From Gammaproteobacteria bacterium (lineage in GTDB: Bacteria; Pseudomonadota; Gammaproteobacteria; Enterobacterales; Alteromonadaceae): DNA of 62,595 bases. Under the pieces are notes generated by a model, which was not told where the DNA came from, ran no database searches, and saw only the letters and a program-made list of their open reading frames with translations. The position numbers were made by a program, and so were the translations under genes. The DNA is taken from contig NVTW01000009.1 in the NCBI GenBank assembly GCA_002401725.1, positions 32,258 through 94,852 of the forward strand. The letters are read 5' to 3'. Positions 1 to 62,595 of this stretch are shown piece by piece. Every line of letters begins with the position of its first letter. Position 1 is the stretch's first letter.

Positions 1-204
1 GTAGAGCAAGTAGTTGAAAAAGTAAAAAATGGTGAAGTGGCTTTAGATCCACAAGCAATATCGGTTGCGCTTAATAACACTCATAGTGATTTAAGCATGC
101 AAACCTTAACTATAATTTCCTACCTTATTTTAGCTATTTGGTTGTTTGCTATTGTCGATTCTTATCGTTTAGCAAATAAATTAGCTAACGAAAAAATTAG
201 CTAA
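1..204 (+). CDS. 3' end of an upstream gene (C-terminal membrane-anchored fragment, unknown product)
   Basis: Frame 1 is open from the window edge to TAA at 202-204 (…ISYLILAIWLFAIVDSYRLANKLANEKIS*). It contains a hydrophobic helix. The start lies outside the window. Confidence 0.35.
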   Translation, partial: VEQVVEKVKNGEVALDPQAISVALNNTHSDLSMQTLTIISYLILAIWLFAIVDSYRLANKLANEKIS

Positions 205-400
205 TAATTCTCCAGTATTTAATAGCTCAATAAAAACTGAAAAAAACTTACCTTTTTACTGTTTTTTCATCTTTCGGGGTTAATTATTAAGCCATTCTGA
301 GCTATGCTTGCGCTTTATTCTTCTGGCATTTTATAACTAACTTAACATTGGTGTATTAGTTAGTAAAAATACCGCTTTTTTGATTAAGGTGATTTGCGTC

Positions 401-1591
401 ATGTTTGGTAATTTACAGGCTCAGCCTGCCGATCCTATTTTAGGGTTACTGGCTAAATACAAAGAAGATACCAGTGTACAAAAAATAGATTTAGGTGTTG
501 GTGTTTATAAAAATGAAGCGGGTCATACTGCAATTTTAGATTGTGTTAAAAAAGCCGAAAAATTCCGATTAGATAAAGAAGACACTAAAGTGTATCTTGG
601 TCCGACTGGCTCTGAATTATTCAACAAAAAAGCAACTGAATTAATTTTCACTGCAGAACATCAAGTGCTAACCAATAATCGTGTGCGCACTGTTTCAACG
701 CCGGGTGGTACAGGGGCATTACGCGTGGCTGCTGAATTTATTACATCATGTAAAGCTAATACCACTATTTGGGTAAGTGATCCAACGTGGGCAAATCACA
801 CTGGTTTATTTAAGGCGGCAGGTTTAACCGTTAAAACTTACCCATATTACGATTATGAAAACAAAAGCTTAGACTTTGATGGCATGCTTAATGCGCTTAA
901 AGAAGTCGCGAGTGACGATATTGTGTTATTTCACGCTTGTTGCCATAACCCCAGCGGCATGGATTTAAATAATGAGCAATGGCAACAAGTATGCGATGTT
1001 GCAAAAACCGTTGGTTTTACACCCTTAATTGATATGGCCTATCAAGGTTTTGGGCAAGGACTTGATGAAGATGCTTACGGCTTACGTTTAATGGCTGATA
1101 GCGTTAACGAAATGATTGTTTGTAGTTCTTGTTCAAAAAACTTTGGTTTATACCGCGAACGTATTGGTGCTTGTTCAATTATTGCCGAAACTAGCTTATC
1201 TGCTGATATTGCTTTTTCAGTATTACTAAGCGATATACGTTGTATTTATTCAATGCCACCAGCACATGGTGCAGCAATTGTTGAAACCATTTTAGATTCA
1301 ACAGAGTTAACCGCACAATGGCATGTTGAATTAAAAGAAATGCGCGACCGTATAAACGGCAATCGCCAGTTAATCGTAGATAAATTAATTGAAAATGGTG
1401 TAACTCGCGACTTTAGCTTTATTACCCGTCAAAGTGGTATGTTCTCTTTCTTAGGTATTACCCCAGAGCAAGTGCAACGCTTACAAGATGAATTCAGTAT
1501 TTATATGGTCGGTTCAAGCCGCATGAGTATTGCCGGCATTGCTAATTCAAATGTTGATTATTTAGCAAAATCAATCGCTAAAGTACTGTAA
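401..1591 (+). CDS. aspartate/aromatic amino-acid aminotransferase (class I, AspC/TyrB family)
   Basis: MFGNLQAQPADPILGL matches the AspC/TyrB N-terminus (MFENI..APADPILGL). The SCSKNFGLYRERIG PLP-lysine motif is present. ATG 401 is preferred over the TTG at 380 given in the track. Confidence 0.9.
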   Translation: MFGNLQAQPADPILGLLAKYKEDTSVQKIDLGVGVYKNEAGHTAILDCVKKAEKFRLDKEDTKVYLGPTGSELFNKKATELIFTAEHQVLTNNRVRTVSTPGGTGALRVAAEFITSCKANTTIWVSDPTWANHTGLFKAAGLTVKTYPYYDYENKSLDFDGMLNALKEVASDDIVLFHACCHNPSGMDLNNEQWQQVCDVAKTVGFTPLIDMAYQGFGQGLDEDAYGLRLMADSVNEMIVCSSCSKNFGLYRERIGACSIIAETSLSADIAFSVLLSDIRCIYSMPPAHGAAIVETILDSTELTAQWHVELKEMRDRINGNRQLIVDKLIENGVTRDFSFITRQSGMFSFLGITPEQVQRLQDEFSIYMVGSSRMSIAGIANSNVDYLAKSIAKVL

Positions 1592-1622
1592 TTAAAAACT
1601 AAAAATAATTTATTGGCTTTTG

Positions 1623-1650
1623 AGAAGGGATCCTTACGGATCTCTTTTTC
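1623..1650 (+). terminator. rho-independent terminator after the aminotransferase gene
   Basis: GAAGGGATCC-TTAC-GGATCTCTTT stem-loop followed by a T-rich tail. Confidence 0.5.
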
Positions 1651-1722
1651 GTTTTATTTTAGGCAGATTGCTATCTCTCAACTACAATTTGATCACTATT
1701 AAGCAAATAACAAAACATAATT

Positions 1723-1938
1723 ATGTCTGAGCATCACACCTATAAAAAAATTGAAATGGTTGGTTCATCAACAGAAAGTATTGAAGATGCCATAGATAAT
1801 GCCTTGTCAGAATGCAACAAAAGTATTGATAACATGGATTGGTTTGAAGTGGTTGAAACACGCGGACATATTGTCAATGGTGCCGTAGGTCATTTTCAAG
1901 TCACCCTGAAAATTGGCTTTAGAATTGAAAGCAGTTAA
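1723..1938 (+). CDS. dodecin-family flavin-binding protein
   Basis: 71 aa. YKKIEMVGSS…EDAI…A…W.EV.E.RG.I…FQVTLKIGF is the typical dodecin pattern. Confidence 0.7.
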   Translation: MSEHHTYKKIEMVGSSTESIEDAIDNALSECNKSIDNMDWFEVVETRGHIVNGAVGHFQVTLKIGFRIESS

Positions 1939-2019
1939 AAAATAGTTAACTAGGCTATTTTGTCAAAAGTTATCTTTGTTATAATACGTTAATTATTTAA
2001 ACGAACAAAAGAGTAAATT

Positions 2020-2658
2020 TTGGTTCAAGGCAATTTATTTATATTATCTGCGCCAAGCGGGGCAGGTAAATCAAGTTTAATAAATGCATTATTAAGTGCA
2101 GACAATAAACAACAAGTTAAGCGCACTATGCAGGTGTCAATTTCGCACACCACGCGTGCACCTCGCTCTGGGGAAGTTAATGGCCAACATTATCATTTTG
2201 TCGATGTTGAACAATTTAAAAAACTAATCAACGACAATGCTTTTTATGAATATGCGCAAGTATTCGAGAACTATTATGGCACTTCAGAAGCGGCTATTGA
2301 TCAACAATTAGCCCAAGGTATCGATGTTTTTTTAGATATCGACTGGCAAGGTGCGCAACAAGTTCGCATCCGTAAGCCTGAAGTGACAACAATTTTTATT
2401 GCTCCACCATCACGCGATGAATTAGCAAATCGTTTACGTGATCGAGGTCAAGACAGTGAAGAAATTATTGCTACGCGCATGGCGCAAGCTCAGTCAGAAT
2501 GTTCGCACTACCACGAATTTGACTACATCATAGTAAACGATGATTTTAACCAAGCTTTAGACGATTTAAATACTATTGTGGTTAATCAAACACTAAAAAC
2601 AGCACAACAAACACAAAAACATCAGAGTTTATTTACTGAGCTATTGGCTAACAAGTAA
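2020..2658 (+). CDS. gmk: guanylate kinase
   Basis: [21 protein letters not shown]-loop resembles E. coli Gmk ([20 protein letters not shown]). TTG start. gmk-rpoZ-spoT synteny. Confidence 0.95.
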
Positions 2659-2714
2659 CTTTTGCGTATAATACAGGGCTATTTTATGAATTTTGTATGT
2701 GTTGGAGTGGCTTA

Positions 2715-2999
2715 ATGGCTCGTGTAACAGTTGAAGATGCAGTAGAAAAAGTTGGCAATCGTTTTGATTTGGTATTAATTGCATCTCGTCGTGCCCGTCA
2801 AATCGCTACCGGCGGTAAAGACCCTTTGGTGGACGCTGAAAATGATAAACCAACCGTAATAGCCTTAAGAGAAATTGAAGCTGGTTTAATTACCACTGAA
2901 ATTATGGATAACAGCGATCATCACGAACGTGTTCATCAAGAATCAGCCGAACTTGCTGCTGTTGCTGCCATTGTTGGTGGGCAACCTGAAGCAATGTAA
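2715..2999 (+). CDS. rpoZ: DNA-directed RNA polymerase subunit omega
   Basis: [29 protein letters not shown] is the canonical RpoZ N-terminus. The internal ATG at 2715 is chosen. Confidence 0.95.
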
Positions 3000-3053
3000 C
3001 TACTCAAATTGATTGTATAAAATACAATTACTTTAATAGTTAAGATAAAAACA

Positions 3054-3090
3054 TGAAAAAACGCATAACTTAATGGTTATGCGTTTTTTT
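3054..3090. terminator. bidirectional-looking intrinsic terminator/attenuator between rpoZ and spoT
   Basis: A-run, ACGCATAAC-ttaatg-GTTATGCGT 9-bp stem, then a T7 run. Confidence 0.5.
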
Positions 3091-3170
3091 ATGACTGTTT
3101 TTTATTGTTTGTGTTGGTATACTCAAAGCAGTGTTTGTCAGCTTTATTTCCTCATTTTCCGGAGTATTCG

Positions 3171-5291
3171 GTGTATCTTTTTGAACCACTAAAAGAATTT
3201 GTTTCAACTTATCTGTCAAAAGTACAAGTTGATTTATTAAAACAAGCTTACCTTGTTGCCCGCGAAGCACACGATGGACAAATGCGATCAAGCGGTGAAC
3301 CCTATATTACTCATCCTGTTGCAGTAGCACACAATCTTGCCAAAATGCACCTTGATCACGAAACCTTAATGGCGGCATTACTGCACGACGTTATTGAAGA
3401 TACTGAAGTAAGCAAAGAAGATTTGGCTAAACTATTTGGCAATACCGTCGCTGAATTGGTTGAAGGGGTAAGTAAACTAGACAAACTAAAATTTAATAAC
3501 AAGGAAGAAATGCAAGCTGAAAACTTCCGCAAAATGTTATTAGCTATGGTGCAAGACATCCGCGTTATTTTGATAAAACTCGCAGATAGAACCCATAACA
3601 TGCGCACTTTAGAGTCGCTTCGTCCTGATAAACGCCGCCGTATAGCGCGAGAAACGCTTGAAATTTATGCTCCCATAGCCAATCGTTTAGGTATTCACGA
3701 CATCAAAAATGAGCTTGAAGTTTTAGGCTTTGAAGCTTTATATCCAATGCGTTCTCGTGCTTTAAAATCAGCGATAAAACAAGCACGCGGTAATCGTAAA
3801 GAAATTATCAATAACATTATGGATGAAGTGCAAACCCGCCTTACTGAAACCGGCATTGACGCACAAGTTATTGGTCGTGAAAAACATTTATATTCTATAT
3901 ATCGCAAAATGTTAAACAAAGAATTAATGTTTAATGAAGTCATGGATATTTATGCCTTTCGAGTCATTGTTAAAGACAAAATTGATGATTGCTATCGCGC
4001 ACTCGGTGCGGTACATAATTTATTTAAGCCAATTGAAACTCGTTTTAAAGACTATATTGCTATTCCCAAAACCAATGGTTATCAGTCGTTACATACCTCA
4101 TTAATTGGCCCGCATGGTATTCCGGTAGAAATTCAAATTCGTACCCAAGACATGGATCAAATGGCCGACAAAGGTGTTGCCGCTCATTGGCTTTACAAAC
4201 AAGACGGTTCAAATACCGGCACCACCGCACAAATGAAAGCGCGCCGCTGGATGCAGAGCTTATTAGAATTACAACAAAGTGCCGGCAGTTCATTTGAATT
4301 TATTGAAAATGTAAAATCTGATTTATTCCCCGAAGAAATTTATGTATTTACTCCCGATGGACGCATTATTGAATTGCCCATGGGAGCTACAGCGGTTGAT
4401 TTTGCTTATGCAGTGCATACTGATGTCGGTAACTCTTGTGTTGGCGTAAAGGTTGATCGTAAGCCTTATCCCTTTAGCCAACCGCTTGATTCTGGTCAAA
4501 CGGTTGAAGTGATCACTTCACCTTCTGCTCGCCCTAATGCAACGTGGTTAAATTTTGTGGTAACCGCGAAAGCTCGTTTGCAAATACGAACTTATTTACG
4601 CTCACGCGAAAAAACTGAATCACACGCACTGGGTTTACGTTTATTAAGCCATGCGTTAGGGGCAACAAAATTAGAAGATATTGAGCAAGAAAAAATAGAT
4701 CAAGTTATTAGTGAAACCGGTAATAACAGCTTTGATGAATTATTGATTAATATTGGTTTAGGTAATGCTTTAAGCATAGGAATAGCGCGACGTTTAACCG
4801 GTGAATTTACTGATGATAAAACATTAGATGATGAAACTGATGACGATAGCAGTAAAGTAAAAATGCCCATAAAAGGCACCGAAGGCATGATGGTAAGTTA
4901 CGGTAAATGTTGTCGTCCAATTCCTGGTGATTCCATTGTTGCCTATTTGAGCCCAGGCAAAGGCTTGATGGTACATCAGCAAGGTTGTCGTAATATTAAA
5001 GGCCATGAGTCAGGCAAATTATTTCCGGTAAAATGGGATAAAGATATAGATCGCGAATTTATTGCCCGTTTACGTATTGTTATTATTAATCATCAGGGTG
5101 CTTTAGCTAAACTAACCAATGTAATAGCGCACTGTGAATCGAATGTACAGTCTTTAAATTCTGAAGAAAAAGACGCTAGTTTATATATCATCAATCTTGA
5201 AATAACTTGTCGAGATCGTATTCACCTTGCTGATATTATTCGAAAAATAAAAGTAATTATTGATGTGCAAAAAATAGTGCGCATTAAATAA
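3171..5291 (+). CDS. spoT: bifunctional (p)ppGpp synthetase/hydrolase SpoT
   Basis: (V)YLFEPLKEFVSTYL…AYLVAREAHDGQMRSSGEPYITHPVAVA parallels the E. coli SpoT N-terminus. HD, RelA/SpoT, TGS and ACT regions are recognisable. GTG 3171 has a GGAG 7 nt upstream. Confidence 0.92.
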   Translation: MYLFEPLKEFVSTYLSKVQVDLLKQAYLVAREAHDGQMRSSGEPYITHPVAVAHNLAKMHLDHETLMAALLHDVIEDTEVSKEDLAKLFGNTVAELVEGVSKLDKLKFNNKEEMQAENFRKMLLAMVQDIRVILIKLADRTHNMRTLESLRPDKRRRIARETLEIYAPIANRLGIHDIKNELEVLGFEALYPMRSRALKSAIKQARGNRKEIINNIMDEVQTRLTETGIDAQVIGREKHLYSIYRKMLNKELMFNEVMDIYAFRVIVKDKIDDCYRALGAVHNLFKPIETRFKDYIAIPKTNGYQSLHTSLIGPHGIPVEIQIRTQDMDQMADKGVAAHWLYKQDGSNTGTTAQMKARRWMQSLLELQQSAGSSFEFIENVKSDLFPEEIYVFTPDGRIIELPMGATAVDFAYAVHTDVGNSCVGVKVDRKPYPFSQPLDSGQTVEVITSPSARPNATWLNFVVTAKARLQIRTYLRSREKTESHALGLRLLSHALGATKLEDIEQEKIDQVISETGNNSFDELLINIGLGNALSIGIARRLTGEFTDDKTLDDETDDDSSKVKMPIKGTEGMMVSYGKCCRPIPGDSIVAYLSPGKGLMVHQQGCRNIKGHESGKLFPVKWDKDIDREFIARLRIVIINHQGALAKLTNVIAHCESNVQSLNSEEKDASLYIINLEITCRDRIHLADIIRKIKVIIDVQKIVRIK

Positions 5292-5294
5292 AAA

Positions 5295-5434
5295 CATGCC
5301 TATGCACTTGGCTCAGGATCGTCATTCTCGCAGTCTTTTAAGCGAGAATCTAGCTCAAAAAGCATGAGTTCTTCGATAAAAACGTCTCGAAGATGACGAA
5401 TATAATAAATACCTGAGTGATCTGCATAGGCATG
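5295..5434. repeat. ~140-nt imperfect palindrome in the spoT-ridA spacer
   Basis: CATGCCTATGCA (5295-5306) pairs perfectly with TGCATAGGCATG (5423-5434). Inner arms CTCAGG/CCTGAG and TCGTCAT/ATGACGA also pair. Confidence 0.6.
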
Positions 5435-5488
5435 AATAAAAATTAGTCATCCTATTATTTATTAACTATTTATAAGGAAATTATAAAA

Positions 5489-5878
5489 ATGAAATCTATC
5501 GTTAAAACCGAGCAAGCACCAAGCGCTATCGGCACTTATAGCCAAGCCGTAAAAGTTAACAGCACCGTTTATTTGTCAGGGCAAATACCGTTAGTGCCAG
5601 CAACAATGGAAATTGTTTCTACTGATTTTGCCGCACAAGCAGAACAAGTATTTAAAAATTTATCGGCCGTTTGCCAAGCTGCGGGGGGCGAAATTAACAA
5701 CATGGTAAAAGTAAATATTTTTATGACCGACTTAAACAACTTTGCCACCGTTAACGAAGTAATGAGTCGCTATTTTAACGAACCTTACCCAGCACGTGCA
5801 GCGATTGAAATATCAAAATTACCTAAAGGTGTTGATATTGAAATTGATGGTATAATGGAATTGCCGACCACTAATTAA
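5489..5878 (+). CDS. ridA: RidA/YjgF-family enamine/imine deaminase
   Basis: TEQAPSAIGTYSQAV…YLSGQIPL…PARAAIEISKLPKG is the typical RidA signature. Confidence 0.88.
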   Translation: MKSIVKTEQAPSAIGTYSQAVKVNSTVYLSGQIPLVPATMEIVSTDFAAQAEQVFKNLSAVCQAAGGEINNMVKVNIFMTDLNNFATVNEVMSRYFNEPYPARAAIEISKLPKGVDIEIDGIMELPTTN

Positions 5879-5951
5879 TTTTTAGCCTAAACACCCAGAT
5901 TATTGTCGGACTAAATTCCGACTAACGAATTCGTATAAACAAAGAAAACTT

Positions 5952-6659
5952 ATGACCCCAGATAGACTACAACGTATTAATAATATGCTTGATATGCGCC
6001 AACCAGAACTTACTGTATGTATGGAAGGCGTTCATAAAACTCATAACTTAGCCGCGGTGGTGCGTTCGTGTGATGCGGTTGGTGTAAGTGATGTGCATGT
6101 AGTGTGGAAAAATGAAGAAATGGAAGTACGCGGTGGCAGTGCTGCGGGTAGTCAAAATTGGATCAAAGTTCATAATTACAATAAAACGGCTGATGCTATC
6201 GCGGAATTAAAACGCCAAAATATGCAAGTGTTAGTGACTAATTTATCGAACACCGCGGTAGATTTTCGTGACATTGATTACACTAAACCTACCGCTATTA
6301 TTTTAGGACAAGAAAAGTTTGGTGCCTCAGAAGTTGCACTAGAGTTAGCCGATCAAGACATTATTATTCCTATGGTGGGTATGGTGCAATCACTTAATGT
6401 TTCTGTCGCTTGTTCAGTAACCTTGTATGAAGCACAACGCCAACGGCAATTAGCCGGTTTATACGAAACAGCGCGCATTGATCAAGCGCGCCGCCAGCAA
6501 GTATTGTTTGAAGGCGGCCATCCTATTTTTGCCGAAGCTTGCTTACGCAAAGGTTTACCTTTTCCGCACATTGATGAAGACGGACAAATTGTTGCCAGTG
6601 AACAATGGTGGCAAAAAATGCAAATGGATAAGTCAGCGTGGCAACATTTAGATGATTAA
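5952..6659 (+). CDS. trmH: tRNA (guanosine-2'-O)-methyltransferase TrmH (SpoU)
   Basis: SpoU motifs are present (HNLAAVVRSCDAVGV; IILGQEKFGAS; IPMVGMVQSLNVSVA). It holds the spoT-trmH-recG operon position as in E. coli. Confidence 0.85.
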   Translation: MTPDRLQRINNMLDMRQPELTVCMEGVHKTHNLAAVVRSCDAVGVSDVHVVWKNEEMEVRGGSAAGSQNWIKVHNYNKTADAIAELKRQNMQVLVTNLSNTAVDFRDIDYTKPTAIILGQEKFGASEVALELADQDIIIPMVGMVQSLNVSVACSVTLYEAQRQRQLAGLYETARIDQARRQQVLFEGGHPIFAEACLRKGLPFPHIDEDGQIVASEQWWQKMQMDKSAWQHLDD

Positions 6660-6661
6660 TC

Positions 6662-6786
6662 TTTACTCTTCATTCTTGAAATCTCAGCGTTATTGTCTTC
6701 ATTTTTCATCACAATCACTTAGTAAGCTAAGCTCACGTGACTCAGAACTTGACGGCTTAGCTGAGATCTCAATTATGTTGAGTAAA
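6662..6786. repeat. ~125-nt imperfect palindrome in the trmH-recG spacer
   Basis: TTTACTC (6662-6668) pairs with GAGTAAA (6780-6786). GAAATCTCAGC (6678-6688) pairs with GCTGAGATCTC (6760-6770). Confidence 0.5.
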
Positions 6787-6803
6787 CTACTGCGTAATTT
6801 TTG

Positions 6804-8939
6804 ATGAATAACCATTTACAACAGCCCACTAAACTAACCGACAAGCTTGATAATCTCGCTAAAACTCCCTTATCAGCACTTAAAGGTGTTGGCCCAAGTA
6901 TAGTCACTAAGCTTGAAAAAATAGGCTTATTATCGCTTGCCGATTTACTCTTTCATTTGCCGCTTCGTTATGAAGATAGAACGCGCGTTACCAGAATACG
7001 CGATTTAATGGCGGGTATTTCAACGAATATTATTGGCGAGGTAGTAAATAGCCAAATAGTTAATGGTAAACGCCGGATGTTAGTGGTAACACTCAATGAT
7101 GGTAGCGGTACTATTAATTTGCGATTTTTTCATTTTAGCGCCAGCCAAAAAAACAGCCTTGCTCTCGGCACAGAAATTCGTTGTTATGGTGAAATTAATC
7201 ACGGCGCGCGTGGTTTTGAAATTGTTCATCCTGAATATAAACGCCTAGATCAAGACCAAGCCATCACCCCTGTTGAAGAAACCCTCACCCCTGTTTACCC
7301 TACTACCGATGGTTTACGACAAATAACGCTACGTAATTTATCGGAACAAGCATTAAAGCGCTTAAACAATATTGAAGTCGAAGAATTATTACCACCTGAA
7401 TTTTGTCCTCACGGTTTAACGTTAACGCAAGCCCTTAAAATAGTGCATCGACCGCCGCCCGATGTTTCTATTAACTTATTAGAATTAGGTCGCCATCCAG
7501 CACAACTACGTTTAATAAAAGAAGAATTACTTGCACATAATCTAAGTATGTTAAAACTCCGCCAAAGTAGCGATGTTCATCCTGCGCGTTCTTTGGTTAT
7601 TGATAAAAAGCTTGATGAAAAATTTTTAGCTGGCTTGCCTTTTTCACCGACTAATGCCCAACAACGCGTAGTAAATGACATTCGCCTAGATCTTGCTAAA
7701 AGCCAACCAATGATGCGTTTGGTGCAAGGCGATGTTGGTTCAGGTAAAACATTAGTCGCCGCACTTACAGCATTAACTGCTATTAGCCAAGGTTTTCAGG
7801 TAGCGTTGATGGCACCAACAGAAATATTAGCAGAACAACATGCACTTAATTTTGCTCACTGGTTTGAACCACTAGGCATAAAAACCGGTTGGTTAGCCGG
7901 AAAAACTAAAGCCAAAGCACGCCGAGAAGCCTTAGCAACAATTGCCAGCGGCGAAATGCAAATGGTACTTGGCACCCATGCACTATTCCAAGAGCAAGTT
8001 AAATTTCATAATCTACAATTAATTATTATTGACGAACAGCATAGATTTGGCGTACACCAACGGTTATCGTTACGCGAAAAAGGCTCGCTCGACGGATATT
8101 ATCCTCATCAACTGATCATGACAGCAACACCTATTCCACGAACATTAGCGATGACCGCTTATGCCGATTTAGACACTTCAATTATTGACGAATTACCGCC
8201 AGGACGTACGCCAATAACCACCGTAGCGATCAGTGATAACCGCCGTGATGATGTGATCGAAAGAATTCGCCAAGCCTGCTCTAGCCCAGTTAAAGATGGA
8301 AAAAAGCGTCAAGCTTATTGGGTATGTACCTTAATTGAAGAATCTGAAGTGCTTGAATGCCAAGCTGCCGAAGATACCGCCACTTATTTGCAAGCGCAAT
8401 TAACCGAGTTAGTCATTGGATTAGTGCATGGCAGAATGAAAGCGGCAGAAAAACAAGCGGTGATGGATCGTTTTAAACAGGGTGAAGTTGATTTGTTAGT
8501 GGCAACTACAGTTATAGAAGTAGGCGTTGATGTGCCCAATGCCAGCTTAATGATAATAGAAAACCCCGAACGTTTAGGCTTAGCACAGCTACATCAACTC
8601 CGTGGTCGAGTTGGGCGCGGCGCGGTAGCCTCACATTGTGTACTAATGTATAAAAGTCCGTTATCAAAAACTGCCACTAAACGCATTAATGTGTTGCGCG
8701 AAAGTAATGACGGCTTTTATATCGCGCAAAAAGATCTAGAAATTCGCGGTCCCGGTGAAGTACTAGGCACCAAACAAACCGGCTTAGCGAATTTAAAAAT
8801 TGCTGATTTAGCACGAGATGCTGAACTTATTCCTGAAGTGCAAGAACATGCTTATTTGTTGATCAAACAATATCCGCAACATAGCCAAGCCATTATAGAT
8901 CGTTGGTTAATAAATAAAGAAAAATACGCAAACGCATAA
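6804..8939 (+). CDS. recG: ATP-dependent DNA helicase RecG
   Basis: LLFHLPLRYEDRT wedge motif, GDVGSGKT Walker A, DEQHRFG box, QLHQLRGRVGRG motif. Confidence 0.95.
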   Translation: MNNHLQQPTKLTDKLDNLAKTPLSALKGVGPSIVTKLEKIGLLSLADLLFHLPLRYEDRTRVTRIRDLMAGISTNIIGEVVNSQIVNGKRRMLVVTLNDGSGTINLRFFHFSASQKNSLALGTEIRCYGEINHGARGFEIVHPEYKRLDQDQAITPVEETLTPVYPTTDGLRQITLRNLSEQALKRLNNIEVEELLPPEFCPHGLTLTQALKIVHRPPPDVSINLLELGRHPAQLRLIKEELLAHNLSMLKLRQSSDVHPARSLVIDKKLDEKFLAGLPFSPTNAQQRVVNDIRLDLAKSQPMMRLVQGDVGSGKTLVAALTALTAISQGFQVALMAPTEILAEQHALNFAHWFEPLGIKTGWLAGKTKAKARREALATIASGEMQMVLGTHALFQEQVKFHNLQLIIIDEQHRFGVHQRLSLREKGSLDGYYPHQLIMTATPIPRTLAMTAYADLDTSIIDELPPGRTPITTVAISDNRRDDVIERIRQACSSPVKDGKKRQAYWVCTLIEESEVLECQAAEDTATYLQAQLTELVIGLVHGRMKAAEKQAVMDRFKQGEVDLLVATTVIEVGVDVPNASLMIIENPERLGLAQLHQLRGRVGRGAVASHCVLMYKSPLSKTATKRINVLRESNDGFYIAQKDLEIRGPGEVLGTKQTGLANLKIADLARDAELIPEVQEHAYLLIKQYPQHSQAIIDRWLINKEKYANA

Positions 8940-9044
8940 TATTCAATTTTAATGATCTAATTTTCAAAAAAATCTTTATCTTATTTGTTGAAATACTCTG
9001 CTTGCAGTAAACTATCGACAATTTAAACATTCAGTGAAATAAAG

Positions 9045-9833
9045 ATGTCTATGTCACCTCAACTTCCAGAAGATAGTAAATCAAAAAACCAAGGCAGCTC
9101 TACCCACTTTGGTTTTAAAACTGTCAATAAAACTGATAAGGCCTCGATGGTTGCCGATGTTTTTCATTCGGTTGCTAAGCAATATGACATCATGAATGAC
9201 TTAATGTCTTTTGGTGTTCATCGTTTATGGAAGCGTTTTACTATTGACGCAAGTGGCGTGCGCCCTGGCAATAAAGTGTTAGATTTAGCTGGCGGCACCG
9301 GTGATTTAACCGCTAAATTTTCGAAATTAGTTGGTAAAGAAGGCAAGGTGGTTTTGGCTGACATTAATAGCTCAATGCTGAATGTCGGTCGCGATAAATT
9401 ACGCGACAAAGGCTTAGTACAAAATATAGAATATGTACAAGCCAACGCTGAATATTTACCCTTTGACGACAACACTTTCGATATTATTACCATTGCTTTT
9501 GGTCTGCGTAATGTTACCGACAAAGACAAAGCCTTAGCCTCAATGTACCGTGTATTAAAACCCGGTGGTCGTTTATTGGTGTTAGAATTTTCTAAACCAG
9601 AGCATGAACTACTCAATAAAGCTTATGATTTTTATTCTTTCAATATTTTACCAAAAATAGGTGAACTAGTGGCTAAAGATGGTGAAAGCTATCAATATTT
9701 AGCGGAATCAATTCGTATGCATCCTGATCAAGAAACGCTCAAAGGCATGATGAATAATGCCGGCTTTGAACAAACCAGTTATCACAACTTAACCGGCGGC
9801 GTAGTTGCTTTACATAAAGGTTATAAATTTTAA
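9045..9833 (+). CDS. ubiE: ubiquinone/menaquinone C-methyltransferase UbiE
   Basis: THFGFKTV…[30 protein letters not shown] closely parallels E. coli UbiE. SAM motif [10 protein letters not shown]. Confidence 0.95.
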
Positions 9834-9838
9834 TTATT

Positions 9839-10525
9839 ATGAATGCTATTGTCAATAAAGCAGTCACCAAAATAAGTGACCAATTAATGTTTAAACAAGT
9901 GTTAGCAACGGCGCTTGAAAAAACAATCAATAAGGTATTAAGTCTTAATATTCATGATAATAGCGCTTTAACTGACTTGTCAGAGCAACGTTTAACAATG
10001 GTACTTTCAGAACTTGCTTTTCCCTTAACGCTTAGTGTTTACCAACAACAAATACTGGTCACCAGTACTGACGATAATTGCAATGAAAGCTCAATAAATG
10101 AATGCATCATTAAAACCAGTATTGGCACGTTAAAAGAACTACAACAAACCCAACAATTAACCGAGTTAATTAAACAAGACAAGCTCGATATTTATGGCGA
10201 TATAAAAATAGCGCAACAATTTGCCAGCCTAGCGCAAACATTAGAAATTGATTGGCAAAGCGAATTAGCCAAACATATTGGCGATTTTGCTACTTATAAA
10301 TTAACCCGCGCAGGAAAAACCTTAGCGAAAAAATTTAGTTTTTTAAAAAAACAAGTGCAAGCCGATAGCAGCGAATATATAGTGCACGAACAAAAATTAG
10401 TAATCACTAAACATCAGCTTAATGAATTTAATCAAGCTGTTAGTCAAGTTAGTGAGCAAACAGATAAATTAGCACAACGTTTGGCGGCAATTAAAGCAGC
10501 ATCACTTAAAATAAATCAAGGATAA
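9839..10525 (+). CDS. ubiJ: ubiquinone biosynthesis accessory factor UbiJ (SCP2-domain, YigP-like)
   Basis: Called mainly from its position between ubiE and ubiB. Size and hydrophobic N-terminal domain are consistent with UbiJ. Confidence 0.65.
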   Translation: MNAIVNKAVTKISDQLMFKQVLATALEKTINKVLSLNIHDNSALTDLSEQRLTMVLSELAFPLTLSVYQQQILVTSTDDNCNESSINECIIKTSIGTLKELQQTQQLTELIKQDKLDIYGDIKIAQQFASLAQTLEIDWQSELAKHIGDFATYKLTRAGKTLAKKFSFLKKQVQADSSEYIVHEQKLVITKHQLNEFNQAVSQVSEQTDKLAQRLAAIKAASLKINQG

Positions 10526-10528
10526 TAC

Positions 10529-12178
10529 GTGCGTATTCAACGGCTTTATAAAATACTAAAAACATTTTTACAGTACGGTTTAGACGAATTAGTACCCAAA
10601 AAAATGTTACCTTGGTACGCCAAATTAGCCCGTTTTAGCTTGTTTTGGCTGCGTAATAAACATCAAAACGAAAGTACTGCACAACGATTTCGTTTAGCCA
10701 TAGAAACATTAGGCCCGGTGTTTATTAAGTTTGGCCAAATGTTATCCACTCGTCGCGATTTATTACCCCCTGATTTTTCTAATGAATTAGCCCTGCTGCA
10801 AGATAAAGTAACCCCTTACGATGGCGAACAAGCAAAACAGTTAATCATTCGCGCGATTGGCGAAGAACGCTTTAACCAACACTTTACCGATTTTAACAGC
10901 ACACCCTTAGCTTCTGCGTCTATTGCGCAAGTACATACAGCAACACTGAATATTGATGACACCCAGCACGATATAGTGATCAAAGTATTACGTCCAAATA
11001 TTAGAGAAATCATTTTAGCTGACATCAAAGTAATGTCGTTATTTGCTGGCATCGTTGCCCGTTGGCTACCCGATGGTAAACGCTTACGTCCGGTAGAAGT
11101 AGTTGAAGAATATCGCAAAACCATTATTGATGAACTTGATCTAAATCGCGAAGGCGCCAACGCAATTCAACTAAGACGTAATTTTTCGCAAGGCACCCCG
11201 GAAAGTAAAAAATATGATCACGTTTTATATGTGCCTGAAATTTACAGTGAGTTTTCCCATAAAAACGTACTCGTAATGGAACGAATTTACGGTATTGGTG
11301 TTGGTGAAATAGACGAATTACAGCGCCGCAATGTCAACATGAAATTACTTGCAGAACGTGGCGTGGAAGTATTTTTCACCCAAGTTTTTCGCGATAGTTT
11401 TTTTCATGCCGACATGCATCCGGGTAATGTTTTTGTTGATGCTACTAATCCTGACGATCCCACTTGGATCGCGATTGATTGCGGCATTGTTGGCACATTA
11501 AACAAAGAAGATAAACGTTACTTAGCTGAAAATTTTGTTGCCTTTTTTAATCGTGATTATCGTAAAGTGGCACAATTGCACGTTGACTCAGGCTGGGTAC
11601 CTAAAAATACCAGTGTTGATGAATTCGAATTTGCCATTCGTACCGTGTGCGAACCTATTTTTAATAAACCGTTAGCCGAAATTTCTTTCGGGCAAGTATT
11701 AGTTAACTTATTTAACACCGCACGACGCTTCAATATGGAAGTGCAGCCACAGCTAGTTTTATTACAAAAAACGCTGTTATATATTGAAGGCTTAGGACGC
11801 CAGCTTTATCCACAACTCGACTTATGGCAAACCGCAAAACCCTTTTTAGAAAACTGGGTAAAAGAACAAATGGGTGTAAAAGCGGTATTCAAAAAAATTA
11901 AAGACAACCTACCATTTTGGAATGAAAAACTCCCCGAAATGCCCGACTTACTTTACGACTATTTAACTACTGGTAAGCACCATCATCAACAGCAAAGTGA
12001 GTTATTAACACAACTTGCCAACCAAAACCAACGTCAACAACGCAACATCATTTTTAGTGTGCTGGGCGTCGGTTTTTTAGTGGTAAGTTCTGTTTTATAT
12101 AGTCAACAACAAATAATGATTGCAGGTGTTTGTGCCGCAATAAGTGCTCTTTTTATGCTTTCGTCGTTACGGAAATAG
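10529..12178 (+). CDS. ubiB: ubiquinone biosynthesis regulatory kinase-like protein UbiB
   Basis: [19 protein letters not shown] and [18 protein letters not shown] resemble E. coli UbiB. ABC1-kinase motif HADMHPGN. C-terminal TM helices. GTG start. Confidence 0.92.
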
Positions 12179-12355
12179 CATGAGCTTAAATAAATTATTT
12201 TTTTGTTTTCATACTTTTTTACTGACAACTTACCAACATACAGATAAATTTATTTTAAAAAATTAGCTAAAACTTGATATCCATCAAAAACACTTTCAGA
12301 TTATTTAGTTAGTCTTATTGTCCCACCAATCTTTTTAACGTGTGTAATTGGGCTA

Positions 12356-12616
12356 ATGACAACAAAAACTGAAAGCTATATAAAGATGTTAATGGCATCT
12401 AACATGCTACAACCCGTCGACGACAGAGCAGCAGAACTCTATGGGCGAATCGATGCAAAAGAGCGTATGGCAGAATATTTACAAGACCTTTGCCCATCAG
12501 TACTTGGATTGAATGTTACCACTGAGCAATGCGTAAAATTTGAAAAAAGCTGCGGGATTAATTTTTTAGAAATAGCTGAAGTGATTATGGCAAGACAAGA
12601 TGAACTAGACGAATAA
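12356..12616 (+). CDS. hypothetical small protein (shares an FE.xCGINF motif with prophage ORF 29391-29870)
   Basis: 86-aa ORF in the accessory island. No family recognised. Confidence 0.4.
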   Translation: MTTKTESYIKMLMASNMLQPVDDRAAELYGRIDAKERMAEYLQDLCPSVLGLNVTTEQCVKFEKSCGINFLEIAEVIMARQDELDE

Positions 12617-12843
12617 ACGTCCCAGCATTACTTAAAACAGCAAATCAACATAGACAATATCAAGCCAATTCAGTTAAAAGTATAAACATATTATCAAATG
12701 ATGAAACATTAAGGTTACAGGGCTTTTACGAAAGATAGTGACCAATGATCATAATTTTACACCTGTAGTGCTTGTCATTCATTTATTGTTAGTATACAGT
12801 TTGTTACCTTAGATGTAATAAACCGTATACCAATAGGTAAGTA

Positions 12844-13371
12844 ATGAGTAAGTCTGAAAAACTCACATCGGCTATAGCCAAATCAATAGCCTCTGGAGGT
12901 AGTGTCTTTGATATTGCTGAACTTGCCTATTTTTTAGGTGAGCAGGTAACACCAAAACTTAACAAGTTTTTATCTGATTGTGTTAAAAAGGGCACACTGA
13001 TAAGAGTAGCAAAAGGCATATACACCAGCTCAATTACTCCTCCCGATCTATCAAAAGCACTTTTTAATGTTGCCAAAAAGCTAAGAGCTGATTTTTTTAA
13101 CTATATTAGCCTTGAAAGCCAACTAAGCCATACGGGTGATATATCGCAAATCACCATGGATAGGTTAACAATTATGACTAAAGGAAGAAAAGGAGAATTT
13201 GATACAGTTTACGGTATCGTCGAATTTATTCATACTAAGAAAACCCTAGCGCAATTAGAAAATGATGTGTACTTTGACTTCGATATTAAAATGTTCCGAG
13301 CAAGTACAAGTCGGGCAATAGCGGATCTAAAAGCTTGTCGACGCAATACCCATATGCTGGAGAAAAGTTAA
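12844..13371 (+). CDS. AbiEi-like antitoxin (type IV TA, N-terminal wHTH)
   Basis: VFDIAELAYFLGE…L..CVKKGTLIRVAKGIYTS resembles the AbiEi_4 N-terminal domain. Its stop overlaps the next ATG (TAATG). Confidence 0.55.
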   Translation: MSKSEKLTSAIAKSIASGGSVFDIAELAYFLGEQVTPKLNKFLSDCVKKGTLIRVAKGIYTSSITPPDLSKALFNVAKKLRADFFNYISLESQLSHTGDISQITMDRLTIMTKGRKGEFDTVYGIVEFIHTKKTLAQLENDVYFDFDIKMFRASTSRAIADLKACRRNTHMLEKS

Positions 13372-13739
13372 TGCTATCGCGTTACATCAATCAAATTCTA
13401 AAGCAGCACCCTGAATATGCAGGAATAATCCCTGTGATTGAAAAAGAAATTTTACATCATGACATCATGCATGTTCTCGTAAAGCAAGGAGCCTTACAAC
13501 AGCTAACATTCATTGGTGGAACATCGCTCAGACTCTGTTATAACAGCTCTCGGCTTTCAGAAGATCTAGATTTCAATGGCGGCCATAACTTCAAGCCATC
13601 AGATTTCAATGGACTTGAAAATGATATTCAGCACTACCTTTCAAAAAAACACGAAGTTAAGGTATGGGTAAATAAACCGAATCAAGAAAAACAAGGTAAT
13701 TATCAGACGTCAACTACTTTGGCCGACCGGTCAAGTTAA
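13371..13739 (+). pseudogene. AbiEii/DUF1814 nucleotidyltransferase toxin, N-terminal ~120 aa only (3'-truncated)
   Basis: FIGGTSLRLCYNSSRLSEDLDF matches the nucleotidyltransferase GG[ST]…R.S.D[IL]DF motif. Full-length family members are about twice this size. Confidence 0.6.
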
Positions 13740-13794
13740 TTGTCGCCTAATAATAGACCCTAAAACATTTTGGAGTGCTGAGATTACAGCCAAA

Positions 13795-14205
13795 ATGAGC
13801 GTAGATTTCTGCCAAGAAATATATCCAAGTCAATTATTCCTTGAAGAGGTAAAAAAAGGAGAGCCTTCAAAACAATTTGCCAAAGTAAAAAACAATCACA
13901 ACAATGAAGAGGGCGTCAGTTTTAATTCAGTTAAAATCGGAGCCGCGATACAAATGATCGATGATTGGTATAGTGACGGAGTATCTAAGCCTATACGCGC
14001 TCATGAGTATGGAGCTGATAGCGAATTAATCATTGCACGACGTCCTCCTCAATCTAAACTAGATTTCTATTCATTACTCTCTAACTCTGAAAAGTATTTA
14101 AATGTACTATCGACCGTAAAAAACAACCAAATTCCCCCTGAGATTTTGTATGTTTTTTCTATTCTTATAAAAGGCGGAATGTTTCAAAAAAAGGGAGAAC
14201 ATTAG
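13795..14205 (+). pseudogene. cas7f: Cas7f (Csy3) C-terminal fragment; the frame is open and possibly homologous from ~13750
   Basis: QEIYPSQ…IGAAIQMIDDWY…SKLDFYSLL…ILIKGGMF aligns with PA14 Csy3 QEVFPSQ…IGNALRTIDTWY…QKLDFYTLL…NLIRGGVF. The N-terminal two-thirds of the protein are absent. Confidence 0.75.
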
Positions 14206-14262
14206 TGTGCGTTATTATTTTATGATTCGATTTTTACCGTCCAAGGCAACATCCCTTTATTA

Positions 14263-14820
14263 ATGGGGCGGTGTATTTCAACGTTGCACAACTATATATC
14301 AAAGAATAAAATTCAAGATTTAGGTGTTAACTTTCCGGATTGGTCTGCGTCTTCAATAGTCCAAGTTATTTCTTTCATTCATAAGGACACTAGAACCTTA
14401 GATGACCTTAAAAAGCAGGCTTATTTTATTGATATGCTTGATTGCGGGTTCTTCAAAATAAGTGAGACACTTTTAGTTCCAAGCACTTGCCAGGAAGTTC
14501 GTTTTGTTAGAAATCAGTCAATTTCAAAATTATTTCAAGGCAGTGCTAAAAGGAGGTTAAAACGTATTAAAAAGAGAGCGGAGAGCCAGGGACGTTCTTT
14601 TAATCCCCAAAAAACAATACCTCCAAAAGAAGTCGATATGTTTCATAGAGTTTTAATGAACAGTTCAAGTAATCAACACGATTTTATAATACACATTCAA
14701 AAAGAAAGTAATATGGAAATATCTACACCTTGCTTTAATAGCTATGGTCTTTCAACGAATCAGTTATTTAAAGGAACAGTACCAGACTTATCAAAACTAG
14801 TTTTAGAAAATAATTTTTAG
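14263..14820 (+). CDS. cas6f: Cas6f (Csy4) CRISPR endoribonuclease; the N-terminal strand is encoded in another frame upstream (14207-14263), so probably inactivated
   Basis: STLHNY…LGVNFPDW…VRFVRNQS…AKRRLKRIKKRA…FNSYGLS…GTVP aligns with PA14 Csy4 GKLHQA…IGVSFPDL…RQVSRVQA…ERLRRRLMRR…FTCYGLSKGGFVPWF. Confidence 0.8.
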   Translation: MGRCISTLHNYISKNKIQDLGVNFPDWSASSIVQVISFIHKDTRTLDDLKKQAYFIDMLDCGFFKISETLLVPSTCQEVRFVRNQSISKLFQGSAKRRLKRIKKRAESQGRSFNPQKTIPPKEVDMFHRVLMNSSSNQHDFIIHIQKESNMEISTPCFNSYGLSTNQLFKGTVPDLSKLVLENNF

Positions 14821-14935
14821 ATATTAACCATTGGATCGAAAATAGACTTAAACGAAGAAAAAATGAGGTTTTTTACAAAAAAGAACATGCGGTTCGCATG
14901 AACTTTTAACCAATATGGCTATATTTTAAAACTGA

Positions 14936-15223
14936 ATGGGGGGAATAATGGAGCAAACAAATAAGACTGAGCTAGAAAGTAATGAATCTAATTTTCCAAA
15001 CATGGCGCAGTGTTGCGGGAAGTTTTTTGACGAAAATGAAAAGTCCTATTTATTTTTGACATTAGTTGCTTGGGCTGGCTCAGATATTAAAGCTACAGCC
15101 TGGTTTAAATCTGAGACCATTTCAGCATTTGGCGGTAAAACAGCACTTGAACTTTGCAAAAACAATCAACCAGATGCCGTGATTAAATACATTCGCCACA
15201 TAGAGCAAGGAGGGTTTGCATAG
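14936..15223 (+). CDS. DUF2384 (Xre/MbcA/ParS-type antitoxin C-terminal domain) protein, orphan
   Basis: C-terminus WFKSETISAFGGKTALELCKNNQPDAVIKYIRHIEQGGF fits the DUF2384 pattern (W…lgG.tPlel…g…v…L..ie.G). No RES-type partner follows. Confidence 0.55.
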   Translation: MGGIMEQTNKTELESNESNFPNMAQCCGKFFDENEKSYLFLTLVAWAGSDIKATAWFKSETISAFGGKTALELCKNNQPDAVIKYIRHIEQGGFA

Positions 15224-15293
15224 TGTATTCTTATATATTAAAGCTACAAGTTGAACAGAGCAAAAAAAACTTTCTGATAAGGATGGATATGGT

Positions 15294-15506
15294 ATGAACG
15301 ATGCTGCTAATAATGAAACAGCACAACATGCTATGCAAAAGCTTTTTGACGCCAACGAAAACATGGCAACAATTGCTCTAACTAAAAATGGAGTTGTAGC
15401 GTACCATTTCGGAGAGAACGGTGGGATGGCTATAAATCCAGCGTGGGCAGAAATTGTCATTAACGCTGTTAAAGAACTGTCTAAATTAGAACAGAATGAT
15501 GGGTAA
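15294..15506 (+). CDS. hypothetical 70-aa ORF ending on the first CRISPR repeat (may be leader, not coding)
   Basis: ORF only. The TAA stop at 15504-15506 abuts/overlaps repeat 1. Confidence 0.3.
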   Translation: MNDAANNETAQHAMQKLFDANENMATIALTKNGVVAYHFGENGGMAINPAWAEIVINAVKELSKLEQNDG

Positions 15507-15653
15507 TAACCTGCCGAATAGGCAGCTGAAAATTATAATACCATTACATCATATCGAAAAACAATATGAACTACCGAATAGGTAGCTGAAGAAAAAAACA
15601 ATCGATTCGAAGTTTATGTAAACCATAACCCTGCCGAACAGGCAGGAAAAGCC
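15506..15653 (+). CRISPR. mini CRISPR array, type I-F-like: 3 repeats (28 nt) and 2 spacers (32 nt)
   Basis: R1 ATAACCTGCCGAATAGGCAGCTGAAAAT (15506-15533). S1 TATAATACCATTACATCATATCGAAAAACAAT. R2 ATGAACTACCGAATAGGTAGCTGAAGAA (15566-15593). S2 AAAAACAATCGATTCGAAGTTTATGTAAACCA. R3 TAACCCTGCCGAACAGGCAGGAAAAGCC (15626-15653). Stems start at 15511, 15571 and 15631, an exact 60-nt period. The core resembles the I-F repeat GTTCACTGCCGTATAGGCAGCTAAGAAA. Confidence 0.8.
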
Positions 15654-15680
15654 TTTTATATGGAATTAATAGGCTTTTTG
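15647..15680 (+). terminator. rho-independent terminator closing the array transcript
   Basis: AAAAGCCT (15647-15654) pairs with AGGCTTTT (15671-15678), followed by a T-run. Confidence 0.55.
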
Positions 15681-15717
15681 TAATTTTATTACATCCAACA
15701 AATAGATAGCAAACCAA

Positions 15718-15822
15718 TTTGTCAAAGTATGGTTAAGTAGTTTTGACAACGTATGGGTTTATAGGTTTTGTAAGTCATTGTTTTATAACACCGCCATTTG
15801 ACAGAGTATGGATTTAGCTACA
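15718..15822. mobile_element. Tn7-like transposon left end (three TnsB-type binding repeats, terminal …ACA)
   Basis: TTTGTCAAAGTATGGTTAA (15718-15736), TTTGACAACGTATGGGTTT (15742-15760), TTTGACAGAGTATGGATTT (15797-15815), then AGCTACA ending at 15822. Read inward this is TGTAGCTAAATCCATAC…, the Tn7-family 5'-TGT tip with dispersed left-end-type sites. Confidence 0.62.
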
Positions 15823-15893
15823 AAAAACATCACAATTTTAGATGAGAATGCTGCTAATTCTCATTTCGCTCTTTATTAGGAACATTTTACCGT

Positions 15894-17821
15894 ATGCGCG
15901 TTTCCACCTTTTCTCGTTTATCTGCGATTGCCATAGGCATTTTTATCATTCTTTTTATTGGTACTATGTATCAAATTTCTACTACGCTAACAAAAAGTAA
16001 AATTCAACTCGCTAATTATCAACAATTAAAATCATTAGCGACCATTGACTTTTATCGTACTATTGCAATTTATTTGCAGCATGGTGACGCCAGTTTACTC
16101 AATAAAGCTGAACATCAGCTTGACCGTATTATTAATATTACAGCACGTATTGGTATTAAATCGTTCGAACAAAACTTAAATATCCAAGTGATTCAATTAA
16201 AAAGGGATTTAAAACAAAAATTTCGTGCTATGGGTAAATTAAGTGGTGATCCATATATTTTAATCAAGAACAACGAACAAGGTCTGATCTCGTTAAATAC
16301 TGAACTGCAAAACTACGCACAAAACAGTACAGAACTGGCCAGTAAAGAACAAAAAGTATATCTTAATATCACTCAAAATATCGCCAAGCAATACTTCACG
16401 CCAGAGAACACTTATTTTCAACTAAATCCATAGATACCCGTGATATTGATAATAAAATAACTCAACTAATAGTACTAATATCCCAATTAAAGAAGTTACC
16501 TCTGCTCGGTATCTACCCTGCCGTAGAAAATGATGATGATGAATTATTACTTGGTGAAGAAGATAATAGCGATCTGAGTGAAGATGCAATAAACGAACTA
16601 TCCTCTTTAGCACAGCGTTATCATGGTGAAATTGCTAATACCATCAAGCTCACTTCTCAAAAACGAAATGGTTTAGAATTATTAACAAGTTCTGTAGCGG
16701 CTATTGAACACTACATCCTACAAGCGGAAAAAGAAATAAATCAACAACAAGATCACGTAAATCAACTATTAAAATCTATAATCAGCGTTTTATTGGCATT
16801 TCTCATTGTTTTTCTTGCGTCAAATTATGGGCTAATGCGTTCAGTAGTACTTAACCCTTTACGTAAATTACGCGACAGTTTTGTTCAACTTGATCAACAA
16901 GGACAAGTAGATAACATTTTGGGGATCAATCCAAAAACTGAATTGGGACAAATTGCTAGTAGTTTTAATAAATTAGTCAACAAACTTGCTGAAGATGATA
17001 AACAAAAAGCTCATCAACTCAATTTAGTTTCGAATGCTTTACAGTCAATGGAAAATCAAGCTGAGCATATCCTTCACTCGTCACACAGTACTACCGGACA
17101 CCTTAGCGATGTTCGCACCATAATGACCACACTAACCACAGTTACCAATACGGTAAGTGCCTTGTCTCAGCAAGTAGTTGACAATGCCCAAGCTACACAA
17201 CTAGCCATGACTAAAAGTCAATCTCAAGTAAATCAAGTGATTGCAGCAAGTAATTCTACCAATGTTGCGACCATTTCTGCGCAAAAATCTATTCAATCTT
17301 TAGGCGATTCTGTCGACAGTGTCAGTAGTATTGTTGGTGTGATCAGCGCTATAGCCGATCAGACAAATTTACTCGCCTTAAATGCCGCCATTGAAGCGGC
17401 GCGAGCGGGTGAACATGGTCGTGGTTTTTCGGTGGTTGCTGACGAAGTAAGAAAATTAGCAGGTAAAACTCAGGAATCATTACAGCAAGTCAGTAAACGT
17501 TTAGAAAATTTACAAACTGCTAGCCAAGCTTTAGAAAATAACATGCAAGGAATAGAGCAAGCGTCTAGTCAGCAGCAAACAATTTCACAACAACTAAAAA
17601 ACAATGCTGAAGAGGTACTAAATCAAGCGCTAACCTCAGCTTCTGTTGCCCATACTACAATGCAGCATATTACCAATCAGCAACAGCAATTCATTAGTTT
17701 TGAGTCGGCCATCAACAAAGTAAATAACGAAGTAAATCAATCCAGTGATCTGGCTAAAAACATTTCTAATGATGTTGTACGCCAAGTTAGTGACATAAAT
17801 CAAACCTTGATTGTTGCTTAA
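15894..17821 (+). pseudogene. methyl-accepting chemotaxis protein interrupted by one frameshift (or a sequencing error)
   Basis: The N-terminal TM and sensor ORF stops at 16433. The frame carrying TM2/HAMP/signalling domain (…[32 protein letters not shown]…) is open from 16367 and continues to 17821. Confidence 0.8.
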
Positions 17822-17982
17822 CAAGCACAGACAAGGCAAAATCCCCTTTATTTAGAATGAATGGGTAGATATCTTGCTTAGGCTTAGCGTTAAAATTGCA
17901 CAACCATCAAACCAACAGATAAATTTAGCTGAATTAGCCCAAAAAGGCTCAACCAGTGTAATGACTAATTCCACACCTTAGC

Positions 17983-19170
17983 ATGAATATAACCAAAACT
18001 GATGTATTAATTATTGGCGCCGGTGCCGCAGGGTTAATGTGTGCAGCAACCGCTGGTTATCGTGGTCGTTCGGTAACTGTGGTTGATATGGGTAAAAAAC
18101 CGGCACGCAAAATATTGATCAGCGGTGGTGGACGTTGCAATTTTACCAATACCAATGCCAATCCCGATAATTATATTTGCCAAAATCCCCATTTCGTAAA
18201 ATCAGCACTTAGCCGATATGGGGCTGACGACTTTATTGAATTGGTTGAACGTCACGGCTTACAATTTCATCATAAAACTTTAGGACAATTATTTTGTGAT
18301 AACAAAGCACAAGATCTAATCAATATTTTACTCACTGAATGTGAATGGGCTGGTGTAAGCATACAATTACGTACTGAAGTTCTGTCTATTGTAAAGAATG
18401 AATGGGGTTATTTAGTTTCTACCAATCAAGCTAACTATCAATGCAATTCATTAGTGGTCGCTTCTGGTGGTTTAACTATGCCTAAGTTGGGTATAAGTCC
18501 AATTGGTTATAATATTGCTAAACAGTTTGGTTTGAATGTATTACCTACTTCAGCCGCATTAGTGCCACTAACTTTACATGATCATGACAAACAACGCTTT
18601 AATGGTTTATCCGGCATCAGTATTTATTGCCAAGTTAGCAATGAAAACGGCGCAAATTTTAGCGAAAACATTCTTTTTACCCACAGAGGTTTATCTGGTC
18701 CTGCTATTTTGCAAATATCTTCTTATTGGCGAGCAGGTCAATCTATAACCATTAATTTATTACCTGAATTATCACTCAGCGATACTATTAACCAATGGCA
18801 AAGTGAACAAGCGCAAAAATCAATTAAAAACTGGCTAACGAGTATTTTGCCAAAGCGTTTCATTGAAGCAATCGCAGCACAAAATATTCCTGATAAATCA
18901 GTGAATCAATTAAACCATGCTGAAATCGAACAACTGCATCAATACTTTCATCATTGGCAAATAAAACCTAACGGTACTGAAGGCTATCGCACCGCAGAAG
19001 TTACACTTGGCGGCGTTGATAGCAACGAAATTTCATCAAAAACATTTGAAAGTAAAAAACAGAAAGGTTTGTTTTTTATCGGTGAAGTACTTGACGTAAC
19101 TGGCTGGTTAGGCGGTTATAATTTTCAATTCTGTTGGGCTGCAGGTAATGCTTGCGGTCAAGCTGTTTAA
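17983..19170 (+). CDS. NAD(P)/FAD-dependent oxidoreductase, HI0933/YhiN family
   Basis: DVLIIGAGAAGLMCA dinucleotide fold. ISGGGRCNFTN and FFIGEVLDVTGWLGGYNFQ motifs are typical of YhiN. Confidence 0.85.
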   Translation: MNITKTDVLIIGAGAAGLMCAATAGYRGRSVTVVDMGKKPARKILISGGGRCNFTNTNANPDNYICQNPHFVKSALSRYGADDFIELVERHGLQFHHKTLGQLFCDNKAQDLINILLTECEWAGVSIQLRTEVLSIVKNEWGYLVSTNQANYQCNSLVVASGGLTMPKLGISPIGYNIAKQFGLNVLPTSAALVPLTLHDHDKQRFNGLSGISIYCQVSNENGANFSENILFTHRGLSGPAILQISSYWRAGQSITINLLPELSLSDTINQWQSEQAQKSIKNWLTSILPKRFIEAIAAQNIPDKSVNQLNHAEIEQLHQYFHHWQIKPNGTEGYRTAEVTLGGVDSNEISSKTFESKKQKGLFFIGEVLDVTGWLGGYNFQFCWAAGNACGQAV

Positions 19171-19190
19171 CTATTTTTTATGGAAATATA

Positions 19191-19964
19191 ATGACCAAAT
19201 CATCTACAACCGTACCAATTAGCGTCTTTATAATTACTCTTAACGAAGAAGTAAATTTAAACCGTGCATTACAAAGCTTAACAAATATTGCTGAAATTAT
19301 CGTGGTAGATTCGGGTAGTACAGATAATACTGTAGCAATAGCTGAAAAATATGGTGCAAAAGTATATTCACAGCAATGGCCTGGTTATGCTAAACAAAAG
19401 CAGTATGCGATGTCGCTGTGCAGTAATGAATGGGTACTTAATATCGATGCCGACGAAGTACTTAATCCTGATATTATCACCCGCTTTGCCGCAATAATTG
19501 CTCAAGACAAAACTGACTCAGTTCGTTTTTGGCGTAATGATATTTTTATTGGTAAAAAACTCTCCCCTCTCACTAAACGCGCTAACAATTTACGTTTATA
19601 TAAAAAATCAAAAGCCCACTTCGATGCTCACAACCTAGTACATGAAAGTGCATTTGTAGATGGTAAAGAAATATTCATTAATAATGAATTTGATCATTAT
19701 GGTTATAATCAAATTTCTACCTTAGCCAGTAAAAACAATCATTATTCTGATCTTAAAGCTCAGGAAAAATATCAACAAGGTAAACGTTACTCAGTCATTA
19801 AACTGTTTTCTATATTTCCCTTAATATTTATTAAAGAGTATTTTATACAGCGTCATATTTTTTCTGGTATACGAGGGTTTATTAAATCCATAATGATCGC
19901 CTATTATGCTTTTTCTAAAGAAGCAAAATTGTTCGAAGCTGAGCAATTGAATAAATTAAAATAA
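19191..19964 (+). CDS. family 2 glycosyltransferase
   Basis: ISVFIITLNEE…IIVVDSGSTDNT…NIDADE are GT2 motifs. ATG 19191 is preferred over the start at 19152. Confidence 0.8.
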   Translation: MTKSSTTVPISVFIITLNEEVNLNRALQSLTNIAEIIVVDSGSTDNTVAIAEKYGAKVYSQQWPGYAKQKQYAMSLCSNEWVLNIDADEVLNPDIITRFAAIIAQDKTDSVRFWRNDIFIGKKLSPLTKRANNLRLYKKSKAHFDAHNLVHESAFVDGKEIFINNEFDHYGYNQISTLASKNNHYSDLKAQEKYQQGKRYSVIKLFSIFPLIFIKEYFIQRHIFSGIRGFIKSIMIAYYAFSKEAKLFEAEQLNKLK

Positions 19965-20096
19965 TGCTTAATTGATATCAAGTAACGTGAGGAAAACCTT
20001 ATTAAAAACCAATCCCTAAAAAATATTTCTGCATGTACTAATACAGTATTTATTGGTCTAATTAATCCTAAAAGCCCAAGTAATGTTGGTTCTGTT

Positions 20097-20573
20097 ATGC
20101 GTGCTGCTGGCTGCTATCAAGCAGATTCAGTGTTTTATACTGGTAAACGTTATGCTCGCGCCGCAAAATTTAGTACCGATACCAAAGACATATTGACTAA
20201 AATACCTTTAGTTCATAGTGAAAACCTATTCAACATTAAAACAGCTAACATGAGAATAGTTTGTGTCGATTTAGTTGAAGGAGCTACACCCTTACCTGAA
20301 TATAAACACCCAAAGCATGCTCTATACATTTTTGGACCAGAAGATGGCAGCATAGATCAATCAATAATAGATCAAGCTGATGATATTGTTTACGTACCTA
20401 CCATAGGTTGTATGAACTTAGCAGCAAGTGCAAATGTGGTGCTGTATGATCGGTTAGCTAAAATGCCAACTTTAGAAGTAAGCGGTGATGAGTTAATTAA
20501 AAAAAGTAGAGATACAAATAATAAAACTAAGGTAAAGGTTTTTATTGGGATAATAAAGAAGCCGGAACAGTAA
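20097..20573 (+). CDS. SpoU/TrmH-family RNA methyltransferase (the conserved N-terminal motif lies upstream of the first ATG)
   Basis: YIFGPEDGSI and PTIGCMNLAASANVVLYD are SpoU motifs 2 and 3. The in-frame upstream stretch (20019-20096) encodes VFIGLINPKSPSNVGSV, which is motif 1, but has no canonical start. Confidence 0.75.
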   Translation: MRAAGCYQADSVFYTGKRYARAAKFSTDTKDILTKIPLVHSENLFNIKTANMRIVCVDLVEGATPLPEYKHPKHALYIFGPEDGSIDQSIIDQADDIVYVPTIGCMNLAASANVVLYDRLAKMPTLEVSGDELIKKSRDTNNKTKVKVFIGIIKKPEQ

Positions 20574-20588
20574 GGAGACCATTCCGGT
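20562..20588. terminator. weak hairpin between the convergent methyltransferase gene and tRNA-Tyr
   Basis: CCGGAA…TTCCGG 6-bp stem with a 15-nt loop. The tail on the minus strand is T-rich. Confidence 0.35.
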
Positions 20589-20595
20589 TAAATAA

Positions 20596-20680
20596 TGGTG
20601 GAGGGAGGTGGATTCGAACCACCGAAGGCGGAGCCGTCAGATTTACAGTCTGATCCCTTTGTCCACTCGGGAACCCCTCC
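20596..20680 (-). tRNA. tRNA-Tyr (GUA), type II with long variable arm, CCA encoded
   Basis: The reverse complement GGAGGGGTTCCCGAGTGGACAAAGGGATCAGACTGTAAATCTGACGGCTCCGCCTTCGGTGGTTCGAATCCACCTCCCTCCACCA folds as a cloverleaf. The anticodon loop is CTGTAAA. It is very similar to E. coli tRNA-Tyr. Confidence 0.95.
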
Positions 20681-20695
20681 AGGAAATGTCGAAAA

Positions 20696-20715
20696 GCCCG
20701 ATTAAAAAATCGGGC
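20696..20715. terminator. hairpin terminator abutting the predicted prophage left end
   Basis: GCCCGAT-taaaaa-ATCGGGC flanked by an A-run and a T-rich tract. It can function on either strand. Confidence 0.55.
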
Positions 20716-20768
20716 TTCTCTTTGATATAACCTACAATAATATTAATACTTATCCACGATAATTGATG

Positions 20769-20810
20769 GGATGAAGTGGTATGAGTTTAGATGAAGTGGG
20801 ATAGTTTAGG
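20769..20810. repeat. two tandem ~20-nt direct repeats inside the prophage left end
   Basis: GGATGAAGTGGTATGAGTTTAG followed by AGATGAAGTGGGATAGTTTAGG. Confidence 0.6.
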
Positions 20811-20930
20811 AAACATTGTTTCTTATATGGAAAGATGCGACGGTTTTTTTAAAATATTATTCTCTTTGTGAATTATTCCGCATTTCTTCCTAAAAAACAG
20901 AATAATTATCCTTAATAACAGTGTAGCTTG

Positions 20931-21149
20931 CTAAATTAAATTCTGTATTACTATTAGTTTGTCGTATGTATCATTACAAAGATCATCATCATCAAGTATT
21001 CCTTGTAAAATTTCATGTGCTTTTTGGTTGTTTTCTAGTTGAGCTGTAAAGCAAACGGCAGTTACTTTTCCGCCATTAATTTCAGTACTAGCGCCAACGC
21101 TAGGCGCTTTATCTCCGTGATCGACTTCGTAAGTGTATATGTTACTCAT
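20931..21149 (-). CDS. hypothetical phage protein
   Basis: 72-aa ORF, last gene of the leftward arm. Confidence 0.4.
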   Translation of the reverse strand: MSNIYTYEVDHGDKAPSVGASTEINGGKVTAVCFTAQLENNQKAHEILQGILDDDDLCNDTYDKLIVIQNLI

Positions 21150-21281
21150 AATTATTTTATCCTGTAATTTTGCAGCTCAACACAAGCTAACAAGGGTTTT
21201 CAATTCGGACACAAACAGTTAGCTGTTCGTGTATCACATTTTAGCTAACTGTTCTTAGCCGCTTAAAACGAGGTTAGTACG

Positions 21282-21518
21282 CTAATCATCAACATACTTG
21301 TTTATGGTTTTTTCTAAGCATTGATTGAATGAAAACTGCATATCTTCAAATTTAAGTTTTACCTCATTAAATTCAGATGGTAATTCTGTTAAAATCTCAC
21401 TTAATACGTCTATCATTTTATCTGCTGTCGATGACGCAACTATCTCGATAACAGCCTCTAAATGTTCTTGTTGTAATTTTTTCATTGTTCTTTTTCTCCT
21501 TTGTAAGCGTAATAACAA
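21282..21518 (-). CDS. hypothetical phage protein
   Basis: 78-aa ORF, co-directional and tightly spaced with its neighbours. Confidence 0.45.
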   Translation of the reverse strand: MLLRLQRRKRTMKKLQQEHLEAVIEIVASSTADKMIDVLSEILTELPSEFNEVKLKFEDMQFSFNQCLEKTINKYVDD

Positions 21519-21522
21519 CCAA

Positions 21523-21720
21523 TTAAGCTAGTGTTGCGCCGCAATCAGGGCAGTCACATGTTTTCTTATTGCCACCATCCCAGCAATGTTTTATTTTTAA
21601 TGTTTCATTAGTGTCAACAAAAACATGCGTGGCTTTTTTGCCTGTGAGTTTTTCAAATTCCTTTTCCATATTTTTTAATATAGTTTGATCATGTTCTGAT
21701 AATTTCATATTTTTACTCAA
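21523..21720 (-). CDS. small Cys-rich (zinc-ribbon-like) phage protein
   Basis: 65 aa with HCW…CDCPDCG near the C-terminus. A 4-nt overlap with the upstream gene indicates translational coupling. Confidence 0.5.
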   Translation of the reverse strand: MSKNMKLSEHDQTILKNMEKEFEKLTGKKATHVFVDTNETLKIKHCWDGGNKKTCDCPDCGATLA

Positions 21721-22420
21721 TATTTCATTGAACAGCGCGATGCTGCTTCTAACTTTTTAAGCTCTTGCCCGTTCATACCATGATGTAAATTTGCTTTACT
21801 TCCGGCTTTAGCGCCTTTGGTTAACGCATCATCATCGTTAGATTTTATTTTGTGATCACGGGCTTTCATTTTTGATAAGTTATTATGTCGATTATTTTTA
21901 AATCGTGTGATCAATTCTTTATGTCCTTTCGATTGTTCATAGGTACTAATATTAATCCAAACAGCTTGTACCCAAGCTTCAGCAAACAAATCTGCTTTGC
22001 GGGTTTTATTTGCTCTTTTATAGCGCTTTAGTGTTTTAATATAATTACTACGATCCCACGTTAGCTGGCGATGTAATACTTCATAGGCATATATAGCTAT
22101 TTCGGGTTGTGGCACAATGCCAATGAATTCAATATCAGTTTTAATACCAAAGAAATTTTGTACATGGTAAATAGCTTCAACACCAAAAGCATCGCTAACT
22201 AAACCAACCAACATTTGATGATACTTAGGTGGCTTTTTAGTACTGCCTGCTCGAATACAAGCGTAATCAACATCAGACAAATCTACTTGGTCTTGATTAA
22301 CATTATATTTTTCATTAATGCTTGAGCTTGGCGCATAGCTGCAGCTGCTTCATTAGCATTGCCTGATTTTGCTAACGCTAAACATTTTTTGATTTTTTCA
22401 ATATACTTTTCATTACTCAT
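21717..22420 (-). pseudogene. DUF2786-type phage protein split by a frameshift in an A5 run
   Basis: ATG 22420 gives MSNEKYIEKIKKCLALAKSGNANEAAAAMRQAQALMK, then a stop at 22283-22285. Inserting one A in the run (T5 on the plus strand, 22308-22312) reads …ALMKKYNVNQDQVDLSDVDYACIRAG… into ORF 21717-22280. Confidence 0.6.
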
Positions 22421-22435
22421 ATTTTTATCCTGGTT

Positions 22436-22477
22436 AAAAAAAAGCGCCTACTACCAAGTTCAAATAACTTGAGGCGC
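22436..22477 (-). terminator. strong rho-independent terminator downstream of mor
   Basis: Minus strand reads GCGCCTCAAGTT-atttg-AACTTGGTAGTAGGCGC followed by T8. Confidence 0.7.
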
Positions 22478-22636
22478 GTCAAGGGCGTACATGTTTACGA
22501 ATAAATCGCCACTTTTTCACCTACGGCGTGGTCACCATATTGGAAAGCTGTGTCTATCAGCTACGGCTAAGCGTTTATTCACTCGATCACGCTTGCGCTA
22601 ATGATGGAGCCTGCCGAACGCTCACGGATTGAATAA

Positions 22637-23014
22637 CTAATTTACATCAGGGTCAAAACCAAGCATGTCAATTTGTGGTAATGAATTTTCATTACGCTTT
22701 GCTTCATATTGAGACTTAACCACTCTATATATATGTTGCACAGAAACATTATGTTGTTTGGCTAACTCATTTACGTTGGTACCATTAAATTGTTGAAATA
22801 TACGGCTATGCATTATTATCGACATAAATGATCGGCCCTTCGGAAAATAAAACTGTAAGCCTGAATAGCGATCAATCATTTCTTCGCACACAGCAATCGC
22901 CAACTCTTCAGCTTGTTCATCGGTTACCGATTTATCTTTACTGATAATATCTATAACGACAGACATTAAAGTAAATAACATTTCTCCGCTGCGTTCTTGG
23001 CTAGAATCACTCAT
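22637..23014 (-). CDS. mor: Mor-family transcriptional activator
   Basis: GLQFYFPKG…IFQQFNGTNVNELAKQHNVSVQHIYRVVK is the Mor/C-family C-terminal HTH pattern. Confidence 0.82.
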   Translation of the reverse strand: MSDSSQERSGEMLFTLMSVVIDIISKDKSVTDEQAEELAIAVCEEMIDRYSGLQFYFPKGRSFMSIIMHSRIFQQFNGTNVNELAKQHNVSVQHIYRVVKSQYEAKRNENSLPQIDMLGFDPDVN

Positions 23015-23016
23015 AA

Positions 23017-23478
23017 TTAGCTCACTTGCGCCTGTTTAATTAATCTTTGCTGCCATTGTTTAAGTTGCTCTATCAATGCGTGTTGCTGCTTACGGGGTAG
23101 CCACTCTAAGCGAGTAATAGCCACGCCATTATTTAAGCGTTTTGATTGATTAGCTGCCCATTTTTCTAGTGCAGCAAAGCTTCCATCATGCAAAAATCCT
23201 TGGGCATTCATTTCAACCCATAATTGCCGCAACTTATCGAGCATATCGGCTTTTTTATTATTATCGCGCTTAACAAAAGGCTTTTTAGAAACCGGCTTAA
23301 ATCCTGATTTCTTATAATGTTTATACAAGGCATTCAGCTCAGCAACCGTCATATATTTGCAACTGCTTTTACCGGTTACCTCAAATTTAATTTGCTTACT
23401 CAACTCAGTATCATGGCCAAGTTGAGTTGCTGCAATATGCACCAATTGTATTAAGCGTTTTTTATCCATCATTAACAC
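23017..23478 (-). CDS. Mu gp16/GemA-like protein (DUF1018)
   Basis: LIQLVHIAATQLGHD…TGKSSCKYMTVAELNALYKHYKKSGF fits DUF1018. The start is ambiguous (GTG 23478, ATG 23472 or ATG 23469). Confidence 0.75.
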   Translation of the reverse strand: MLMMDKKRLIQLVHIAATQLGHDTELSKQIKFEVTGKSSCKYMTVAELNALYKHYKKSGFKPVSKKPFVKRDNNKKADMLDKLRQLWVEMNAQGFLHDGSFAALEKWAANQSKRLNNGVAITRLEWLPRKQQHALIEQLKQWQQRLIKQAQVS

Positions 23479-23972
23479 GCTGATAAATGTTGATGGATTT
23501 CGCGTAAATGCTCGCCAACAGTACCGCCACTGGCGTTAGCCAAACGCGTTAAAATAGTCAATTTATGCGGTATTTGCTGTAACGAATTACCCGGCGTTAA
23601 TCGTTGGCAAATATTGTCCAACTCGGATGTGATCGACTCGAGTTCAGTCGTTGAATGCTCGATAATTTGCGATTGTTTAATTTTTGTTTGAGCTGTCTTG
23701 CTTTTTTCGCTTTCTTCTTCGACATAAGTTAAATTATCCGTGTAATCAAAAGTGCCCGCTAATGAGGCATTTAAAGCGTCACGACCTTTTTCGGCTATTG
23801 AGTATTTATTATTGGCCAAATGAACAAAGCCTAAATCTAAAAGCTCTCTCAGTGTATTACTTAACACTGTTTGGTCAGAAAACAATTTGCAGCCCGTAAA
23901 TAAATCGGCACGTTTAAGCGCTACGGTTACATTTGCTAAAACATTTAATACTTCTTGTTGTTGATCTTGCAT
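23472..23972 (-). CDS. hypothetical phage early protein (possible winged helix)
   Basis: 166-aa ORF within the early operon. Confidence 0.5.
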   Translation of the reverse strand: MQDQQQEVLNVLANVTVALKRADLFTGCKLFSDQTVLSNTLRELLDLGFVHLANNKYSIAEKGRDALNASLAGTFDYTDNLTYVEEESEKSKTAQTKIKQSQIIEHSTTELESITSELDNICQRLTPGNSLQQIPHKLTILTRLANASGGTVGEHLREIHQHLSAC

Positions 23973-24031
23973 TGATATTTACCTTTAAAAATGGCGGTAT
24001 TAATTTAATACCGCATAAAAATTAAAATTAA

Positions 24032-24307
24032 TTAACCATTTACGGCTGTTTTTAAGGCTTTACCCGCTTTAAATCTAGGTACCGTTGCTGCAGCAATTTG
24101 AAGTTCTTCACCCGTTTGCGGATTTCTACCTACCCGTGCCGCACGCTCACTGGTGGTAAAAGTACCAAAGCCGACTAAAGCAACATCTTCACCTTGTTTT
24201 AAGGTGTCAGTTACCGTTTGTGTAAACGCATTGAGCGCTTTTTCAGCTTGCGATTTAGAAATATCAGCCTGCAGTGCTATGGCATTAATGAGTTGTGATT
24301 TGTTCAT
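24032..24307 (-). CDS. HU-family DNA-binding protein (phage-encoded)
   Basis: [11 protein letters not shown]…GFGTF…[29 protein letters not shown] is canonical HU/IHF. Confidence 0.92.
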
Positions 24308-24512
24308 GTGTTTGTACCTTTAGTTTTGTGGTTAATTTATCCCAATGCTTTTGCACGGAATTACTACTTATCACCTTTATTTTAGTGAATTTTACCGCTG
24401 TGTTAGGGTGCTTTTCACAAGCATAATCAAACACCCTTTGTGCTCTTTTTTCATTCTCACCAGAATAAAAACACGCTGTGCCAACTACTACTTCAAAAGT
24501 CACCCTAGACAT
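24285..24512 (-). CDS. hypothetical phage early protein
   Basis: 75-aa ORF that overlaps the HU start by 23 nt. Confidence 0.4.
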
Positions 24513-24524
24513 AGCAAATACCTT

Positions 24525-25049
24525 TTATTTAATTGTTTGTGCGCGTTCTAATTCAGAACTAAACGGCTTAATAACAAATTCTTCTTTTTGACTAATGCTT
24601 ATACCCGGAATATTAAGAGCAACGTCTTTTTCATTAAGCAAAGCCGGTTTATCAATTTCTTGCTTATCACGAAGAAACCGATTTAATCCTAATGACTTAA
24701 TCATTTTGATCACAGCGTCAACGCCTTTTACAGAAACTTTAGGCGGGGTAACTCGCCAACTAATTTCGCCCGTACTTAATTTTGCTGTTTTTGCATCACC
24801 TTTCAGCATATTTAAACGATTAACAGAACAATAAGCTTGCACACCATTAAATAACTCATTTATCTTGTCATTTAATGGCTTAGCTTGAGTTTCAAACTCT
24901 TTTTTAATAACGGTAAGTTTGTCATTCATTGTCCCTTCTAAAACATCAACTTGGCGATCTAACTCCCCTATTTGTTGAATAAATTCTTCTACCTCTAATA
25001 AGCTTAATGCTGCCGGTAAATCAGTTGCTTTAATACGTTTTGTAGCCAT
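24525..25049 (-). CDS. gam: Gam-like host-nuclease inhibitor
   Basis: Coiled N-terminus followed by KTAKLSTGEISWRVTPPKVSV…NRFLRDKQEIDKPALL, the Mu Gam family pattern. Confidence 0.82.
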   Translation of the reverse strand: MATKRIKATDLPAALSLLEVEEFIQQIGELDRQVDVLEGTMNDKLTVIKKEFETQAKPLNDKINELFNGVQAYCSVNRLNMLKGDAKTAKLSTGEISWRVTPPKVSVKGVDAVIKMIKSLGLNRFLRDKQEIDKPALLNEKDVALNIPGISISQKEEFVIKPFSSELERAQTIK

Positions 25050-25069
25050 GTTTTATCTCCTGTTAGTTT

Positions 25070-26215
25070 TTAAACTTTATGAACTAATTTTTCAGTAATT
25101 TTTGTTTCGCCTATGTGTGCTGCCGCATTCATGACCCGGGCAAGCCAAGAATTTATTGACAGCGGATAACTTAAATCGGTAGGCATATCGGGTTGATGGC
25201 TGTTTAAACCCATTTGCGTTCTACCCGCGCATTTACCGCGAATAGCATGAATGGCATCTACAGTAAAAATAGTGCTGGCATCAATACCAACCGACTTGAA
25301 TTTATGCGCCACATAATCGGGTAAATCTCTACCCAATGGTTGCACTGTTAATTGATTACAGCGCCAGGCAAATTCACGCACATAACTACCTTGCAATATT
25401 TTTTTAAGTTCGGTTTGACCAATTAATACCACCCCCATCACCCGAGAAAACCCAGCGGTTAATTCCCAAATGCGTTTGATCAACTTAATAACCGAAGTGG
25501 GTAAATCGTGTGCTTCGTCAATAATTAAAATATGTTGTTTGCCAATACCCGCCGACTCAACCAAGGCATCTTCAATCATGGCATCACGCTGCTCACTACT
25601 CATGCCACCATTTTTAAGCTCTAATGCTCTACAAATAGCTTGGCTAATACCTTCGGCGGTTATTTTTTTGCGATCTAAACGGCGTGGCTCAATAATAATG
25701 AGATCAGGGTTTTTAGTGCGCATTTGCTCTATAAACAAACGGCGCAATATGGTTTTGCCGCTACCACATTCCCCTATTAACGCGATCATTGAACCCGCAT
25801 GTGCAGCCGTGTTCATTTCTTCTAACAACATACGATTATGACGAGTTAAAAAAACGTCGTGCACCGTTTGTATTTCATTTTGAAACGGATCACGTTTTAA
25901 GTTAAAAAACTCACGAGTAGCCATAGTTAACATTTCAATCTCCAATTCTTCAGTTTCATTCGTTGACTCATTATTTTTTTTGACGGCTAATTGCTGTTTA
26001 AATAATCCTCGCAACAACTCACTACTAGCCCCTTGTTTTTGTAAATAGCTTTTGATCTGCGTTTTAGTTTTGGTTACATCACAGTTTTTTGGCCATTGGT
26101 TATAATTAATTATCCGGCTAATGCTAGATGCGCTTAACGAACCCGTTAATTTTTTTGCTAGTGTTACTTGCTTAATACTTAACTGGTTTAATACAAACCC
26201 CAAATGAAGTGCCAT
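25070..26215 (-). CDS. MuB-like AAA+ transposition ATPase
   Basis: N-terminal HTH, Walker A GECGSGKT, Walker B ILIIDEAH. It sits directly downstream of the transposase. Confidence 0.85.
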   Translation of the reverse strand: MALHLGFVLNQLSIKQVTLAKKLTGSLSASSISRIINYNQWPKNCDVTKTKTQIKSYLQKQGASSELLRGLFKQQLAVKKNNESTNETEELEIEMLTMATREFFNLKRDPFQNEIQTVHDVFLTRHNRMLLEEMNTAAHAGSMIALIGECGSGKTILRRLFIEQMRTKNPDLIIIEPRRLDRKKITAEGISQAICRALELKNGGMSSEQRDAMIEDALVESAGIGKQHILIIDEAHDLPTSVIKLIKRIWELTAGFSRVMGVVLIGQTELKKILQGSYVREFAWRCNQLTVQPLGRDLPDYVAHKFKSVGIDASTIFTVDAIHAIRGKCAGRTQMGLNSHQPDMPTDLSYPLSINSWLARVMNAAAHIGETKITEKLVHKV

Positions 26216-26232
26216 TAAGTTTTTATCCTCCG

Positions 26233-28032
26233 TTATTTAACAATTCTTATTTTCGTTACTGGTGTCGGTTCTAAGCCAACTTGCAGCTGCTCTAAAATAG
26301 TTTCAATCGCACTTTCATCAACCTGCAAACCGTCTAAATAATTAGTTTCAATTTTAGACAGTGGTCGGTCTAACTCACTCGCTATACGCATTTTTAAATC
26401 TAAACTGTCGAGTGCTTTTAATGGTTTTTTCTCCAATTCGCCTAACGATATTTTTTCACCTTTTGGCGAAATAAATTCAGGATTATTAATGTTTTGTAAA
26501 TGGCTTAACGAATTTAAACCACCGCTGGGCAGCGAAGAAAAAGGTTGAACTTTTTTTAATTTGGCTTTTTTAATGTCTTCATCAGACAAATTTGGAAACG
26601 CTGTTTTATCCGCAATTTTGGCTTGTTTATCAACTACCGTATCAGCACGTTGAACAAAGTTTTCACCCACCACAGGGGCGTCAACTCTAAAACCGGCTTC
26701 ATCAAATGCTAGCGGCAATACTTCATGAATTAATTCTTGTTTATTAAAGTCGGTCACTCGTATCAGCGCCGCACAGCTATCGCCCATTAAAACAGGGCTA
26801 ACGCTTACTTGCAGATTTATATATATGTTAGCTAAATCACTTACGTCATAGGTTAATGTCGCTTTTGCTTTGGGGTGGCGAAGCGTAACGGTTAAATCAT
26901 TTTTAACCGTGCGTATTTTAGGTTCATTACTGAGCAAATAACGACACAGTTTTTCATCGGGCAAGGCTTTTAAATGAGCAATAAAATTGACTTGCATAAT
27001 TTTTTGCCAACATTCAAATCGCGCCATTTTATGGCGTCCATGAATTGAATTGTAACCAGGTATAGTATTAGCGTTATACGCTATCTGCCATGCTTTAACT
27101 CTAGTATTTAACTCAGCAACGCTATTAACAGGCTCAAGTAAAATACGGCTTTCAAACAGTTTTTCAACCATATCATTGCCCTTTTCAACTTGTCCTTTAG
27201 CACGCGAATGTTTTACCGCGTGGGCAATGGGTTTAACGTGCAATTGTGGCAAGGCTTGCGCTAGTGCTTTCGAAGTATTAGCACTGCCTTTATCCCACAC
27301 TAAAATATCAGGGGTACCATGAAATGGATTGCCGGTTTTAACTCCCCAGCACCATAATAAAAATTCATATAACACCGCTGTACTTTCACCTGCGGTGGCA
27401 AAATAACGTACCGCAATAACATCACTAAAGTGATCGGTTAAAACATAACGCCATACCCGTAAATGTTTAATTTTTTCTAAGTTCGCTGGTTTGTTGGCAT
27501 AAAATTCGTCTTCACTGGCGTAGTGTTGCACCTTGCCTTTTTGACAACCCGGTGGGTAATACAATAAACAAATAGACGGATCAACCTGATGCACATGGTT
27601 AGGATATAAACTGCGTTGTTGCACATGAGGCCTATCTTTAGCAAGTTGCTTTGCCGTAGCCTGTTGCTGGCGTAACAAGCGATTAATAGTACTATTGCTT
27701 TTCATTTTGTAACCATTAGCCACCAAAATAGAGGCCATATTAGGTGTTTCCATAATTTGCTTACCATTGGCTCTAACGCCTGTACGTAAACCTGCTTTAA
27801 GCAAATCGAGTGCAGCTTGATCTTGGCTGGTGGTACCAGCATCACAACGTTTTTTTCTGCCTGCGTTCCAGCCTACTTTTTTAAGCTGGTTATAAAATTT
27901 GTCTTTGGTCCAATCAAAAAAATGTAATGCTTCATTAATAATCATCCCTTTTTCACCATAGCCCGCTTCAGTTAAGCGTTGAGCATAACGACATAGTTCA
28001 TCATAATGAGGCATCATTTGAGCAGTAGACAT
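26233..28032 (-). CDS. MuA-like DDE transposase
   Basis: The rve-type catalytic core is recognisable (HQVDPS; ILVWDKGSANTS; AKGQVEKGN). 599 aa. Positioned upstream of the MuB-like gene. Confidence 0.88.
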   Translation of the reverse strand: MSTAQMMPHYDELCRYAQRLTEAGYGEKGMIINEALHFFDWTKDKFYNQLKKVGWNAGRKKRCDAGTTSQDQAALDLLKAGLRTGVRANGKQIMETPNMASILVANGYKMKSNSTINRLLRQQQATAKQLAKDRPHVQQRSLYPNHVHQVDPSICLLYYPPGCQKGKVQHYASEDEFYANKPANLEKIKHLRVWRYVLTDHFSDVIAVRYFATAGESTAVLYEFLLWCWGVKTGNPFHGTPDILVWDKGSANTSKALAQALPQLHVKPIAHAVKHSRAKGQVEKGNDMVEKLFESRILLEPVNSVAELNTRVKAWQIAYNANTIPGYNSIHGRHKMARFECWQKIMQVNFIAHLKALPDEKLCRYLLSNEPKIRTVKNDLTVTLRHPKAKATLTYDVSDLANIYINLQVSVSPVLMGDSCAALIRVTDFNKQELIHEVLPLAFDEAGFRVDAPVVGENFVQRADTVVDKQAKIADKTAFPNLSDEDIKKAKLKKVQPFSSLPSGGLNSLSHLQNINNPEFISPKGEKISLGELEKKPLKALDSLDLKMRIASELDRPLSKIETNYLDGLQVDESAIETILEQLQVGLEPTPVTKIRIVK

Positions 28033-28037
28033 TATTG

Positions 28038-28931
28038 TTACTCCGCAGCTGCAGACTGAGCTAACATTTCGAGTACTTCAATACTCGGCTTTATGTCGTT
28101 TAAATGTGCCTCAAAATCAGTTTCGCAATTTAACCAAAGCAGTGCGGTTTCTTCCGCTACTTGTTTAACTTCACTCAAGAAAGCTTGCACAATTAAATTG
28201 TATGCTTGTGGATTAATGTTTTGATAGCCATCAAACAACTGCCTGTGAATTTGTGATAATTGATCTTGTGCGCTAAGTGCTTTTACTTTTAAAGCGGTGA
28301 TGGTTTCAAGTGCTTCTTTTACTTCACTTTGCCAATCGTGCGTAGCTATCTGCTTAGTAGAAAGTTGTTCTTTAAGCTGATCTATTTCACGATTTTTATC
28401 GGTGTTAATATCGCGGATAACCTCTAATTGGGTATCACGCTCTTTAATTTCTTCCGTTAATTTTTGTTTTTCTTGCTCTTTTTTAGCGGTAATATTTTCA
28501 ATAAATGCAGTAACAGTTTCTTTATCTCCTTCTGCAATCGCTTTATCACAAACCTCAGTTATTTCATCTTCATCAAATTTTCGCAATTTACGCATGTCTC
28601 GTGAGCCCAAACCCATTTCATCTGCAGCCAGCATAAAATCTTCACCAAATTTTTTAAAATTTAGAATTTTTTCGTCGATACTGCTTTTTGATGTTTTTAA
28701 AATGTATTTACAAACGTCGTCCCAATTGACCGACAGTCGGTCATTTCCGTCTTTATCAATAAACGGTAAGCCTTTGTAACTATTAGATTCTTTTAGTTCT
28801 ATCGCTATTTTGATCAGACCGACATCCGTCATTTTATTCATTAAATTGAAGGCATTAAATTGTCCTATCTTTTGAACTGCAGCCAAAGTTTCAACGCTGA
28901 AATTATTCTTAATTGTCATTGTGATCACCAA
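28038..28931 (-). CDS. coiled-coil phage early protein (DUF3102-like position)
   Basis: 297-aa ORF with a long heptad-rich centre, immediately upstream of the transposase. Confidence 0.5.
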   Translation of the reverse strand: MVITMTIKNNFSVETLAAVQKIGQFNAFNLMNKMTDVGLIKIAIELKESNSYKGLPFIDKDGNDRLSVNWDDVCKYILKTSKSSIDEKILNFKKFGEDFMLAADEMGLGSRDMRKLRKFDEDEITEVCDKAIAEGDKETVTAFIENITAKKEQEKQKLTEEIKERDTQLEVIRDINTDKNREIDQLKEQLSTKQIATHDWQSEVKEALETITALKVKALSAQDQLSQIHRQLFDGYQNINPQAYNLIVQAFLSEVKQVAEETALLWLNCETDFEAHLNDIKPSIEVLEMLAQSAAAE

Positions 28932-29338
28932 ATTTTGTTGTAGTTATTAATGTCTTGTTGTATCTGTTGATTTGCCTGTTGCAAGCCCATGGTGATGGTT
29001 TGTGCAAACTGGCTAAATTTACTGGCTAAACGCCAACGGTCATTATTTCTTGGGTGTTTTTCTACCCAATGCAGGTGTACCAAATTGGCAATACTTTTGG
29101 TTATTACCGGGCGGGCACAGCTAATTTTGCTAGCTATTTCTCCGGTAGATAAACCCTCAGCTTCACAGCCGACTAATGCTTCTACTATTTTGCAAATACG
29201 GCATTGGCTTTCGCTAAAATATTTGCTCATTGAAAAATTCCCCATTCGATGGTTTGCATTAAAATTAAAAAACTCATAAACCCCAACGCCGCGAAAAATT
29301 CGAGCAGAGTTAATCGTACGCGCTTCCACTTGGGCCAC
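28925..29338 (-). CDS. winged-helix DNA-binding protein (start uncertain; likely ATG 29230 or 29245)
   Basis: CRICKIVEAL…GLSTGEIASKISCARPVITKSIANLVHLHWVEKH is a MarR/IclR-like wHTH. Confidence 0.5.
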   Translation of the reverse strand: MAQVEARTINSARIFRGVGVYEFFNFNANHRMGNFSMSKYFSESQCRICKIVEALVGCEAEGLSTGEIASKISCARPVITKSIANLVHLHWVEKHPRNNDRWRLASKFSQFAQTITMGLQQANQQIQQDINNYNKIW

Positions 29339-29390
29339 GTTTCAAAAATTAAGTCGTCTACTCTACGGCGCGGCGTTGGTTTAGTTTTCA

Positions 29391-29870
29391 TTAGTCGTTT
29401 ACCAAGCTCAGTTCGCTTTGCGGTTGATCTAAAGCACCGACGTTTTTTTGGTGAAACGCTAAATCTTCCATTAACTTTTTAATTGCATCGGTAGTTTCTT
29501 GGGCGCTTTTTAAACCTTCGGTGTGACGCATGATCAAACCAGAAACTTCAATCATAAATGCTTGTAAATCTATTAAATCGCGGTGTTCTGCTTTTCGACC
29601 TGTGGGCGCTTTCACCAATAAAAAACCTTGGCTATGCGCTAAATACTGAGTAACAAAGTTAATACCGCAAGCTTGCTCGAAAGCGATCACTTTGTTCACC
29701 GGCATTTTTGCGCTGCCTAGCCATTTATAAATTAAATCGCTGGTTTCACTTAAATGATCACCAATGCGGGCAACACTCATGTTTTTCTTTTCAATGCCAT
29801 GTTCTTTAGTGAGTTGTAATGCATGATTCATGTTGTGCGGTACAACCCGTTTCCAATAGATCTTAGTCAT
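29391..29870 (-). CDS. HTH regulator, CII-like
   Basis: MSVARIGDHLSETSDLIYKWL…FEQACGINFVTQYLA is HTH-like. It lies in the early operon. Confidence 0.5.
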   Translation of the reverse strand: MTKIYWKRVVPHNMNHALQLTKEHGIEKKNMSVARIGDHLSETSDLIYKWLGSAKMPVNKVIAFEQACGINFVTQYLAHSQGFLLVKAPTGRKAEHRDLIDLQAFMIEVSGLIMRHTEGLKSAQETTDAIKKLMEDLAFHQKNVGALDQPQSELSLVND

Positions 29871-30105
29871 TAGAAATTGCTCCCTGTGGGCGTTTCAAAA
29901 CAAACAACTGGCTTGGAATTAAAAGCTCGTATAAATTTGAATTAAGTTTTTTTTGCAAGGCGGCAATAACATGAACATCAGACAAACGAAGTCGAACAAA
30001 AATAGGCGTAAAAGCATTATTGTTAGTAAAACAATGGGGCAGCCAACAAGTAGCACTTTTAGGATTGATGATCCGAGTTTTTGTTATTGTATAAGTGGGA
30101 TTCAT
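29863..30105 (-). CDS. hypothetical phage early protein
   Basis: 80-aa ORF between ner and the CII-like gene. Confidence 0.35.
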   Translation of the reverse strand: MNPTYTITKTRIINPKSATCWLPHCFTNNNAFTPIFVRLRLSDVHVIAALQKKLNSNLYELLIPSQLFVLKRPQGAISND

Positions 30106-30120
30106 GATTTTTGTTATTCC

Positions 30121-30387
30121 TTAACTAGCCAATTGCTCTTGCCAATATTTTTCTTGTGCATCTTTACTTTGAAACTTATTTTCTTGCCTATAAAAAGCTA
30201 TCTGAGGAAAGACTATATCGATAGGTTTATTAATTGCCTTAGCAATAGCTGTAGCTATTTCTTTACTTGTGTGAGTTCCCATTGCTGTTTGACGTACAGC
30301 TGAATGAGATTTTTTTAGAACTCTAGCTATGATTGAAATAGAGCAACCATTAGCTCTTAACGCTTGTTTTATATCTTCGAATTCCAT
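30121..30387 (-). CDS. ner: Ner-like DNA-binding regulator
   Basis: MEFEDIKQALRANGCSISIIARVLKKSHSAV…IATAIAKAINKPIDIVFPQ resembles Mu Ner (…IAGLKKRKLSLSALSR…IIANALETKPEVIWPSRY). ATG 30387 has AGAGG upstream. Confidence 0.72.
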   Translation of the reverse strand: MEFEDIKQALRANGCSISIIARVLKKSHSAVRQTAMGTHTSKEIATAIAKAINKPIDIVFPQIAFYRQENKFQSKDAQEKYWQEQLAS

Positions 30388-30418
30388 ATGATACCTCTTT
30401 GAAGTTATATTAAACCTT

Positions 30419-30459
30419 GTTTGAGCTGGACTCAAACTCGAATTAAATCTCAATTGAGA
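30419..30459. promoter_or_regulatory. candidate operators in the c/ner divergent control region
   Basis: GTTTGAG-ctgga-CTCAAAC (30419-30437) and the perfect palindrome TCTCAATTGAGA (30448-30459). Both share TTGAG/CTCAA half-sites. Confidence 0.45.
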
Positions 30460-30477
30460 CGAGTATTACATCACAAA

Positions 30478-30954
30478 ATGATAGAGTCAACACTTAAATA
30501 CGCATTTGAGATGAAAGATTTTGATTTTTTTATGACGCGATTAGAATCTTTGCCTGAAAAAGCACCGTTAAAAGATAGTGATAAGGCTATTTTTCTTGGT
30601 GTAAGCCGAAGCACGTTCTCAACATGGAAATCTAGAAACAAAGTTCCGTATTATGAATTATTGCAAATGTGTTCTCACTTGCGTATTAGTATGGATTGGT
30701 TTTTTGAAGGTAAAGGTTCGCCTTATTTAGATAATAAAAAAGACAATAATTTACAGAAAACAACAGAACCTAAAGAGGAACTGTTTATTGACATGATGAA
30801 AAAAATAATACCTGAAATTGAGCGCGCGCAATTACCCATGTCTGACGAAATATTATCGGTAATGGTTAAAACTTATATGAATTTTAAAGATAAGCCTGGG
30901 GCAAACTTACCCTACATATTAAGGGCGGTTGCTGAATCACAAAGAAAATACTAA
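30478..30954 (+). CDS. CI-type phage repressor (Phage_CI_repr-like HTH)
   Basis: DKAIFLGVSRSTFSTWKSRNKVPYYELLQMCSHLRISMDWFFEGKG fits the CI-repressor HTH domain. It is divergent from ner. The start is uncertain (30421, 30478 or 30511). Confidence 0.68.
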   Translation: MIESTLKYAFEMKDFDFFMTRLESLPEKAPLKDSDKAIFLGVSRSTFSTWKSRNKVPYYELLQMCSHLRISMDWFFEGKGSPYLDNKKDNNLQKTTEPKEELFIDMMKKIIPEIERAQLPMSDEILSVMVKTYMNFKDKPGANLPYILRAVAESQRKY

Positions 30955-31030
30955 TACAGGTTATTTTATTCTTTGGCGTACATATTGCATTTTGATGACT
31001 TATTAACAAGTAAGTCAAAAAAATGGGGAT

Positions 31031-31558
31031 ATGATGAAAAAATTAATTTTAAGCGCTGTGTTGGCGTTAACCGTATTTAGTGCAGTGTCTGCAACCGTAG
31101 CAAACGAAAAGCAAGTTGCCATACAACAACTGCAACGGGCAAAAATAGTCAATATGGTGGTTGAGTTAAAACTGCCAGACGGTAGCCATATTACCGTTAA
31201 CAATATGGACTTTTGCACACCAGGAGGTTTTTATAATGGTGTGCAAGCGCTAGTATTTGGAGACGAGGCGGTTAAAGTTATGCAAGCGGGTATGGCAGCA
31301 TTATACCCAAAAGTGGGCGACAGTATTAATCGCATGTGGAATACCAAAAGCAATCCTGATGATCCGCGATTGCCCACGTATTTGATGATCCGTGAACCCG
31401 TAAACAGTAAACATAATAAAAAAGTAAAAGGAGATGCTAACAAACAACTAATTGGGCGCTTTAAATCATCAGCTAAAATTTTAAAAATAGATGATAACAC
31501 ACCAATTATCATGTCGACATGTGGGGGATATAATCATCCTGATGACAACGTGAGATAG
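31031..31558 (+). CDS. secreted protein of unknown function (moron gene 1)
   Basis: Signal peptide MMKKLILSAVLALTVFSAVSATVA. Confidence 0.6.
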   Translation: MMKKLILSAVLALTVFSAVSATVANEKQVAIQQLQRAKIVNMVVELKLPDGSHITVNNMDFCTPGGFYNGVQALVFGDEAVKVMQAGMAALYPKVGDSINRMWNTKSNPDDPRLPTYLMIREPVNSKHNKKVKGDANKQLIGRFKSSAKILKIDDNTPIIMSTCGGYNHPDDNVR

Positions 31559-31569
31559 CATAATTATGA

Positions 31570-34497
31570 ATGGGCATAAGTAAAAAAGGAATACTAATTT
31601 ATGTTTTAATGTTCACTTGCTTTTTGTGTAATAACAGTTGGGCAAGTGAACTTTCTATTACATTACCTAGAACAATAACCCAAGATAGCGATGGCTTTAT
31701 TTGGGTTGGTACACAAACCAACGTAAAACGTTACGACGGCCATCATTTTACCTCGCTAGCCAAGCACTATGGCTATATCAATAAAGTAATAAACCACCAA
31801 CAAATAACCTATGTTGCGGCAAGTAAAGCGGTTGTTGCTATAAACAAGCAATTACAAGAAACCGTACTTTTTCAAGCACAACCTAATAATGAAATACTCG
31901 ATTTAGTTTTGTCTGAACATTATTTATATGTATTACTGCAAAAACAACTTATTAGCATTAATTTAAATAAAACAAGTAAGCCACATTATGTTTTGTACTC
32001 ATTTAACTCGATAACAAATGGCAGAATTACTGCATTAAATAAAGAAATATGTTTTGCTAATTTAAAAAAGTTTACGTGTATCAATAGTAAAACAAAAGAC
32101 ACTTTTACCCTTAATTCACCTGAAACTATTCGCGATCTATTAGTAGACAAAACCCGCACTAGCGATATTATCATTGCGACGCAACATTCGCTTTATCAAT
32201 ACGATTATTATTCTCGCTATTTAACGCTTGTTAAACACTTCAACAATAATAATAAAATAACCAAAGTAGCACGAGTAGCTAATACCAGCACTAAGCTATG
32301 GTTAGTAATAAACAACCAAATAAAACGCTTTAATTTGGCCACTAAAAAATTTGAAAAACATAATTTCCAACGCCAATTAACCAGTAGAATATATGATATT
32401 TATCAAAGTAGTGATAATACGCTTTGGCTTGCAGCAACTACCTTAGAAAAATATCCACAAACAAACATTCTAGTTTCAAATATTAAAAATTTAACGCAAA
32501 CATCAGGTATGGCGTGGTTTATTCATTATTTTGCTCAATATTTAATAATAGATGCGAATGGTGTTCATCGTTTAAATAACCAAACGCTAGCAATTTCACC
32601 GTATAAAAATATAAATAAATTAACTCAAGGCAATTTATACAGCGCATTAGCATTAAATGGCGATTTGTTTGTTGGCGGCTATTACGGTTTATTTAAGATA
32701 GAGCCTAACGACGATACCGTAATTAATTTAAGCGCGTTAATTAATTACGATACAGTACAATGTATACGACCAATAAATAGTTACCAACTTGCCATTTGTA
32801 CTGCGAATAACGGTGTTTATTTTGTTAACACTAAAAATAACACCGCGAAAAAATATTTTAGTAACCCAAGTATTGTCAGTATTGTTGATTTTTTACTTGA
32901 AAAAAATGACGTTAATAATGTGTGGATAGCAACGGATGTGGGTTTGTATCATTTAAGTAATAAACATTTAACTCGCTACTTGCCGCAATCTCATGTTATT
33001 CGCTTAGTACAGCAAAATAACACGCTATATGCGGCTACCATAGGCGATGGTTTATATAAAATTAAACGATTTGATCAAGCGGTACAAATTAACAAATTAA
33101 ATGGTATTGGTGAGCGCGTTAACGACATTGTTTTAAAAGATAACATGCTTACGTTTACAACCGCACTTGGCATGGGCACTTACAACACTATAACAGCACA
33201 AGTAACAACAGCGCCGCTAGGATACAGTGTTGGTAGAATACTAGTTGATGTAAACCAGCAAAAAGCAATTAGTAGTAACGGAAAATTAATTACTTGGACC
33301 AGCCACTCTCAAGCGCCGTTGAAAAAGAAACAAAGCCACTTACATTTAAGTAATTATTTAGTTAATGGTAAAAATGCTTTACTTAAAACACCGTTAGATG
33401 ATAACGATTTTGTTGAATTAATTTTCAGCACCAATACCTACAGAGCAACAGAACTACATACATTTAGAACAAAAATAAATGATCACCCATGGAATCAATT
33501 TTCATCAATAAATCAACTAAGCTTTTTGCCTAGTTGGGGTGAAAACACAATAATAATCCAAGCGAAAAATGGCGATACAACCTTAACTAAAAAAATACAA
33601 TTTTATGTAAATTACCCATGGTACGTGAGTAATATTGCTAAGCTATTTTATGGTTTATTACTATTGTATTTTTGCTATGCCTTATTGTTATGGTTTGTTA
33701 ATAATAAACGTAAATTCATTAAGCAACAAAATAAGCATTTAAGTGCTATAGAAAAAATAAAGAGCAAAAACAAACAAAATTTAGCTAAGCTTATTAAAAA
33801 ATCAAACGCTATTATATTAAATAATAAACGCAGTATTGAACTAAAAAACACCCAAGTTATGTCAAAAATACTGGATGCAAACACATACATTTGTGAGATA
33901 GACTATCAGCCGATAGTCGAAAAAATAGATAGCATTTCAGCGTTAATACTGATCGGTCAATATGACAAAGCCATCGACAATGCAGAAACATTATCTAACG
34001 ACATACAAATAACTGCAGCACTCGCCGCACCCGACATAATAACCAACACCGACATTGTATCGGCGCTACAACTGTTAATTATGTCTAAACTTTCTCAAAA
34101 ATTTTTGTTACATATTGAGTACACTAACACGCCAATATTTTTGCCAGAAACTGAAAAAAATAGTCATATCATCAGATGTTTATATAAATGTATTTACGAG
34201 TTGCTAACCTACATAATAGAAGAATTGTCGATATCAACCATTAATATGTCTTTGACACAAGTACAAAACAGTCTATCTTTAACTATCGATATTGAAGATA
34301 ATCGTTTGACGTTAGCCAGTTTTAATGATCAAAATTTGTCTTTATACCAAGTGGCATTACTCGCGTATAAATTAGAAGCAACACTGGCAGTTGAGTCACA
34401 ACAAAACAAAAATATTTCTATCGTTTTAACTATACCGCTTGGTGTACAAAACCAAGTCAACTTTATAACAAACAATGTTAATTTTAAGGATGAATAA
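31570..34497 (+). CDS. transmembrane sensor-like protein: periplasmic beta-propeller (Reg_prop-type repeats) + Y_Y_Y domain + TM + degenerate kinase-like C-terminus (moron gene 2)
   Basis: ITQDSDGFIWVGTQTNVKRYDGHHF and later repeats (LWLAATT, VWIATDVGLYHL, LYAATIGDGLYKI). A Y_Y_Y-like segment ends …KIQFYVNYPWY. TM helix IAKLFYGLLLLYFCYALLLWFV. No H-box or N/G boxes are seen in the last ~270 aa. Confidence 0.65.
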   Translation: MGISKKGILIYVLMFTCFLCNNSWASELSITLPRTITQDSDGFIWVGTQTNVKRYDGHHFTSLAKHYGYINKVINHQQITYVAASKAVVAINKQLQETVLFQAQPNNEILDLVLSEHYLYVLLQKQLISINLNKTSKPHYVLYSFNSITNGRITALNKEICFANLKKFTCINSKTKDTFTLNSPETIRDLLVDKTRTSDIIIATQHSLYQYDYYSRYLTLVKHFNNNNKITKVARVANTSTKLWLVINNQIKRFNLATKKFEKHNFQRQLTSRIYDIYQSSDNTLWLAATTLEKYPQTNILVSNIKNLTQTSGMAWFIHYFAQYLIIDANGVHRLNNQTLAISPYKNINKLTQGNLYSALALNGDLFVGGYYGLFKIEPNDDTVINLSALINYDTVQCIRPINSYQLAICTANNGVYFVNTKNNTAKKYFSNPSIVSIVDFLLEKNDVNNVWIATDVGLYHLSNKHLTRYLPQSHVIRLVQQNNTLYAATIGDGLYKIKRFDQAVQINKLNGIGERVNDIVLKDNMLTFTTALGMGTYNTITAQVTTAPLGYSVGRILVDVNQQKAISSNGKLITWTSHSQAPLKKKQSHLHLSNYLVNGKNALLKTPLDDNDFVELIFSTNTYRATELHTFRTKINDHPWNQFSSINQLSFLPSWGENTIIIQAKNGDTTLTKKIQFYVNYPWYVSNIAKLFYGLLLLYFCYALLLWFVNNKRKFIKQQNKHLSAIEKIKSKNKQNLAKLIKKSNAIILNNKRSIELKNTQVMSKILDANTYICEIDYQPIVEKIDSISALILIGQYDKAIDNAETLSNDIQITAALAAPDIITNTDIVSALQLLIMSKLSQKFLLHIEYTNTPIFLPETEKNSHIIRCLYKCIYELLTYIIEELSISTINMSLTQVQNSLSLTIDIEDNRLTLASFNDQNLSLYQVALLAYKLEATLAVESQQNKNISIVLTIPLGVQNQVNFITNNVNFKDE

Positions 34498-34838
34498 TGA
34501 ATAAAGCAACCTGCCTAATTTCAGTAATTTTGATGTTATGTGCTTGCGCAAATCAGGTAACCACTGGACAAAGAGTTTTTTTAACTCCGGCTAATTCTGC
34601 ACATTTACCCAACTGTGAATTATTAGGACAAGTACAAGTTGATGCGAAAATTGCTGGTTTGTGGGATCACAATCAACAAGTAATGGAAATTAAAAACCGT
34701 TTACGCGACGCAGCAGCTAACCAATACCCTACGGCCGATACTGTAACCCATTCAGATTTAAATATTGGCTTGTGGTCTAATCCTGATGCGCAAGCAATGG
34801 GCACCGTTTTTAAATGTTTTGCTAAAAACAAAACTTAA
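34497..34838 (+). CDS. lipoprotein, DUF4156-like (moron gene 3)
   Basis: Lipobox region ILMLCAC. C..LG.V…AA…ADTV…G.VFKC pattern. ATGA overlap with gene 2. Confidence 0.6.
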   Translation: MNKATCLISVILMLCACANQVTTGQRVFLTPANSAHLPNCELLGQVQVDAKIAGLWDHNQQVMEIKNRLRDAAANQYPTADTVTHSDLNIGLWSNPDAQAMGTVFKCFAKNKT

Positions 34839-34907
34839 CATCACACAATAATACTTTACTAACTCAGGTTATTATCATCTTAGCTCTCATGCCGCCACAC
34901 TGGTGGC

Positions 34908-35498
34908 ATGAAAACATTCAACGTAAACACACTACATCCGGTTGCTTGCTTTGCCATTGAATTAATCATTGGTAAAGAAGGTGGCTACAGCGATGACAAA
35001 ACCGACCAAGGTGGCAAAACCAACTTTGGCATATCTGACGCGCGCGATGGACAATGCGATGGGCTAATCGATATTAACAACGATGGCCAAGGCGACATTG
35101 TGGTTAAAAATTTAACCTATGCGCAAGCGGCACAAATTTATTATAACGACTACTGGTTAAAGAATTGTTGCGAGCAATTACACCCCGCTTTAGCTTTAAC
35201 GGTATTCGATTGCGCAGTCAATCAAGGCGGTAGCTTTGCTCGTAAAGCGCTACAGCGACTCGCTAAAACCACTATCGACGGCATCATTGGTCCTAAAACC
35301 ATTGCCACGGTTAATGCTATTGCGGTGTTAACGCTACTTGAAAAATTTAACGAAGCACGTTTAAAGCGTTATCGCCGCATTGTTAAGCGCAATAAATCAC
35401 AACAAAAATATATCAAGGGTTGGCTAAATCGTTTGCGCGATATCGACGAACGCTGCGTTGCTATTGCTACCTTTGGTTTTACCGATGAACAGCCTTAA
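34908..35498 (+). CDS. endolysin, GH108 lysozyme + PG_binding_3
   Basis: KEGGYSDDKTDQGGKTNFGI…YYNDYW…FDCAVNQG…IDGIIGPKT is the GH108/PG_binding_3 signature. Confidence 0.85.
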   Translation: MKTFNVNTLHPVACFAIELIIGKEGGYSDDKTDQGGKTNFGISDARDGQCDGLIDINNDGQGDIVVKNLTYAQAAQIYYNDYWLKNCCEQLHPALALTVFDCAVNQGGSFARKALQRLAKTTIDGIIGPKTIATVNAIAVLTLLEKFNEARLKRYRRIVKRNKSQQKYIKGWLNRLRDIDERCVAIATFGFTDEQP

Positions 35499-35763
35499 AC
35501 CTAACGGTATTGCTTTGCGTCTTTGTTACGAACAGGGCGAAACTGCGCATAGTCGGGGCTTGCATCTTAACGATTGCGTGTACCGCAAAACCGATAAACG
35601 CCTTGCTTGGCAAAATGGTTTTCGTGCAGCTGCCCAACAAATACCTCGTTACGCGGGCAATGTTGAAAACCAACAGCGTGGCCAACACTGGCTTAAACAC
35701 ATTAAACAACAATTAAAAACTCATTCACATCATAAAAATGGAGATAACTCATGTCTGTGTTAG
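35485..35763 (+). CDS. Rmf/CrpP-fold small protein
   Basis: CYEQGETAHSRGLHLNDCVYRKTDKRLAWQNGFRAA resembles ribosome modulation factor (…GYQAGIAGRSKEMCPYQ…RSQWLGGWREA). Confidence 0.45.
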   Translation: MNSLKPNGIALRLCYEQGETAHSRGLHLNDCVYRKTDKRLAWQNGFRAAAQQIPRYAGNVENQQRGQHWLKHIKQQLKTHSHHKNGDNSCLC

Positions 35764-36293
35764 CTGTATATTCCATCGCCAAAACATTGGGCTTAACCGA
35801 CTGGTTAGCCGACAAATTAGCCGGCAGCGATTCAACTGCGGCAAAATTAGCCAGTAAAGTAATGCACTTTGCTGCCAGCAAAACGGGTGAAACCGATCCC
35901 GAAAAAATTCAAGCTAAGTTAGCGGCTGATCCAGCGTTAGCGGCGGCGCTTAAACAAACGCTTATTGATAATGCGCACCAGCTTGATTTAGCCCCTTATA
36001 AAGATCGTGCCAGCGCTCGAACCATGTATAGCGTACATAACGACCAAGCCGATAAAATTGCCGAGCGCATTATTAAATATAACCTTTTTTATGTACTGTT
36101 TTTAGTGCTAGTGCAATGTTTATTAATTCACTTTTTAAAAGACGAAGCGGCGGTACTTGCTGCCGCTAGTGCGACCATAGGTGCGGTAATTAAAGGTTTG
36201 CTAGACGAACGTAAAGATGTAACCGGTTTTTATTTTGGCTCAAGCATGGGCAGCAAACAAAAAGATGCTAATACCAAGCAAGGAGCAAATTAA
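35751..36293 (+). CDS. holin (GTA-type 3TM holin-like)
   Basis: Hydrophobic helices with a C-terminal FYFGSSMGSKQK motif. It sits adjacent to the endolysin. Confidence 0.55.
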   Translation: MSVLAVYSIAKTLGLTDWLADKLAGSDSTAAKLASKVMHFAASKTGETDPEKIQAKLAADPALAAALKQTLIDNAHQLDLAPYKDRASARTMYSVHNDQADKIAERIIKYNLFYVLFLVLVQCLLIHFLKDEAAVLAAASATIGAVIKGLLDERKDVTGFYFGSSMGSKQKDANTKQGAN

Positions 36294-36629
36294 ATGGATA
36301 TTAACGCAGTTTTAACGGGGCTTGCCATCGTAGTTACCTTGTTATTAGGTATGTTTGCCTTAGTTAAATGGGCCATTGTTGAAATTAATCGTGGTTTGCA
36401 AAATCAAATAATCGGCCGTTTAGAACTGGTAACCAAATCAATTGAAAAACTCGATTTAGAAGTAGAGCAGCTCAGGCGTGAGGTGATGAAAGATTACGTG
36501 CGTAAAGACGATTGGTTAATGAACCTGCAAGGGCTTGAACGTAAAACTGATGAATTACGGCGCGATACCACCAGCCAGCTTAGTGAGCTCAAAGACTTGA
36601 TCATCGAAAATTTTAGAAATAATTCATAG
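36294..36629 (+). CDS. N-terminally anchored coiled-coil protein (lysis accessory / spanin-like?)
   Basis: TM helix AVLTGLAIVVTLLLGMFALV followed by a charged coiled coil. Confidence 0.45.
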   Translation: MDINAVLTGLAIVVTLLLGMFALVKWAIVEINRGLQNQIIGRLELVTKSIEKLDLEVEQLRREVMKDYVRKDDWLMNLQGLERKTDELRRDTTSQLSELKDLIIENFRNNS

Positions 36630-36637
36630 GACATGTT

Positions 36638-36943
36638 ATGAGCTTACAAAAAATTCAAGCCGAGCGCGACAAAATCAAACGTTTACGGGTGTTGCAAACC
36701 CTCGATTTAGTTCGCCCAGAGGTGGCTAGTGCGCAATTAATTTTACGCTCGTTATCTGAAGATAAAGATTTAGCGCTAACGATCAGCGATATTCAACGGG
36801 CGTTAGATTATTTAGCCCAGCGCCAATTAATTAATTTAGTTGATGCGAAGTCATGGATGGCAAAAATATTGCCTGACGGTATCGATTATTTAGACGGCCA
36901 CGGCAATAACATTGCCGGTGTGGCGCGTCCTTCAGATTTTTAA
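36638..36943 (+). CDS. hypothetical phage protein
   Basis: 101-aa ORF upstream of the terminase genes. Confidence 0.45.
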   Translation: MSLQKIQAERDKIKRLRVLQTLDLVRPEVASAQLILRSLSEDKDLALTISDIQRALDYLAQRQLINLVDAKSWMAKILPDGIDYLDGHGNNIAGVARPSDF

Positions 36944-36954
36944 GGTTATTGACC

Positions 36955-37518
36955 ATGAGCCGTTCAAGTCTAGATCAAATACCCAGTGAAGCCAAAGCAT
37001 GGCTTGATCAAGAACTAAAAGATCGGGGTTTTGCGGGTTACGACGAATTAGAACAATTATTAAACCTAAAGCTAGCCGAGCACGGTTACGAGTTATCTAT
37101 ATCTCGTGCTGCATTAGGTCGCTACGGTAAAGCGAAAAAAGATGCGCAACAGCAATTATTACGCTCAATTGAAATGGCTAAATCGCTCAATGAAATATCT
37201 GAAGATGAAGCCGATGCCTTAGGTATGGCAAATACCGCGTTTGCCCAAAGCACTTTGCTCGATTTACAAATGAAAGCGCAAGAGCTTGCTGATCTTGATC
37301 CAAAAGAACTTAGCGCTAAAACTACTTTGATCACCAAGCTCATTCATTGTGCCGCCGATGTTGCTCGCGCGTCTACTAGTCAAAAAAAATGGGCGAACGA
37401 AGTAAATACCCGCATCCGTAAAGCGCAAGAAACCGCCGAAACCATCGGTAAAAAAGGGGGTTTATCGCAAGGTAATATCGAATTAATTCGCCAAGCTATC
37501 GGTAAAGCGAGACTGTAA
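36955..37518 (+). CDS. terminase small subunit-like protein (Mu gp27, DUF3486)
   Basis: MSRSSLDQIPSEAKAWLDQEL…SISRAALGRYGK matches the DUF3486 pattern. ATGA coupling to the large subunit. Confidence 0.72.
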   Translation: MSRSSLDQIPSEAKAWLDQELKDRGFAGYDELEQLLNLKLAEHGYELSISRAALGRYGKAKKDAQQQLLRSIEMAKSLNEISEDEADALGMANTAFAQSTLLDLQMKAQELADLDPKELSAKTTLITKLIHCAADVARASTSQKKWANEVNTRIRKAQETAETIGKKGGLSQGNIELIRQAIGKARL

Positions 37519-39101
37519 TGAATAAAACAATGAATCAAGCAATGAATCAAGTGGCGACTAAGCACAAAATATCGCCGGTAAGCGAAGCGGTAAGTGAATC
37601 GTTATTACTCGACTATCAAATCGACTGGACCGAAGATACCGCGCAAGTAAAACTGTGCCAAAAATCTCGTCGTGTGGGTCTTAGTTGGGGCGAAGCGGAA
37701 GACGCAACCCTTATTGCCGCCTCTGAAAAATCGGCCGGCGGTATGGACGTTTGGTACATTGGTTATAACCAAGACATGGCAAAAGAGTTTATTCGCGATG
37801 TGGCTAATTGGGCGCGCGCTATCAATATGGTGTGTGATGATCCTACTGAACAAATACTCATTGAAGAAAAAAAAGACATACTGACTTATGTTATTACCTT
37901 TGCCAGTGGTTTTCGGGTTACTGCATTAAGTTCACGCCCAGCCAATTTACGCGGTAAACAAGGGTTAGTCATTATTGACGAAGCCGCGTTTCATGATGAT
38001 TTACCGGGGCTAATAAAATCGGCAATGGCGCTACTTATTTGGGGCGGTAAAGTACGTATTATCAGCACCCACAATGGTGAAGACAATTATTTTAATCAGC
38101 TCATTAAAGAATGTTTAGCGGGTAAAAAGCCTTATTCGGTGCATACCATTACGTTTATGGACGCTATTCGCCAAGGGCTATACCAGCGTATTTGTAAAAT
38201 GCTTGGTCATCAATGGAGCCAACAAGCTGAAGATGAATGGGTACACGGTGTTTATGACTTTTACGGCGAAGATGCCGCTGAAGAATTAGACGTAATTCCC
38301 TCCTCGGGTAGTGGTGTTTATATTGGTCGATTTCTGGTTGAACGGTGTCAAAGCGATTTATGCGCAGTAGTCGCGCTTAAAAAAGAAGATAAATTTGTTA
38401 CCAACCCCAAACGCATCAAAATAATTAACACTTGGTGTAAAGATGTTTTAAAGCCTATTTTAGCTGATCTTGATCCACAAGCGCGTAGCGTATTCGGACA
38501 AGATTTTGGCCGTAGCGGTGATTTATCAACTATTGATGTTAAGCAAAAAGTAAGCAGCATTGCATGGCATACGCCGTTAATTGTTGAGCTGCGTAATATT
38601 CCGTTTGACTGCCAACAACATATTTTATTTTATATTATTGATCATCTACCGCATTTTTTTCACGGCAAATTAGACGCGCGTGGCAATGGTCAAGCGCATG
38701 CCGAAGCCGCGTTACAAAAATATGGTGAAGCGCGTATCGATTGTGTAATGTTTTCTCGCCCCTGGTACGCAGAACATTTTCCTAAATATAAAGCCGCGTT
38801 TGAAGGACAACATTTAACGGTACCCAACAGTGAAGATTTTTTAAGTGATCATCGCCGCGTGGTGCTCGACAAAGGTACACCACGCATGGATGACAAACAC
38901 GATAAAGGGATCGATGGGGGTCAACGCCATGGTGATACGGCGGTAAGTGGTGTACTTGCCTGGGCAGCGACTAATGAAGAGGGCGAACCCGGTGCAGGTA
39001 AAACTATTGACGAACAAGATCATCAAGACACCTATCGCCCTGGCAATATGAAAAATCGTCGTGGTGTCGTCAGTCTGTTTGGTCGTTTATTTGAACGATA
39101 A
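37518..39101 (+). CDS. terminase large subunit (Mu gp28-like)
   Basis: LLLDYQIDW…CQKSRRVGLSWGEA and VIIDEAAF (Walker B). Size and position fit. Confidence 0.85.
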   Translation: MNKTMNQAMNQVATKHKISPVSEAVSESLLLDYQIDWTEDTAQVKLCQKSRRVGLSWGEAEDATLIAASEKSAGGMDVWYIGYNQDMAKEFIRDVANWARAINMVCDDPTEQILIEEKKDILTYVITFASGFRVTALSSRPANLRGKQGLVIIDEAAFHDDLPGLIKSAMALLIWGGKVRIISTHNGEDNYFNQLIKECLAGKKPYSVHTITFMDAIRQGLYQRICKMLGHQWSQQAEDEWVHGVYDFYGEDAAEELDVIPSSGSGVYIGRFLVERCQSDLCAVVALKKEDKFVTNPKRIKIINTWCKDVLKPILADLDPQARSVFGQDFGRSGDLSTIDVKQKVSSIAWHTPLIVELRNIPFDCQQHILFYIIDHLPHFFHGKLDARGNGQAHAEAALQKYGEARIDCVMFSRPWYAEHFPKYKAAFEGQHLTVPNSEDFLSDHRRVVLDKGTPRMDDKHDKGIDGGQRHGDTAVSGVLAWAATNEEGEPGAGKTIDEQDHQDTYRPGNMKNRRGVVSLFGRLFER

Positions 39102-39239
39102 GCAGTGAAACGCTCAGCGCTATTTTAAGCGATGTTAAGTAGTTAAGTCGCATGGTTAGTTAAAAAAACAACAGAAACGCCTTGGTTTGTGTCAGCATGC
39201 TTGCCAAGCGTAATTACAGATTAATAAGTGGAGTTAATT

Positions 39240-40712
39240 ATGCCTTGGTACCAACCGTCAACGTGGGGAACTCATAATTCGTTACCTGCAGAAGATAAAA
39301 ATCAACAACTAAACGATCAAGCAACTCAAGTTACCGAAGCCTACGGTGAAACCGTTAATGTTGACGGTGACGAAAGCCAATGGCGAAAAATAACCGGCGA
39401 CAATGATCGTAACCTATCGCCATTTAAGCAAAAACGTATGCGCGAAATAGCGTATAAGCTGTGGGAAATGAATCTACTGGCTAATCGTTTAATTGAATTG
39501 CCGCTGGCTTATTTACTTGCCGAGGGGTTTAAAATTACTAACCCCAATGAAGAATATCAAAATACTATTAGCCGTTTTTTAAATGATCCTATTAATAAAT
39601 TTGACGTAAAGCTTGAAAAGAAAATGCGTGAAATGGCGCTCTTTGGTAACCAATACTGGCCGGCCTTTGTTAACGAACATAACGGCCATGTACGCTTAGG
39701 TTATCTCGACCCTGGGCAAGTTGAAAAAGTTATTTTTGATCCCGACAACCCAGAACAAGCGATAGGCGTTGTTACCAAACGCGATAAAAAGGGTAACTTT
39801 TTACGCTATCGGGTGATCATCAATGGCGGTGAAGAGGTATTTACCGAGCGTACCACAGGCATACGAGAACAGTTTAACGATGGCGAACTATTTTATTTTA
39901 ATATTAACGCGCTCAGTTATAAGGGCAACGGTAAATCAGACTTACTCGCTCAAGCCGATTTTTTAGATTTATACGATACGTTTTTATTCGGTGAAGCCGA
40001 ACGGGCTGATTTTTTAAGAGCGTTTATTTGGGATGTTACCGTAACCGGTGCCGATGAAGAGCAAATTAAAAAACGGGCGAAACAAATTAAACAACCGCCG
40101 CCAGGTTCGGTGCGGGTGCACAATGAAAACGAAACATGGAAAGCAGAAACACCAAGCCTTAACAGTGGCGACACTGACAATTTAGCGCGATTACTTCGCA
40201 ATCATTCACTGGGTGGGGCAACATTACCCGAACATTGGTATGGCGGTGGTGGTGATGTTAACCGCGCTACCGGTGAAAGCATGAGCGAGCCAACCGAAAA
40301 AATGCTCACTATGCGTCAAAATACCTGGAAAGTTATTTTAAAAGAACTGTCCATTTTTGCACTGCGTATGCGCATACTTAAACGCGAGGGTGGTAGCGAA
40401 CCTGACTTAAATGATGAAATTTATGACACTGAAGTGGTTTTTCCTGAGCTCAGTGCCAAAGACACCACTAAATATGCCTCGGCGTTGCAGCAAGTGGTGG
40501 TTGCTTGTCAGTTAGCGATCAACGGCGGTTTAATGACTGACGAAACGGCGTTGCAAATAATTTTATCAATCACCGGGCGGTTAGGGGTTGAGTTTGACGC
40601 CAAAACAGAGCTTGAAGCCGCCAAGAAAAAAATTGACGAACAAGCAAAAGCCGATCTATTTACCGAGCCGGTTGCAAAAGAATCCGCACCCAAGCAAGAG
40701 CAAGCTAAATGA
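39240..40712 (+). CDS. portal protein (Mu gp29, DUF935)
   Basis: ~490 aa between terminase and MuF. ATG 39240 is preferred over the earlier alternative start. Confidence 0.82.
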   Translation: MPWYQPSTWGTHNSLPAEDKNQQLNDQATQVTEAYGETVNVDGDESQWRKITGDNDRNLSPFKQKRMREIAYKLWEMNLLANRLIELPLAYLLAEGFKITNPNEEYQNTISRFLNDPINKFDVKLEKKMREMALFGNQYWPAFVNEHNGHVRLGYLDPGQVEKVIFDPDNPEQAIGVVTKRDKKGNFLRYRVIINGGEEVFTERTTGIREQFNDGELFYFNINALSYKGNGKSDLLAQADFLDLYDTFLFGEAERADFLRAFIWDVTVTGADEEQIKKRAKQIKQPPPGSVRVHNENETWKAETPSLNSGDTDNLARLLRNHSLGGATLPEHWYGGGGDVNRATGESMSEPTEKMLTMRQNTWKVILKELSIFALRMRILKREGGSEPDLNDEIYDTEVVFPELSAKDTTKYASALQQVVVACQLAINGGLMTDETALQIILSITGRLGVEFDAKTELEAAKKKIDEQAKADLFTEPVAKESAPKQEQAK

Positions 40713-41533
40713 CCAATAGCGAGCGCCGTCGCGCGTTTAACAAAGCCATTAAACAAGCGCTGGCCGACAAAAGTGGTTTACTCACGCTAAGCGAACGGCG
40801 AATATTAGAGCTGCTTACCTTGGCTATTAGTCAAATTACTGATGTGTTAGGCAACCAACCAAGTGACTATCAACAATGGTTTTTACCGCAAATTGAACAA
40901 CAAATTTATCCGTTACTGAATAATTTTTCGTTAAATGCTTCTGCCATATTTAAAGAAGTAACCAATAACGCGGCACTGGCAGGTATTGCGATGTTCGACA
41001 CGCCACTGATTGCCAGTGGTGTACAAATGCTTGGTATTACCCCGTTAATTATTCCTGAGCAAGTTGCTGCTATTGCCACCTTTGGCGGCTCGCGTATTAG
41101 TGATATTAGCCAAAAAGCTAAATTGCTGATCAATTCTGAACTGGGGTTAACCCTTATCGGCACGCAAACTAGCCATCAAGCCATACAAAATATTGGCGGG
41201 TATTTAAAAAGCTCGCCTATTCATCGTATTAAAACTATTGTTAAAACCGAACTTAGTCGTGCTTATGCCAGTGCATCGGCACAACGGTTTTCTCAATTAG
41301 CAACGCTGTTTCCAGATCTGCAAAAACAATGGCACAAATCAGGCAAGTTTCATGCACGCGAAAGTCATGTTGCTGCCGACAAGCAAATTGTGGCTCAACA
41401 TAAAAACTTTACTATTGGTGGGGTAAAAATGCGTTATCCACATGATCCTAAAGCACCGGCTAACGAAGTGATCAACTGCGGCTGCACCATGACACCCTAT
41501 TTAAAAAGCTGGCAAAACCTACCGACAAACTAG
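40709..41533 (+). CDS. Mu F-like head morphogenesis protein
   Basis: Position after the portal with a 4-nt overlap. C-terminal NCGCTM motif as in the Phage_Mu_F family. Confidence 0.78.
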   Translation: MTNSERRRAFNKAIKQALADKSGLLTLSERRILELLTLAISQITDVLGNQPSDYQQWFLPQIEQQIYPLLNNFSLNASAIFKEVTNNAALAGIAMFDTPLIASGVQMLGITPLIIPEQVAAIATFGGSRISDISQKAKLLINSELGLTLIGTQTSHQAIQNIGGYLKSSPIHRIKTIVKTELSRAYASASAQRFSQLATLFPDLQKQWHKSGKFHARESHVAADKQIVAQHKNFTIGGVKMRYPHDPKAPANEVINCGCTMTPYLKSWQNLPTN

Positions 41534-41651
41534 TCGTAAGCCATTAGATTTTACTAATCTAGGTTATTATATTCTCATGCAATAAGCCGTTATCTTTTTG
41601 GTACTGAAAAATTATTTTACTTAATTATTTCAATTACCGGAGAGATAAACC

Positions 41652-41915
41652 ATGTCAAAACAATTAACCGATGAGATTGTTGCTAAGCTAGTTAAGCGTT
41701 CAGTCACTGTGCCGCAAATAGACAGTAAAACTAAACAACAAAAACGCCATCCAAAAACCAAAGCGCCGTTATTTACTACCAAAGTTGTTGCTTGTTCAAT
41801 GGAAGATATTCATCACTTTAACGTGGTTGATAATACCCTAAACGTAGTGACTACCGATGGTCAAAAACTATCGGCAGTCGTACCGAAAGAATTTTTGGTT
41901 GCTGAAGGCGAATAA
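41652..41915 (+). CDS. hypothetical 87-aa protein with its own upstream spacer
   Basis: ORF preceded by a 118-nt non-coding spacer, with GGAGAG 7 nt before the ATG. Confidence 0.5.
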   Translation: MSKQLTDEIVAKLVKRSVTVPQIDSKTKQQKRHPKTKAPLFTTKVVACSMEDIHHFNVVDNTLNVVTTDGQKLSAVVPKEFLVAEGE

Positions 41916-41917
41916 TC

Positions 41918-44275
41918 ATGAAGCCGAAATTATTGCCCATAACCCTTGGCTATCGCGGCACTATTGCCGTGCTTGAAGCTGCGGCTACTGAGTACGAAAC
42001 CATTATTAACATGGTGCGCAAAGCGTTGGCGGGTCATCTTTATCCTACCGAAAAACATCCTTGGGTATCGCTCGAAGCCATTTATGCCAATGAAGCGGTA
42101 ATTCGCCATCAAGGTAAGTTGTTTTCGTTTGCTTACAGCTTAAATGACAACAACCAAGTGCAACTGGGTCAAGCCAAAGAAGTGGTTAAAAGTTATCAAC
42201 CGGTGCAAGCCACCAATGTAACTGAAGCGGTTGCCGAAGGTACCTTAATGGATGTTATTGAAGCGGATGCAACCACCACTAAAGGCACCCGTTGGTTAGT
42301 GCGCGTAATTGAAGCGGGTATCAGTAAAAATGGCAATAATTACCCCGCTAGCGTACTTAAAACAGCAACCCCCATGTTCAACGGGGTGTGTGTCTATGAA
42401 AAATCAGACGCAGAGCACTTAGCTAAAAAAGGAAAATCATTTAAAAATCTCATTGGCGGTTTACAAAACGCGCAATTTGTTGAAGCGACCAAAACCGAAC
42501 CCGCTTTTATTCAAGCAGAGCTTAATGTGCTTGAAGCGGCAGGCAATACCGCTAAAAAAATGTTGGAACTTTACCAACGCAACATGGCTGACTTATTTGG
42601 TTTTTCTATTGATGCGTTTGTTAAACCAAAACGCACCATAATTGCCGGTAAACGGGTAGTAGAAGCCACAAAATTCACCAAAATTAATTCACTTGATCTT
42701 ATTATCGAACCCGGTGCAGGTGGCTCGGTAATTAATGTTTTAGAAGCAACAGAGGATAAAACCATGCTTAAACAATTACTCGAAGCCCTAGCCGCAAAAC
42801 GTCAAGATTTACTTGATAAAATTGATCCTGAAAACGAAACCCAAGTATTAGAAGCTTACAACACTATGATCGCAGCAGAGTCTGCAGGTGATGATGGCAG
42901 TGGTGCTACGTCGGGCGAAAATACCGATGCGGGTGGTCAACAACAAGTGGCCGAAGCTAACGGCAATACTGATCCGTTAAATACCGGCAATACTAATGCC
43001 AATAATGTTGATATGGCCGCAGTAGTGCGTACCTTAGAAGCACGACAAAGCGCACGTACGTTAATTGTTGCTAGTGGTTTACCGCAAGTGTCACAAACGC
43101 GTTTAATTGCCAGCATTGACGGCGATTTAAATGTGACTGAAGCCAATGCCAAAGAATTAATTACGTCTGAAAAAGACTACTTGGCCAGTATCACCCGTAG
43201 CGGTCAAGTTAATATGGGTAATGTCGGCAGTGTTAACAATGGCGCTAGCGATGGCAGTACGCAAATGCTTGAAGCCTTGTTTAATCCTGAAGACCGTACC
43301 GTAATGAGTATTCGAGAATGTTATTTAGCCTGTACCGGTGACACTAATTTTACCGGTCAGTTAACTCGTAATGTGCAAGCACGAATGACAGAAGCACTGG
43401 ATACTACGTCGCTGAGTAATGCCATGGGTCAAGCCATGCATAAACGCATGATGGACTTGTACAAACAGAGCTCTATTTACGATGCTTGGCGTTTATTGGT
43501 TGATGTTGTTTCGGTTAATGACTTTAGAAATCAAGAGCGTATATCAATTGGTGGTTACGGTGATTTGGTGGCGGTGGCTGAAAAAGGCGCTTACCCTGCG
43601 ATGACTTCACCCACGGATGCTAAAGAATCGTACGCGGTAAGTAAACGCGGTGGCACAGAAACGATCACTTTAGAAATGATCGCGAATGATGACATGGGGG
43701 TTATTCAGCGCATCCCGATGAAAATGGTCCGTGCCGCAAAACGTACTTTAGCCAAATTTGTATTTAACATGTTTGTGACCAATCCATTGATGGCCGACGG
43801 TAGCAATGTTTTTCATGCGACTCGCAGTAACTTAGGTACAGCGGCTTTAAATGCAGCCGGTATTGCGGCAGTACGGTTACACTTTTTAAAACAGCAAGAA
43901 CCGGGCAGTGGTGAAGAGCTTGGTTTAATTTTGAAAAACTTACTGGTGCCAGCCGACTTAGAGCAAGCAGCATATGACTTGTTTAAACGCGACACTAACA
44001 ACGATGAAACCTTTATTCAAACGCTAAAACCTAACATTATTCCTATTCCTGGTTGGGTAGATGCTAACGATTGGGTAGCCACGGTTGATAAAAATGACCA
44101 ACCGATGATCGAGTTAGGCTTTTTCAGAGGACGTGAAGAACCCGAGTTGTTTGTACAAGACGCGGAAACGCACGGCAGTATGTTCGCTAATGACCAAATT
44201 ACTTACAAACTTCGCCATATTTACGGTGGTGCATTCTTGAGCTCGTTAGGTGTGTACAAAAACGTCGTTATTTAA
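41918..44275 (+). CDS. fused scaffold/protease-like domain + HK97-fold major capsid protein
   Basis: 785 aa. N-terminal RWLVRVIEAGISKNGNNYPASVL… module, Ala/Gly/Asn-rich linker, capsid-like C-terminal half. A strong terminator follows. Confidence 0.6.
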   Translation: MKPKLLPITLGYRGTIAVLEAAATEYETIINMVRKALAGHLYPTEKHPWVSLEAIYANEAVIRHQGKLFSFAYSLNDNNQVQLGQAKEVVKSYQPVQATNVTEAVAEGTLMDVIEADATTTKGTRWLVRVIEAGISKNGNNYPASVLKTATPMFNGVCVYEKSDAEHLAKKGKSFKNLIGGLQNAQFVEATKTEPAFIQAELNVLEAAGNTAKKMLELYQRNMADLFGFSIDAFVKPKRTIIAGKRVVEATKFTKINSLDLIIEPGAGGSVINVLEATEDKTMLKQLLEALAAKRQDLLDKIDPENETQVLEAYNTMIAAESAGDDGSGATSGENTDAGGQQQVAEANGNTDPLNTGNTNANNVDMAAVVRTLEARQSARTLIVASGLPQVSQTRLIASIDGDLNVTEANAKELITSEKDYLASITRSGQVNMGNVGSVNNGASDGSTQMLEALFNPEDRTVMSIRECYLACTGDTNFTGQLTRNVQARMTEALDTTSLSNAMGQAMHKRMMDLYKQSSIYDAWRLLVDVVSVNDFRNQERISIGGYGDLVAVAEKGAYPAMTSPTDAKESYAVSKRGGTETITLEMIANDDMGVIQRIPMKMVRAAKRTLAKFVFNMFVTNPLMADGSNVFHATRSNLGTAALNAAGIAAVRLHFLKQQEPGSGEELGLILKNLLVPADLEQAAYDLFKRDTNNDETFIQTLKPNIIPIPGWVDANDWVATVDKNDQPMIELGFFRGREEPELFVQDAETHGSMFANDQITYKLRHIYGGAFLSSLGVYKNVVI

Positions 44276-44319
44276 TCATTCCTTGGTGGCCTATGGATGG
44301 AACTTTAGAAATGGAATTC

Positions 44320-44348
44320 TGAGGCAAGGAAGCCTCACTTTTTTTATT
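44320..44348 (+). terminator. rho-independent terminator after the capsid gene
   Basis: TGAGGC-aaggaa-GCCTCA followed by a T8 tract. Confidence 0.65.
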
Positions 44349-44374
44349 CATTTTTATTGACTGGAATAATTACC

Positions 44375-45037
44375 ATGATCCGTGCAGCGTTTGACATTTT
44401 ATTACTTAGCTTAGTGCGTGATGAAGACGCCAGATTATCAAATGATGATATTAACGGTGCTGTAAACAATGCCTTGTATCGTTTAAATCAAGACCAGCCC
44501 AAGCAAACCGTGGTTGATGTGAGTGCCAATAATGAAAATATTATTAGCGTGCCGATTGGCTTTGAACAAAATTTTAGTCAAGTGCTTAGCGTTGAATATC
44601 CCATTAACGCCCGTCCACGGAGTTATCTTAATGATGTTTATATTTACCAAGAACCTACTGGGCAAGTACTTGATTTACCCGAAGCTATTACCGGTAGTTT
44701 GCGCATTACTTTTACTGTTCGTCATCATATTGATACCACTAGCAGTAGCTTTACCTTTGAACAACAAGAGCCGCTGGCTTGCTATGCCGCCAGTATTTTA
44801 TGCGGTCAATTAGCGACACTTTACAGCCATGATACCAGCAGTGTTATTCAGGGCGACAGTGTTGATCATGCCAGCAAAGCAGATTTATTTCGTCGCCGAG
44901 CGCGCGAATTAGATAAACGTTACCAAGATTATATTGGCATTGATAAACCGAAAGGATCAGCCAGTGGCGTAGTAGTGAGTGTTAGTAACAACAAAAGCTA
45001 CTTAACCCATAAATCTCGTCAACGAGCAATGCGCTAA
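44375..45037 (+). CDS. head-completion/connector region protein (unknown family)
   Basis: ORF in the head-tail joining block. ATG 44375. Confidence 0.45.
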   Translation: MIRAAFDILLLSLVRDEDARLSNDDINGAVNNALYRLNQDQPKQTVVDVSANNENIISVPIGFEQNFSQVLSVEYPINARPRSYLNDVYIYQEPTGQVLDLPEAITGSLRITFTVRHHIDTTSSSFTFEQQEPLACYAASILCGQLATLYSHDTSSVIQGDSVDHASKADLFRRRARELDKRYQDYIGIDKPKGSASGVVVSVSNNKSYLTHKSRQRAMR

Positions 45038-45534
45038 TGAATGTGCAAGTGATCAATATTGAGCTTGAGCAATTAGCCGATATTTGGGCAAAAACGCCGC
45101 AGATGGTGATGCAAGAGCTAACTAAAACGCTACTCGGTACCAGCGCGATGGTGCAAAGCAATATTATGAATAAGTTGCCGCGTGGCGCGACTAGCCATTT
45201 AGCCCAAAGCGTTGCCACTGTGGGACCTATGGTAAGTAATAACAGTGCGCAAACACTGATCGGCAGTTCGTTAATTTATGCGGCACCGGTAGAATTAGGC
45301 ACTAAACCGCACATGCCGCCCATTGCGCCGTTAGTCGATTGGGTAACGGCTGTGCTGGGTATTGAAGAGCCGCAAGCCAAAACGGTGGCCTTTAAAATAG
45401 CCCGTAAAATCAGTAAAAAAGGCACTAAAGGCAACTTTGCTTATCGTGATGCGTTTGAGCAATCGCAAACCTTAGTGAGATCACAATTTAAACAGCTCAT
45501 TTTAACTATTCGTAAAAAGCTAGGTAAAGGTTAA
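45037..45534 (+). CDS. HK97 gp10-like head-tail adaptor
   Basis: IGSSLIYAAPVELGTKPH is similar to the gp10-family …Y A..VE.GT motif. Confidence 0.55.
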   Translation: MNVQVINIELEQLADIWAKTPQMVMQELTKTLLGTSAMVQSNIMNKLPRGATSHLAQSVATVGPMVSNNSAQTLIGSSLIYAAPVELGTKPHMPPIAPLVDWVTAVLGIEEPQAKTVAFKIARKISKKGTKGNFAYRDAFEQSQTLVRSQFKQLILTIRKKLGKG

Positions 45535-45986
45535 TGGCAACTAATATTGCAAAAATTAGCGCCGCTATTGTGGCGTTATTAAATTCAGCACAACTCGGCA
45601 CCTTTTACGAAAAAGAGCGTTTTACTAAAAATACTCGTGACATGGCAGCCCTGTACGGTGAAGAGGTAAACGGCGGTTATATTCGTTTGAGCTCGCGTAA
45701 ACGCGTTAATGATTATGATAACCGACACGTTATAACGTTGCGCTTTCAAATTGTGTATTTACTGGTTTTTAGTGACGAAAATGACAGCCAGTTAACGTTT
45801 GAAGACAACCTTGAGCTTTTTGACGATGTATTTATGACCACTGATGAAATAGAAGCAAGCACGCAAGCCAGTCATCGCACCGATGATAGTACGGGCTTAA
45901 CCGTTGATGATACTCAACCGGTGATGTTTGCAGGGGTGTTATGCCATCGAGCATTAATGAATATTACCGTTGAATATTTTGAATAA
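45534..45986 (+). CDS. tail-completion region protein (unknown family)
   Basis: 150-aa ORF with ATGA-type coupling. Confidence 0.45.
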   Translation: MATNIAKISAAIVALLNSAQLGTFYEKERFTKNTRDMAALYGEEVNGGYIRLSSRKRVNDYDNRHVITLRFQIVYLLVFSDENDSQLTFEDNLELFDDVFMTTDEIEASTQASHRTDDSTGLTVDDTQPVMFAGVLCHRALMNITVEYFE

Positions 45987-45999
45987 AGAGGACACTAAT

Positions 46000-46212
46000 A
46001 TGAACAAGAGTATGAACAAAAACATACAAATTACCGCCAGTGCAGACATTACTCGCGCGGGTATCGCTTTTAAAAAAGGCGATAGCAAAATTTTTAAACA
46101 CGGTGAATTAACACCGGCGCAATTAGCACAAATTGATGCGGTTGTTGAGCTAACGGTTAAGCACGTTGCTTCAAACAGCACAAAATCATCTGTTAAAAAG
46201 GAAACTCACTAA
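46000..46212 (+). CDS. hypothetical small structural-region protein
   Basis: ATG 46000 is preceded by AAGAGGA. Confidence 0.4.
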   Translation: MNKSMNKNIQITASADITRAGIAFKKGDSKIFKHGELTPAQLAQIDAVVELTVKHVASNSTKSSVKKETH

Positions 46213-47141
46213 TGGCTCGTAAAATACGTAATAAATATTTTGTCCTGGCGCTGCGCCGTGTCGGTACAGACAACTACGGTGAAGATTACATTGCTGCTGG
46301 TGCAATTCCGCAAGTTTTACAAACTTCTGGTGCAAAAATCACCCCCTTAGCCGGTGAAGAAATTGATCGCGATTTAGATGACGGCGGTACCGGCAATAGT
46401 TTAGTAATGATGGTTGGTGACAAAGTGCAAATTACCGGCAAAGTTGAAATTAGCGGTAGTGGTACCAATAACCTTGCCACCAAGTATGCGGCATTACATC
46501 AAATTTGTGGTCGTGCACAAGCGATCAATGGTGCAATTGATGTCGGTTATACCCGAGTAACCGATGGCTCTGAGTTAGATGCCTGTGTGTATTTTTATAT
46601 GGACGGCGCACTACACAAAGCCTTTGGTGTTCGTGGCAAACGCAAAGCGATGTATAAAACCGGTGAAATCCCCTATTACGAATTTGAATTATTGGGTATT
46701 TATGGCGGTATTGTTACCGGTGCCTTTACGACACCTGACTTTACTGGTTACCAAAAACCGTTAAAAGTGGGTAAAACCTACACCAGTTTTACCCTTGATG
46801 GTGTCGTACGCAAGCTGATTGAAATAGAGCTTGATGATGGTAACGAAGTTGAATTAGAAGAATATGTAGGTTACGAAGAGGTATTAATTGGCGACTTTAA
46901 GCCCACTGGCAAAATGGTGATTGAAGCCCCTAATTTAAGTGTGTTTGATCCCTTTGCCGTGGCGCGCAGTGAAGCAACCATGCCGTTTGCCCTAACCCAT
47001 GGTACTGCGGCCGGTTTTATTGTGAAAGAAGCTAGCGCATCAATACAACTGGGTCGCCCAGAATACGGTGACAGAAATGGCACGTTAACCTATGAAATTC
47101 CGTTTCGGTTAATTACCGACACTACGACAACCACCAGCTAA
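46212..47141 (+). CDS. major tail tube protein (siphovirus-type)
   Basis: 309 aa immediately upstream of the G/GT chaperone pair and the tape measure. No sheath gene is present. Confidence 0.6.
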   Translation: MARKIRNKYFVLALRRVGTDNYGEDYIAAGAIPQVLQTSGAKITPLAGEEIDRDLDDGGTGNSLVMMVGDKVQITGKVEISGSGTNNLATKYAALHQICGRAQAINGAIDVGYTRVTDGSELDACVYFYMDGALHKAFGVRGKRKAMYKTGEIPYYEFELLGIYGGIVTGAFTTPDFTGYQKPLKVGKTYTSFTLDGVVRKLIEIELDDGNEVELEEYVGYEEVLIGDFKPTGKMVIEAPNLSVFDPFAVARSEATMPFALTHGTAAGFIVKEASASIQLGRPEYGDRNGTLTYEIPFRLITDTTTTTS

Positions 47142-47167
47142 AACCACCAGCTAAAAAGAGAATAACT

Positions 47168-47482
47168 ATGGCTTTTAAAATTAAAAAAGTAACCACTGCC
47201 GTTTGGCCAGTAGCCGCACCAATACCGCAAGATGGCGGCACCATTGAAGATCATCATTTTTTTGTGCGCTTTAATCGATTAGCGCAAGCAAAATTTGATG
47301 AATTAAGCGCGCAAGGTGATCAAGCCTTGCTCGGAGCAGCGATTGCTGGCGTTGGCGAAAACGAAGACAGCGTTAAAGCGGATAAGAAAGCCACCACCGA
47401 AATGTTAGCTGAAGCTAATTACCGGGCTGGTTTATATAGCGCTTACCTTGATTTTATTGTCGGTAATAAAGCAAAAAACTAA
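47168..47482 (+). CDS. tail assembly chaperone G
   Basis: 104 aa, ending in the slippery site upstream of the tape measure. Confidence 0.65.
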   Translation: MAFKIKKVTTAVWPVAAPIPQDGGTIEDHHFFVRFNRLAQAKFDELSAQGDQALLGAAIAGVGENEDSVKADKKATTEMLAEANYRAGLYSAYLDFIVGNKAKN

Positions 47483-47847
47483 TTGAGGCGGCTCAACGCT
47501 GGATTGTCGGCCCTGGTGTTAGTCAAAGCGATGTTGATGATATTCGCAAAGAAATGACGGCCTTTAATGCCTCTGAAAAACAAATAAGCGCCGAAATAGC
47601 CCGTTTACAACAAGATGAAATTGCGCTCTTTGATGATTGCTTTGCGTTGTTTAATTGGTTTGTTGAAATAGATGATTTATTTTTATTTGATCAAGGTTTT
47701 TGTTTGGGCTTAGACGTTAAAGCTTTACAGGCCGAGGCACAAATGAGTAACAGAAGCATTGAAAAAGAAGACTTTAGGTTGCTACGGCAAATGGGTAAGG
47801 CAGCTGCGGCCGCACTGAATGAAAAGCGTCAAGGTAGTCAAGATTAG
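47168..47847 (+). CDS. tail assembly chaperone GT (-1 frameshift product)
   Basis: The -1 frame is open from 47479 to 47847 and contains track ORF 47554-47847. Confidence 0.6.
47473..47479 (+). promoter_or_regulatory. programmed -1 ribosomal frameshift heptamer A_AAA_AAC
   Basis: The zero frame reads gcA AAA AAC TAA. This is a canonical X_XXY_YYZ slippery sequence placed 1 codon before the G stop. Confidence 0.65.
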
Positions 47848-47960
47848 TGGCTAGAAAATAACAGCCGGCTTACCAGATAGCCAAAGCCCCAGCAAATAAA
47901 TAACGCTAAAAAAATTAATTTAATCAATATCATTTGTGGATTATAGGAGCAAACAAGTAA

Positions 47961-50804
47961 ATGAGCAATGATCTTAATTACATGATCCGCATGAAAGCCG
48001 ATGTAAACGGTGTTTTGCAAGGTCAAAGTAAAGTGACGGCTCAACAACGGGTGCTTAATAATGTGCTTAATAAAACCAATGCCACCGGCAAACATGCCGC
48101 CCGTGGTATTGGCGTAGCCACAAAAGCCAACAATATGCTGGCTAAAAGTATTCAGCATGCAGCGCATATGGCGGTAGGTACTTTTGGTTTATTTCAATTG
48201 CAACGAGCCGGTGCCGCTGCCTTAGATACACTGGGTAAATATCAAGATTTACGTACCCGTATAACTGGGCTTACTGGTTCTACGCAAGCCTATAGCCAAG
48301 CCGAAGCCTATTTGGTGGATGTTTCGCGTCGTCATAACAAAGAGGTTTTAGTACTTGCAGATAGCTACAGTAAATTATTAGCGCTACAAAAAGGCGGCAT
48401 TCTGACTCAGCAAGAGTCAAAACAAATATTAGAAGGTATGAGTAATGCCGCTAGCCATTTTGGTGCTAGTTCTGAGCAACTTAAACAATCGTTATTTGGT
48501 ATGTCGCAAGGTTTGACCTCACCGATATTGCGTGCTGAAGAATTAAATCAAGTGGTTGAACCTTTACCAGGGCTGTTACAAGATTTAGATAAAGCGGCAA
48601 AATTACCTGCAGGTGGCTTTAGGCAAATGGTCGTTGCCGGCAAAATAACCAGTGACTTTTTTAAATCAACGTTAATAAAAGCCTTTAAAAGTTATGAAGG
48701 CGCAGCGGCGGCAACCAGTGACAATGTTAACGCTAAATTTGCACAACTTAATACCACGTACACGTTGATGGTTGCCGCTTTTGAAAAACCGATAAATAGT
48801 AGTTTAGATACTTTTTTTACTGGTGCTAACGATAGCATGCAAGTGTTTACTGATAATGCCGAGTTAATTACTAATGCTGTTGGCACAGTAATGACGTTTG
48901 CGTTAATAAGAGCAACCGTTGCATTAGGTAATTATACCGCCAAAAAAATCAGCACGGCTATAGCCAGTAAAGTAGCTGCAGACGCTGAGATACTAGCTGA
49001 AAGAAAACTGATCATAATTAAAACAGAAGCAGCTCATATAGCAGCACTTGTAGCTAATAAGAAAGCATTGGAAGCGCAAGCAACCGCGAAACAATTGGCA
49101 AGTACTTATGCTAGCGTTGCTGCAGTTAAGAATTTAGCCGTAGCTAATGTCCAAGTAGCGGCTAGTGAACGAGCATTAATAACCACAAGAGCCGCTTTAA
49201 TTGCTCCTACTGTACGTTTAAGCTTAGCCACAAAAACACTGAGCATAATGAGTGGTGTGGTTGGTGGTTTACCTGGTTTATTAACCTTAGCTGCTTTCAG
49301 TATGTACAGCTTTGCTAGCAGCACCGACGAGGCAGCAAATAAAGCTAAAAAATTAAATCACGCGACTAAAAATTTAAATCCTTTTGCTAATTACACCGCT
49401 TCGGCAGCAAAGGCAGCCTTGCAACGTTATCAAGGTCAACTCGCTTTAGCTGAACAATTAGCCGATGAAGCTCGCGTAAGATTTAACAATACTTTTTTGA
49501 AAGGTACTGTTGGTCAGGTAAAAATTGCCGAAAAAAATGTTGAAATATTGACAAAAAAAATAGCTGCGTTACAAGCAATTTTAGAAAAGCCAAAAAAAGC
49601 AACGAATGTTTCTAAGGTGAATACTAACGCCCAAAGTTTACTTAACAACCTTAACAAGCAAGTTGCTTTATACGGTAAGGTTGGCGAAGTTGCTAAAATA
49701 CGTTATGCCATTGAACACGGCGCACTAAAAGGAATTAATAAAGAATTAAAAGCTCAAATTTTATCGGCAGCGAGTCAATTAGATAATAAATCAGGTCAAG
49801 CACAGTTAGCGCAATTAGAAGCATCGTTAAAAACTCAAGAGCAAGCCATAAATATCAGCTATAAGCGCCGACTGGCTATCGCAAAAAACAATTTAGGTAC
49901 TAGTGCAGCCGATAAACTTCGTTTTACGGCGATTGAACTTAAATTACAAAAACAACGCGATAAGCAATTAGATGATTTAGCGCAACAGCGCGTAGATAAA
50001 CAAACTCAACGAGAGAATGAACTTCGTCAATTACAAGATCAACAACGCCGTGATCAATGGGATACCGAAATAGCCCAGCTACAAGGTTTTAATGATCGTA
50101 AAGAAGCTGAAGAACAAGCCCATCAAGACAGAATGCGCGATATTCGTTTACGCAATGCGGGTCAATATGGTGATGTGGTGCGCCAATTTGTGCAGTTTGA
50201 TCGCTCTAGTGGTGCAGACCGTTTAAGTGTTGGTTTACAAATAGCGCAGGGCTTAACTTCAATTAATGCCAATGAAAGCAAAAAGCAATTTGAGCTCAAT
50301 AAAAAAGTCAGTATTGCGAATGCCATGGTGTCAACCTTTTTAGCGATAACTAATGCTTATGCTGACTTACCTTATCCGGTAAATATTGCAGCTTCTATCG
50401 CCATTGGCGCAATGGGATTAGCTAATGTTGCCAGAATTCGTAGCCAACAATTTCAAGGGCAAGCCCATGATGGCCTTGGTCGTGTTATGGCACGTAACGA
50501 AGGTACTTGGGTATTAAAACAAGATGAAATGGTATTAAACCCGCAACAACGTGACAATTTTGAAACCTTAGTTAACTACGCCAAACAGCAAGAAAGCAGC
50601 CCTAATCAAGCGTCAGCCTATGCAGGTACCACAGTAAATATTTCAAACAGTTATCAAATTGATGCCACGGGAGCAGCGCCGGGTGTTGAAACTGCCATTG
50701 AAGCGGCGTTGGATGAAGCTAATCGTAGAATGCGCCAAGAATTAGCCGATGATTTTGGTAATGGTGGCCCCTTAGCACAACGACTAAAAGGCCAAGCCGC
50801 ATGA
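47961..50804 (+). CDS. tail tape measure protein
   Basis: 947 aa, Ala/Gln-rich helical protein with TM-like central segments. Positioned after G/GT. Confidence 0.9.
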   Translation: MSNDLNYMIRMKADVNGVLQGQSKVTAQQRVLNNVLNKTNATGKHAARGIGVATKANNMLAKSIQHAAHMAVGTFGLFQLQRAGAAALDTLGKYQDLRTRITGLTGSTQAYSQAEAYLVDVSRRHNKEVLVLADSYSKLLALQKGGILTQQESKQILEGMSNAASHFGASSEQLKQSLFGMSQGLTSPILRAEELNQVVEPLPGLLQDLDKAAKLPAGGFRQMVVAGKITSDFFKSTLIKAFKSYEGAAAATSDNVNAKFAQLNTTYTLMVAAFEKPINSSLDTFFTGANDSMQVFTDNAELITNAVGTVMTFALIRATVALGNYTAKKISTAIASKVAADAEILAERKLIIIKTEAAHIAALVANKKALEAQATAKQLASTYASVAAVKNLAVANVQVAASERALITTRAALIAPTVRLSLATKTLSIMSGVVGGLPGLLTLAAFSMYSFASSTDEAANKAKKLNHATKNLNPFANYTASAAKAALQRYQGQLALAEQLADEARVRFNNTFLKGTVGQVKIAEKNVEILTKKIAALQAILEKPKKATNVSKVNTNAQSLLNNLNKQVALYGKVGEVAKIRYAIEHGALKGINKELKAQILSAASQLDNKSGQAQLAQLEASLKTQEQAINISYKRRLAIAKNNLGTSAADKLRFTAIELKLQKQRDKQLDDLAQQRVDKQTQRENELRQLQDQQRRDQWDTEIAQLQGFNDRKEAEEQAHQDRMRDIRLRNAGQYGDVVRQFVQFDRSSGADRLSVGLQIAQGLTSINANESKKQFELNKKVSIANAMVSTFLAITNAYADLPYPVNIAASIAIGAMGLANVARIRSQQFQGQAHDGLGRVMARNEGTWVLKQDEMVLNPQQRDNFETLVNYAKQQESSPNQASAYAGTTVNISNSYQIDATGAAPGVETAIEAALDEANRRMRQELADDFGNGGPLAQRLKGQAA

Positions 50805-51403
50805 GTATTTTTACTTTTCCTGAAATTTTACCCAGTAAATGTAGCTTTAAAGTGCAAGCCAATACTAAAGCCTTGTTTAGCCCTTACAACCAAGTAGAAG
50901 AAATTTGGCAAGGCAGTGGCGAAAAATGGTTAGTAAGTTTGTATTACCGCGTATTAAAACGAGAAGACGGTATAGCCTTACGCGCCCATATTCATCGCTT
51001 ACAAGGGCAGGTGAATAGAACCCAAATAAGAGACTTTAGCCATATTAATCGCGGTAGCTTTGCCGGAACACCTTTGGTTAATAGTGCTGGACAATATGGT
51101 TTAGTACTTAATGTAAAAGGCTTTACTGCTAATACCGCCGTTGCCTTTGCCGGGGATAGATTTCAAGTAGCTGATCGTTTGCATGAATTAACCGCTGATG
51201 TAATTAGTGATGTTTTGGGTAATGCAACATTACCACTATGGCCAGAAATTATTAATAGCCCCGCGATAAATGAGCCATTAATTACCCTAAATCCTCGTAG
51301 TAAATTTATGGTGAAGGATCCCATGCAAATGCCTGACTTTGCGAGAAGCGCCCGATTTTTTAAAGATATTCGCCTTGATTTTATTGAGACATTACGCCCA
51401 TGA
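50801..51403 (+). CDS. distal tail protein (GTA gp12 / lambda M-like position)
   Basis: Overlap-coupled to the tape measure gene. Confidence 0.55.
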   Translation: MSIFTFPEILPSKCSFKVQANTKALFSPYNQVEEIWQGSGEKWLVSLYYRVLKREDGIALRAHIHRLQGQVNRTQIRDFSHINRGSFAGTPLVNSAGQYGLVLNVKGFTANTAVAFAGDRFQVADRLHELTADVISDVLGNATLPLWPEIINSPAINEPLITLNPRSKFMVKDPMQMPDFARSARFFKDIRLDFIETLRP

Positions 51404-51963
51404 GTATTCAAAAACTAATGTTTGTTGAGCTTGAATTTCCTAACGGCTGGGTGCGTGTGCACACCGGCATAGGCAATAGAACGTATAACGGCAACAGTTA
51501 TCAGGGCATTGGCGCATTGGGCAAAATAGGCGCGGTAAAAGAAAACGCCGGTGAGTCGGCAAACCGCATAACGTTAAGCTTAGTGATTAATGACGCTACC
51601 TTGATTAATGAAGTGATGGGCTTAGATCCCATCGGTAATGATTGCATGATCCATTTGGTTGACTTAGATGTTAATAGGCAAATAAGTACGGGGCATTTGA
51701 TATTTGATGGTGAAATGGTCGATTTTCAATTGAAAAAAGGCAAGCCGGCATTGATCAATGTAATTTGCAGCGATTGGATGGAACGCTGGGCAAGCCCTGC
51801 AAATAATGTGCGTTGTACTGATGCTGCCCAACAAGCGCTTTATCCGGGTGATCAATTTTTTAATCAGGTTGAAGTACTTGCTGGCGCACCTATTAGTAGT
51901 GTTCCCGTTGGTACCGGTGGCAGAGGTAGTGAGCCTCGTGACGGTAGAGGGCACGGAAGATGA
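51400..51963 (+). CDS. minor tail protein (GTA gp13 / lambda L-like position)
   Basis: Overlap-coupled ORF in the tail-tip block. Confidence 0.55.
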   Translation: MSIQKLMFVELEFPNGWVRVHTGIGNRTYNGNSYQGIGALGKIGAVKENAGESANRITLSLVINDATLINEVMGLDPIGNDCMIHLVDLDVNRQISTGHLIFDGEMVDFQLKKGKPALINVICSDWMERWASPANNVRCTDAAQQALYPGDQFFNQVEVLAGAPISSVPVGTGGRGSEPRDGRGHGR

Positions 51964-52367
51964 ATAAATTAACTGAATTATTTGCTTTTATAGAACAACA
52001 TAAAAACACGCCATTTGCCTGGGGAAAATTTGATTGTTGCTTGTTTGCCGCCGATGCCATTACGTTATTAACCGGTAATGATCCTGCGGCAGAATTTCGC
52101 GGTAAATACAGTACGGCTTTAGGGGCTAAACGCGTTTTAAAACGTTATGGCAACGGTGATTTAGTGAATACCTTAATCGCAAAGCTAGGTGAGCCTAAAG
52201 CGGTGTTATGCGTTAACCGTGGTGATGCGGTATTAATTAATAATAACAATGATCCCGCAGTAGGCATTTGTTTAGGTAATTTTGTTGCTGTAGTAACCAC
52301 TGACGGACTAAAAACCGTAGCGCTTAACAAAATAACACTGGCGTGGGAGGTTTTATGCCACCCGTAG
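51960..52367 (+). CDS. tail-tip NlpC/P60-like (GTA gp14-like) protein
   Basis: PFAWGKFDCCLFAADAI…FRGKYST resembles the phage cell-wall peptidase-like family. Confidence 0.5.
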   Translation: MNKLTELFAFIEQHKNTPFAWGKFDCCLFAADAITLLTGNDPAAEFRGKYSTALGAKRVLKRYGNGDLVNTLIAKLGEPKAVLCVNRGDAVLINNNNDPAVGICLGNFVAVVTTDGLKTVALNKITLAWEVLCHP

Positions 52368-55300
52368 TTATCGCCGTTGTTGCTGGTGCTGCCGCTATTG
52401 GTGCCGGTGTTGCCATTGGTACGGCGATTGCCATTGGCTTAGCCGCTGGGGCGCTATCGTCAGTGATGTCGATAAAAATACCTTCAGCCCCCGATGTTGA
52501 AGATGTTACCCGCGAGCAACAATTACATACGTCAGCAGCGGCACCTCGTCGTGGTATATACGGCGAAACCACGGTAAGCGGTTTAATTGTTGGCTACGGT
52601 AAAGCCAATAACAAACATCATATGGTGATAGAAATTGCCGGCCATCCCTGTGAAGCGTTAGAAATATTCGAAATAGAGGGCAAAACCCCAGCAGAAATAG
52701 GCAGTAAAATAAAAATGACTGCCTATTTAGGCGATCAAACGGCAGTACATGCCCCGTTTAAAACGACGGTGCATGGCTGGACTAATGCCCATATTGGCAC
52801 GAAACAAACCTATGTTGCTTTAGAAGTAGATATTGATAATGAACTTTTCCCCAACGGTATTAATAAAGCGCTGTTTAAAGTAAAAGGCAAAAGACTTTAT
52901 GATCCTCGACTTGATAGTACCGTTGGCGGTGCGGGTAGTCACCGAGCTAATGACGAAACCACTTGGCAATGGACAGAAAACAGCGAATTAATTGCCTTTG
53001 ATTTTGCTCGCTTTGGTGGTTTTAAAGCACAGCCTTTGCGTCGTTTCGATTTAGCCCATGTTGCCGCGCAAGCCAATATATGTGATGAATTGGTCACGTT
53101 TAAAGATAAGGGCGTTAATAAAACTGAAAAACGTTTTACCTGTAATGGCAGTTATAATTTTAATGAACGCACCCCCCAAGTTTTAAAGAAAATACTAAGC
53201 AGTATGGGCGGTAAGGCTTATCGCAGTGGTGCGGTATTAAAACTGCAAGCTGCCGCTTTTGGCGGTATGAGTGCGACAACGTTAACCAGTAATGATGCGG
53301 CTGGCGAAATTCAGTATCGCCCTGCTCGACCAATACGCGAGCGCACTAACTTTGTACGCGGTGTTTATGTTGATCCCAATTTAAAATATCAACCGACCGA
53401 TTGTACGCCGCAAACTTCAAGTTTATATGTTACCCAAGATAACAATGTGCATTTAGAGCGCGATTTACAATTACACTTTACTCAAAGTGAAACCATGGCA
53501 CAGCGTTTATGCAAAATTGATCTCGAACGTAATCGAGCCGGTTTTGTGATCAATTTTCCGGCAAAAAGTGTCGGTTTAGAATGTTCGCCAGGGAAAGTGA
53601 TCACGCTCAACATTCCTGAAGATAATATTTTTAACAAAGCCTTTTTGGTTGAAGACTGGACTTACGATAACAATAGCAAAATAACTAATTTAGTGTTAAC
53701 GGAAGATGCAGTTGCATTATATAGCGATAGTTTAGTGCCGACACTAAAAGATTTGACGCCTAATTTAGTTATGCCTGATGCTACGGCAATTGCAGCGCCA
53801 ACAGGATTAAGTTATGAAAATTTACCTGCAGGTGGCAGCTATCAAGGACTATTGAAATGGAATAAAAACACTGATGCCAACGTGAGTGGCCACACGGTAA
53901 ATATTTACCAAGGCGGCGCTTCGTTTATGTGGGTGATGTTTGCTGATGATGCGGTTGGTACGGGCATTACCAGCAATGGCATCGGCAAAATCTATATTGG
54001 TGTAGCATTTAATAAACAAAGTAGCTCAGCCAGTTTAATTGCTACTGATTACACTTGGGTGTTAGCCGACGGAAATGGCATTTTAATGCCGCAATCGATA
54101 AGTGGTGAAGCGCGTTATTTATGGCTTAAATTTAGTATTGAACCAAGCACTATGGCGATTGTTGATGCGCCGAATAATCAGTTTATTGGCTACAGTATTG
54201 CTCAAACCGTGCAAGCAAAATCAAACAATACCAACGATTACCAATGGTTGTTAGCGACCAATAGTATTAGTTTAGCGCACGATGGTTTGTTGGTTTTGTC
54301 TACCGAAACAACGAGTAACCAGTTAACGATTAACAACCTAAATTTAGGTTTTCATAGCTTTGAAGTCATTGCTAAAAACATTTTTTATCAAAGTGCTGTA
54401 AGTACTTTAGTGGCTGAAGTACTTACCGATAGAACCATAGCAGAGCCGACGTTAAGTTTGGCGGCAAACAAGCATATATTTTTTACTGACAGTGCAGGAA
54501 CAACAACGCCAAGCAGTATTGTTATTACCGCAACACACAGTGACACTACTGTGTTGTACGATAATATTGTTTGGACGTTAACGCCGTCGATACCTTTTAC
54601 CAACAACAAACAAACTATATCCATAGCCGCTAGCGACTTTGGCGCGGATCAAGTGGTTAAAGTAAGTGCTGTATTGGCAGGTTTAACCGGTGAATTTACC
54701 TTATTAGGTGTTAAAGATGGTGCAAATGGCAATAACGGTTTATCAGCGTATGAAATATGGTTAAGCCAAGGTAATACCGGCACCGAAGCTGATTTTATTG
54801 CGTACTTAAATGCCACTGATGGTGTAAACGGCAATACTTGGCATTCAGTAACCAGTGGCGCACCTGCAGGTACATTAGGGGTATTGGGTGATTTTGCGTT
54901 GTCGGCTGGCCGCTATGTGTATGAAAAAACTGCGGCAGCAACGTGGACGTATGTTAAAGATTTATTAGGGCCGCAAGGTAATAACGGTTTATCAGCGTAT
55001 CAAATATGGTTAAACCAAGGTAACAGCGGCACCGAAGCTGATTTTATTGCGTACTTAAATGCCACTGATGGTGTAAACGGCAATACTTGGTTTTCGGTAA
55101 CCAGTGGCGCACCTGCAGGTACATTAGGCGTAGTAGGTGATTTCGCGTTGTCGGCTGGACGTTACGTTTATGAAAAAACCGCCGCAACAACGTGGACGTA
55201 TGTTAAAGATTTATTAGGGCCGCAAGGTATACCTGGCGACCCAGGACAACCAGGACAAAATGGCACTCGCGGCAGCCGTTGGTTTTATTATGCAATAACC

Positions 55301-57448
55301 ACTAGCGCTTGGACTAATGCTAAAGCAGACCTTGCGGTGACTAGCGACGGTAGCACTAAAGTGATCCGCGATATTGTTACTTTGTTTAATAACAGCGCTG
55401 GTTTTTCACAAACTAAATTTTGGGATGGCACAAATTGGCTCGCTATTGCACAAGTGGTTGACGGCAATTTACTTGTTGACGGCACCATTGGCGCAGCAAA
55501 ACTTTTAGTTGATGAAATATTCGCGCAAAACGTTACAGCTACTGGTGTTATTACAGGGGCAACATTACAAACTAAACTTTCTAATGCCAGTGGTGTTCGT
55601 GTTGTTATGCAAGATACCACTGAGCCATTTCAAGTGTGGAATGGAACAAGTTTGTTATTTGGTGTGGATGCAACTACCGCGACCTTTGGCGGAAATTTAG
55701 CTGACGGTATTATTAATAATACTAATATGTTTTCTCAAGATATTTTATCACTGTTAATGTCTAGTAGCACAGGTTCTACGGGGGGTGGTTCAGGTACCGG
55801 CGGAAGTACTTCAGTGGCGTTTGTAACCTTATCTGGTATAGCAGCAACTAATTCTACATTACAAATTCCTGCAATAAATACCACGCCTATTACTATTTCG
55901 GTAACTATTACTGATCAAGGATCTCGCGCTTCACCTGCGTATGTAGCGCCGCAGTGGAATGTGAAAGTACGTAGAGATTCAACCGCTGGAGTAATACTTC
56001 ATAATGTAACTTACACCGGCTCAGCGACAACCGAGGCAGACTTAAACAGAGAAGTATTCTTTTTAGACAAAAGTATTACGTTTCAAGATCCTTCGCCAAC
56101 GTCAGGAAAATATGTATTAACTGTTTCTAGGGTGGCAGGTAGTTATTTAATTCCCAAAATTAAGACTTACTCTATCGCACAAGCAGTAGTCGGTGGTGCT
56201 TATTCGTTACCTACAGCCGCAAGTAATCAATTAGGCGGCATTAAAGTAGGAGCCAATTTAAGTATTAGTAATGGCGTATTAAGTGCTAATAATCAAACAA
56301 CTACATCAATCGCTTGGAGTGGTATTACAGGGAGACCATCTACATTTAACCCAGCATTGACGGGTAATTTGCTTACGGCGGTTCCTTCAGGTGCGTTATT
56401 TACTGATACCAATACCAACACTACTTATACGGCAGGTCCTGGTTTAAATTTAATTGGCACTTCTTTTAGTGCTAATTTTGGAACTACTGTCAATACTATC
56501 GCGCAAGGTAATCATACTCATAGTGCCTCCTCGGTTGGCGCGCTTGCAGCGAGTGCCACCGCAGTAAATAGCGACAAAGTAGACGGTTATCATGCCAGTG
56601 CTTATAACGTATTTAATGGTAATTACTTAGTTACTCGTAATGTCAGCGGCTATATTTATTCCAATTATTTCAACATGACTGCGAATACCACAACTGCTGC
56701 TGCCACCAAAGTAGCTGTAGAAATAGGCGCGGATAAATTTTTACGCTGGCAAACACCTATTCAGTTTTTAGTTAATGCAGGGGTTTCGTTTACTGACACA
56801 ACCTATAGCGCTGGCACTGCTTTAACGTTAAGTGGCACTACATTTAGTGTGAATTTAGGTGCAGCTTCAAACCAAGCCGCTTATGGTAATCATAATCATG
56901 ATGCTACGTATGTTAAATTTTTGTCAGGAACATATCCGCAACTAGAGGCAGGAAGTACATGGATACGAACACCAACAAATGGTCTTTTGCCTGCTGCTAA
57001 TGGTGCATCATATTTAGGTACAAGTAGTTGGCGATTTATAGGTGTTTATGCAGGTGTAGGAAACTTTTCTGGAAATGTTACTTGTGCCGGGATTGTTAAT
57101 GCCGCTGATGAAGTAGCTACTTGTGATAGCCGCGTTAAAGAAAACCAAAAAGTAATTAAAGATGCTAGTGCTAAACGCCAAAAATTAACAGGTAAAACAT
57201 TTAATCGTACTGATTTAAATGGTCGTTTACATGCAGGCATTATCGCGCAAGACTTAGAAAATAACTTTGATGAAGCACTTCATTTTACTAAAGATGAAAA
57301 ACTAGGCAAAAAATATAACGTATCAACGCCAGCGATGATCGGTTTACTTGTTGAAGCAGCTAATGAAGATAGAAAACTGATTGACAGGCAACAACAACAG
57401 ATTAATGAATTAATTGAATTAGTAGGAAAGTTAGCTAATGGCAATTAA
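52355..57448 (+). CDS. host-specificity / central tail fibre protein (lambda J / GTA gp15-like) with collagen-like tract and C-terminal S74 intramolecular chaperone domain
   Basis: J-like N-terminal third. GIPGDPGQPGQNGTRG tract. C-terminal …DSRVKEN…LHAGIIAQDLE… endosialidase-chaperone pattern. ATG 52355 follows GGGAGG. Confidence 0.82.
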   Translation: MPPVVIAVVAGAAAIGAGVAIGTAIAIGLAAGALSSVMSIKIPSAPDVEDVTREQQLHTSAAAPRRGIYGETTVSGLIVGYGKANNKHHMVIEIAGHPCEALEIFEIEGKTPAEIGSKIKMTAYLGDQTAVHAPFKTTVHGWTNAHIGTKQTYVALEVDIDNELFPNGINKALFKVKGKRLYDPRLDSTVGGAGSHRANDETTWQWTENSELIAFDFARFGGFKAQPLRRFDLAHVAAQANICDELVTFKDKGVNKTEKRFTCNGSYNFNERTPQVLKKILSSMGGKAYRSGAVLKLQAAAFGGMSATTLTSNDAAGEIQYRPARPIRERTNFVRGVYVDPNLKYQPTDCTPQTSSLYVTQDNNVHLERDLQLHFTQSETMAQRLCKIDLERNRAGFVINFPAKSVGLECSPGKVITLNIPEDNIFNKAFLVEDWTYDNNSKITNLVLTEDAVALYSDSLVPTLKDLTPNLVMPDATAIAAPTGLSYENLPAGGSYQGLLKWNKNTDANVSGHTVNIYQGGASFMWVMFADDAVGTGITSNGIGKIYIGVAFNKQSSSASLIATDYTWVLADGNGILMPQSISGEARYLWLKFSIEPSTMAIVDAPNNQFIGYSIAQTVQAKSNNTNDYQWLLATNSISLAHDGLLVLSTETTSNQLTINNLNLGFHSFEVIAKNIFYQSAVSTLVAEVLTDRTIAEPTLSLAANKHIFFTDSAGTTTPSSIVITATHSDTTVLYDNIVWTLTPSIPFTNNKQTISIAASDFGADQVVKVSAVLAGLTGEFTLLGVKDGANGNNGLSAYEIWLSQGNTGTEADFIAYLNATDGVNGNTWHSVTSGAPAGTLGVLGDFALSAGRYVYEKTAAATWTYVKDLLGPQGNNGLSAYQIWLNQGNSGTEADFIAYLNATDGVNGNTWFSVTSGAPAGTLGVVGDFALSAGRYVYEKTAATTWTYVKDLLGPQGIPGDPGQPGQNGTRGSRWFYYAITTSAWTNAKADLAVTSDGSTKVIRDIVTLFNNSAGFSQTKFWDGTNWLAIAQVVDGNLLVDGTIGAAKLLVDEIFAQNVTATGVITGATLQTKLSNASGVRVVMQDTTEPFQVWNGTSLLFGVDATTATFGGNLADGIINNTNMFSQDILSLLMSSSTGSTGGGSGTGGSTSVAFVTLSGIAATNSTLQIPAINTTPITISVTITDQGSRASPAYVAPQWNVKVRRDSTAGVILHNVTYTGSATTEADLNREVFFLDKSITFQDPSPTSGKYVLTVSRVAGSYLIPKIKTYSIAQAVVGGAYSLPTAASNQLGGIKVGANLSISNGVLSANNQTTTSIAWSGITGRPSTFNPALTGNLLTAVPSGALFTDTNTNTTYTAGPGLNLIGTSFSANFGTTVNTIAQGNHTHSASSVGALAASATAVNSDKVDGYHASAYNVFNGNYLVTRNVSGYIYSNYFNMTANTTTAAATKVAVEIGADKFLRWQTPIQFLVNAGVSFTDTTYSAGTALTLSGTTFSVNLGAASNQAAYGNHNHDATYVKFLSGTYPQLEAGSTWIRTPTNGLLPAANGASYLGTSSWRFIGVYAGVGNFSGNVTCAGIVNAADEVATCDSRVKENQKVIKDASAKRQKLTGKTFNRTDLNGRLHAGIIAQDLENNFDEALHFTKDEKLGKKYNVSTPAMIGLLVEAANEDRKLIDRQQQQINELIELVGKLANGN
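54728..55225 (+). repeat. in-frame tandem duplication, 2 x 249 nt (83 aa), inside the fibre gene
   Basis: GNNGLSAY(E/Q)IWL(S/N)QGN…YVYEKTAA.TWTYVKDLLGPQ occurs twice (54728-54976 and 54977-55225) with few substitutions. Confidence 0.88.
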
Positions 57449-58712
57449 ATTTACATCAAGTGTTTCGTTATTCATTGACCCGATATTACCCAACCGGGTT
57501 AAAGCGACTAATGCGGGTACTTCTGCTATTCCTAATGTAGTTGTTCCTGTTAATGATGGTATGCGTATTACCAATAATACCGGTTCAACAATTACCTTAA
57601 CTAGCTTTAGCTCACTTCATTTTGCATCAACCAGTAATATTAATATTGCTAATGGTGCGAGTTATGATCTTTATATTAAATCAGGCGCTAGCCAAACAAC
57701 GGGGAGTTTTTTAATAACTTTAGCTGGTTATAATGCTAAAACTTATTATTACAGTGTTGTTTCTACTTCAGTTACTACGCCAAATGCTTTTAATCTTGGC
57801 GTTGATGTAACAGATGCAGTAGCAAGTGATTATTATTATTCAAATTTGATCACTATATCAGGTGGCTTAACGCAGGCCGTTAACGCAAATATTAGTGTGG
57901 CAGGTAATGGTAGTGCTGTTTTGCAAGTTGACGGTGGTAGCTGGTTAACAACAAGTAATTTAGTTAACGAAGGTAGCACCATTCAAGTTAGGGTAACAGC
58001 ATCGAGTTTTAACGGAGACACCACAACGATAACATTAAATGTGGGTTCTCCAGCGGTTAGTGATACTTTATTGGTTACGACAAAGGTAAACCCTGCAATG
58101 GGTACGTTGATCCGTTCACCACACTTTCTTCCTTTAGGACTACTTGAAGTGTGTGATTTTTTGGGTAATTTAGGAAATAATTTGTCGCCGCTATACAAGG
58201 GTGGTAGCTATGTACCAAATAATGGCAGCAACTCTAGCATATCAACAAGTCAAACCAACGTGTCATTAGCCGCGTTAGCCGGTGTTTATACTGAAATAAG
58301 CTTTGTAAAAGCACGAACTAAATTTTACTTTTATGATGAAAGCTTAGGTGGTAATGCTGCTATAACTTGGGCTAATGCAATAAACAGCACAATAGACCCT
58401 GACATTGTAATGGGCTATCACCTAGATTTAGGTGCAAAAATGCAATACTACGCGACGTTAACCGAGCAAGAAGGTAGCGGCGTATCACTAACTAGCGGCA
58501 GTAATAATCCATCAAGTTGGTTAAGCAGTAATCTTATATTCACGGTATCTCGCGCTGTTCCTTCTGGCACAGGCGTTTGGCGTGGATACGTGACGATATT
58601 CGCGCGACACAAAGATGTACCTGGAACCGTCATTTCAGCAAAACTTTTTTATACCATACGTAGCGTTGTTGGCGGTGTTGAAACCGTAGGCGAAGGCTAC
58701 AATATTCCATAA
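57438..58712 (+). CDS. hypothetical tail-fibre-region protein
   Basis: 424-aa Ser/Thr/Asn/Gly-rich ORF that overlaps the fibre gene stop. Confidence 0.5.
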   Translation: MAIKFTSSVSLFIDPILPNRVKATNAGTSAIPNVVVPVNDGMRITNNTGSTITLTSFSSLHFASTSNINIANGASYDLYIKSGASQTTGSFLITLAGYNAKTYYYSVVSTSVTTPNAFNLGVDVTDAVASDYYYSNLITISGGLTQAVNANISVAGNGSAVLQVDGGSWLTTSNLVNEGSTIQVRVTASSFNGDTTTITLNVGSPAVSDTLLVTTKVNPAMGTLIRSPHFLPLGLLEVCDFLGNLGNNLSPLYKGGSYVPNNGSNSSISTSQTNVSLAALAGVYTEISFVKARTKFYFYDESLGGNAAITWANAINSTIDPDIVMGYHLDLGAKMQYYATLTEQEGSGVSLTSGSNNPSSWLSSNLIFTVSRAVPSGTGVWRGYVTIFARHKDVPGTVISAKLFYTIRSVVGGVETVGEGYNIP

Positions 58713-58729
58713 AATTTAAGGACATACTT

Positions 58730-59077
58730 ATGTTTAGTAAAACTTTTACAGATCCACAAGGTGTTACGCATACCAATGCAGTATTTAAGGTTGCTAATGC
58801 TAATTATAACGTTAATACCGATGAAAATTTTCATTTTGACTTAGGCACTAATACACCAACGACATCAAATACTGGCAATAATAGCCTTAATTATCGGATG
58901 TACTATTGGCCGAACCAAGCGAGCTTAGATAATGGTAACTTACCGTATGTATTGGCCAATAGTAATTCAAATGAATTGGGGGAGATTCATTATGTAAATA
59001 ACTTAGATGCAACATACGATGCACTAACTGCTGAAGCTAAAGCAGAAAAACATTGTCAAGCGATTGTTTTAGTGTAG
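58730..59077 (+). CDS. hypothetical protein
   Basis: 115-aa ORF with GGA upstream. Confidence 0.45.
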   Translation: MFSKTFTDPQGVTHTNAVFKVANANYNVNTDENFHFDLGTNTPTTSNTGNNSLNYRMYYWPNQASLDNGNLPYVLANSNSNELGEIHYVNNLDATYDALTAEAKAEKHCQAIVLV

Positions 59078-59086
59078 TTGCACAAA

Positions 59087-59431
59087 ATGATTATTTCTTT
59101 ATTAAAAACACTTAGACAACTTATTGGCTATTTAGCAGTTGGCTCATTATTAAATACTAACGTGGGTTATTTAATTTTGTCAATGTTACCGTTTATAAAG
59201 GTTAACAAATATTGCTTTACCGTTTGGCTGTGGTTTGATGTGTTTATTTGTACTGTTTGCCATGGCACAAACGGACGTTCTATATCAGGTTGGACAGGGC
59301 AATGGCAAGGTTCAATTAAGCGTTATTACTATCAAGCGCTGTTAATTAATTGGATATTTGAAAAATTGGGTGATAAGCCAAATCACTGCCAGCGTGTTTA
59401 TTTTAATGAATTAAAAAAAGGTTATGTTTAA
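59087..59431 (+). CDS. hypothetical membrane protein
   Basis: Two hydrophobic helices. Cys/His-rich (CTVCHG…NHC). Confidence 0.4.
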   Translation: MIISLLKTLRQLIGYLAVGSLLNTNVGYLILSMLPFIKVNKYCFTVWLWFDVFICTVCHGTNGRSISGWTGQWQGSIKRYYYQALLINWIFEKLGDKPNHCQRVYFNELKKGYV

Positions 59432-60215
59432 AATGAATATTCAAGCGATTAAAAACTACATTTTAGATCCAGTAAATGCTAATAAAAACGATGCTGCTAT
59501 TCTTGCAGAATTGCAAGCGTTTCCGAACACATTAGGCGAAGTAACAGATCGTGAAGCGTTAAACTATGACGCTGATTATGGATTGCGCCGAAAACTACAA
59601 TATGCAATAGATAATGCGCCTAATGCTTTAGCAGATGGTTGTATTATCTTTTTAAATATTGTTATTAATGGGCGTTTACCGTCGGTTAATATCGCCGATA
59701 GTTCAACGCAAAATGTACTAAATGGATTAGTACAATATGGTACACAACTAGCTATTGCGGGTGTGTCTGCGGAAAACATCTACTCTCAAGCGGATAAAGA
59801 TGCGTTGGAAGTGTTAGCCATGAGCCCGTCAATTTACAATGGCGTGCAGTTGAGTGATATTGCTGTAGCTCGATTATCGGGTGTTCAACAAGCACATACA
59901 GTGACATATCCAATTGTTAATTTAAATTATTTACAGCGCAATGGTAATCAACCTATTCGTTGTTTTGTCTATTTAGATGTTGCGGCTATTACTGATACAA
60001 CAATACTCATTTATAAGCAAAGTTGTGCAAGCAATAAAGACCCGTTAGTTAACAGTAATTATTTAAACGACCAGCAACCCTTTGGTTATTTAACTATCAA
60101 AACAGGCGAGTTGGGCGGTGAATTTGTGATCACTAAACAAAGTGCACAATATCTTAAATTAATGAGCGAAGCAGATACAAAACAAGCTCATTCACTTACG
60201 CTTGAGTTTGCCTAA
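59424..60215 (+). CDS. hypothetical protein
   Basis: 263-aa ORF, overlap-coupled. Confidence 0.45.
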   Translation: MFKMNIQAIKNYILDPVNANKNDAAILAELQAFPNTLGEVTDREALNYDADYGLRRKLQYAIDNAPNALADGCIIFLNIVINGRLPSVNIADSSTQNVLNGLVQYGTQLAIAGVSAENIYSQADKDALEVLAMSPSIYNGVQLSDIAVARLSGVQQAHTVTYPIVNLNYLQRNGNQPIRCFVYLDVAAITDTTILIYKQSCASNKDPLVNSNYLNDQQPFGYLTIKTGELGGEFVITKQSAQYLKLMSEADTKQAHSLTLEFA

Positions 60216-61711
60216 TGCCCCAGTTAGTCACTTATGCTGATGCGCGTGTTTTAGCGCAAATTGATAACACTAATGCGTTAAGTCAGTATGTTAAAGCAGC
60301 AGTATTGCCAAATGCCGGTGCTGGCAATGTATTGACTGAATTGGTGACAGGTGTAAATTACACTTATCCAAATTTGATGACTTGGAATGCGGACGGTAGC
60401 GTTTCGCCAAATCAAAATAACGCAGCAGATTATATTACACTAGCAAGTTCATCAGGTTCAGTTAAAATGGTGACAGATGATGTTATTGTTATAATAGATG
60501 TCGATGCTATTGGTGCATTTGGTAGTGTAAGAACCTCCATATTCAATCTAAGTACATACGGAACAGGCATAAACGTAACTGGTGGCACGTGGGGACTAAA
60601 AGGCGCTGAAAGTTGGTTTCAACTTGCTTATAATAATGGTAGGGATGCTACAACAGCGCCAGGAAGAAATTTTATAATATTTCATTGGGATCATATAACA
60701 CAAGAAACAAGAGTTTATTCAAACGGAACATTAAATCATACTGATACAGTTGGCGCAATAAGCACTAATCAAACAATACTAGGACTCAGCGCAACACGGA
60801 TAGGATTAGGAAATTCAGGAAATAAGTTTTATAGTCAATCATTTCTAACAAAAACAGGCTCATTCACAGCAGCCGAAATAAACGAGATAGTTACTAATCC
60901 TTATCAAATTTTTAAAGTTGCGGGTGCTGTAACTCCGGTAGGCACATTAGCTGGTTCTGCTACTTTATCAATAACACTCAATGGTCAAACAACTGCTGTT
61001 ACATCTTCAGTAGGCAAGTTATCTTCTTCTGTCATAGCATCATCAGCAACAACTATTGCAGTAAATAAAAGTACGGGTAATGCAACATCATTAATAAATA
61101 GTAATGGCCAAATAGTATCAGTAGATAACTTAAACGGCGCATTAGCTTTACAAGTCGTTATACCTGGCAATGTATTAACACCTAAAACTATTGCTAACGC
61201 GGTACTTTCAGCTATATCAGCTTCAGGGTTGTTAAGCTCTTCAGGTTTAGTTAATGCTTCAATACTGACTTCAAACATTCAAGCATCAGCAACAACTATT
61301 GCAGTAAATAAAAGTACGGGTAATGCAACATCATTAATAAACAGTAATGGCCAAATAGTATCGGTAGATAACTTAAACGGTGCATTAGCATTACAAGTTG
61401 TTATACCAGGTCATGTATTAACGCCAAAGGCCATTGCGAGTGCAGTGCTTTCAGCTGTATCAGCATCAGGATTATTGAACTCTACGCAATTAACACAAGG
61501 CAGTAGTCAACTTAGTAGCTTAATATCAAAAGCTAGCACAACTCTTATAACCCCTACAAATTCATTACTAATTCTAGACCCGATAAGATTAGGTAAAACG
61601 ACAACAATAGATTATCAAAACATTAGTGTGCAACCGGGCTCGTTAATAGTCCAAGTGTTATTAAGTAACGAAATAATTGAAAATTTAAAAAGCAATCATA
61701 TAAATATTTAG
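60215..61711 (+). CDS. putative side-fibre/receptor-binding protein with internal duplication
   Basis: 498 aa with a lectin/LamG-like N-terminal half and a repeated Ser/Asn-rich C-terminal half. Confidence 0.5.
   Translation: MPQLVTYADARVLAQIDNTNALSQYVKAAVLPNAGAGNVLTELVTGVNYTYPNLMTWNADGSVSPNQNNAADYITLASSSGSVKMVTDDVIVIIDVDAIGAFGSVRTSIFNLSTYGTGINVTGGTWGLKGAESWFQLAYNNGRDATTAPGRNFIIFHWDHITQETRVYSNGTLNHTDTVGAISTNQTILGLSATRIGLGNSGNKFYSQSFLTKTGSFTAAEINEIVTNPYQIFKVAGAVTPVGTLAGSATLSITLNGQTTAVTSSVGKLSSSVIASSATTIAVNKSTGNATSLINSNGQIVSVDNLNGALALQVVIPGNVLTPKTIANAVLSAISASGLLSSSGLVNASILTSNIQASATTIAVNKSTGNATSLINSNGQIVSVDNLNGALALQVVIPGHVLTPKAIASAVLSAVSASGLLNSTQLTQGSSQLSSLISKASTTLITPTNSLLILDPIRLGKTTTIDYQNISVQPGSLIVQVLLSNEIIENLKSNHINI
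61041..61526 (+). repeat. in-frame tandem duplication, 2 x 243 nt (81 aa)
   Basis: SATTIAVNKSTGNATSLINSNGQIVSVDNLNGALALQVVIPG(N/H)VLTPK… occurs twice (starting at 61041 and 61284). Confidence 0.85.
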
Positions 61712-61720
61712 GAGATCAGC

Positions 61721-62146
61721 ATGATATTAGCAAACTCACAAAAAAATGCACAAGTACTAGCTATGGCAGTAGACATCGAAACTGGTGTAGCAAATCCAAA
61801 GCTTTCATTTTACAACGGCGCTATTCCAGCAACTATAGATGCAGTATTAGTCGCTGGAAACAAATTATTAATTGAATTTGATTTAGGTGCCAACGCCTTT
61901 GAAGATTCAGCTCGCGTTGGTCAAGATGGTAAGTTGTATTTAAATTCAGTACCTGACGTTAATGGTTTAGTAGCTGCAGGAACTGGAACAGCGCCAACTT
62001 TTGGCATAATGAAAGACGGTAATGGTAATAGAAAACAAATTTGGACGGCGGGTGTTATAGGAGCCGGAACAGAGTTTGAATTTGATTCAACCATAGTACA
62101 AAGTAAAGCCAAATCGTTAGGCAGCGTTTATATTCAAGCGCCGTAA
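61721..62146 (+). CDS. hypothetical protein
   Basis: 141-aa ORF with GGAG upstream. Confidence 0.45.
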   Translation: MILANSQKNAQVLAMAVDIETGVANPKLSFYNGAIPATIDAVLVAGNKLLIEFDLGANAFEDSARVGQDGKLYLNSVPDVNGLVAAGTGTAPTFGIMKDGNGNRKQIWTAGVIGAGTEFEFDSTIVQSKAKSLGSVYIQAP

Positions 62147-62154
62147 GGTTAATT

Positions 62155-62469
62155 ATGAATACTCAAGGCATTAAAGTTTCTGGTTATGAATGCAGGTTTT
62201 GGCAAAGAACTAAGCATCCAAATTCAGTTGATTGGTGGCATTGGACGCCTAAAGATTGGATTAATGGTGAAACGGTTATTAATAGTAGTGCTGTTGCTTC
62301 ACTTTCAAGCGGATTAAATGTAGATGCTAAATCGGTAGATATAAATGGAAAGCTTTCTATATTATTTAGTGGAGGAAATGAAGGAAAGCATATTATCGAT
62401 TTAACTATTGAAACATCAACTCGCAAATTATCAACATCAATCGGTTTGATTGTAACTGACAAGAAATAA
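62155..62469 (+). CDS. hypothetical protein (last gene of the rightward arm)
   Basis: 104-aa ORF followed by a terminator. Confidence 0.45.
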   Translation: MNTQGIKVSGYECRFWQRTKHPNSVDWWHWTPKDWINGETVINSSAVASLSSGLNVDAKSVDINGKLSILFSGGNEGKHIIDLTIETSTRKLSTSIGLIVTDKK

Positions 62470-62474
62470 AGACG

Positions 62475-62506
62475 AAAAAAAACGAAGCTTATGCTTCGTT
62501 TTTTAT
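62475..62506 (+). terminator. rho-independent terminator at the end of the late arm
   Basis: A-run, AACGAAGC-ttat-GCTTCGTT, T-run. Confidence 0.7.
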
Positions 62507-62595
62507 TTTAAATAAGAAATGGTGTTTCTTATTTGGAAAGCGAACATTATCGCAATTATCGTAACTTTAGCCGCGAATTTTCGCGAGCGGCATCA

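Follow-up and report, generated by a model that had tools for sequence, protein, structure and literature searches.

A probable genomic fossil of an rsmJ-homing type I-F3b CRISPR-associated Tn7-like transposon

The window, that is, the whole 62.6-kb stretch of DNA analysed here, holds a damaged pair of cas genes, a short CRISPR array and a Tn7-like end, with host genes on both sides. The features are as follows.

10529-12616 (+): host genes ubiB (10529-12178) and orf86 (12356-12616), recognised by synteny with relatives
12617-13750 (+): segment between orf86 and cas7f, comprising 227 nt of non-coding DNA, abiEi and truncated abiEii
12844-13371 (+): abiEi, intact
13335-13739 (+): abiEii, cut to its first ~38%
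13750-15822 (+): the remnant as a whole, with the 3' 43% of cas7f, frameshifted cas6f, two small ORFs, array, terminator and left end
13750-14205 (+): cas7f (csy3), 5'-truncated, residues 195-343 of 345
14207-14820 (+): cas6f (csy4) pseudogene
14936-15223 (+): orf95, small accessory gene
15294-15506 (+): orf70, clade-specific conserved small ORF
15506-15653 (+): mini CRISPR array of three repeats and two spacers, found by repeat core search and folding
15506-15533 (+): R1, near-typical repeat
15534-15565 (+): S1, spacer 1
15566-15593 (+): R2, atypical repeat
15594-15625 (+): S2, spacer 2, predicted to home to rsmJ
15626-15653 (+): R3, degenerate terminal repeat
about 15644-15686 (+): predicted intrinsic terminator of the array, hairpin and T-run
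15717-15822 (+): Tn7-like left end, with three ~20-nt TnsB-type sites and an 8-bp TIR, TAGCTACA, identified from the repeats and from relatives' ends
15717-15736, 15741-15760 and 15796-15815 (+): predicted TnsB-type sites
15815-15822 (+): terminal inverted repeat (TIR), TAGCTACA
15894-17821 (+): host MCP gene flanking the left end, found downstream of rsmJ in the empty site

The ORF at 13795-14205 matches positions 215-328 of 328 of Pfam Cas_Csy3 (E 4e-24), TIGR02566 (E 2e-26) and PADLOC Cas7f (E 3e-36), and homology to the intact Cas7 of a related locus, L016, spans 13750 to 14196 with 84.6% amino acid identity. An earlier note on this DNA had read this 136-aa ORF as only the C-terminal third of Cas7f/Csy3; it is a Cas7f fragment, but the L016 alignment shows that about 43% of the protein survives. 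The adjacent ORF at 14263-14820 (185 aa) matches Cas_Csy4 (E 3e-18) and TIGR02563 (E 5e-22), so the profile searches that the note had proposed gave significant matches for both proteins. The Cas6f/Csy4 homologue that it had named is nevertheless a pseudogene: compared with L001 and L016, it has lost 1 nt near 14247, which throws off the reading frame after codon ~13, and residues 1-15 therefore lie in another frame at 14207-14251, while the 185-aa ORF from 14263 is without its N-terminus. Five contigs of other assemblies carry the same frameshifted allele. Two small ORFs that were absent from the note lie between cas6 and the array. The product of orf95 is weakly similar to the C-terminal domain of Xre/MbcA/ParS antitoxins (Pfam PF09722, E 3.5e-4, under its cutoff) and is 88% identical in amino acid sequence to that of L016 orf112; the gene is present in L008 too, and its position between cas6 and the array is conserved in this CRISPR-associated transposon (CAST) clade. 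The product of orf70 is 86% identical to its L016 counterpart and had no family match in profile searches.

The array has a period of exactly 60 nt, its repeat core CTRCCGAAYAGGYAG occurs three times against 0.02 expected, and all three repeats fold a 5-6 bp hairpin (z -3.6 to -5.0), in agreement with the three-repeat, regularly spaced array with an I-F stem described in the note. R2 carries the 5'-handle variant GAAGAA and has an A-U pair in its stem where relatives show G-U. Its likeness to the Vibrio Tn6677 repeat, which the note had pointed out, holds at 22/28 identical positions, and the quoted repeat does occur in VchCAST papers; R3 shares 14/28 positions with the Vch repeat. An Rfam scan of 12100-16000 matched no family, hence there was no CRISPR-DR call. 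The terminator that the note had placed after the array is seen as a hairpin (-11.6 kcal/mol) with a T-run, and its position is conserved in relatives; a simple terminator scanner missed it. For spacer 1, no credible plasmid or phage target was found (E>=0.9). A 24/32 match at 20198-20229 in the window (shuffle p about 0.008) has no PAM and is probably due to chance.

At the left end, TTGACAnnGTATGG is found at 15719, 15743 and 15798, its only three occurrences in the window, where 0.24 would be expected. The note's Tn7-style end is present, with repeats and an end that are conserved in relatives, and its true terminus is TAGCTACA at 15815-15822. The next five letters, AAAAA at 15823-15827, are probably the one copy of the target duplication that survives. 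The neighbouring MCP gene is frameshifted near 16388-16391. Neither a right-end motif nor an inverted copy of the end was found in the window; a match to a looser right-end pattern at 59906(-) falls inside a prophage ORF and was dismissed.

All five items observed in the note are therefore present, some with corrected details, and so are the absences that it listed. With relatives' proteins as tblastn queries, tnsA/B/C, tniQ and cas8/5 had no match in the window (L031 TnsA/B/C at E<=0.01 across its whole length). No Cas1 or Cas3 family match, and thus no cas1 or cas2-3, was found among the scanned window ORFs, which include only part of the small prophage ORFs. The window ORFs of >=900 aa (975, 947 and 1701 aa) encode a regulator, a tape-measure protein and a tail fibre. 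A trio of genes at 25-29 kb (297, 599 and 381 aa) resembles tnsA/B/C by size; PHROGs and Pfam identify a Mu-like transposase, a MuB-like ATPase and Gam, tblastn with real TnsABC is negative, and the transposase/ATPase pair at 25-28 kb belongs to phage and does not represent tnsBC.

The closest intact relatives, L016 and L001 (87-89% DNA identity), carry tniQ-cas8/5-cas7-cas6 together with the same array and the same left end. Window positions 13751-15837 are collinear with L016 at 87% identity, where the order is tniQ-cas8/5-cas7-cas6-orf112-orf70-array-L end, and L001 is 89% identical to the window over cas7-cas6 and over array-L end. Cas6 homologues P0005, P0006, P0007, P0009 and P0021 lie in tniQ-cas8/5-cas7-cas6 operons in six genomic contexts. 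The matching right end was found in L031, where rsmJ with its protospacer is followed by 46 nt, the target-site duplication (TSD) ATAAA, TGTAGCTA with four contiguous TnsB sites, and then tnsA (PF08722), tnsB (rve/Mu-transpos_C) and tnsC (TniB). In both L029 and L031, the right end beside rsmJ is built from the same TIR and sites as the left end here. The left-end flank of L016 begins with ATAAA, the 5-bp target duplication, and L016 and L031 come from the same metagenome. The relatives searched thus yielded every part that the note had suggested looking for, namely tnsA/B/C, tniQ, cas8/5 and the same end repeats (L016, L001 and L031), and its reading of the locus as a decayed left arm of a type I-F3 CAST stands. 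In the distant relative L024, tniQ has a 100-aa HTH_19/HTH_3 gene upstream. In L008, the left end is cut after the second TnsB site.

Cas7f and Cas6f profiles alone do not separate type I-F1 from I-F3, and the window could in principle hold the remnant of an ordinary I-F1 immunity locus that lies beside unrelated direct repeats by chance. We regard this as almost inconceivable. In every relative examined, tniQ is joined to the cas operon with no cas1 or cas2-3, neither of which was found in the relatives' 10-kb flanks; the array shows the I-F3b pattern of atypical, heterogeneous repeats and a self-targeting terminal spacer; and in L031 the TIR and TnsB sites seen here as direct repeats make up the right end, beside tnsA. 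The operon in which the Cas6 homologues lie fixes the ancestry of the window copy as an I-F3 CAST, and the absence of tnsA/B/C from the window makes this copy a relic of the family and no functional member.

Where the ancestral element was inserted is indicated by spacer 2, which we read as the conserved terminal spacer that targets the 3' end of rsmJ from between atypical repeats. It matches the last codons of relatives' rsmJ (K-K-N-R-F-D-V-Y-V) at 24-26 of 32 positions, a match scored on relatives' rsmJ only, since the window holds neither rsmJ nor a second TSD copy. With rsmJ of L018, 25/32 positions agree (mismatches at 3, 6, 12, 18, 27, 30 and 31), and with that of L031, 26/32 (mismatches at 6, 12, 15, 18, 27 and 30). 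Nearly all of these mismatches fall at every third or sixth position; Shewanella spacers differ from their own rsmJ at multiples of 3 only. The 5' dinucleotide of the rsmJ protospacer counts against this reading, being TG or CT in the relatives examined and not the canonical I-F CC PAM. Spacer 2 is identical in L016, L001 and L008, and it shows 100% identity to relatives while its flanks show about 88%. A search of genomes with the spacer-2 pattern gave eight genomic loci. In all six intact arrays found (L005-L008, L011 and L012) the pattern is the last spacer and lies between atypical repeats, and L009 and L010, both from Shewanella, keep only one fossil repeat-spacer-repeat unit beside rsmJ. 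The terminal homing spacer with atypical repeats is present in the nine intact relatives' arrays examined (L001, L003, L005-L008, L011, L012 and L016), and tniQ-cas8/5 lies upstream in all three arrays whose upstream genes were scanned (L007, L011 and L012). The spacer ends in ACCA and was also considered as a tRNA 3' end; by hand, however, the T-arm does not pair.

The empty site points the same way. In L018, rsmJ is followed by 111 bp and then by the MCP gene, and the sequences that flank the left end in L001 and L016 align at L018 position 2620, 46 nt beyond the protospacer. The context of another MCP homologue, L017, has no rsmJ upstream and was uninformative. The rsmJ-targeting spacer and the rsmJ-MCP empty site together lead us to read the window copy as a relic of an rsmJ-homing I-F3b CAST, and we are highly confident that 13750-15822 is such a relic and non-functional.

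The note had proposed that the geometry of the locus reflects homing downstream of ubiB, which would be a new attachment gene, with the ubiB-MCP island as a shrunken element. The ubiB gene is indeed conserved, is oriented as an attachment gene would be, and is separated from the cas7 fragment to its right by 1.6 kb. Yet spacer 2, while matching rsmJ, has no protospacer in the window within three mismatches, and its best ungapped match there (20/32) is at chance level, with 98% of shuffled spacers matching as well or better. No rsmJ (the sole tblastn echo being 9 aa from the spacer itself), right end or protospacer was found anywhere in the 62.6 kb, near ubiB or elsewhere, and the left end abuts the gene that directly follows rsmJ in the empty site. 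Host synteny also runs past ubiB through orf86: the window aligns collinearly with L028 over 2020-12616 and with L019-L021, L026 and L027 over 8964-12613. Similarity stops at the orf86 stop codon (12616), and in seven relatives' loci ubiB-orf86 is followed by unrelated host genes. AbiE, rsmJ or MCP was found downstream of ubiB in no relative's UbiB-based context. The comparison of ubiB-MCP intervals suggested in the note accordingly gave no element around ubiB; the right end was recovered next to rsmJ, in L031. Homing to ubiB is thus extremely improbable, and the ubiB adjacency is secondary. With the ubiB-orf86 pair, which lies outside the element, synteny with related Colwelliaceae-like genomes comes to its end; the UbiB protein itself is Colwellia/Thalassotalea-like.

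Between orf86 and cas7f lies an incomplete AbiE type IV toxin-antitoxin pair. AbiEi is full length (NCBIfam TAA_AbiEi, NF047376, 212 bits with a cutoff of 150; PADLOC AbiEi, E 3e-58), and AbiEii is truncated, covering profile positions 3-108 of 282 with homology ending at about 13692, which puts the abiEii'/cas7f breakpoint between 13693 and 13750. No CAST locus retrieved here resembles the 12617-13750 segment at the DNA or translated level; the segment could be cargo once carried by the CAST, or an island of its own. Two abrupt breakpoints around 1.1 kb without a homologue, in a metagenome-assembled genome (MAG), could signal a chimeric contig joined at 12.6-13.75 kb, with the element intact in the organism. 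That the junctions and the frameshift are reproduced in L013, L014 and L015, from at least two samples, makes such an artefact very unlikely indeed. These assemblies were deposited independently; L013 agrees with the window at 100% identity over 12000-16600, and L015, which comes from a second sample, at 99.97% over 13477-16600. All five contigs that carry this cas6 allele show its frameshift, and the frameshift in the neighbouring MCP gene is likewise consistent with real decay.

The following history of the relic as an rsmJ-homing CAST draws on the relatives and on the published mechanism for the intact element. Cas6 would have cut the array transcript at the repeat hairpins, and TniQ-Cascade (Cas8/5, Cas7 and Cas6) would have loaded the terminal crRNA, with spacer 2 flanked by its atypical 'private' repeats. 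The loaded complex would then have bound the last rsmJ codons, and TnsABC would have inserted the element 46-51 bp downstream with its right end next to rsmJ, thereby placing the cas operon, array and left end against the next host gene, MCP. The window lineage appears to have lost rsmJ, the right end, tnsABC, any cargo, tniQ, cas8/5 and the first 194 cas7 codons. What remained would have become joined to truncated abiEii and, further left, to ubiB-orf86, and the cas6 frameshift probably came after these losses. In what order the deletions or rearrangements took place, how many there were, and that the element is now inactive are all inferred from sequence. With a single end and no transposase, the relic should be unable to transpose; it should likewise be unable to assemble Cascade, and it probably cannot process its own crRNA. 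The truncated Cas6 ORF starts at Met20, and a second I-F/CAST system elsewhere in the MAG could use the crRNA in trans.

Parts of the remnant are well preserved: all three repeat hairpins are intact, including the R2 stem with its A-U pair; the terminator, orf95, orf70 and left-end sites are undamaged; and spacer 2 is unchanged between more divergent flanks. This could reflect retention for a function in trans, either as a private rsmJ guide for a second CAST or I-F system or as Tn7-type target immunity through the three TnsB sites. If so, the locus would have arisen from a dead transposon by domestication, as a decoy or immunity locus that guides or blocks incoming related CASTs. However, no partner system lies within 62.6 kb, there is no longer an attachment site close by that could be protected, both cas6 and the MCP gene next to the left end are decaying, and such conservation may come down from an ancestor that was functional until recently. 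We therefore consider retention very unlikely and prefer to view the locus as a decaying relic.

Reading the guide does away with the apparent new attachment gene, since the target given by the spacer is rsmJ. What surrounds a decayed element can mislead, and the homing spacer is a reliable record of where it was aimed. The loci also document stages of CAST decay: a left arm alone with the attachment gene lost (the window), a repeat-spacer unit beside rsmJ (L009 and L010) and a cut left end (L008). Both ends of a close CAST relative were recovered from one marine metagenome (L031 right, L016 left) with the cargo between them unassembled, and this pair represents a candidate integrase that is testable. 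The relic leaves the understanding of how CASTs work unchanged.

The locus is a genomic fossil of an already described kind of CAST and no new system. A literature search for described CAST relics gave nothing specific. In the I-F3b branch, of which the Aeromonas salmonicida S44 element is an example, the attachment sites are ffs and rsmJ, and the terminal spacer is flanked by atypical repeats (Petassi, Hsieh and Peters 2020). As in the relic, the homing spacer of I-F3b elements comes last, after a penultimate repeat that differs in its 5'-handle region and before a strongly degenerate terminal repeat, the array is short and without an adaptation module, and cas genes and array lie at the left end (Petassi 2020). 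I-F3b elements also have a ~100-aa C.Csp231I-type Xre regulator between tnsABC and tniQ, plus a tniQ promoter motif, in a region that is deleted in the window; the window clade differs in its extra orf95 and orf70 between cas6 and array. Tn6677/VchCAST of Vibrio cholerae shares machinery and repeat family with the relic (R1 is 21/28 and R2, as above, 22/28 identical to its repeat), but belongs to the I-F3a branch, has guaC/yciA attachment sites and has another TnsB-site sequence. The I-F3a homing guide is a separately regulated unit, in contrast to the terminal spacer in a single array seen here (Petassi 2020). Tn7479 (Psychromonas sp. RZ5) and Tn7480 (Colwellia polaris) are type I-F3 CASTs that home to rsmJ (Roberts et al. 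2022, PMC9723613). They share with the relic the attachment gene, a mismatched self-targeting terminal spacer with an atypical repeat, an 8-bp TIR, repeated ~18-20-bp TnsB sites and related marine Alteromonadales hosts, a likeness drawn by description only; unlike the relic, which is ~2.1 kb and decayed, both elements are complete, at 34-50 kb, and able to transpose in E. coli. Forty-four Shewanella CASTs are described at rsmJ (PMC12452197), and Shewanella I-F3 elements at this site and the fossils L009 and L010 have the homing spacer family AAAAACAATCGnTTCGAnGTTTA in common with the relic. These two fossils keep rsmJ and one repeat-spacer-repeat unit, whereas the window relic, without rsmJ, keeps the cas remnants and the left end.

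Profile searches and direct reading of the sequence recovered all five features that an earlier note had listed for the CRISPR-associated Tn7 transposon (CAST) relic, namely a cas7f remnant, a cas6f gene, an array, a terminator and a left end. Its coding and repeat features are:

13795-14205, cas7f ORF, C-terminal part of Cas7f/Csy3 only (PF09615 positions 215-328 of 328, E 4e-24)
14263-14820, cas6f ORF, Cas6f/Csy4 (PF09618, E 3e-18; TIGR02563, E 5e-22)
14936-15223, 95-aa small ORF between cas6 and the array, weakly similar to the Xre/MbcA/ParS antitoxin C-terminal domain
15294-15506, 70-aa small ORF between cas6 and the array, no family match
15506, 15566 and 15626, three CRISPR repeats (R1-R3)

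The profile check that the note had proposed for 13672-14820 matched both the Csy3 and the Csy4 families, and the cas7f ORF also matched TIGR02566 (E 2e-26) and PADLOC Cas7f (E 3e-36). The Cas7f fragment is C-terminal, as described, but is larger than the one third stated: homology starts at 13750, residue 195 of 345, with ~43% kept and 57% gone. A Cas6f homologue is likewise present, but its reading frame is broken by a 1-nt deletion near 14247, which places codons 1-15 in another frame. The array has the exact 60-nt period reported for it; its repeat core occurs three times against 0.02 expected by pattern count, and folding predicts an I-F hairpin in each repeat and a terminator (hairpin plus T-run) 3' of the array. 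The left-end motif TTGACAnnGTATGG is present in three copies at 15719-15811 and has no other copy in the 62.6 kb, and an Rfam search of the relic region gave no match. R2 is identical at 22 of 28 positions to the Tn6677 repeat that the note had given, and the repeat as quoted does occur in VchCAST papers.

The target of the element was read from its terminal spacer, spacer 2 (AAAAACAATCGATTCGAAGTTTATGTAAACCA). A scan of 185,579 species genomes with the pattern AAAAACAATCGNTTCGANGTTTA returned eight loci, from Pseudoalteromonas, Shewanella and an Alteromonadaceae MAG. Six carry intact arrays (L005-L008, L011 and L012) in which the matching spacer is last, with a variant repeat before it and a degenerate repeat after it, and tniQ-cas8/5 was found in all three whose upstream genes were scanned (L007, L011 and L012); at L009 and L010 only a fossil repeat-spacer unit is left. 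Two Shewanella loci have the spacer immediately past a gene ending in TKKNRFDVYVKAAMV and a stop codon; the spacer there is a wobble-diverged copy of the last codons of that gene, with mismatches at multiples of three only. The gene is rsmJ (PF04445). Petassi et al. 2020 give rsmJ among the attachment sites of the I-F3b branch, whose homing spacer comes last in the array, between atypical 'private' repeats; Tn7479 (Psychromonas) and Tn7480 (Colwellia) are described as homing to rsmJ, and the site is occupied by 44 Shewanella CASTs.

The rsmJ-adjacent remnants L009 (3984-4110, minus strand, Shewanella sp. Isolate11) and L010 (5280-5400, plus strand, Shewanella sp. DAU334) share one order: rsmJ stop, a few nucleotides, degenerate repeat, rsmJ-homing spacer, terminal repeat and terminator, which puts about 25-50 nt between target and guide. 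Neither a repeat array nor a left-end motif was seen in these 8-kb loci, which appear to be minimal CAST fossils that remain at the attachment site.

As the note had suggested, relatives were searched for the missing parts. A Cas6 protein search gave 21 homologues, and the genome context was looked up for five of them (P0005, P0006, P0007, P0009 and P0021). In each of the six resulting contexts the Cas6 gene ends a tniQ-cas8/5-cas7-cas6 operon, and none contains cas1 or cas2-3. L016 (ENA OJAZ01001638), one of the two closest intact relatives, is collinear with window 13751-15837 at 87% identity and carries tniQ, cas8/5, cas7, cas6, both small ORFs, a three-repeat array and a left end of the window type. 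L001 is 89% identical to the window across cas7-cas6 and likewise across the array and end; its left end abuts the orthologue of the host MCP gene that adjoins the relic. The two small ORFs, which the note did not list, are conserved: the window shares them with L016 and L008, in each case between cas6 and the array (amino acid identity to L016 of 88% for the 95-aa and 86% for the 70-aa ORF), and other small genes take their place in L001. L008 (Alteromonadaceae MAG DT_4) has a left end that is cut past the second TnsB site (1100-1215), with bfd and bacterioferritin genes after it; it represents a further copy of this CAST clade in a state of partial decay or rearrangement.

Spacer 2 does not differ among the window, L016, L001 and L008; in the diverged relative L003 it differs at positions 12, 18, 24 and 30 and near the 3' end. 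The window's spacer 1 has no credible target among plasmids or phages. Its best match within the window, 24/32 at 20198-20229, is marginal (shuffle p about 0.008, no CC PAM), falls in a SpoU/TrmL-like methylase ORF (20097-20573) that is without the first ~18 profile positions, and is probably due to chance. This spacer is also unrelated to the first spacer of the closest relatives, CGAGGTCGAAATGGAGCTGGAGAAGAAATAAC, which with a few substitutions is common to L016 (6365-6396), L001 (13065-13096) and L008 (918-949); that a spacer other than the terminal one is conserved suggests that they have a second target in common.

Both the empty site and the right end were recovered, beside rsmJ and not beside ubiB. 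Using the N-terminal part of the MCP as query, we found the empty site L018, where rsmJ is followed by 111 bp and an MCP orthologue. Its protospacer (2543-2574) matches spacer 2 at 25 of 32 positions, and the left-end flanks of L001 and L016 (ATAAATACGTCA...TTATGTAACC) align from position 2620, 46 nt past the protospacer. Scanning metagenomes for the terminal repeat plus first TnsB site, TGTAGCTNNNNCCATACNNTGTCAA (right-end pattern of the element, TGTAGCTAAAnCCATAC), yielded L031; it and L016 come from one metagenome. In L031 the rsmJ 3' end matches spacer 2 at 26/32 (mismatches at 6, 12, 15, 18, 27 and 30) and is followed by 46 nt, ATAAA, TGTAGCTA and four predicted, contiguous TnsB-type sites, beyond which lie tnsA (PF08722), tnsB (rve, Mu-transpos_C), tnsC (TniB) and cargo. 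The left-end flank of L016 starts with ATAAA as well, which is the 5-bp target duplication. A second rsmJ-right-end junction is present in L029. The ends show the asymmetry of classical Tn7: the right one has four sites packed together, the left one three that are spread out. In each of the four rsmJ genes inspected, the protospacer is preceded on its 5' side by TG or CT where the canonical I-F PAM would be CC (L018 2541-2542; L031 about 11541-11542, minus strand; L009 and L010 upstream of the protospacer).

The window copy itself retains the array architecture, homing spacer and left end of a CAST. It has no tnsABC, full tniQ-cas operon or right end; TnsA, TnsB, TnsC, TniQ and Cas8/5 gave no match in the window by tblastn with the relatives' proteins, in line with the note, and neither rsmJ nor a spacer 2 protospacer was found there. 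On its left it meets an AbiE abortive-infection/toxin-antitoxin pair:

within 12844-13739, abiEi, intact
within 12844-13739, left of 13750, abiEii, truncated (profile positions 3-108 of 282, first ~38%)

The toxin gene is cut at the cas7 junction, which leaves an orphan antitoxin, AbiEi; leftward from abiEi follow 227 nt of unassigned DNA, orf86 and ubiB. Segment 12617-13750 has no homologue in any fetched locus. AbiE may once have been cargo of the CAST, which would imply a deletion inside the element and one further event, or may have belonged to a separate island, in which case a single deletion or rearrangement would have run through rsmJ. An assembly chimera is most improbable: three assemblies deposited independently (L013, L014 and L015), which represent at least two samples, have both junctions and the cas6 frameshift as well.

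The note had entertained ubiB as a new attachment site, whereas spacer 2 matches rsmJ. Judged by UbiB-based contexts, the host is Colwellia/Thalassotalea-like. The order gmk-rpoZ-spoT-ridA-trmH-recG-ubiE-ubiJ-ubiB-orf86 of L028 equals window 2020-12616, with synteny ending at the orf86 stop codon, and at seven loci of relatives unrelated host genes come after ubiB-orf86. This makes ubiB a secondary neighbour and not the attachment gene. On the other side, the MCP gene (15894-17821) is frameshifted near 16388-16391 into ORFs 15894-16433 and 16793-17821 relative to the uninterrupted L001 orthologue, a split also seen in L013-L015.

About 6 kb right of the relic lies a Mu-like transposable prophage (21700-62595):

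24525-25049, minus strand, Gam
25070-26215, minus strand, MuB-like ATPase
26233-28032, minus strand, transposase
29391-29870, minus strand, CII-like gene
30421-30954, repressor-like gene
terminase and portal
41918-44275, capsid
47961-50804, tape measure
52343-57448, tail fibre

A tnsABC-sized gene trio at 25-29 kb consists of these Mu-like phage genes and is not tnsABC. Phages of this transposable type are able to delete or rearrange the DNA beside them; no link between the prophage and the CAST breakpoints was found.

By descent, the relic very probably belongs to the known rsmJ-homing I-F3b CAST group. In the intact element, to judge from the relatives and the published I-F3 mechanism, Cas6 would process the array, TniQ-Cascade with the terminal crRNA would bind the rsmJ 3' end, and TnsABC would insert 46-51 bp downstream, right end first. 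By function, we judge the window copy to be a presumably inactive fossil, since it has one end, no transposase, no Cas8/5 or TniQ, 57% of Cas7 gone and a frameshifted Cas6. A remaining function in trans of the guide unit and left end, both still intact, whether by donating a guide or through target immunity, is most improbable. This is not a new kind of system.

Follow-up and report, generated by a model that had tools for sequence, protein, structure and literature searches.

In the window, by which we mean the whole 62.6-kb stretch of DNA that was analysed, core genes (spoT, trmH, recG, ubiE, ubiJ and ubiB, the last ending at 12178) lie upstream of a short CRISPR array that is preceded by remnants of cas genes. 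Between ubiB and the first of these remnants there is an 86-aa ORF (orf86), an intact abiEi gene and the N-terminal third of abiEii (13335-13739). The window from approximately 21 to 62.6 kb is a Mu-like prophage, 5 kb from the array, which itself lies outside the prophage. The features of the array region are as follows.

13795-14205, plus strand: C-terminal fragment (136 aa) of cas7f (csy3), matching positions 215-328 of 328 in Pfam Cas_Csy3 and 219-341 of 341 in TIGR02566.
14207-14820, plus strand: cas6f (csy4) pseudogene with a 1-nt frameshift, matching TIGR02563 (5e-22, profile positions 19-182 of 184).
14936-15223, plus strand: orf95, a small conserved accessory ORF with a weak Xre/MbcA/ParS C-terminal match (PF09722, E = 3.5e-4, below the curated cut-off).
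15294-15506, plus strand: orf70, a short ORF that is conserved in L148 and L068 (86-89% identity), with its stop codon TAA at 15504-15506.
15506-15533, plus strand: repeat R1, a near-typical I-F3 repeat with ATA replacing GTG at positions 1-3, stem CTGCC/GGCAG and a typical 3' handle, CTGAAAAT.
15534-15565, plus strand: spacer S1, 32 nt, in a variable slot.
15566-15593, plus strand: repeat R2, an atypical penultimate repeat with A-U for G-C at pair 3; its 3' handle CTGAAGAA would become the 5' handle of the S2 crRNA.
15594-15625, plus strand: spacer S2, 32 nt, conserved, the homing guide against the rsmJ 3' end (...KKNRFDVYV...).
15626-15653, plus strand: repeat R3, an atypical terminal repeat that has lost GTG, whose stem CTGCC/GGCAG can be lengthened to 6 bp and whose positions 21-28 form the 5' arm of the terminator.
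15647-15686, plus strand: intrinsic terminator, AAAAGCCU...AGGCUUUU followed by a U-run, directly after the R3 hairpin.
15715-15822, plus strand: Tn7-like left end with three TnsB-type sites (15715-15739, 15739-15763 and 15794-15818; core TTTGWCANNGTATGG) and the terminus ...TTTAGCTACA at 15822.
15823-15827, plus strand: putative left-end copy of a 5-bp target-site duplication (AAAAA), deduced from L001 (ATAAA) and from L025, where the site is empty.

The array (15506-15653) comprises three 28-nt type I-F repeats and two 32-nt spacers, with the same letters as had been quoted in an earlier note on this DNA. A repeat finder placed the repeat starts at 15506, 15566 and 15626, with start-to-start distances of 60 and 60. 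The repeats are R1 = ATAACCTGCCGAATAGGCAGCTGAAAAT, R2 = ATGAACTACCGAATAGGTAGCTGAAGAA and R3 = TAACCCTGCCGAACAGGCAGGAAAAGCC, with stems CTGCC/GGCAG, CTACC/GGTAG and CTGCC/GGCAG, respectively, and all three are atypical in the subclade to which the window belongs. All three form a hairpin with a stem of 5 bp and a loop of 5 nt (-8.2, -6.6 and -12.3 kcal/mol for R1, R2 and R3; 0/200 shuffles were as stable), and an artificial single mutant of R2 that sets CTACC against GGCAG reaches only -1.9 kcal/mol. Folding of the region 15490-15700 returned the three repeat hairpins together with the terminator helix (z = -5.0). Rfam searches at gathering thresholds gave no match at the array region. The claim of the earlier note that the three repeats differ and that a double change keeps the hairpin was borne out, since the letters match and all three repeats fold. 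Its description of R3 as the most degenerate, terminal repeat also held: GTG is lost and positions 21-28 are replaced. The handle sequences that it listed are correct and their names have to be exchanged: the 5 nt before a stem become part of the 3' handle of the preceding crRNA, and the 8 nt after a stem are the 5' handle of the next. The final A of the orf70 stop codon is at the same time the first base of the array, which thus has no separate leader.

The cas genes 5' of the array are damaged. Window positions 13751-14827 align by blastn to 9530-10607 of L001 (on contig ERZ27299780 k119_74323), one of the related loci described below, with 88.7% identity; the homology begins abruptly at 13751, in mid-cas7, which places a deletion junction at approximately 13740-13751. 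The GTG start of cas6f at 14207 encodes VRYYFMIRFLPSKA (its first 14 codons) in another frame than the remainder of the gene. A 1-nt deletion at approximately 14248-14250 (one A of GCAAAC) leaves a 185-aa ORF (14263-14820) that is without the first beta-strand. Intact Cas6 relatives of 199-204 aa read ...FLPSKANIPLLMGRC, and at the deletion the intact reading is ...SKANIPLLMGRC. The Cas6f hairpin proposed in the earlier note is in keeping with this cas6f gene, which is 690 bp upstream and matches TIGR02563 at 5e-22. For the full-length Cas6 homologue P0005, the best matches among solved structures are all Cas6 subunits of TniQ-Cascade complexes (6pif, 6v9q). The protein encoded by orf95 is 86-88% identical in L146, L148, L014 and L068 and 50% identical in L001. 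Comparison of the window with the intact locus L148 gave dN/dS values of 0.11-0.70 with very uneven pS, which do not date the decay.

The 5' arm of the terminator is made of positions 21-28 of R3, and an equivalent hairpin followed by a T-run stands after R3 in L003, L017 and L011-L013. The left end contains three copies of a TnsB-type motif of approximately 25 bp and terminates in ...GCTACA at 15822. In a position weight matrix (PWM) scan of both strands, each of the three sites scored more than 30 bits, and no other position in the window exceeded 11.6. The same left end is present in L001, L068 and L148. The matching inverted terminus, TGTAGCTAAACCCATAC...TGTCAAA, forms a right end beside rsmJ in L048. 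In the window, the PWM scan of both strands found no right-end sites. The chromosomal flank leading to an MCP gene lies 3' of the duplication position.

Homologues of the window's Cas6 form a tight clade of 86-92% identity and a wider clade of 43-56% identity. Four of the related loci (L001, L003, L008 and L146) contain tniQ, a fused cas8/5 gene (701 aa), cas7 and cas6, and neither cas1 nor cas2/3 was found within 10 kb in the relatives, a gene set that identifies the operon as that of type I-F3 CASTs; the fetched loci are too short to reach tnsABC. The homology between the window and L001, whose element is an intact relative of the window's, breaks and then resumes from R2 through the element terminus. 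Beyond the end of the L001 element there is an ORF that begins MRVSSFSRLS..., like the MCP gene of the window, so the two insertions are probably orthologous. The AbiE genes and orf86 were considered as cargo of the element and were present in no fetched relative. Contigs from the window's own population all show the same decayed state, and exact-protein look-ups with UbiB and the downstream flavoprotein returned only contigs in that state.

The two spacers behave very differently among the relatives. A scan of 185,579 species genomes (GTDB) with the core of S2 gave eight matches, and in 8/8 the match occupies the final spacer position of a short array, with a degenerate repeat and a terminator behind it. 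S2 is also the last spacer in L001, L003, L008, L014, L068 and L148. It closes at least 13 related arrays, which come from Shewanella, Pseudoalteromonas and Alteromonadaceae, and is identical across five clade members (0/32 variable columns). The S1 slot, in contrast, holds three unrelated spacers among five clade members (29/32 columns vary).

The target of S2 came from the relatives. At two Shewanella loci a gene end just upstream resembles S2, and the gene encodes RsmJ (NF008012, 2e-108). L025 represents an empty site, where an rsmJ-family gene directly precedes a homologue of the window's MCP gene; the 3' end of this rsmJ matches S2 at 25/32 positions, with mismatches at 3, 6, 12, 18, 27, 30 and 31. 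L048, which was found by a metagenome scan with the terminal inverted repeat, has an rsmJ protospacer that matches S2 at 24/32 positions. Its mismatches are confined to positions 6, 12, 15, 18, 21, 24, 27 and 30, all of them wobble positions and five of them sixth positions. The right end of L048, TGTAGCTAAACCCATACCTTGTCAAA, has three packed sites, begins 49 nt past the rsmJ protospacer and carries the same terminal inverted repeat. The flank outside the left end of L001 aligns to the rsmJ-MCP intergenic spacer of L025, which implies a 5-bp duplication 45 nt after the protospacer and a right end approximately 50 bp away; the spacing seen in relatives is thus 49 nt (L048) and ~50 bp (L001 flank against L025). 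In the window, tblastn detected no rsmJ, its only match being S2 itself. The earlier note had proposed a check for a CC PAM and a conserved gene 3' end. The gene end was found in rsmJ; the dinucleotide at the PAM position of the rsmJ protospacers is TG or CT and not CC. I-F systems prefer CC, and relaxed PAM use has been reported for I-F3 systems.

From these sequence comparisons we identify S2 as the homing guide of an rsmJ-targeting sub-branch of the type I-F3b CRISPR-associated Tn7-like transposons (CASTs). The array is short, has 28-nt I-F repeats and 32-nt spacers, ends in a spacer that matches the gene at the attachment site and flanks that spacer with atypical repeats. The suggestion in the earlier note that atypical repeats mark a privileged homing guide is therefore true of S2, as Petassi et al. 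2020 report for I-F3b. Its further suggestion that either spacer could be such a guide stood for S2 and fell for S1, which occupies a variable slot and for which no target was found. Searches of 50,697 phage and 72,556 plasmid records with S1 by blastn gave only matches with E >= 0.9 from unrelated hosts, and pattern scans that left the sixth positions free gave zero matches in IMG/VR and in metagenome contigs. S1 fits an exchangeable slot for a typical guide, judging by its variation among relatives. A match to S1 within the window (20198-20229, in a SpoU-like ORF, 24/32 positions) was equalled in 0/400 shuffles at first, and larger null sets gave p ~0.01-0.02 per spacer. We treated it as a chance match: it is flanked by AC, shows no wobble or sixth-position pattern of mismatches and has no transposon end nearby.

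The double change in the R2 stem was examined against 34 distinct repeats of related elements, where standard pairing is kept in 170/170 stem cells. At pair 3, 31 repeats have G-C, two distinct sequences have G·U (R2 of L001 and L068, which are identical to each other, and R2 of L014) and R2 of the window has A-U. Pair 4 is C-G everywhere except in R2 of L148 (CTGTC/GACAG), where it is U-A, a second and independent double change. Two pairs are therefore changed on both sides, and such covariation is reached in 1/500 column shuffles. An initial covariation test that left out L148 was not significant (60/500 shuffles), and significance came with the L148 event. Although the stem-loop part of R2 is the most variable repeat segment (9/20 positions vary), it is always paired; the R2 handle varies at 1/8 positions and S2 at 0/32.

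On these comparisons we regard the double change as a true compensatory event. Selection on structure holds for the lineage, because the G·U pair in intact elements is the expected intermediate. The earlier note, which had seen selection on RNA structure in the double change, was thus right as regards the lineage, given the G·U intermediate, the L148 event, the 170/170 paired cells and the 1/500 shuffles. For the source genome itself, the G-to-A change in the window is no proof that selection has continued after the decay of the cas genes. This change is one of four differences clustered in the first 8 nt of R2, beside the replaced S1, and the background divergence between the window and L001 is approximately 11%; it may have come with a recombination tract rather than as a selected point mutation. 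The series G-C, G·U and A-U at pair 3, together with C-G to U-A at pair 4, all in functional-looking arrays, amounts to a natural experiment on the substrate rules of I-F3 Cas6f. The invariant S2 and the GAAGAA that closes its 5' handle mark the part of the guide that is protected by selection.

The CAST in the window is a broken, immobile and non-autonomous remnant. A deletion joined the truncated abiEii to mid-cas7, and cas6f is frameshifted; of the CAST operon, only this cas6 and the last 136 aa of Cas7 are left. Within the 62.6-kb window we found no tniQ, cas8/5, tnsABC, right end or rsmJ. Tn7-type elements have several TnsB-binding sites at their ends, TGT...ACA terminal inverted repeats and a 5-bp target-site duplication. 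Of these ends, the window has the left one, with its three sites and ACA terminus, and the right one is absent. A trio of ORFs of tnsABC size on the minus strand (28931-25070; 297, 599 and 381 aa) was considered as a tnsA-tnsB-tnsC candidate and rejected. According to PHROGs, the 599-aa product is a Mu-like transposase and the 381-aa product a MuB-like ATPase. For the 297-aa ORF the only match is to a phage family of unknown function (phrog_4623), and a Gam gene lies immediately downstream of the trio. We infer that the array is an inherited remnant no longer able to act in cis.

Taken together, these observations make us highly confident that the mini-array is the left-end guide-RNA cassette of a type I-F3b CAST of the rsmJ-homing sub-branch, present here as a fossil. 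The most serious competing explanation, which we nevertheless consider unlikely, is that the array still functions in trans: Cas6 and Cascade would come from a different locus of the genome, either an additional I-F3 CAST or a canonical I-F1 system, and the relic would go on yielding usable S1 and S2 crRNAs. In its favour, neither the three hairpins nor the S2 handle nor the terminator is damaged, orf95 and orf70 are still open, and the R2 stem of the window is fully paired rather than disrupted. However, the 62.6 kb contain no other cas gene, and a search with Cas7 returned no second Cas7f attributable to the source MAG, which is weak negative evidence. Furthermore, I-F1 systems reportedly cannot use atypical repeats (Petassi et al. 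2020), and the relic, having no right end, would be immobile even if it were guided. An entirely different role, that of a repeat-mimicking decoy (an RNA anti-CRISPR-like unit or a solitary mini-array on a mobile element) directed against host I-F systems or competing elements, appears very improbable. RNA anti-CRISPRs are repeat-like hairpins of phages or plasmids that usually lack functional spacers. The array is indeed short, is not accompanied by a working cas operon and sits within a mobile-element remnant with a Mu-like prophage 5 kb away. Against this, the same array with the same S2 is an integral part of intact CASTs, the conserved homing spacer targets a host gene end that serves as the attachment site and not a competitor, S1 matches no phage or plasmid, and the array is not located in the prophage.

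The similarity of the repeat to the I-F consensus and the adjoining csy3 and csy4 fragments would also suit a remnant of a canonical type I-F1 immune array unrelated to transposition. Canonical I-F1 arrays have cas1 and cas2/3 beside them, cas8f and cas5f as separate genes, and repeats of uniform sequence. The I-F1 reading is effectively refuted by the orthologous loci, which have tniQ and a fused cas8/5 (701 aa) and lack cas1 and cas2/3 within 10 kb, and by the Tn7-type end that follows an array in which all three repeats differ. It is also contradicted by S2, a conserved self-targeting guide for rsmJ with a right end 49 nt away in L048, and by the structural matches of P0005 to Cas6 subunits of TniQ-Cascade. 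As for hairpins that arose by chance or as REP-like palindromes outside any CRISPR context, their small copy number is the single point in favour, and we consider the idea already refuted. The hairpin motif is unique to the array within the window, apart from one chance match with three mismatches at 56421, the phasing is exactly 60 nt, cas genes adjoin, and homologous arrays occur in many genomes, at least 13 other loci among them. The earlier note had argued against chance similarity, and correctly so; the dispersed REP-like hairpins that it named as a refuting outcome were not seen in the window.

Under the preferred explanation, that of an rsmJ-homing CAST cassette, we take anatomy, conservation pattern, target, spacing and structural constraint from the loci themselves, and processing and transposition activity from the literature on the family. 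In the intact relatives, the array would be transcribed, probably by read-through from the unit that contains the cas genes, orf95 and orf70, and the pre-crRNA would stop at the terminator fused to R3. Cas6f would bind each hairpin (5-bp stem, 5-nt loop) and cut at its 3' base. The resulting S2 crRNA is predicted to be 5'-CUGAAGAA + 32 nt + UAACCCUGCCGAACAGGCAG-3', with CUGAAGAA as the 5' handle and the 3' hairpin provided by R3. Loaded into TniQ-Cascade (Cas8/5, Cas7 and Cas6), this crRNA would pair with the last codons of rsmJ, where the wobble positions of the codons would align with the unpaired, every-sixth positions of the guide. TnsABC would then insert the element, with its right end leading, at a point approximately 50 bp downstream and directly beyond the rsmJ stop codon. 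The S1 position would receive replaceable guides that target other mobile DNA. On either side of S2, the atypical repeats would keep the shape of the Cas6 hairpin and not its sequence.

Cassettes of this type are already known, and the window locus is a decayed addition to them, with details that are tidy and unsurprising to a specialist. For the rsmJ sub-branch of I-F3b, Petassi et al. 2020 describe arrays that always end in the att-site spacer, with atypical repeats on both sides of it and a terminal repeat from which GTG and positions 21-28 are gone; codon wobble positions coincide there with sixth positions. Elements that target rsmJ have been listed as Tn7479 (Psychromonas sp. RZ5), Tn7480 (Colwellia polaris) and approximately 44 from Shewanella (Petassi et al. 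2020; Roberts et al. 2022, PMC9723613; PMC12452197). The window locus shares with these the 3' end of rsmJ as the att gene, a last, self-targeting spacer, a short array and atypical repeats. It also resembles rsmJ-homing I-F3b CASTs in its CUGCC/GGCAG type of hairpin, in the position of the array at the left end beside TnsB sites and in the tniQ-cas8/5-cas7-cas6 operon of its relatives. It differs from them in its truncated cas7, its frameshifted cas6 and its missing tniQ, cas8/5, tnsABC, right end and rsmJ. Its subclade as a whole differs in that none of the three repeats is typical and the stop codon of a conserved ORF of 70 aa marks the beginning of the array.

Tn6900 of Aeromonas salmonicida S44, also an I-F3b element, has a terminal att-site spacer and atypical repeats as well, and its att guides have been shown to work, to accept many mismatches and to be reserved for the Cascade of the transposon itself (Petassi et al. 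2020). In contrast to the window copy, Tn6900 is intact and experimentally tested, and it uses ffs as the attachment site. With Tn6677 of Vibrio cholerae, a guaC-homing I-F3a element, our locus would share the use of TniQ-Cascade and TnsABC and an insertion ~48-50 bp from the protospacer, and the Tn6677 Cas6 structures (6pif, 6v9q) match the Cas6 of the window's clade. However, Tn6677 belongs to the I-F3a branch, has its att guide after a gap in the array and is Xre-regulated, and no privatization by atypical repeats was found for it (Petassi et al. 2020). The canonical I-F1 system of Pseudomonas aeruginosa (Csy, with Csy4/Cas6f) has the same 28-nt repeat, 32-nt spacer and 5-bp stem-loop for Cas6f, whereas the window locus is without cas1 or cas2/3, carries a guide that targets the host chromosome and ends in a Tn7-type end.

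These findings leave the current understanding of CAST biology unchanged. Their value for annotation is that a seemingly orphan array of three repeats from an uncultured gammaproteobacterium could be recognized as the homing cassette of an rsmJ-CAST. They also illustrate that CASTs can decay in place and leave the guide cassette and left end intact. The rsmJ sub-branch is extended by a divergent subclade, whose Cas7 is at most 62% identical to that of the next named relatives, and L001, L146 and L148 can be mined for variants of use in genome engineering.

One more speculative idea, to which we give a low probability, is that R2 may be under selection to alter its sequence and yet keep the shape of the Cas6 hairpin, which would point to a continuing "privatization" that shields the homing guide from co-resident I-F systems. 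It is based on two independent compensated stem changes and a G·U intermediate within ~11-15% DNA divergence, and on the contrast between the stem-loop of R2 (9/20 positions variable) and the neighbouring S2 (0/32). A related idea is that left-end fossils with a guide might persist near att sites by still acting, for example through Tn7-style target immunity or through supply of the guide in trans. Other left-end fossils with the homing guide are the Shewanella relics L015 and L016, which abut rsmJ.

Two small open reading frames occupy the space between cas6 and the array:

14936-15223, orf95 (95 aa)
15294-15506, orf70 (70 aa)

Both share the motif K(F/L)FD(E/A)NE, and orf95 additionally gives a weak match to the Xre/MbcA/ParS C-terminal domain. 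In two related CAST loci (L148 and L068), both reading frames are 86-89% identical to those of the window. Two further loci, L146 and L014, keep orf95 at 86-88%, with orf70 either interrupted by the contig end or split, and a homologue of orf95 with 50% identity is found in L001. When the region 13795-15506 was compared with L148, synonymous divergence proved very uneven: 0.42 for the cas7 fragment, 0.15 for cas6, and 0.07-0.09 for orf95 and orf70. Because of this unevenness, sequence comparison suggests a mosaic, recombining history for the clade.

Two abiE genes border the deletion junction:

12844-13739, abiEi (assigned by NCBIfam) followed by a truncated abiEii

The abiEi gene is whole (NCBIfam, 4e-63). 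The abiEii reading frame ends after approximately 130 residues, directly against the cas7 fragment; thus, the deletion that killed the CAST also truncated the abiEii toxin gene. Neither abiEi nor abiEii, both possible CAST cargo, was found among the relatives examined.

Tiny remnants of homing cassettes are seen in Shewanella. In Shewanella sp. Isolate11 (L015) and Shewanella sp. DAU334 (L016), a repeat, the homing spacer and a terminal repeat lie immediately past the rsmJ stop codon, with the relics contained within ~80 nt around this codon and with no cas genes near either cassette. In the DAU334 relic, what is left of the repeat loop contains the rsmJ stop codon TAG. CAST homing cassettes can thus persist as very small fossils at the attachment site itself.

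For spacer S1, which occupies the variable slot of the array, the best match within the window covers 24 of 32 positions (20198-20229) and falls inside an open reading frame of the SpoU-type methylase family (20097-20573). The flank of this match is AC, and its mismatches follow neither a sixth-position nor a wobble pattern. We estimated the chance of such a match at 1-2% per spacer, and it is probably a coincidence. The first 9 nt of the homing spacer S2 (AAAAACAAT, 15594-15605) recur at the 3' end of S1 (...CGAAAAACAAT, 15555-15565), which could be due to chance in AT-rich sequence or could be a recombination trace left by replacement of S1.

The gene adjoining the element end encodes a methyl-accepting chemotaxis protein and is read as two open reading frames in different frames (15894-16433 and 16793-17821), apparently split by a frameshift near 16400-16430. 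The identical split is present in contigs from the same population that span the junction, namely L006 and, by gene calls, L005, L007 and L021. The closely related, intact-looking element of L148 is followed beyond its left end (3054-3262) by sequence unrelated to the window's flank; therefore, the same type of element adjoins a different neighbour there. In L014, from an Alteromonadaceae MAG, the left end of the element (978-1150) has two TnsB-type sites, not three, and shows a gap of 55 bp when aligned with the window, L001, L068 and L148.

The right two-thirds of the window (21000-62595) are occupied by a Mu-like transposable prophage that starts near a tRNA gene; among its genes are those for a transposase, a MuB-like ATPase, Gam, and the terminase, capsid and tape measure proteins:

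20599-20680, minus strand, tRNA near the prophage start
24525-25049, 25070-26215 and 26233-28032, minus strand, example prophage genes
37518-39101, 41918-44275 and 47961-50804, plus strand, example prophage genes

Follow-up and report, generated by a model that had tools for sequence, protein, structure and literature searches.

The left end of a decayed, rsmJ-homing Tn7-like CAST of type I-F3b upstream of a chemoreceptor gene

We analyzed a stretch of 62,595 nucleotides (the window) from a gammaproteobacterial genome. We are highly confident that positions 15718-15822 of the window are the left end of a Tn7-like CRISPR-associated transposon (CAST) of type I-F3b, which belongs to the rsmJ-homing sub-branch and is preserved as a relic. 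The features of this end are given below; the TnsB-binding and IHF sites are putative and were assigned from architecture and homology.

15718-15736, plus strand: putative TnsB-binding site L3, innermost, TTTGTCAAAGTATGGTTAA
15742-15760, plus strand: putative TnsB-binding site L2, 5 bp from L3, TTTGACAACGTATGGGTTT
15771-15783, minus strand: predicted IHF-like site AAACAATGACTTA, in the 36-bp gap between L1 and L2 (15761-15796)
15797-15815, plus strand: putative TnsB-binding site L1, terminal, TTTGACAGAGTATGGATTT
15815-15822, minus strand: 8-bp terminal repeat, read inward 5'-TGTAGCTA; 15822 is the final base of the transposon
15823-15827, plus strand: 5-bp target-site duplication AAAAA; the second copy lies at 7381-7385 of contig C37 (TTTTT on that strand)

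The initial annotation had reported three 19-nt repeats followed by AGCTACA and AAAAA and had read them as a left end of the Tn7 family with dispersed sites. The repeats were seen as described. Their starts are 24 and 55 nt apart and all of them are on the plus strand, L1 being followed by AGCTACA (15816-15822) and then by AAAAA. Counted from the tip, the order is the 8-bp terminal repeat, L1, a gap of 36 bp, L2, a gap of 5 bp and L3. The ATG start codon of a chemoreceptor (MCP) gene at 15894 is located 71 nt past the tip. With one mismatch allowed, the core TTTGACANNGTATGG of the repeats occurs three times in the window, always at the left end, while 300 shuffled sequences gave a mean of 0.14 and a maximum of 2 occurrences under the same setting. 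A looser test with up to two mismatches (3 found vs. 2.1 expected) was not discriminating on its own, and inverted copies of the repeat were not found within the window at this threshold. In type I-F CASTs a conserved IHF site, WATCARNNNNTTR, lies between L1 and L2 (Walker et al., PMC10201428). As read from the sequence, AAACAATGACTTA agrees with this consensus at eight of nine specified positions, with one mismatch, and the consensus together with the expected position suggests an IHF site in the L1-L2 gap.

The genome (3.2 Mb) was scanned for the motif with up to two mismatches. The sole other cluster lying beside the same tip was found on C37, while the remaining matches were scattered and isolated. 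The search for inverted copies, which had been proposed to locate the right end, was therefore successful on another contig of the same genome and not in the window. On C37, positions 7334-7380 read ATTGACATAGTATGAGTTT-AA-TTTGACATGGTATGGATTT-AGCTACA and are followed by TTTTT, which corresponds to AAAAA in the orientation of the window. The two sites are 2 bp apart, the terminal repeat TGTAGCTA occupies 7380-7373, an L1-type site plus tip extends over 7355-7380, and the 13-nt tip TGTAGCTAAATCC is identical to that of the window. This region is the partner right end of the left end in the window; it has lost one site.

In their layout, both ends resemble those of PseCAST, a type I-F element of Pseudoalteromonas with an 8-bp terminal repeat starting with TGT and 19-bp TnsB sites. 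The three sites of its left end are spaced by 36 and 4 bp and the three of its right end by 2 and 3 bp (PMC13598128). The left gaps are 36 and 5 bp in the element described here compared to 36 and 4 bp, and the right gap is 2 bp compared to 2-3 bp; the right end has two sites instead of three. The dispersed left-end sites and the contiguous right-end sites thus fit the published I-F CAST architecture (PMC13598128), as the initial annotation had anticipated. VchCAST (Tn6677) of Vibrio cholerae, which contains three TnsB sites per end, shares three left-end sites, their asymmetric placing, an IHF site between L1 and L2 (here predicted) and an array near the left end (PMC10201428). Tn6677, however, belongs to the I-F3a branch and has another attachment site, and the IHF-like site found here deviates from the consensus by one mismatch. 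Common features with the prototype Tn7 are the TGT...ACA ends, dispersed left and closely packed right TnsB sites and a 5-bp duplication. The transposase of the prototype Tn7 is a heteromer of TnsA and TnsB. It differs in that its target is chosen by TnsD at glmS or by TnsE and not by a crRNA, in that its right-end sites overlap, and in that it contains neither cas genes nor an array.

The insertion itself could be followed on an empty site. In an independent metagenome run (X7), we found a contig of 3655 nt on which the rsmJ flank passes via a single AAAAA into the window sequence at position 15823. Positions 2828-3347 of this contig align to C37 7381-7900 and positions 3343-3653 align to window 15823-16133; the two alignments overlap by 5 nt, the single AAAAA, and their loose ends reciprocally read the other flank. 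This empty site places the tips at 15822 (left) and C37 7380 (right) and shows that the 5-bp duplication derives from one insertion event. The TGT tip and the AAAAA duplication, which had been postulated from the left end, are thereby borne out by the TTTTT at the right end and by the single AAAAA in X7. The proof comprises one contig of one independent metagenome. In the independent samples X5 and X6, the junction of the left end with the MCP gene or of the right end with rsmJ was unchanged. Among Thalassotalea and Colwellia relatives, rsmJ is directly followed by an orthologous MCP gene and then by an HI0933-like gene, while in two genomes of the same genus rsmJ is followed by HI0933 or SpoU. 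A homologue of 13700-15900 was absent from four genomes of the same genus. The element has inserted between rsmJ and the MCP gene, duplicating AAAAA.

The gene next to the left end is the ancestral neighbor of rsmJ and lies outside of the element:

15894-17821, plus strand: flanking chemoreceptor (MCP) gene, split by a frameshift into 15894-16433 and 16793-17821

Its frame change is due to the lack of 10 nt (ATGTGCTATT), which are present after 16386 in the X7 strain. The three repeats lie at a distance of 80-175 bp from the MCP start, on its upstream side, and include TTGACA, which is similar to a -35 hexamer; they could therefore be taken for operator sites of a transcription factor controlling the MCP promoter. 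This interpretation is extremely improbable. The X7 strain shares the sequence upstream of the MCP gene only from 15823 on and carries the rsmJ flank before that position. The motif is missing from the rsmJ-MCP intergenic region of eight relatives in which both genes are adjacent; the presence of the repeats at orthologous MCP promoters had been named as the observation that would speak against a transposon end. Moreover, next to rsmJ on C37 as well as in other rsmJ CASTs, these sites occur again together with the tip. We therefore excluded the operator function on account of the empty site and the eight orthologous promoters without the motif; the repeats in front of the chemoreceptor gene have no regulatory role. 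The insertion 71 nt upstream of its ATG may have cut the MCP gene off from upstream promoter elements. Between the tip and the start codon, a 23-nt palindrome (ATGAGAATGCTGCTAATTCTCAT) resides at 15842-15864. Since the X7 empty-site contig contains it as well, it belongs to the native flank; it may serve as an operator. Further downstream in the window, beyond a SpoU-like gene, a long block of open reading frames (20700-62595), mostly on one strand, contains ORFs of 975 and 1701 aa and resembles a prophage or another mobile element.

Inside of the left end, remnants of a type I-F CRISPR system were identified:

13750-14205, plus strand: 3' fragment of cas7 (Csy3), pseudogene; Pfam Cas_Csy3, profile positions 215-328 of 328 only
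14207-14820, plus strand: cas6 (Csy4) with a frameshift in its 5' part; Pfam Cas_Csy4, long ORF at 14263-14820
14936-15506, plus strand: two small ORFs between cas6 and the array, of 95 aa (weak Xre_MbcA_ParS_C match) and 70 aa
15506-15653, plus strand: type I-F CRISPR mini-array with three repeats, period of 60 nt (28-nt repeats, 32-nt spacers)
15506-15533, 15566-15593 and 15626-15653, plus strand: CRISPR repeats
15534-15565, plus strand: spacer 1
15594-15625, plus strand: spacer 2, rsmJ homing guide, last in the array and placed between atypical repeats

In a comparison with the 365-residue Cas7 of a Shewanella rsmJ CAST, the cas7 fragment shows 57% identity to residues 195-342, and Cas6 is 51% identical to Cas6 of the Shewanella CAST over residues 14-199. 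Read from the sequence, the N-terminal strand VRYYFMIRFLP of Cas6 is encoded in another frame than the long ORF. The two small ORFs are kept at the same place in a related CAST of the DT_4 MAG (contig L083). The array repeats carry the type I-F stem CTGCCG...GGCAG, which is altered on both sides in repeat 2 (CTACC..GGTAG), while repeat 3 is atypical. The order cas7, cas6, array and end corresponds to the left arm of type I-F3 CASTs, and in I-F3b elements the array follows the tniQ-cas operon with the homing spacer in last place (bioRxiv 10.1101/2020.07.02.184150). A search of Rfam (E <= 1) over 12100-16500 gave no match, including the CRISPR repeat families, and in a scan for promoters and terminators only the CRISPR hairpins exceeded the level of shuffled sequences. 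At 15646-15682, immediately behind the last CRISPR repeat, lies a hairpin with a subsequent T-run (AAAGCCT...AGGCTTTTTG). It is conserved in the DT_4 element and may terminate the transcript of the array.

Spacer 2 matches the last codons at the 3' end of rsmJ on C37 (7428-7459) at 27 of 32 positions. The five mismatches reside at positions 6, 12, 15, 18 and 30, four of them on every-sixth positions, and the spacer positions 6 to 30 in steps of six correspond to codon position 3 (wobble) of rsmJ, a gene called by Pfam SAM_MT. The same every-sixth wobble register has been described for guides homing to rsmJ, yciA and guaC (Petassi et al., bioRxiv 10.1101/2020.07.02.184150). The protospacer begins 47 nt past the right tip on C37, on the opposite strand. 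Its PAM is TG and not the canonical CC. This objection is softened by the behavior of the rsmJ element Tn7479, which was reported to be nearly PAM-less and to insert at 46-49 bp (PMC9723613). An identical spacer 2 is present in the element of the DT_4 MAG, where spacer 1 differs. Allowing up to eight mismatches, spacer 1 had no match in the genome except for one hit with eight mismatches that looks like chance.

By published description, the closest kind of elements are the rsmJ-homing I-F3b CASTs Tn7479 (Psychromonas sp. RZ5) and Tn7480 (Colwellia polaris) (PMC9723613). With these and with the rsmJ sub-branch of Petassi et al., the element shares the attachment downstream of rsmJ, the last spacer between atypical repeats and the wobble register, as well as terminal inverted repeats, the 5-bp duplication and the tolerance of a non-CC PAM. 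The insertion distance of 47 nt compares to 46-49 bp published for rsmJ CASTs. Unlike them, the element consists of two non-contiguous arms only, tnsB, tnsC, cas8, most of tniQ and the 5' half of cas7 being absent and cas6 being frameshifted.

The loss of the machinery was studied on both arms. Just inside of the right end, where tnsA-tnsB-tnsC would be expected, only tnsA fragments were found, covering residues 1-160/174 and 18-63. What is left of the tniQ-cas8/5-cas7-cas6 operon are residues 1-38 of TniQ, detected by tblastn on C37, the cas7 portion in the left arm and the frameshifted cas6. No match was obtained in the genome by tblastn with TnsB, TnsC and Cas8 of relatives; as the MAG is 79% complete, the absence of these genes is strong but not absolute. 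Since the tnsABC set is incomplete, the locus was filed as a relic of a type I-F3 CAST and not as a functional member. Within the limits of this MAG, the analysis showed that the element has decayed, tnsB, tnsC, cas8, the 5' half of cas7 and tniQ beyond its first 38 codons being gone.

The right arm (C37, L001, 6000-7380) is scrambled. Partial copies of the 5' region of tnsA lie at 7123-6947 and 6561-6093, with a tniQ scrap of 38 codons (6692-6579) in between, and a 56-nt piece is an inverted match to the sequence just after tnsB of DT_4. The arm may be the trace of tandem insertions or of an internal rearrangement. Beyond the tnsA and tniQ scraps, C37 contains attC-like repeats of 95 nt, DUF4160 and DUF2442 cassettes and fragments of IS110. 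Repeats of approximately 95 nt are found at 2361-2451, 3009-3106, 5235-5333 and 5687-5788, where they flank the DUF4160/DUF2442 pairs and the IS110-family fragments, and form dense clusters in related genomes. The region 2300-5800 looks like chromosomal-integron cassettes with attC sites inside of the former transposon.

Given the incomplete MAG and the intact appearance of the left end, the array and the homing spacer, the genes might be missing from the assembly only, the CAST being complete and still mobile or the left end being part of a second element that has no relation to the right end on C37. We regard this as very improbable. Within the contiguous window, cas7 is truncated at the junction with a short IS-like unit and cas6 is frameshifted, and an independent sample carries the junction of the truncated abiEii and cas7 genes without differences. 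The housekeeping genes upstream of the left arm also argue against an intact element. On C37, the truncated tnsA is followed by the integron-like cassettes rather than by tnsB, and both ends are traced back to one insertion by the single empty-site contig and by the identity of the duplication. An intact element was excluded because the truncations lie within contiguous sequence.

Toward the inside, the transposon-derived DNA of the window ends at a short unit, the left arm comprising 13753-15822:

13701-13752, plus strand: 52-nt mini-element, two abutting imperfect inverted terminal repeats of an IS

The unit begins with TATCAGACGTCAAC and terminates with GTTAATTGTCGCCTAATA, its halves are inverted repeats of each other, and it exactly joins a truncated abiEii gene to the truncated cas7. 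Copies with unrelated flanks are located at C45:7497-7548 and C49:10858-10905. On one contig of run X6, the two halves are separated by approximately 2.3 kb, and the read depth at 13724-13752, the right half of the unit, was very high in all metagenome runs. By its structure, the unit looks like a minimal derivative of an IS. Elsewhere in the genome, about 35 copies of a repeat containing TTAGACAATGCATGGAGCATATTGTCCTGAATCTA are spread over many contigs (e.g., C1:113155, C20:121396 and C34:93731) and probably represent an IS end or a REP-like element.

Upstream of the left arm, the window contains the gene order gmk-rpoZ-spoT-ridA-trmH-recG-ubiE-ubiJ-ubiB, ending at 12178. It is followed by an 86-aa ORF, which also follows ubiB in genomes of the same genus, by abiEi and by the truncated abiEii. 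The abiE genes were considered as cargo of the transposon. This was rejected because the X7 strain, in which abiEii continues past 13700, contains ubiB, the 86-aa ORF, abiEi and abiEii together with the empty site but lacks 13802-15803; hence, the abiE genes are chromosomal. The left arm is joined to them by an IS-linked rearrangement, and the right arm resides beside rsmJ on the other contig. In a genome of the same genus, a LysR/YeiH gene pair lies within 4 kb after ubiB and the 86-aa ORF, while in this genome the pair is located beyond rsmJ and an amylase gene on C37. A simple one-step inversion was tried as the route by which the arms were separated and failed to fit all adjacencies. The assembly did not contain a reciprocal junction, the 3' half of abiEii or an alternative flank of the 52-nt repeat.

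The arms might in reality be contiguous, and the left arm might have been linked to abiEii and ubiB by a chimeric assembly at the 52-nt repeat. In favor of this, contigs of the likely source runs end at 13701-13754, where several alternative flanks come together. Such an artifact is unlikely. In X5, which originates from an unrelated study, a 329-nt contig spans 13666-13994 without differences. Furthermore, homology to cas7 starts at residue 195 right after the repeat, so the gene is truncated whatever lies to the left. A chimera would affect only the context and not the identity of the left end.

Related elements were found in other genomes. The DT_4 MAG (Alteromonadaceae) harbors behind rsmJ the tip TGTAGCTA, three right-end sites and a TnsA that is 82-83% identical to the fragment on C37, while another of its contigs contains the 3' end of cas6, the same two small ORFs, the array and the left end. 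Both ends of this element are flanked by a duplication of its own, AGAAT. In its left end (L083/L085 1101-1150), only two TnsB sites, spaced by 5 bp, are present and the 36-bp gap is missing, indicating that the three-site layout is not universal in the clade. With two left and three right sites in DT_4 versus three left and two right sites here, sites seem to have been lost by deletion between direct repeats. Shewanella sp. UCD-KL21 contains a complete element behind rsmJ, with tnsA-tnsB-tnsC, cargo, tniQ-cas8-cas7-cas6 and a CRISPR array, and similar sites just after rsmJ were found in several other Shewanella genomes. A search of 400 genomes of the order for the pattern of L1 plus tip gave two diverged single hits only. 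A search for related loci based on Cas6 revealed no relative; the relatives were reached through RsmJ.

How an intact element would work is drawn from the literature, while the present locus itself documents what the end is and where it stops, that 5 bp were duplicated, that the guide matches rsmJ and that the machinery was lost. By analogy with the family, TnsB protomers would bind the three 19-bp sites L1-L3 and the sites of the right end, and IHF would probably bend the 36-bp gap between L1 and L2. TnsA and TnsB would cut at the 8-bp terminal repeats beginning with TGT. TniQ-Cascade with a crRNA from the last spacer, spacer 2, would bind the 3' end of rsmJ, and TnsC would direct the insertion to a position approximately 47-49 bp downstream, right end first and with a 5-bp duplication. 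The left end in the window is therefore a structurally intact but inert fossil, whose activity would require a cognate TnsABC in trans.

Structurally, the separated ends still appear competent, as each of them retains a terminal repeat and two or more TnsB sites; the homing-guide cassette is intact. There is a small chance that the relic could matter if a related rsmJ CAST enters the cell. In this case, the TnsB sites beside rsmJ could immunize the attachment site against re-colonization, in the manner of Tn7-type target immunity. Alternatively, the transposase of the incoming element could use the separated ends as substrates, so that the chromosome between them would be broken or rearranged.

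For genome annotation, the data imply that cas7, cas6 and the mini-array near ubiB are transposon debris and not a defense system. The locus adds a member from the Colwelliaceae to the small rsmJ sub-branch and leaves the knowledge of how such elements work unchanged. It provides a clean natural example of the decay of a CRISPR-guided transposon, in which single-base resolution was reached for both tips, for the duplication and for the ancestral empty site, and in which the guide and the architecture of the ends have been preserved while the machinery was lost and the arms were parted by an IS-linked rearrangement.

Follow-up and report, generated by a model that had tools for sequence, protein, structure and literature searches.

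Several described systems resemble parts of a gene pair that lies beside the repressor gene of a Mu-like phage. The hybrid two-component sensors of Bacteroides (BT4663, BT4673 and BT3049; structures 4A2L/4A2M, 3OTT/3VA6 and 3V9F) belong to a sensor type that binds glycans, and consist of tandem Reg_prop propellers, an Ig-like Y_Y_Y-type domain and a membrane helix, with HisKA, HATPase, REC and AraC domains as output. HisKA_3 kinases of the NarX/DesK type, like their dead relatives RcsD and DivL, arrange their cytoplasmic part as coiled coil, DHp and CA; RcsD, DivL and RetS-type regulators are pseudo-kinases in which catalysis has been lost and the fold retained. Among temperate phages, lambda carries the accessory genes rexA and rexB 3' of cI on the same strand, one of the products being membrane-bound, and rexB has a second, late-phase promoter, P_LIT. 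Other accessory modules of such phages, VqmA-phi/Qtip of VP882 and AimR/AimP of arbitrium, rely on cytoplasmic transcription factors whose ligands are known and whose output is an anti-repressor or a regulator. Llp of T5 and Cor of phi80/N15 are small lipoproteins, each the product of a lone cargo gene near the immunity and lysis region.

The locus compared with them here lies in a window of 62,595 nucleotides (the whole stretch of DNA analysed, NVTW01000009.1:32258-94852) from a gammaproteobacterium. An initial annotation had placed in it three plus-strand open reading frames of 175, 975 and 113 aa, and all three, here termed g1, g2 and g3, were recovered at exactly those positions, between a CI-type repressor gene upstream and a GH108 endolysin gene downstream:

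30121..30453, minus strand: Ner-like HTH gene (HTH_35, 25.6 bits), heading the leftward early operon
30420..30436, divergent control region: palindrome TTTGAGCTGGACTCAAA, a candidate operator read from the sequence
30421..30954, plus strand: CI-type repressor (PF07022, 34.9 bits, and PHROG repressor families; PCI62026)
31031-31558, plus strand: g1, 175 aa
31570-34497, plus strand: g2, 975 aa, the long form also being called by NCBI
34497-34838, plus strand: g3, 113 aa
34908..35498, plus strand: GH108 endolysin with PG_binding_3 domain, the downstream boundary of the finding

Conserved homologues exist for each of the three (identity 52-82 % for g1, 34-63 % for g2 and 49-77 % for g3), which are real genes rather than chance reading frames. 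Read from a TTG start, the repressor measures 177 aa; the NCBI call begins with the ATG at 30478 and gives 158 aa. The Ner-like gene, whose position is the same in the relatives L001-L008, likely starts at 30387, since relatives are called as 88 aa.

The pair g1-g2 very probably constitutes an envelope module, made up of an exported protein (g1) and a membrane sensor with a dead kinase core (g2), to which g3 is unrelated cargo. The early view that all three products are directed to the envelope is borne out by the signal of g1, the transmembrane helix of g2 and the lipobox-like N-terminus of g3. The parts of g2 are:

31570..31644, plus strand: N-terminal signal peptide or membrane anchor (aa 1-25), the hydrophobic N-terminus being conserved in P0002 and P0004
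31645..33624, plus strand: periplasmic sensor (aa 26-685), comprising two regions like beta-propellers and then a putative Ig-like Y_Y_Y-type sandwich
33631..33702, plus strand: single internal transmembrane helix (aa 688-711), from hydropathy
33703..34497, plus strand: cytoplasmic module (aa 712-975), a coiled-coil linker, a DHp-like part (~aa 780-840) and a degenerate HATPase_c-like part (~aa 848-956)

Described at the outset as a beta-propeller/Y_Y_Y transmembrane protein, g2 keeps the propeller and the membrane helix: its Reg_prop repeat (PF07494) scores 33 bits against a Pfam cut-off of 20.4, the sensor has profile matches to the PDB entries 4A2L, 3OTT and 3V9F, and hhalign aligns it with hybrid two-component sensors at a probability of 99.9 %. 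The Y_Y_Y assignment fared less well, with no Pfam Y_Y_Y (PF07495) match in g2; the hhalign alignment to the hybrid sensors nevertheless spans this region, for which the AF2 prediction, at low confidence, is a beta-sandwich (aa 614-680). As a whole, g2 gave a poor AF2 model (pLDDT 57), and the top Foldseek matches are Bacteroides sensor domains with E ~1e-20, yet TM-scores of just 0.2-0.28; the transmembrane helix opens a long helix in this model. Conservation amounts to 37-66 % in the periplasmic part, 30-69 % in the kinase core and 16-43 % in the linker, with 74-91 % in blade 1 (aa 26-60).

The initial annotation had overlooked the cytoplasmic module of ~265 aa. Its hhalign probability against a HisKA + HATPase_c region is 96.2 % (E 2e-9), and the AF2 secondary structure of aa 848-956 follows a beta-alpha-beta-beta-alpha-beta-beta pattern; by profile and predicted structure, a homologous DHp/CA fold derived from a HisKA_3-class histidine kinase is well supported. 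The cytoplasmic part has no invariant His, the H-box column of the alignment holding K, R or N in the window's lineage, and where canonical HisKA_3 kinases carry the N box (Asn), the G1 box (DxGxG) and the G2 box (GxGxG), g2 has ELLTYIIEE, IEDNRL and QNLSLY. These three boxes are intact in the relatives L063, L039/L057 and L010/L015, and three lineages of the family have kept the protein while losing its catalytic motifs. The window's g2 has no Pfam HATPase_c or HisKA match above the gathering score; the HATPase_c cut-off is passed by L010 (35.4 bits) and P0095 (44.9 bits), L007 attaining just 16.6 bits. An exhaustive HMM search with the cytoplasmic profile gave 10 matches among 1.84 billion representative proteins. 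Four matches other than propeller sensors were scanned, and two full-length proteins among them are HisKA_3 + HATPase_c kinases; matches to canonical kinases are weak (E 1e-4 to 1e-5). With the His and the ATP boxes lost, and no REC-domain response-regulator gene at any examined locus, any output of g2 would have to be conformational or pass by contact between proteins instead of by phosphotransfer. A cytoplasmic partner is hinted at by YKCIYELL, a kinase-core helix without variation in this lineage. All full-length g2 relatives found are phage-associated and most are catalytically degenerate, which speaks against the possibility, allowed for in the initial annotation, of a chance capture of ordinary two-component sensors from a host.

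The signal peptide attributed to g1 was found again as a hydrophobic N-terminal signal, and the alignment of relatives shows two Cys residues and the motif DPRLPT to be invariant. No match to g1 was found in Pfam, NCBIfam, PHROG or PADLOC, its AF2 model (pLDDT 70) has no fold match in PDB or BFVD, and its relatives number 23 among 5.8 billion protein clusters; it is predicted to be a secreted, periplasmic protein of a new family, and its conservation exceeds that of the transposase. The portrayal of g3 as a DUF4156-like lipoprotein holds in part, in that the N-terminus is lipobox-like (LCAC) and two homologues at ~70-76 % identity carry PF13698, whereas g3 itself scores 20.9 bits, below the cut-off of 28.9. 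The junction of g2 and g3 is not the ATGA first reported but TAATG, with a 1-nt overlap with the g2 stop codon. Nor do the three genes form a unit, as neighbourhood comparison shows g1-g2 to be conserved as a pair and the slot 3' of g2 to be variable, holding non-homologous proteins or nothing in sister phages. Among relatives g3 is found in this phage alone, its homologues standing alone in host DNA that is mobile or rich in defence genes, and g3-like lipoproteins sit in defence islands. On these comparisons, g3 is a separate, swappable cargo and belongs to another lipoprotein family, which is more widespread. The interval from repressor to endolysin is a hot-spot for cargo, mostly small membrane proteins or lipoproteins in sister phages and JBD25; none of g1, g2 and g3 has a significant PADLOC defence-system match.

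About 20 occurrences of g1-g2 were found in billions of proteins, and full-length g2 relatives number 4 among 5.8 billion protein clusters. The pair is present in 2 of 185,579 species' genomes, at two loci in each, on 4 IMG/VR contigs, and, among related IMG/VR phages with a readable stretch between repressor and endolysin, in just 4 of 33, in keeping with the early view of the genes as accessory to the Mu-like core. It occurs in two lineages of Mu-like phages, in a single prophage of the integrase type and in decayed islands, with a repressor directly upstream. At the newly fetched loci g2 directly follows g1 (8/8) and a repressor homologue lies upstream in 7/8, and the order g1-then-g2 is also kept in L001-L012. 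The regulator found upstream in Pleionea has no homology to PF07022 repressors, and both there and in the L011/L018 lineage the pair lies away from lysis genes; in Aliikangiella two divergent decayed islands keep repressor-g1-g2 intact with the lytic and lysis genes gone. The position of the pair is constant in phages diverged to ~35 % identity and in the unrelated integrase-type prophage, and intact g2-type reading frames of 850-975 aa occur across lineages diverged to <30 % identity. By the loci compared, g1-g2 is a fixed and very rare pair confined to the immunity regions of temperate phages.

That the genes adjoin the repressor on its own strand, and thereby sit in the immunity region, had been recognised initially and taken to allow expression in the lysogen; this is not the sole option, as a late-operon element precedes g1. 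The elements concerned are:

30948..30971, plus strand: conserved element, copy 1, directly 5' of g1
30972..31041, plus strand: predicted structured g1 leader (MFE -22 kcal/mol, z -4.0), apical hairpin 30996-31017
34856..34879, plus strand: conserved element, copy 2, 5' of the endolysin gene
34887..34911, plus strand: conserved 11-bp hairpin (z -4.5), the start codon of the endolysin gene lying in the 3' arm
41551..41574, plus strand: conserved element, copy 3, 5' of an 87-aa reading frame and the major capsid gene

The element, [AT]TACTAA-N-CAGGTTA[AT]T, has 3 matches with <=1 mismatch against 0.21 expected, and 0/100 shuffles reach 3. The site of copy 1 is conserved in L003, L005, L006 and L007, L063 having its own variant at both sites; copy 2 is the sole copy in the relatives free of g1-g2 (L041, L048 and L060), and the L006 counterpart of copy 3 is at position 21349. 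It is probably a late-type promoter element, and since it stands before g1 as well as before the lysis and head operons, late-type expression of g1 is likely in this lineage. In the basal stem of the g1 leader the AUG (31031) is paired with an upstream CAU, an architecture that recurs in the folds of relatives with different apical stems; in the endolysin hairpin 4/10 consensus pairs are maintained by compensatory changes over 9 phages. The start codons of both genes are thus buried in predicted leader hairpins. The g1 leader also carries TGGCGTACATATTGCA (30974-30989), compatible with sigma-54 -24/-12 spacing, a pattern with no enrichment in the window. Gaps of 19-25 nt between repressor and g1 in L010, L011 and L039, together with the lack of a predicted intrinsic terminator before the endolysin gene here, suggest co-transcription of the repressor and g1-g2. 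The pair would be operonic with the repressor in several lineages, while in this lineage transcription of the repressor gene could read through into it, and a separate copy of the late-operon element precedes the hairpin predicted to mask the g1 start codon.

The explanation preferred here, which joins this identity and mode of expression to protection of the envelope, is as a whole somewhat short of probable. In it, g1 and the periplasmic domain of g2 would act together in the periplasm of phage-carrying or phage-producing cells and guard the envelope against further phage, whether by exclusion of superinfecting phage or by control of receptors. The dead kinase core would provide a scaffold for dimerisation or transduction. 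A periplasmic role is proposed because conservation is highest in g1 and the periplasmic domain and because catalysis was lost with the protein kept; the cargo hot-spot, the Aliikangiella islands and the g3-like lipoproteins of defence islands point to an accessory, host-protective role; and the short repressor-g1 gaps, with the late-type element before g1 here and in L063, suggest expression in both the lysogenic and late phases. Drawn from context and not from a homologue with a known function, protection of phage-carrying cells at the level of the envelope is a tentative reading; against it count the invariant YKCIYELL helix and the finding of neither an effector domain in the g1-g2 module nor a matching PADLOC defence model, and we know of no exclusion protein as elaborate as this 975-aa signal-transducer architecture.

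The main rival to envelope protection is a sensory input to the lysis-lysogeny switch, a periplasmic or envelope cue detected by g1 and g2 causing the dead kinase core to bind, sequester or release the CI-type repressor or a partner independently of SOS. The pair strictly adjoins the repressor gene on the same strand in three phage backbones, the repressor, in which a domain search found no S24 self-cleavage domain, would need another induction route, and g2 has kept its full transducer layout and conserved cytoplasmic motifs despite catalytic loss. Between L005 and L006, g2 cytoplasmic identity (33 %) tracks that of the repressor (33 %) and not that of the periplasmic part (59 %), but between L019 and L020 the repressors are 53 % identical and the cytoplasmic parts 85 %. 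The Pleionea regulator, moreover, ties the linkage to position and not to one repressor fold, a late-type element fits poorly with a device for maintaining or inducing lysogeny, and the decayed islands have no lytic genes to control, which leaves a switch input doubtful. It is unlikely that g1-g2 is the first phage-encoded example of a transmembrane receptor built from a periplasmic co-sensor and a pseudo-histidine-kinase that signals by direct protein contact to a non-cleavable CI-type repressor in response to an envelope or extracellular, probably glycan-like cue; if true, the choice between lysis and lysogeny in Gram-negative hosts would have an input of a new class, independent of SOS. The HisKA_3-class descent of the kinase core, and a fold kept without catalysis as in regulatory pseudo-kinases, would also suit lysogenic conversion by hijack of host signalling, the pseudo-kinase titrating or heterodimerising with a host HisKA_3 kinase or NarL/LuxR-type regulator and reprogramming envelope, motility or biofilm genes and possibly the phage receptor. 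Retention in decayed islands suggests a host benefit, yet the divergence of the DHp/CA region from canonical kinases makes heterodimerisation unlikely, no host partner was identified, and the tightly conserved secreted g1 is left unexplained; a hijack is decidedly unlikely.

A late function associated with lysis, with periplasmic sensing in lytic growth, for instance of superinfection or of the state of the envelope, timing or inhibiting lysis in the manner of the T4 RI antiholin, draws on the place of g1-g2 directly upstream of the lysis cassette in Mu-like lineages and on the cis element and masked start codon common to g1 and the endolysin gene. It is very unlikely given the pair's distance from lysis genes in the Pleionea prophage and the L011/L018 lineage, its operonic arrangement with the repressor in several lineages and its retention in islands without lysis genes. 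As to the recent AT-rich three-gene moron originally envisaged, or a functionless captured host sensor in decay, the AT-richness is real (mean G+C 33.5 %) but was overstated, as 24 % of 60-nt lines are at <=27 % and the repressor is equally low. Among the three genes only g2 is low (31.7 %, against 39.8 % for g1 and 38.3 % for g3), late genes averaging 42.4 %, early genes and host flanks ~37 %, and the repressor and Ner-like gene 33 %; base composition was accordingly rejected as a mark of recent acquisition, as the same pattern recurs in relatives. The G+C of g2 below that of late genes, its degenerate catalytic motifs and the accessory status of the pair are offset by the low G+C of g2 and the repressor recurring across relatives, by the same position in three phage backbones including the integrase-type prophage, by the intact g2 reading frames and a g1 conserved beyond the transposase, and by the separate history of g3. 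Conservation and synteny largely refute recent insertion or decay, which is highly improbable.

Set against the described systems, g2 has its best sequence-profile and fold matches in the Bacteroides sensors and shares their order of propellers, Ig-like Y_Y_Y-type domain (putative in g2) and membrane helix, at an identity of 12-22 % and without a Pfam Y_Y_Y match. It differs from these hybrids in ending in a degenerate DHp/CA alone and in being encoded by a gammaproteobacterial phage with g1 as a dedicated secreted partner. The coiled coil-DHp-CA layout is that of HisKA_3 kinases, from which g2 departs in its missing His, N, G1 and G2 boxes and in having no cognate response regulator at any locus, and from RcsD in that no HPt domain was detected. 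Despite a similar placement near the immunity and lysis region, g3 has no homology to Llp or Cor, being DUF4156-like with relatives that are mainly stand-alone host genes. The position of g1-g2, 3' of the repressor on its strand and with one membrane-bound product, recalls cI-rexA-rexB, and by analogy with P_LIT the pair may likewise have a second late-phase promoter; there is no sequence or domain similarity to Rex, which combines a cytoplasmic sensor with an ion-channel-like effector, whereas the sensor of g2 faces the periplasm and has no evident effector. Like VqmA-phi/Qtip and AimR/AimP, finally, g1-g2 could tie an external cue to the switch, in this case through a transmembrane pseudo-kinase with a putative link to the repressor.

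The prophage carried in the window is a transposable B3/Mu-like siphovirus, with an early operon running leftward (transposase, MuB-like ATPase, Gam, GemA and Mor) and late genes running rightward; the Mor-family activator is encoded at 22637-23014. By transposase, Pseudomonas phages come closest among isolated phages (31-37 % identity); when the GenBank phage collection was searched at DNA and protein level, neither the region nor its gene g2 had relatives there. A tRNA-Tyr gene (20596-20680, minus strand) marks the left edge, just ahead of the first phage ORFs, and looking for the prophage's terminal inverted repeats brought up chance-level pairs only. Three genes occupy an interval that has a minus-strand Ner-like gene and a CI-type repressor (PF07022) upstream and a GH108 endolysin downstream:

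31031-31558, plus strand: g1, secreted protein of 175 aa
31570-34497, plus strand: g2, membrane protein of 975 aa
34497-34838, plus strand: g3, lipoprotein of 113 aa

An ORF check recovered all three with the positions, sizes and common plus strand of the initial annotation; the ATGA coupling proposed there for g2 and g3 is a TAATG junction. Their NCBI records (PCI62027-29, from a Gammaproteobacteria MAG) all read 'hypothetical protein'. Start calls differ by source for the repressor (30421 or 30478, giving 177 or 158 aa) and for g2 (31570 or 31609, giving 975 or 962 aa), N-terminal conservation favouring the longer predicted form of g2. The Ner-like and repressor genes diverge, and the palindrome TTTGAGCTGGACTCAAA between them, at 30420-30436, is a candidate operator.

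The g2 protein is a sensor kinase turned pseudo-kinase, as judged from the homology of its kinase core, the loss of catalytic motifs and the lack of a response regulator nearby. Pfam places a single Reg_prop repeat over cut-off in it and no other domain, and PADLOC, PHROGs and NCBIfam return nothing for g2 or g3. Several lines of evidence nonetheless tie its N-terminal two-thirds to the sensors that hybrid two-component systems of Bacteroides place in the periplasm. The family profile matches the solved hybrid sensor structures 4A2L, 3OTT and 3V9F, and in profile-profile comparison with Bacteroides hybrid two-component proteins, columns 22-954 align at 99.9 % probability. The AF2 model (four-sequence alignment; pLDDT 57, pTM 0.34) is of poor quality and was used solely for secondary structure and family-level fold matches; it has two propeller-like beta regions and a beta-sandwich in the extracytoplasmic part, followed by a membrane helix continuing into a long helix, more helices and a beta-alpha-beta-beta-alpha-beta-beta unit, and its best PDB matches are the Bacteroides hybrid sensor domains also found by the sequence profile. 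Hydropathy places one internal transmembrane segment at residues 688-711. The 265 cytoplasmic residues align with a HisKA+HATPase_c region at 96 % probability, and when 1.84 billion representative proteins were searched exhaustively with an HMM of this part, only ten proteins came back. Five of these were scanned against Pfam: P0092 and P0095 have the same propeller architecture as the g2 family, P0096 and P0097 are canonical HisKA_3+HATPase_c kinases, and P0098 is a HATPase_c fragment of 126 aa. In alignment to HisKA_3 kinases, g2 of the window and its close relatives are without the H-box histidine, the N-box asparagine and the G1 and G2 glycine boxes. N, G1 and G2 are retained in distant relatives (loci L063 and L039/L057 and both Aliikangiella copies), two of which clear the Pfam HATPase_c cut-off. 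Catalytic motifs have been lost in at least three g2 lineages, and no response regulator is encoded near a family member at any locus examined.

Its partner g1 represents a new family; it carries a signal peptide, and two of its cysteines and a DPRLPT motif are invariant. Pfam, NCBIfam, PADLOC and PHROGs gave no match for it, nor did a comparison of its profile with PDB sequences, and its moderately confident AF2 model (pLDDT 70) matched no fold in the PDB or BFVD at E <= 0.001. Across phages whose transposases share 47-49 % identity, g1 is 52-82 % identical, and within g2 the first propeller blade (74-91 %) exceeds the kinase core (30-69 %) and the linker (16-43 %). The higher identity of g1 and of this blade relative to linker and kinase core shows that selection is strongest on the periplasmic parts.

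The distribution of the pair, the backbones that carry it and a survey of its genomic slot establish it as accessory, old, phage-specific and tied to the immunity position. A search of 5.8 billion protein clusters yielded just four full-length g2 relatives and 23 g1 relatives, and a scan for the g1 pattern in 185,579 species, each represented by a single genome, found Pleionea sediminis and Aliikangiella maris only, with two loci each. Four IMG/VR contigs carry g1-g2, and a survey of transposase relatives added L039, L040, L057 and L063. At every locus g2 lies directly 3' of g1, and a repressor-type gene stands directly upstream on the same strand at all loci except one decayed copy. The carriers fall into the following backbones:

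the window's own B3-like lineage
a second lineage of Mu-like phages, L011 and L018-20, whose transposase is rve-type
an integrase-type prophage of Pleionea, lambdoid in kind
two divergent Aliikangiella mini-islands

The Pleionea upstream regulator was considered as a PF07022 repressor and rejected, being without homology to that family. The mini-islands (L010/L016 and L015, in A. maris) consist of GemA, a few early ORFs, an intact repressor-g1-g2 and little else, and their g2 preserves the ATP-binding motifs; L015 also has a DprA-like and PRTase-like gene pair (6059-7235, minus strand). Among the 80 nearest IMG/VR transposase relatives the repressor-to-endolysin interval was readable in 33 loci, four of which hold g1-g2 and the rest other cargo, chiefly small membrane proteins and lipoproteins; a putative lipoprotein occupies the equivalent slot in JBD25. 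An antisense pair recurs in this slot in many sister phages (L026-L034, L049, L051 and L067, in IMG/VR), comprising one protein of 168-182 aa that has three to four transmembrane segments and another of 103-131 aa whose N-terminus is hydrophobic.

The initial annotation had read the region as a single AT-rich three-gene insertion, a picture that has to be redrawn on several counts. Low G+C holds for g2 (31.7 %) and was overstated for g1 (39.8 %) and g3 (38.3 %), just 24 % of the region's 60-nt lines being at or below 27 %. The repressor and Ner-like gene, at 33 %, are as low as g2, while the late genes stand at 42.4 % and the early genes and host flanks at about 37 %. Since low G+C recurs in relatives and is common to the repressor, it is no sign of recent insertion. 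Nor do the three genes form one unit, g3 being separate cargo in a position that varies among phages:

window: 113-aa lipoprotein
L003: 93-aa multi-transmembrane protein
L005, L006 and L019/L020: lipoproteins of 214, 146 and 222 aa, respectively
L011/L018: convergent 262-aa secreted protein
L007: empty

Homology among these proteins of different phages was looked for and rejected, no two being related. The g3 family has 38 members at 49-77 % identity, from Pseudoalteromonas, Marinobacter and metagenomes, and the match of g3 itself to DUF4156 is below threshold. Both placeable homologues (6001-6333 of L021 and of L023/L024) are stand-alone genes: the neighbours of one are a group II intron reverse transcriptase, a transposase and an integrase, while the second is flanked by a JetD/LlaJI-type (JetD/LlaJI-AAA_5) restriction cluster and by Cas9.

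Candidate regulatory signals recur upstream of g1 and of the endolysin. The motif [AT]TACTAA-N-CAGGTTA[AT]T has three copies in the window (0.21 expected), a count reached in none of 100 shuffles:

30948-30971, plus strand: intergenic, upstream of g1
34856-34879, plus strand: intergenic, upstream of the endolysin
41551-41574, plus strand: intergenic, upstream of a small ORF and the capsid gene

It stands at equivalent positions in L003, L005, L006 and L007 and, in relatives without g1-g2, upstream of the endolysin only. The distant member L063 has its own variant, and the single 11-mer that its g1-upstream region has in common with another regulatory site of the locus is that of the endolysin promoter. 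The motif is probably a late-type promoter element, present in a separate copy at g1, and probably depends on a Mor-family activator. After the endolysin copy (34887-34911, plus strand) lies an 11-bp hairpin with the endolysin AUG in its 3' arm (z -4.5); nine phages conserve it, four of its ten consensus pairs show compensatory changes, and phages without g1-g2 are among those that keep it. The hairpin after the g1 copy (30972-31041, plus strand) is longer, and in it the g1 AUG is base-paired to a CAU that precedes it (z -4.0); the g1 leaders of relatives have the same fold with different apical stems. The stretch TGGCGTACATATTGCA at 30974-30989 (plus strand) matches the spacing of sigma-54 sites (-24/-12), and six phages keep it; such patterns are not enriched (two in the window, 2.4 expected); the fit may be coincidental, and the stretch may simply derive from the lysis leader. 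In other lineages the 19-25 nt between repressor stop and g1 start imply a putative repressor-g1 operon. No intrinsic terminator is predicted between repressor and endolysin in the window, and an Rfam scan of 29800-35600 found nothing. Consensus promoter and terminator scans stayed at background save for one hairpin of the second Mu-like lineage (L011 10667-10682, plus strand), terminator-like with a T-run 13 nt past the g2 stop, for which the window has no predicted equivalent.

The export signals of g1 and g2, the topology of g2, its sensor and kinase-core homology and its loss of catalytic residues are read directly, as are the fixed pairing and the immunity-region context. Given their co-conservation, g1 and the g2 propellers would act jointly in the periplasm; by analogy with BT4663 the ligand may be glycan-like, and since phosphotransfer is impossible the output of g2 would pass by protein contact. 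The role that we rank first, tentatively, is protection of phage-carrying or phage-producing cells at the level of the envelope. It is put there because envelope cargo collects in the slot as in a hot-spot, constraint is highest on the periplasmic parts, catalysis is dispensable, expression seemingly spans both lysogeny and late growth, and decayed islands retain repressor-g1-g2.

A sensory input to the repressor, which we rank second, is somewhat doubtful: adjacency to a non-cleavable repressor and the intact transducer layout of g2 speak for it, but the Pleionea regulator is non-homologous, the g1 element is of late type, and co-variation is mixed, a mirror-tree-style comparison of the repressor with g1 and the parts of g2 having given conflicting signals. 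That the pair hijacks host signalling is unlikely, a part in lysis timing more unlikely still, and a recent capture devoid of function highly improbable. Should the pair act on the envelope, as the preferred reading has it, it would embody exclusion or defence on a new principle, with a disarmed sensor kinase as its building material, and should it act on the switch, a new kind of induction control; either way, the repeated loss of catalysis with the protein kept makes a clean natural example of the passage from kinase to pseudo-kinase. The element and the putatively masked start codons common to g1 and the endolysin also make late gene control in transposable phages of the B3-like type accessible to testing.

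The environmental sensing known from temperate phages relies on receptors in the cytoplasm, among them those for quorum sensing and the arbitrium system. To our knowledge no immunity-region sensor that spans the membrane and faces the periplasm has been described in a phage, a literature search for such a module having found no description, and we know of no earlier account of the repressor-g1-g2 arrangement. In the g2 protein, known building blocks of sensor kinases take a new, phage-borne form that is catalytically dead. By position, the closest functional analogy to the pair is lambda cI-rexAB; by architecture, g2 stands closest to the hybrid sensors of Bacteroides and to HisKA_3 kinases.
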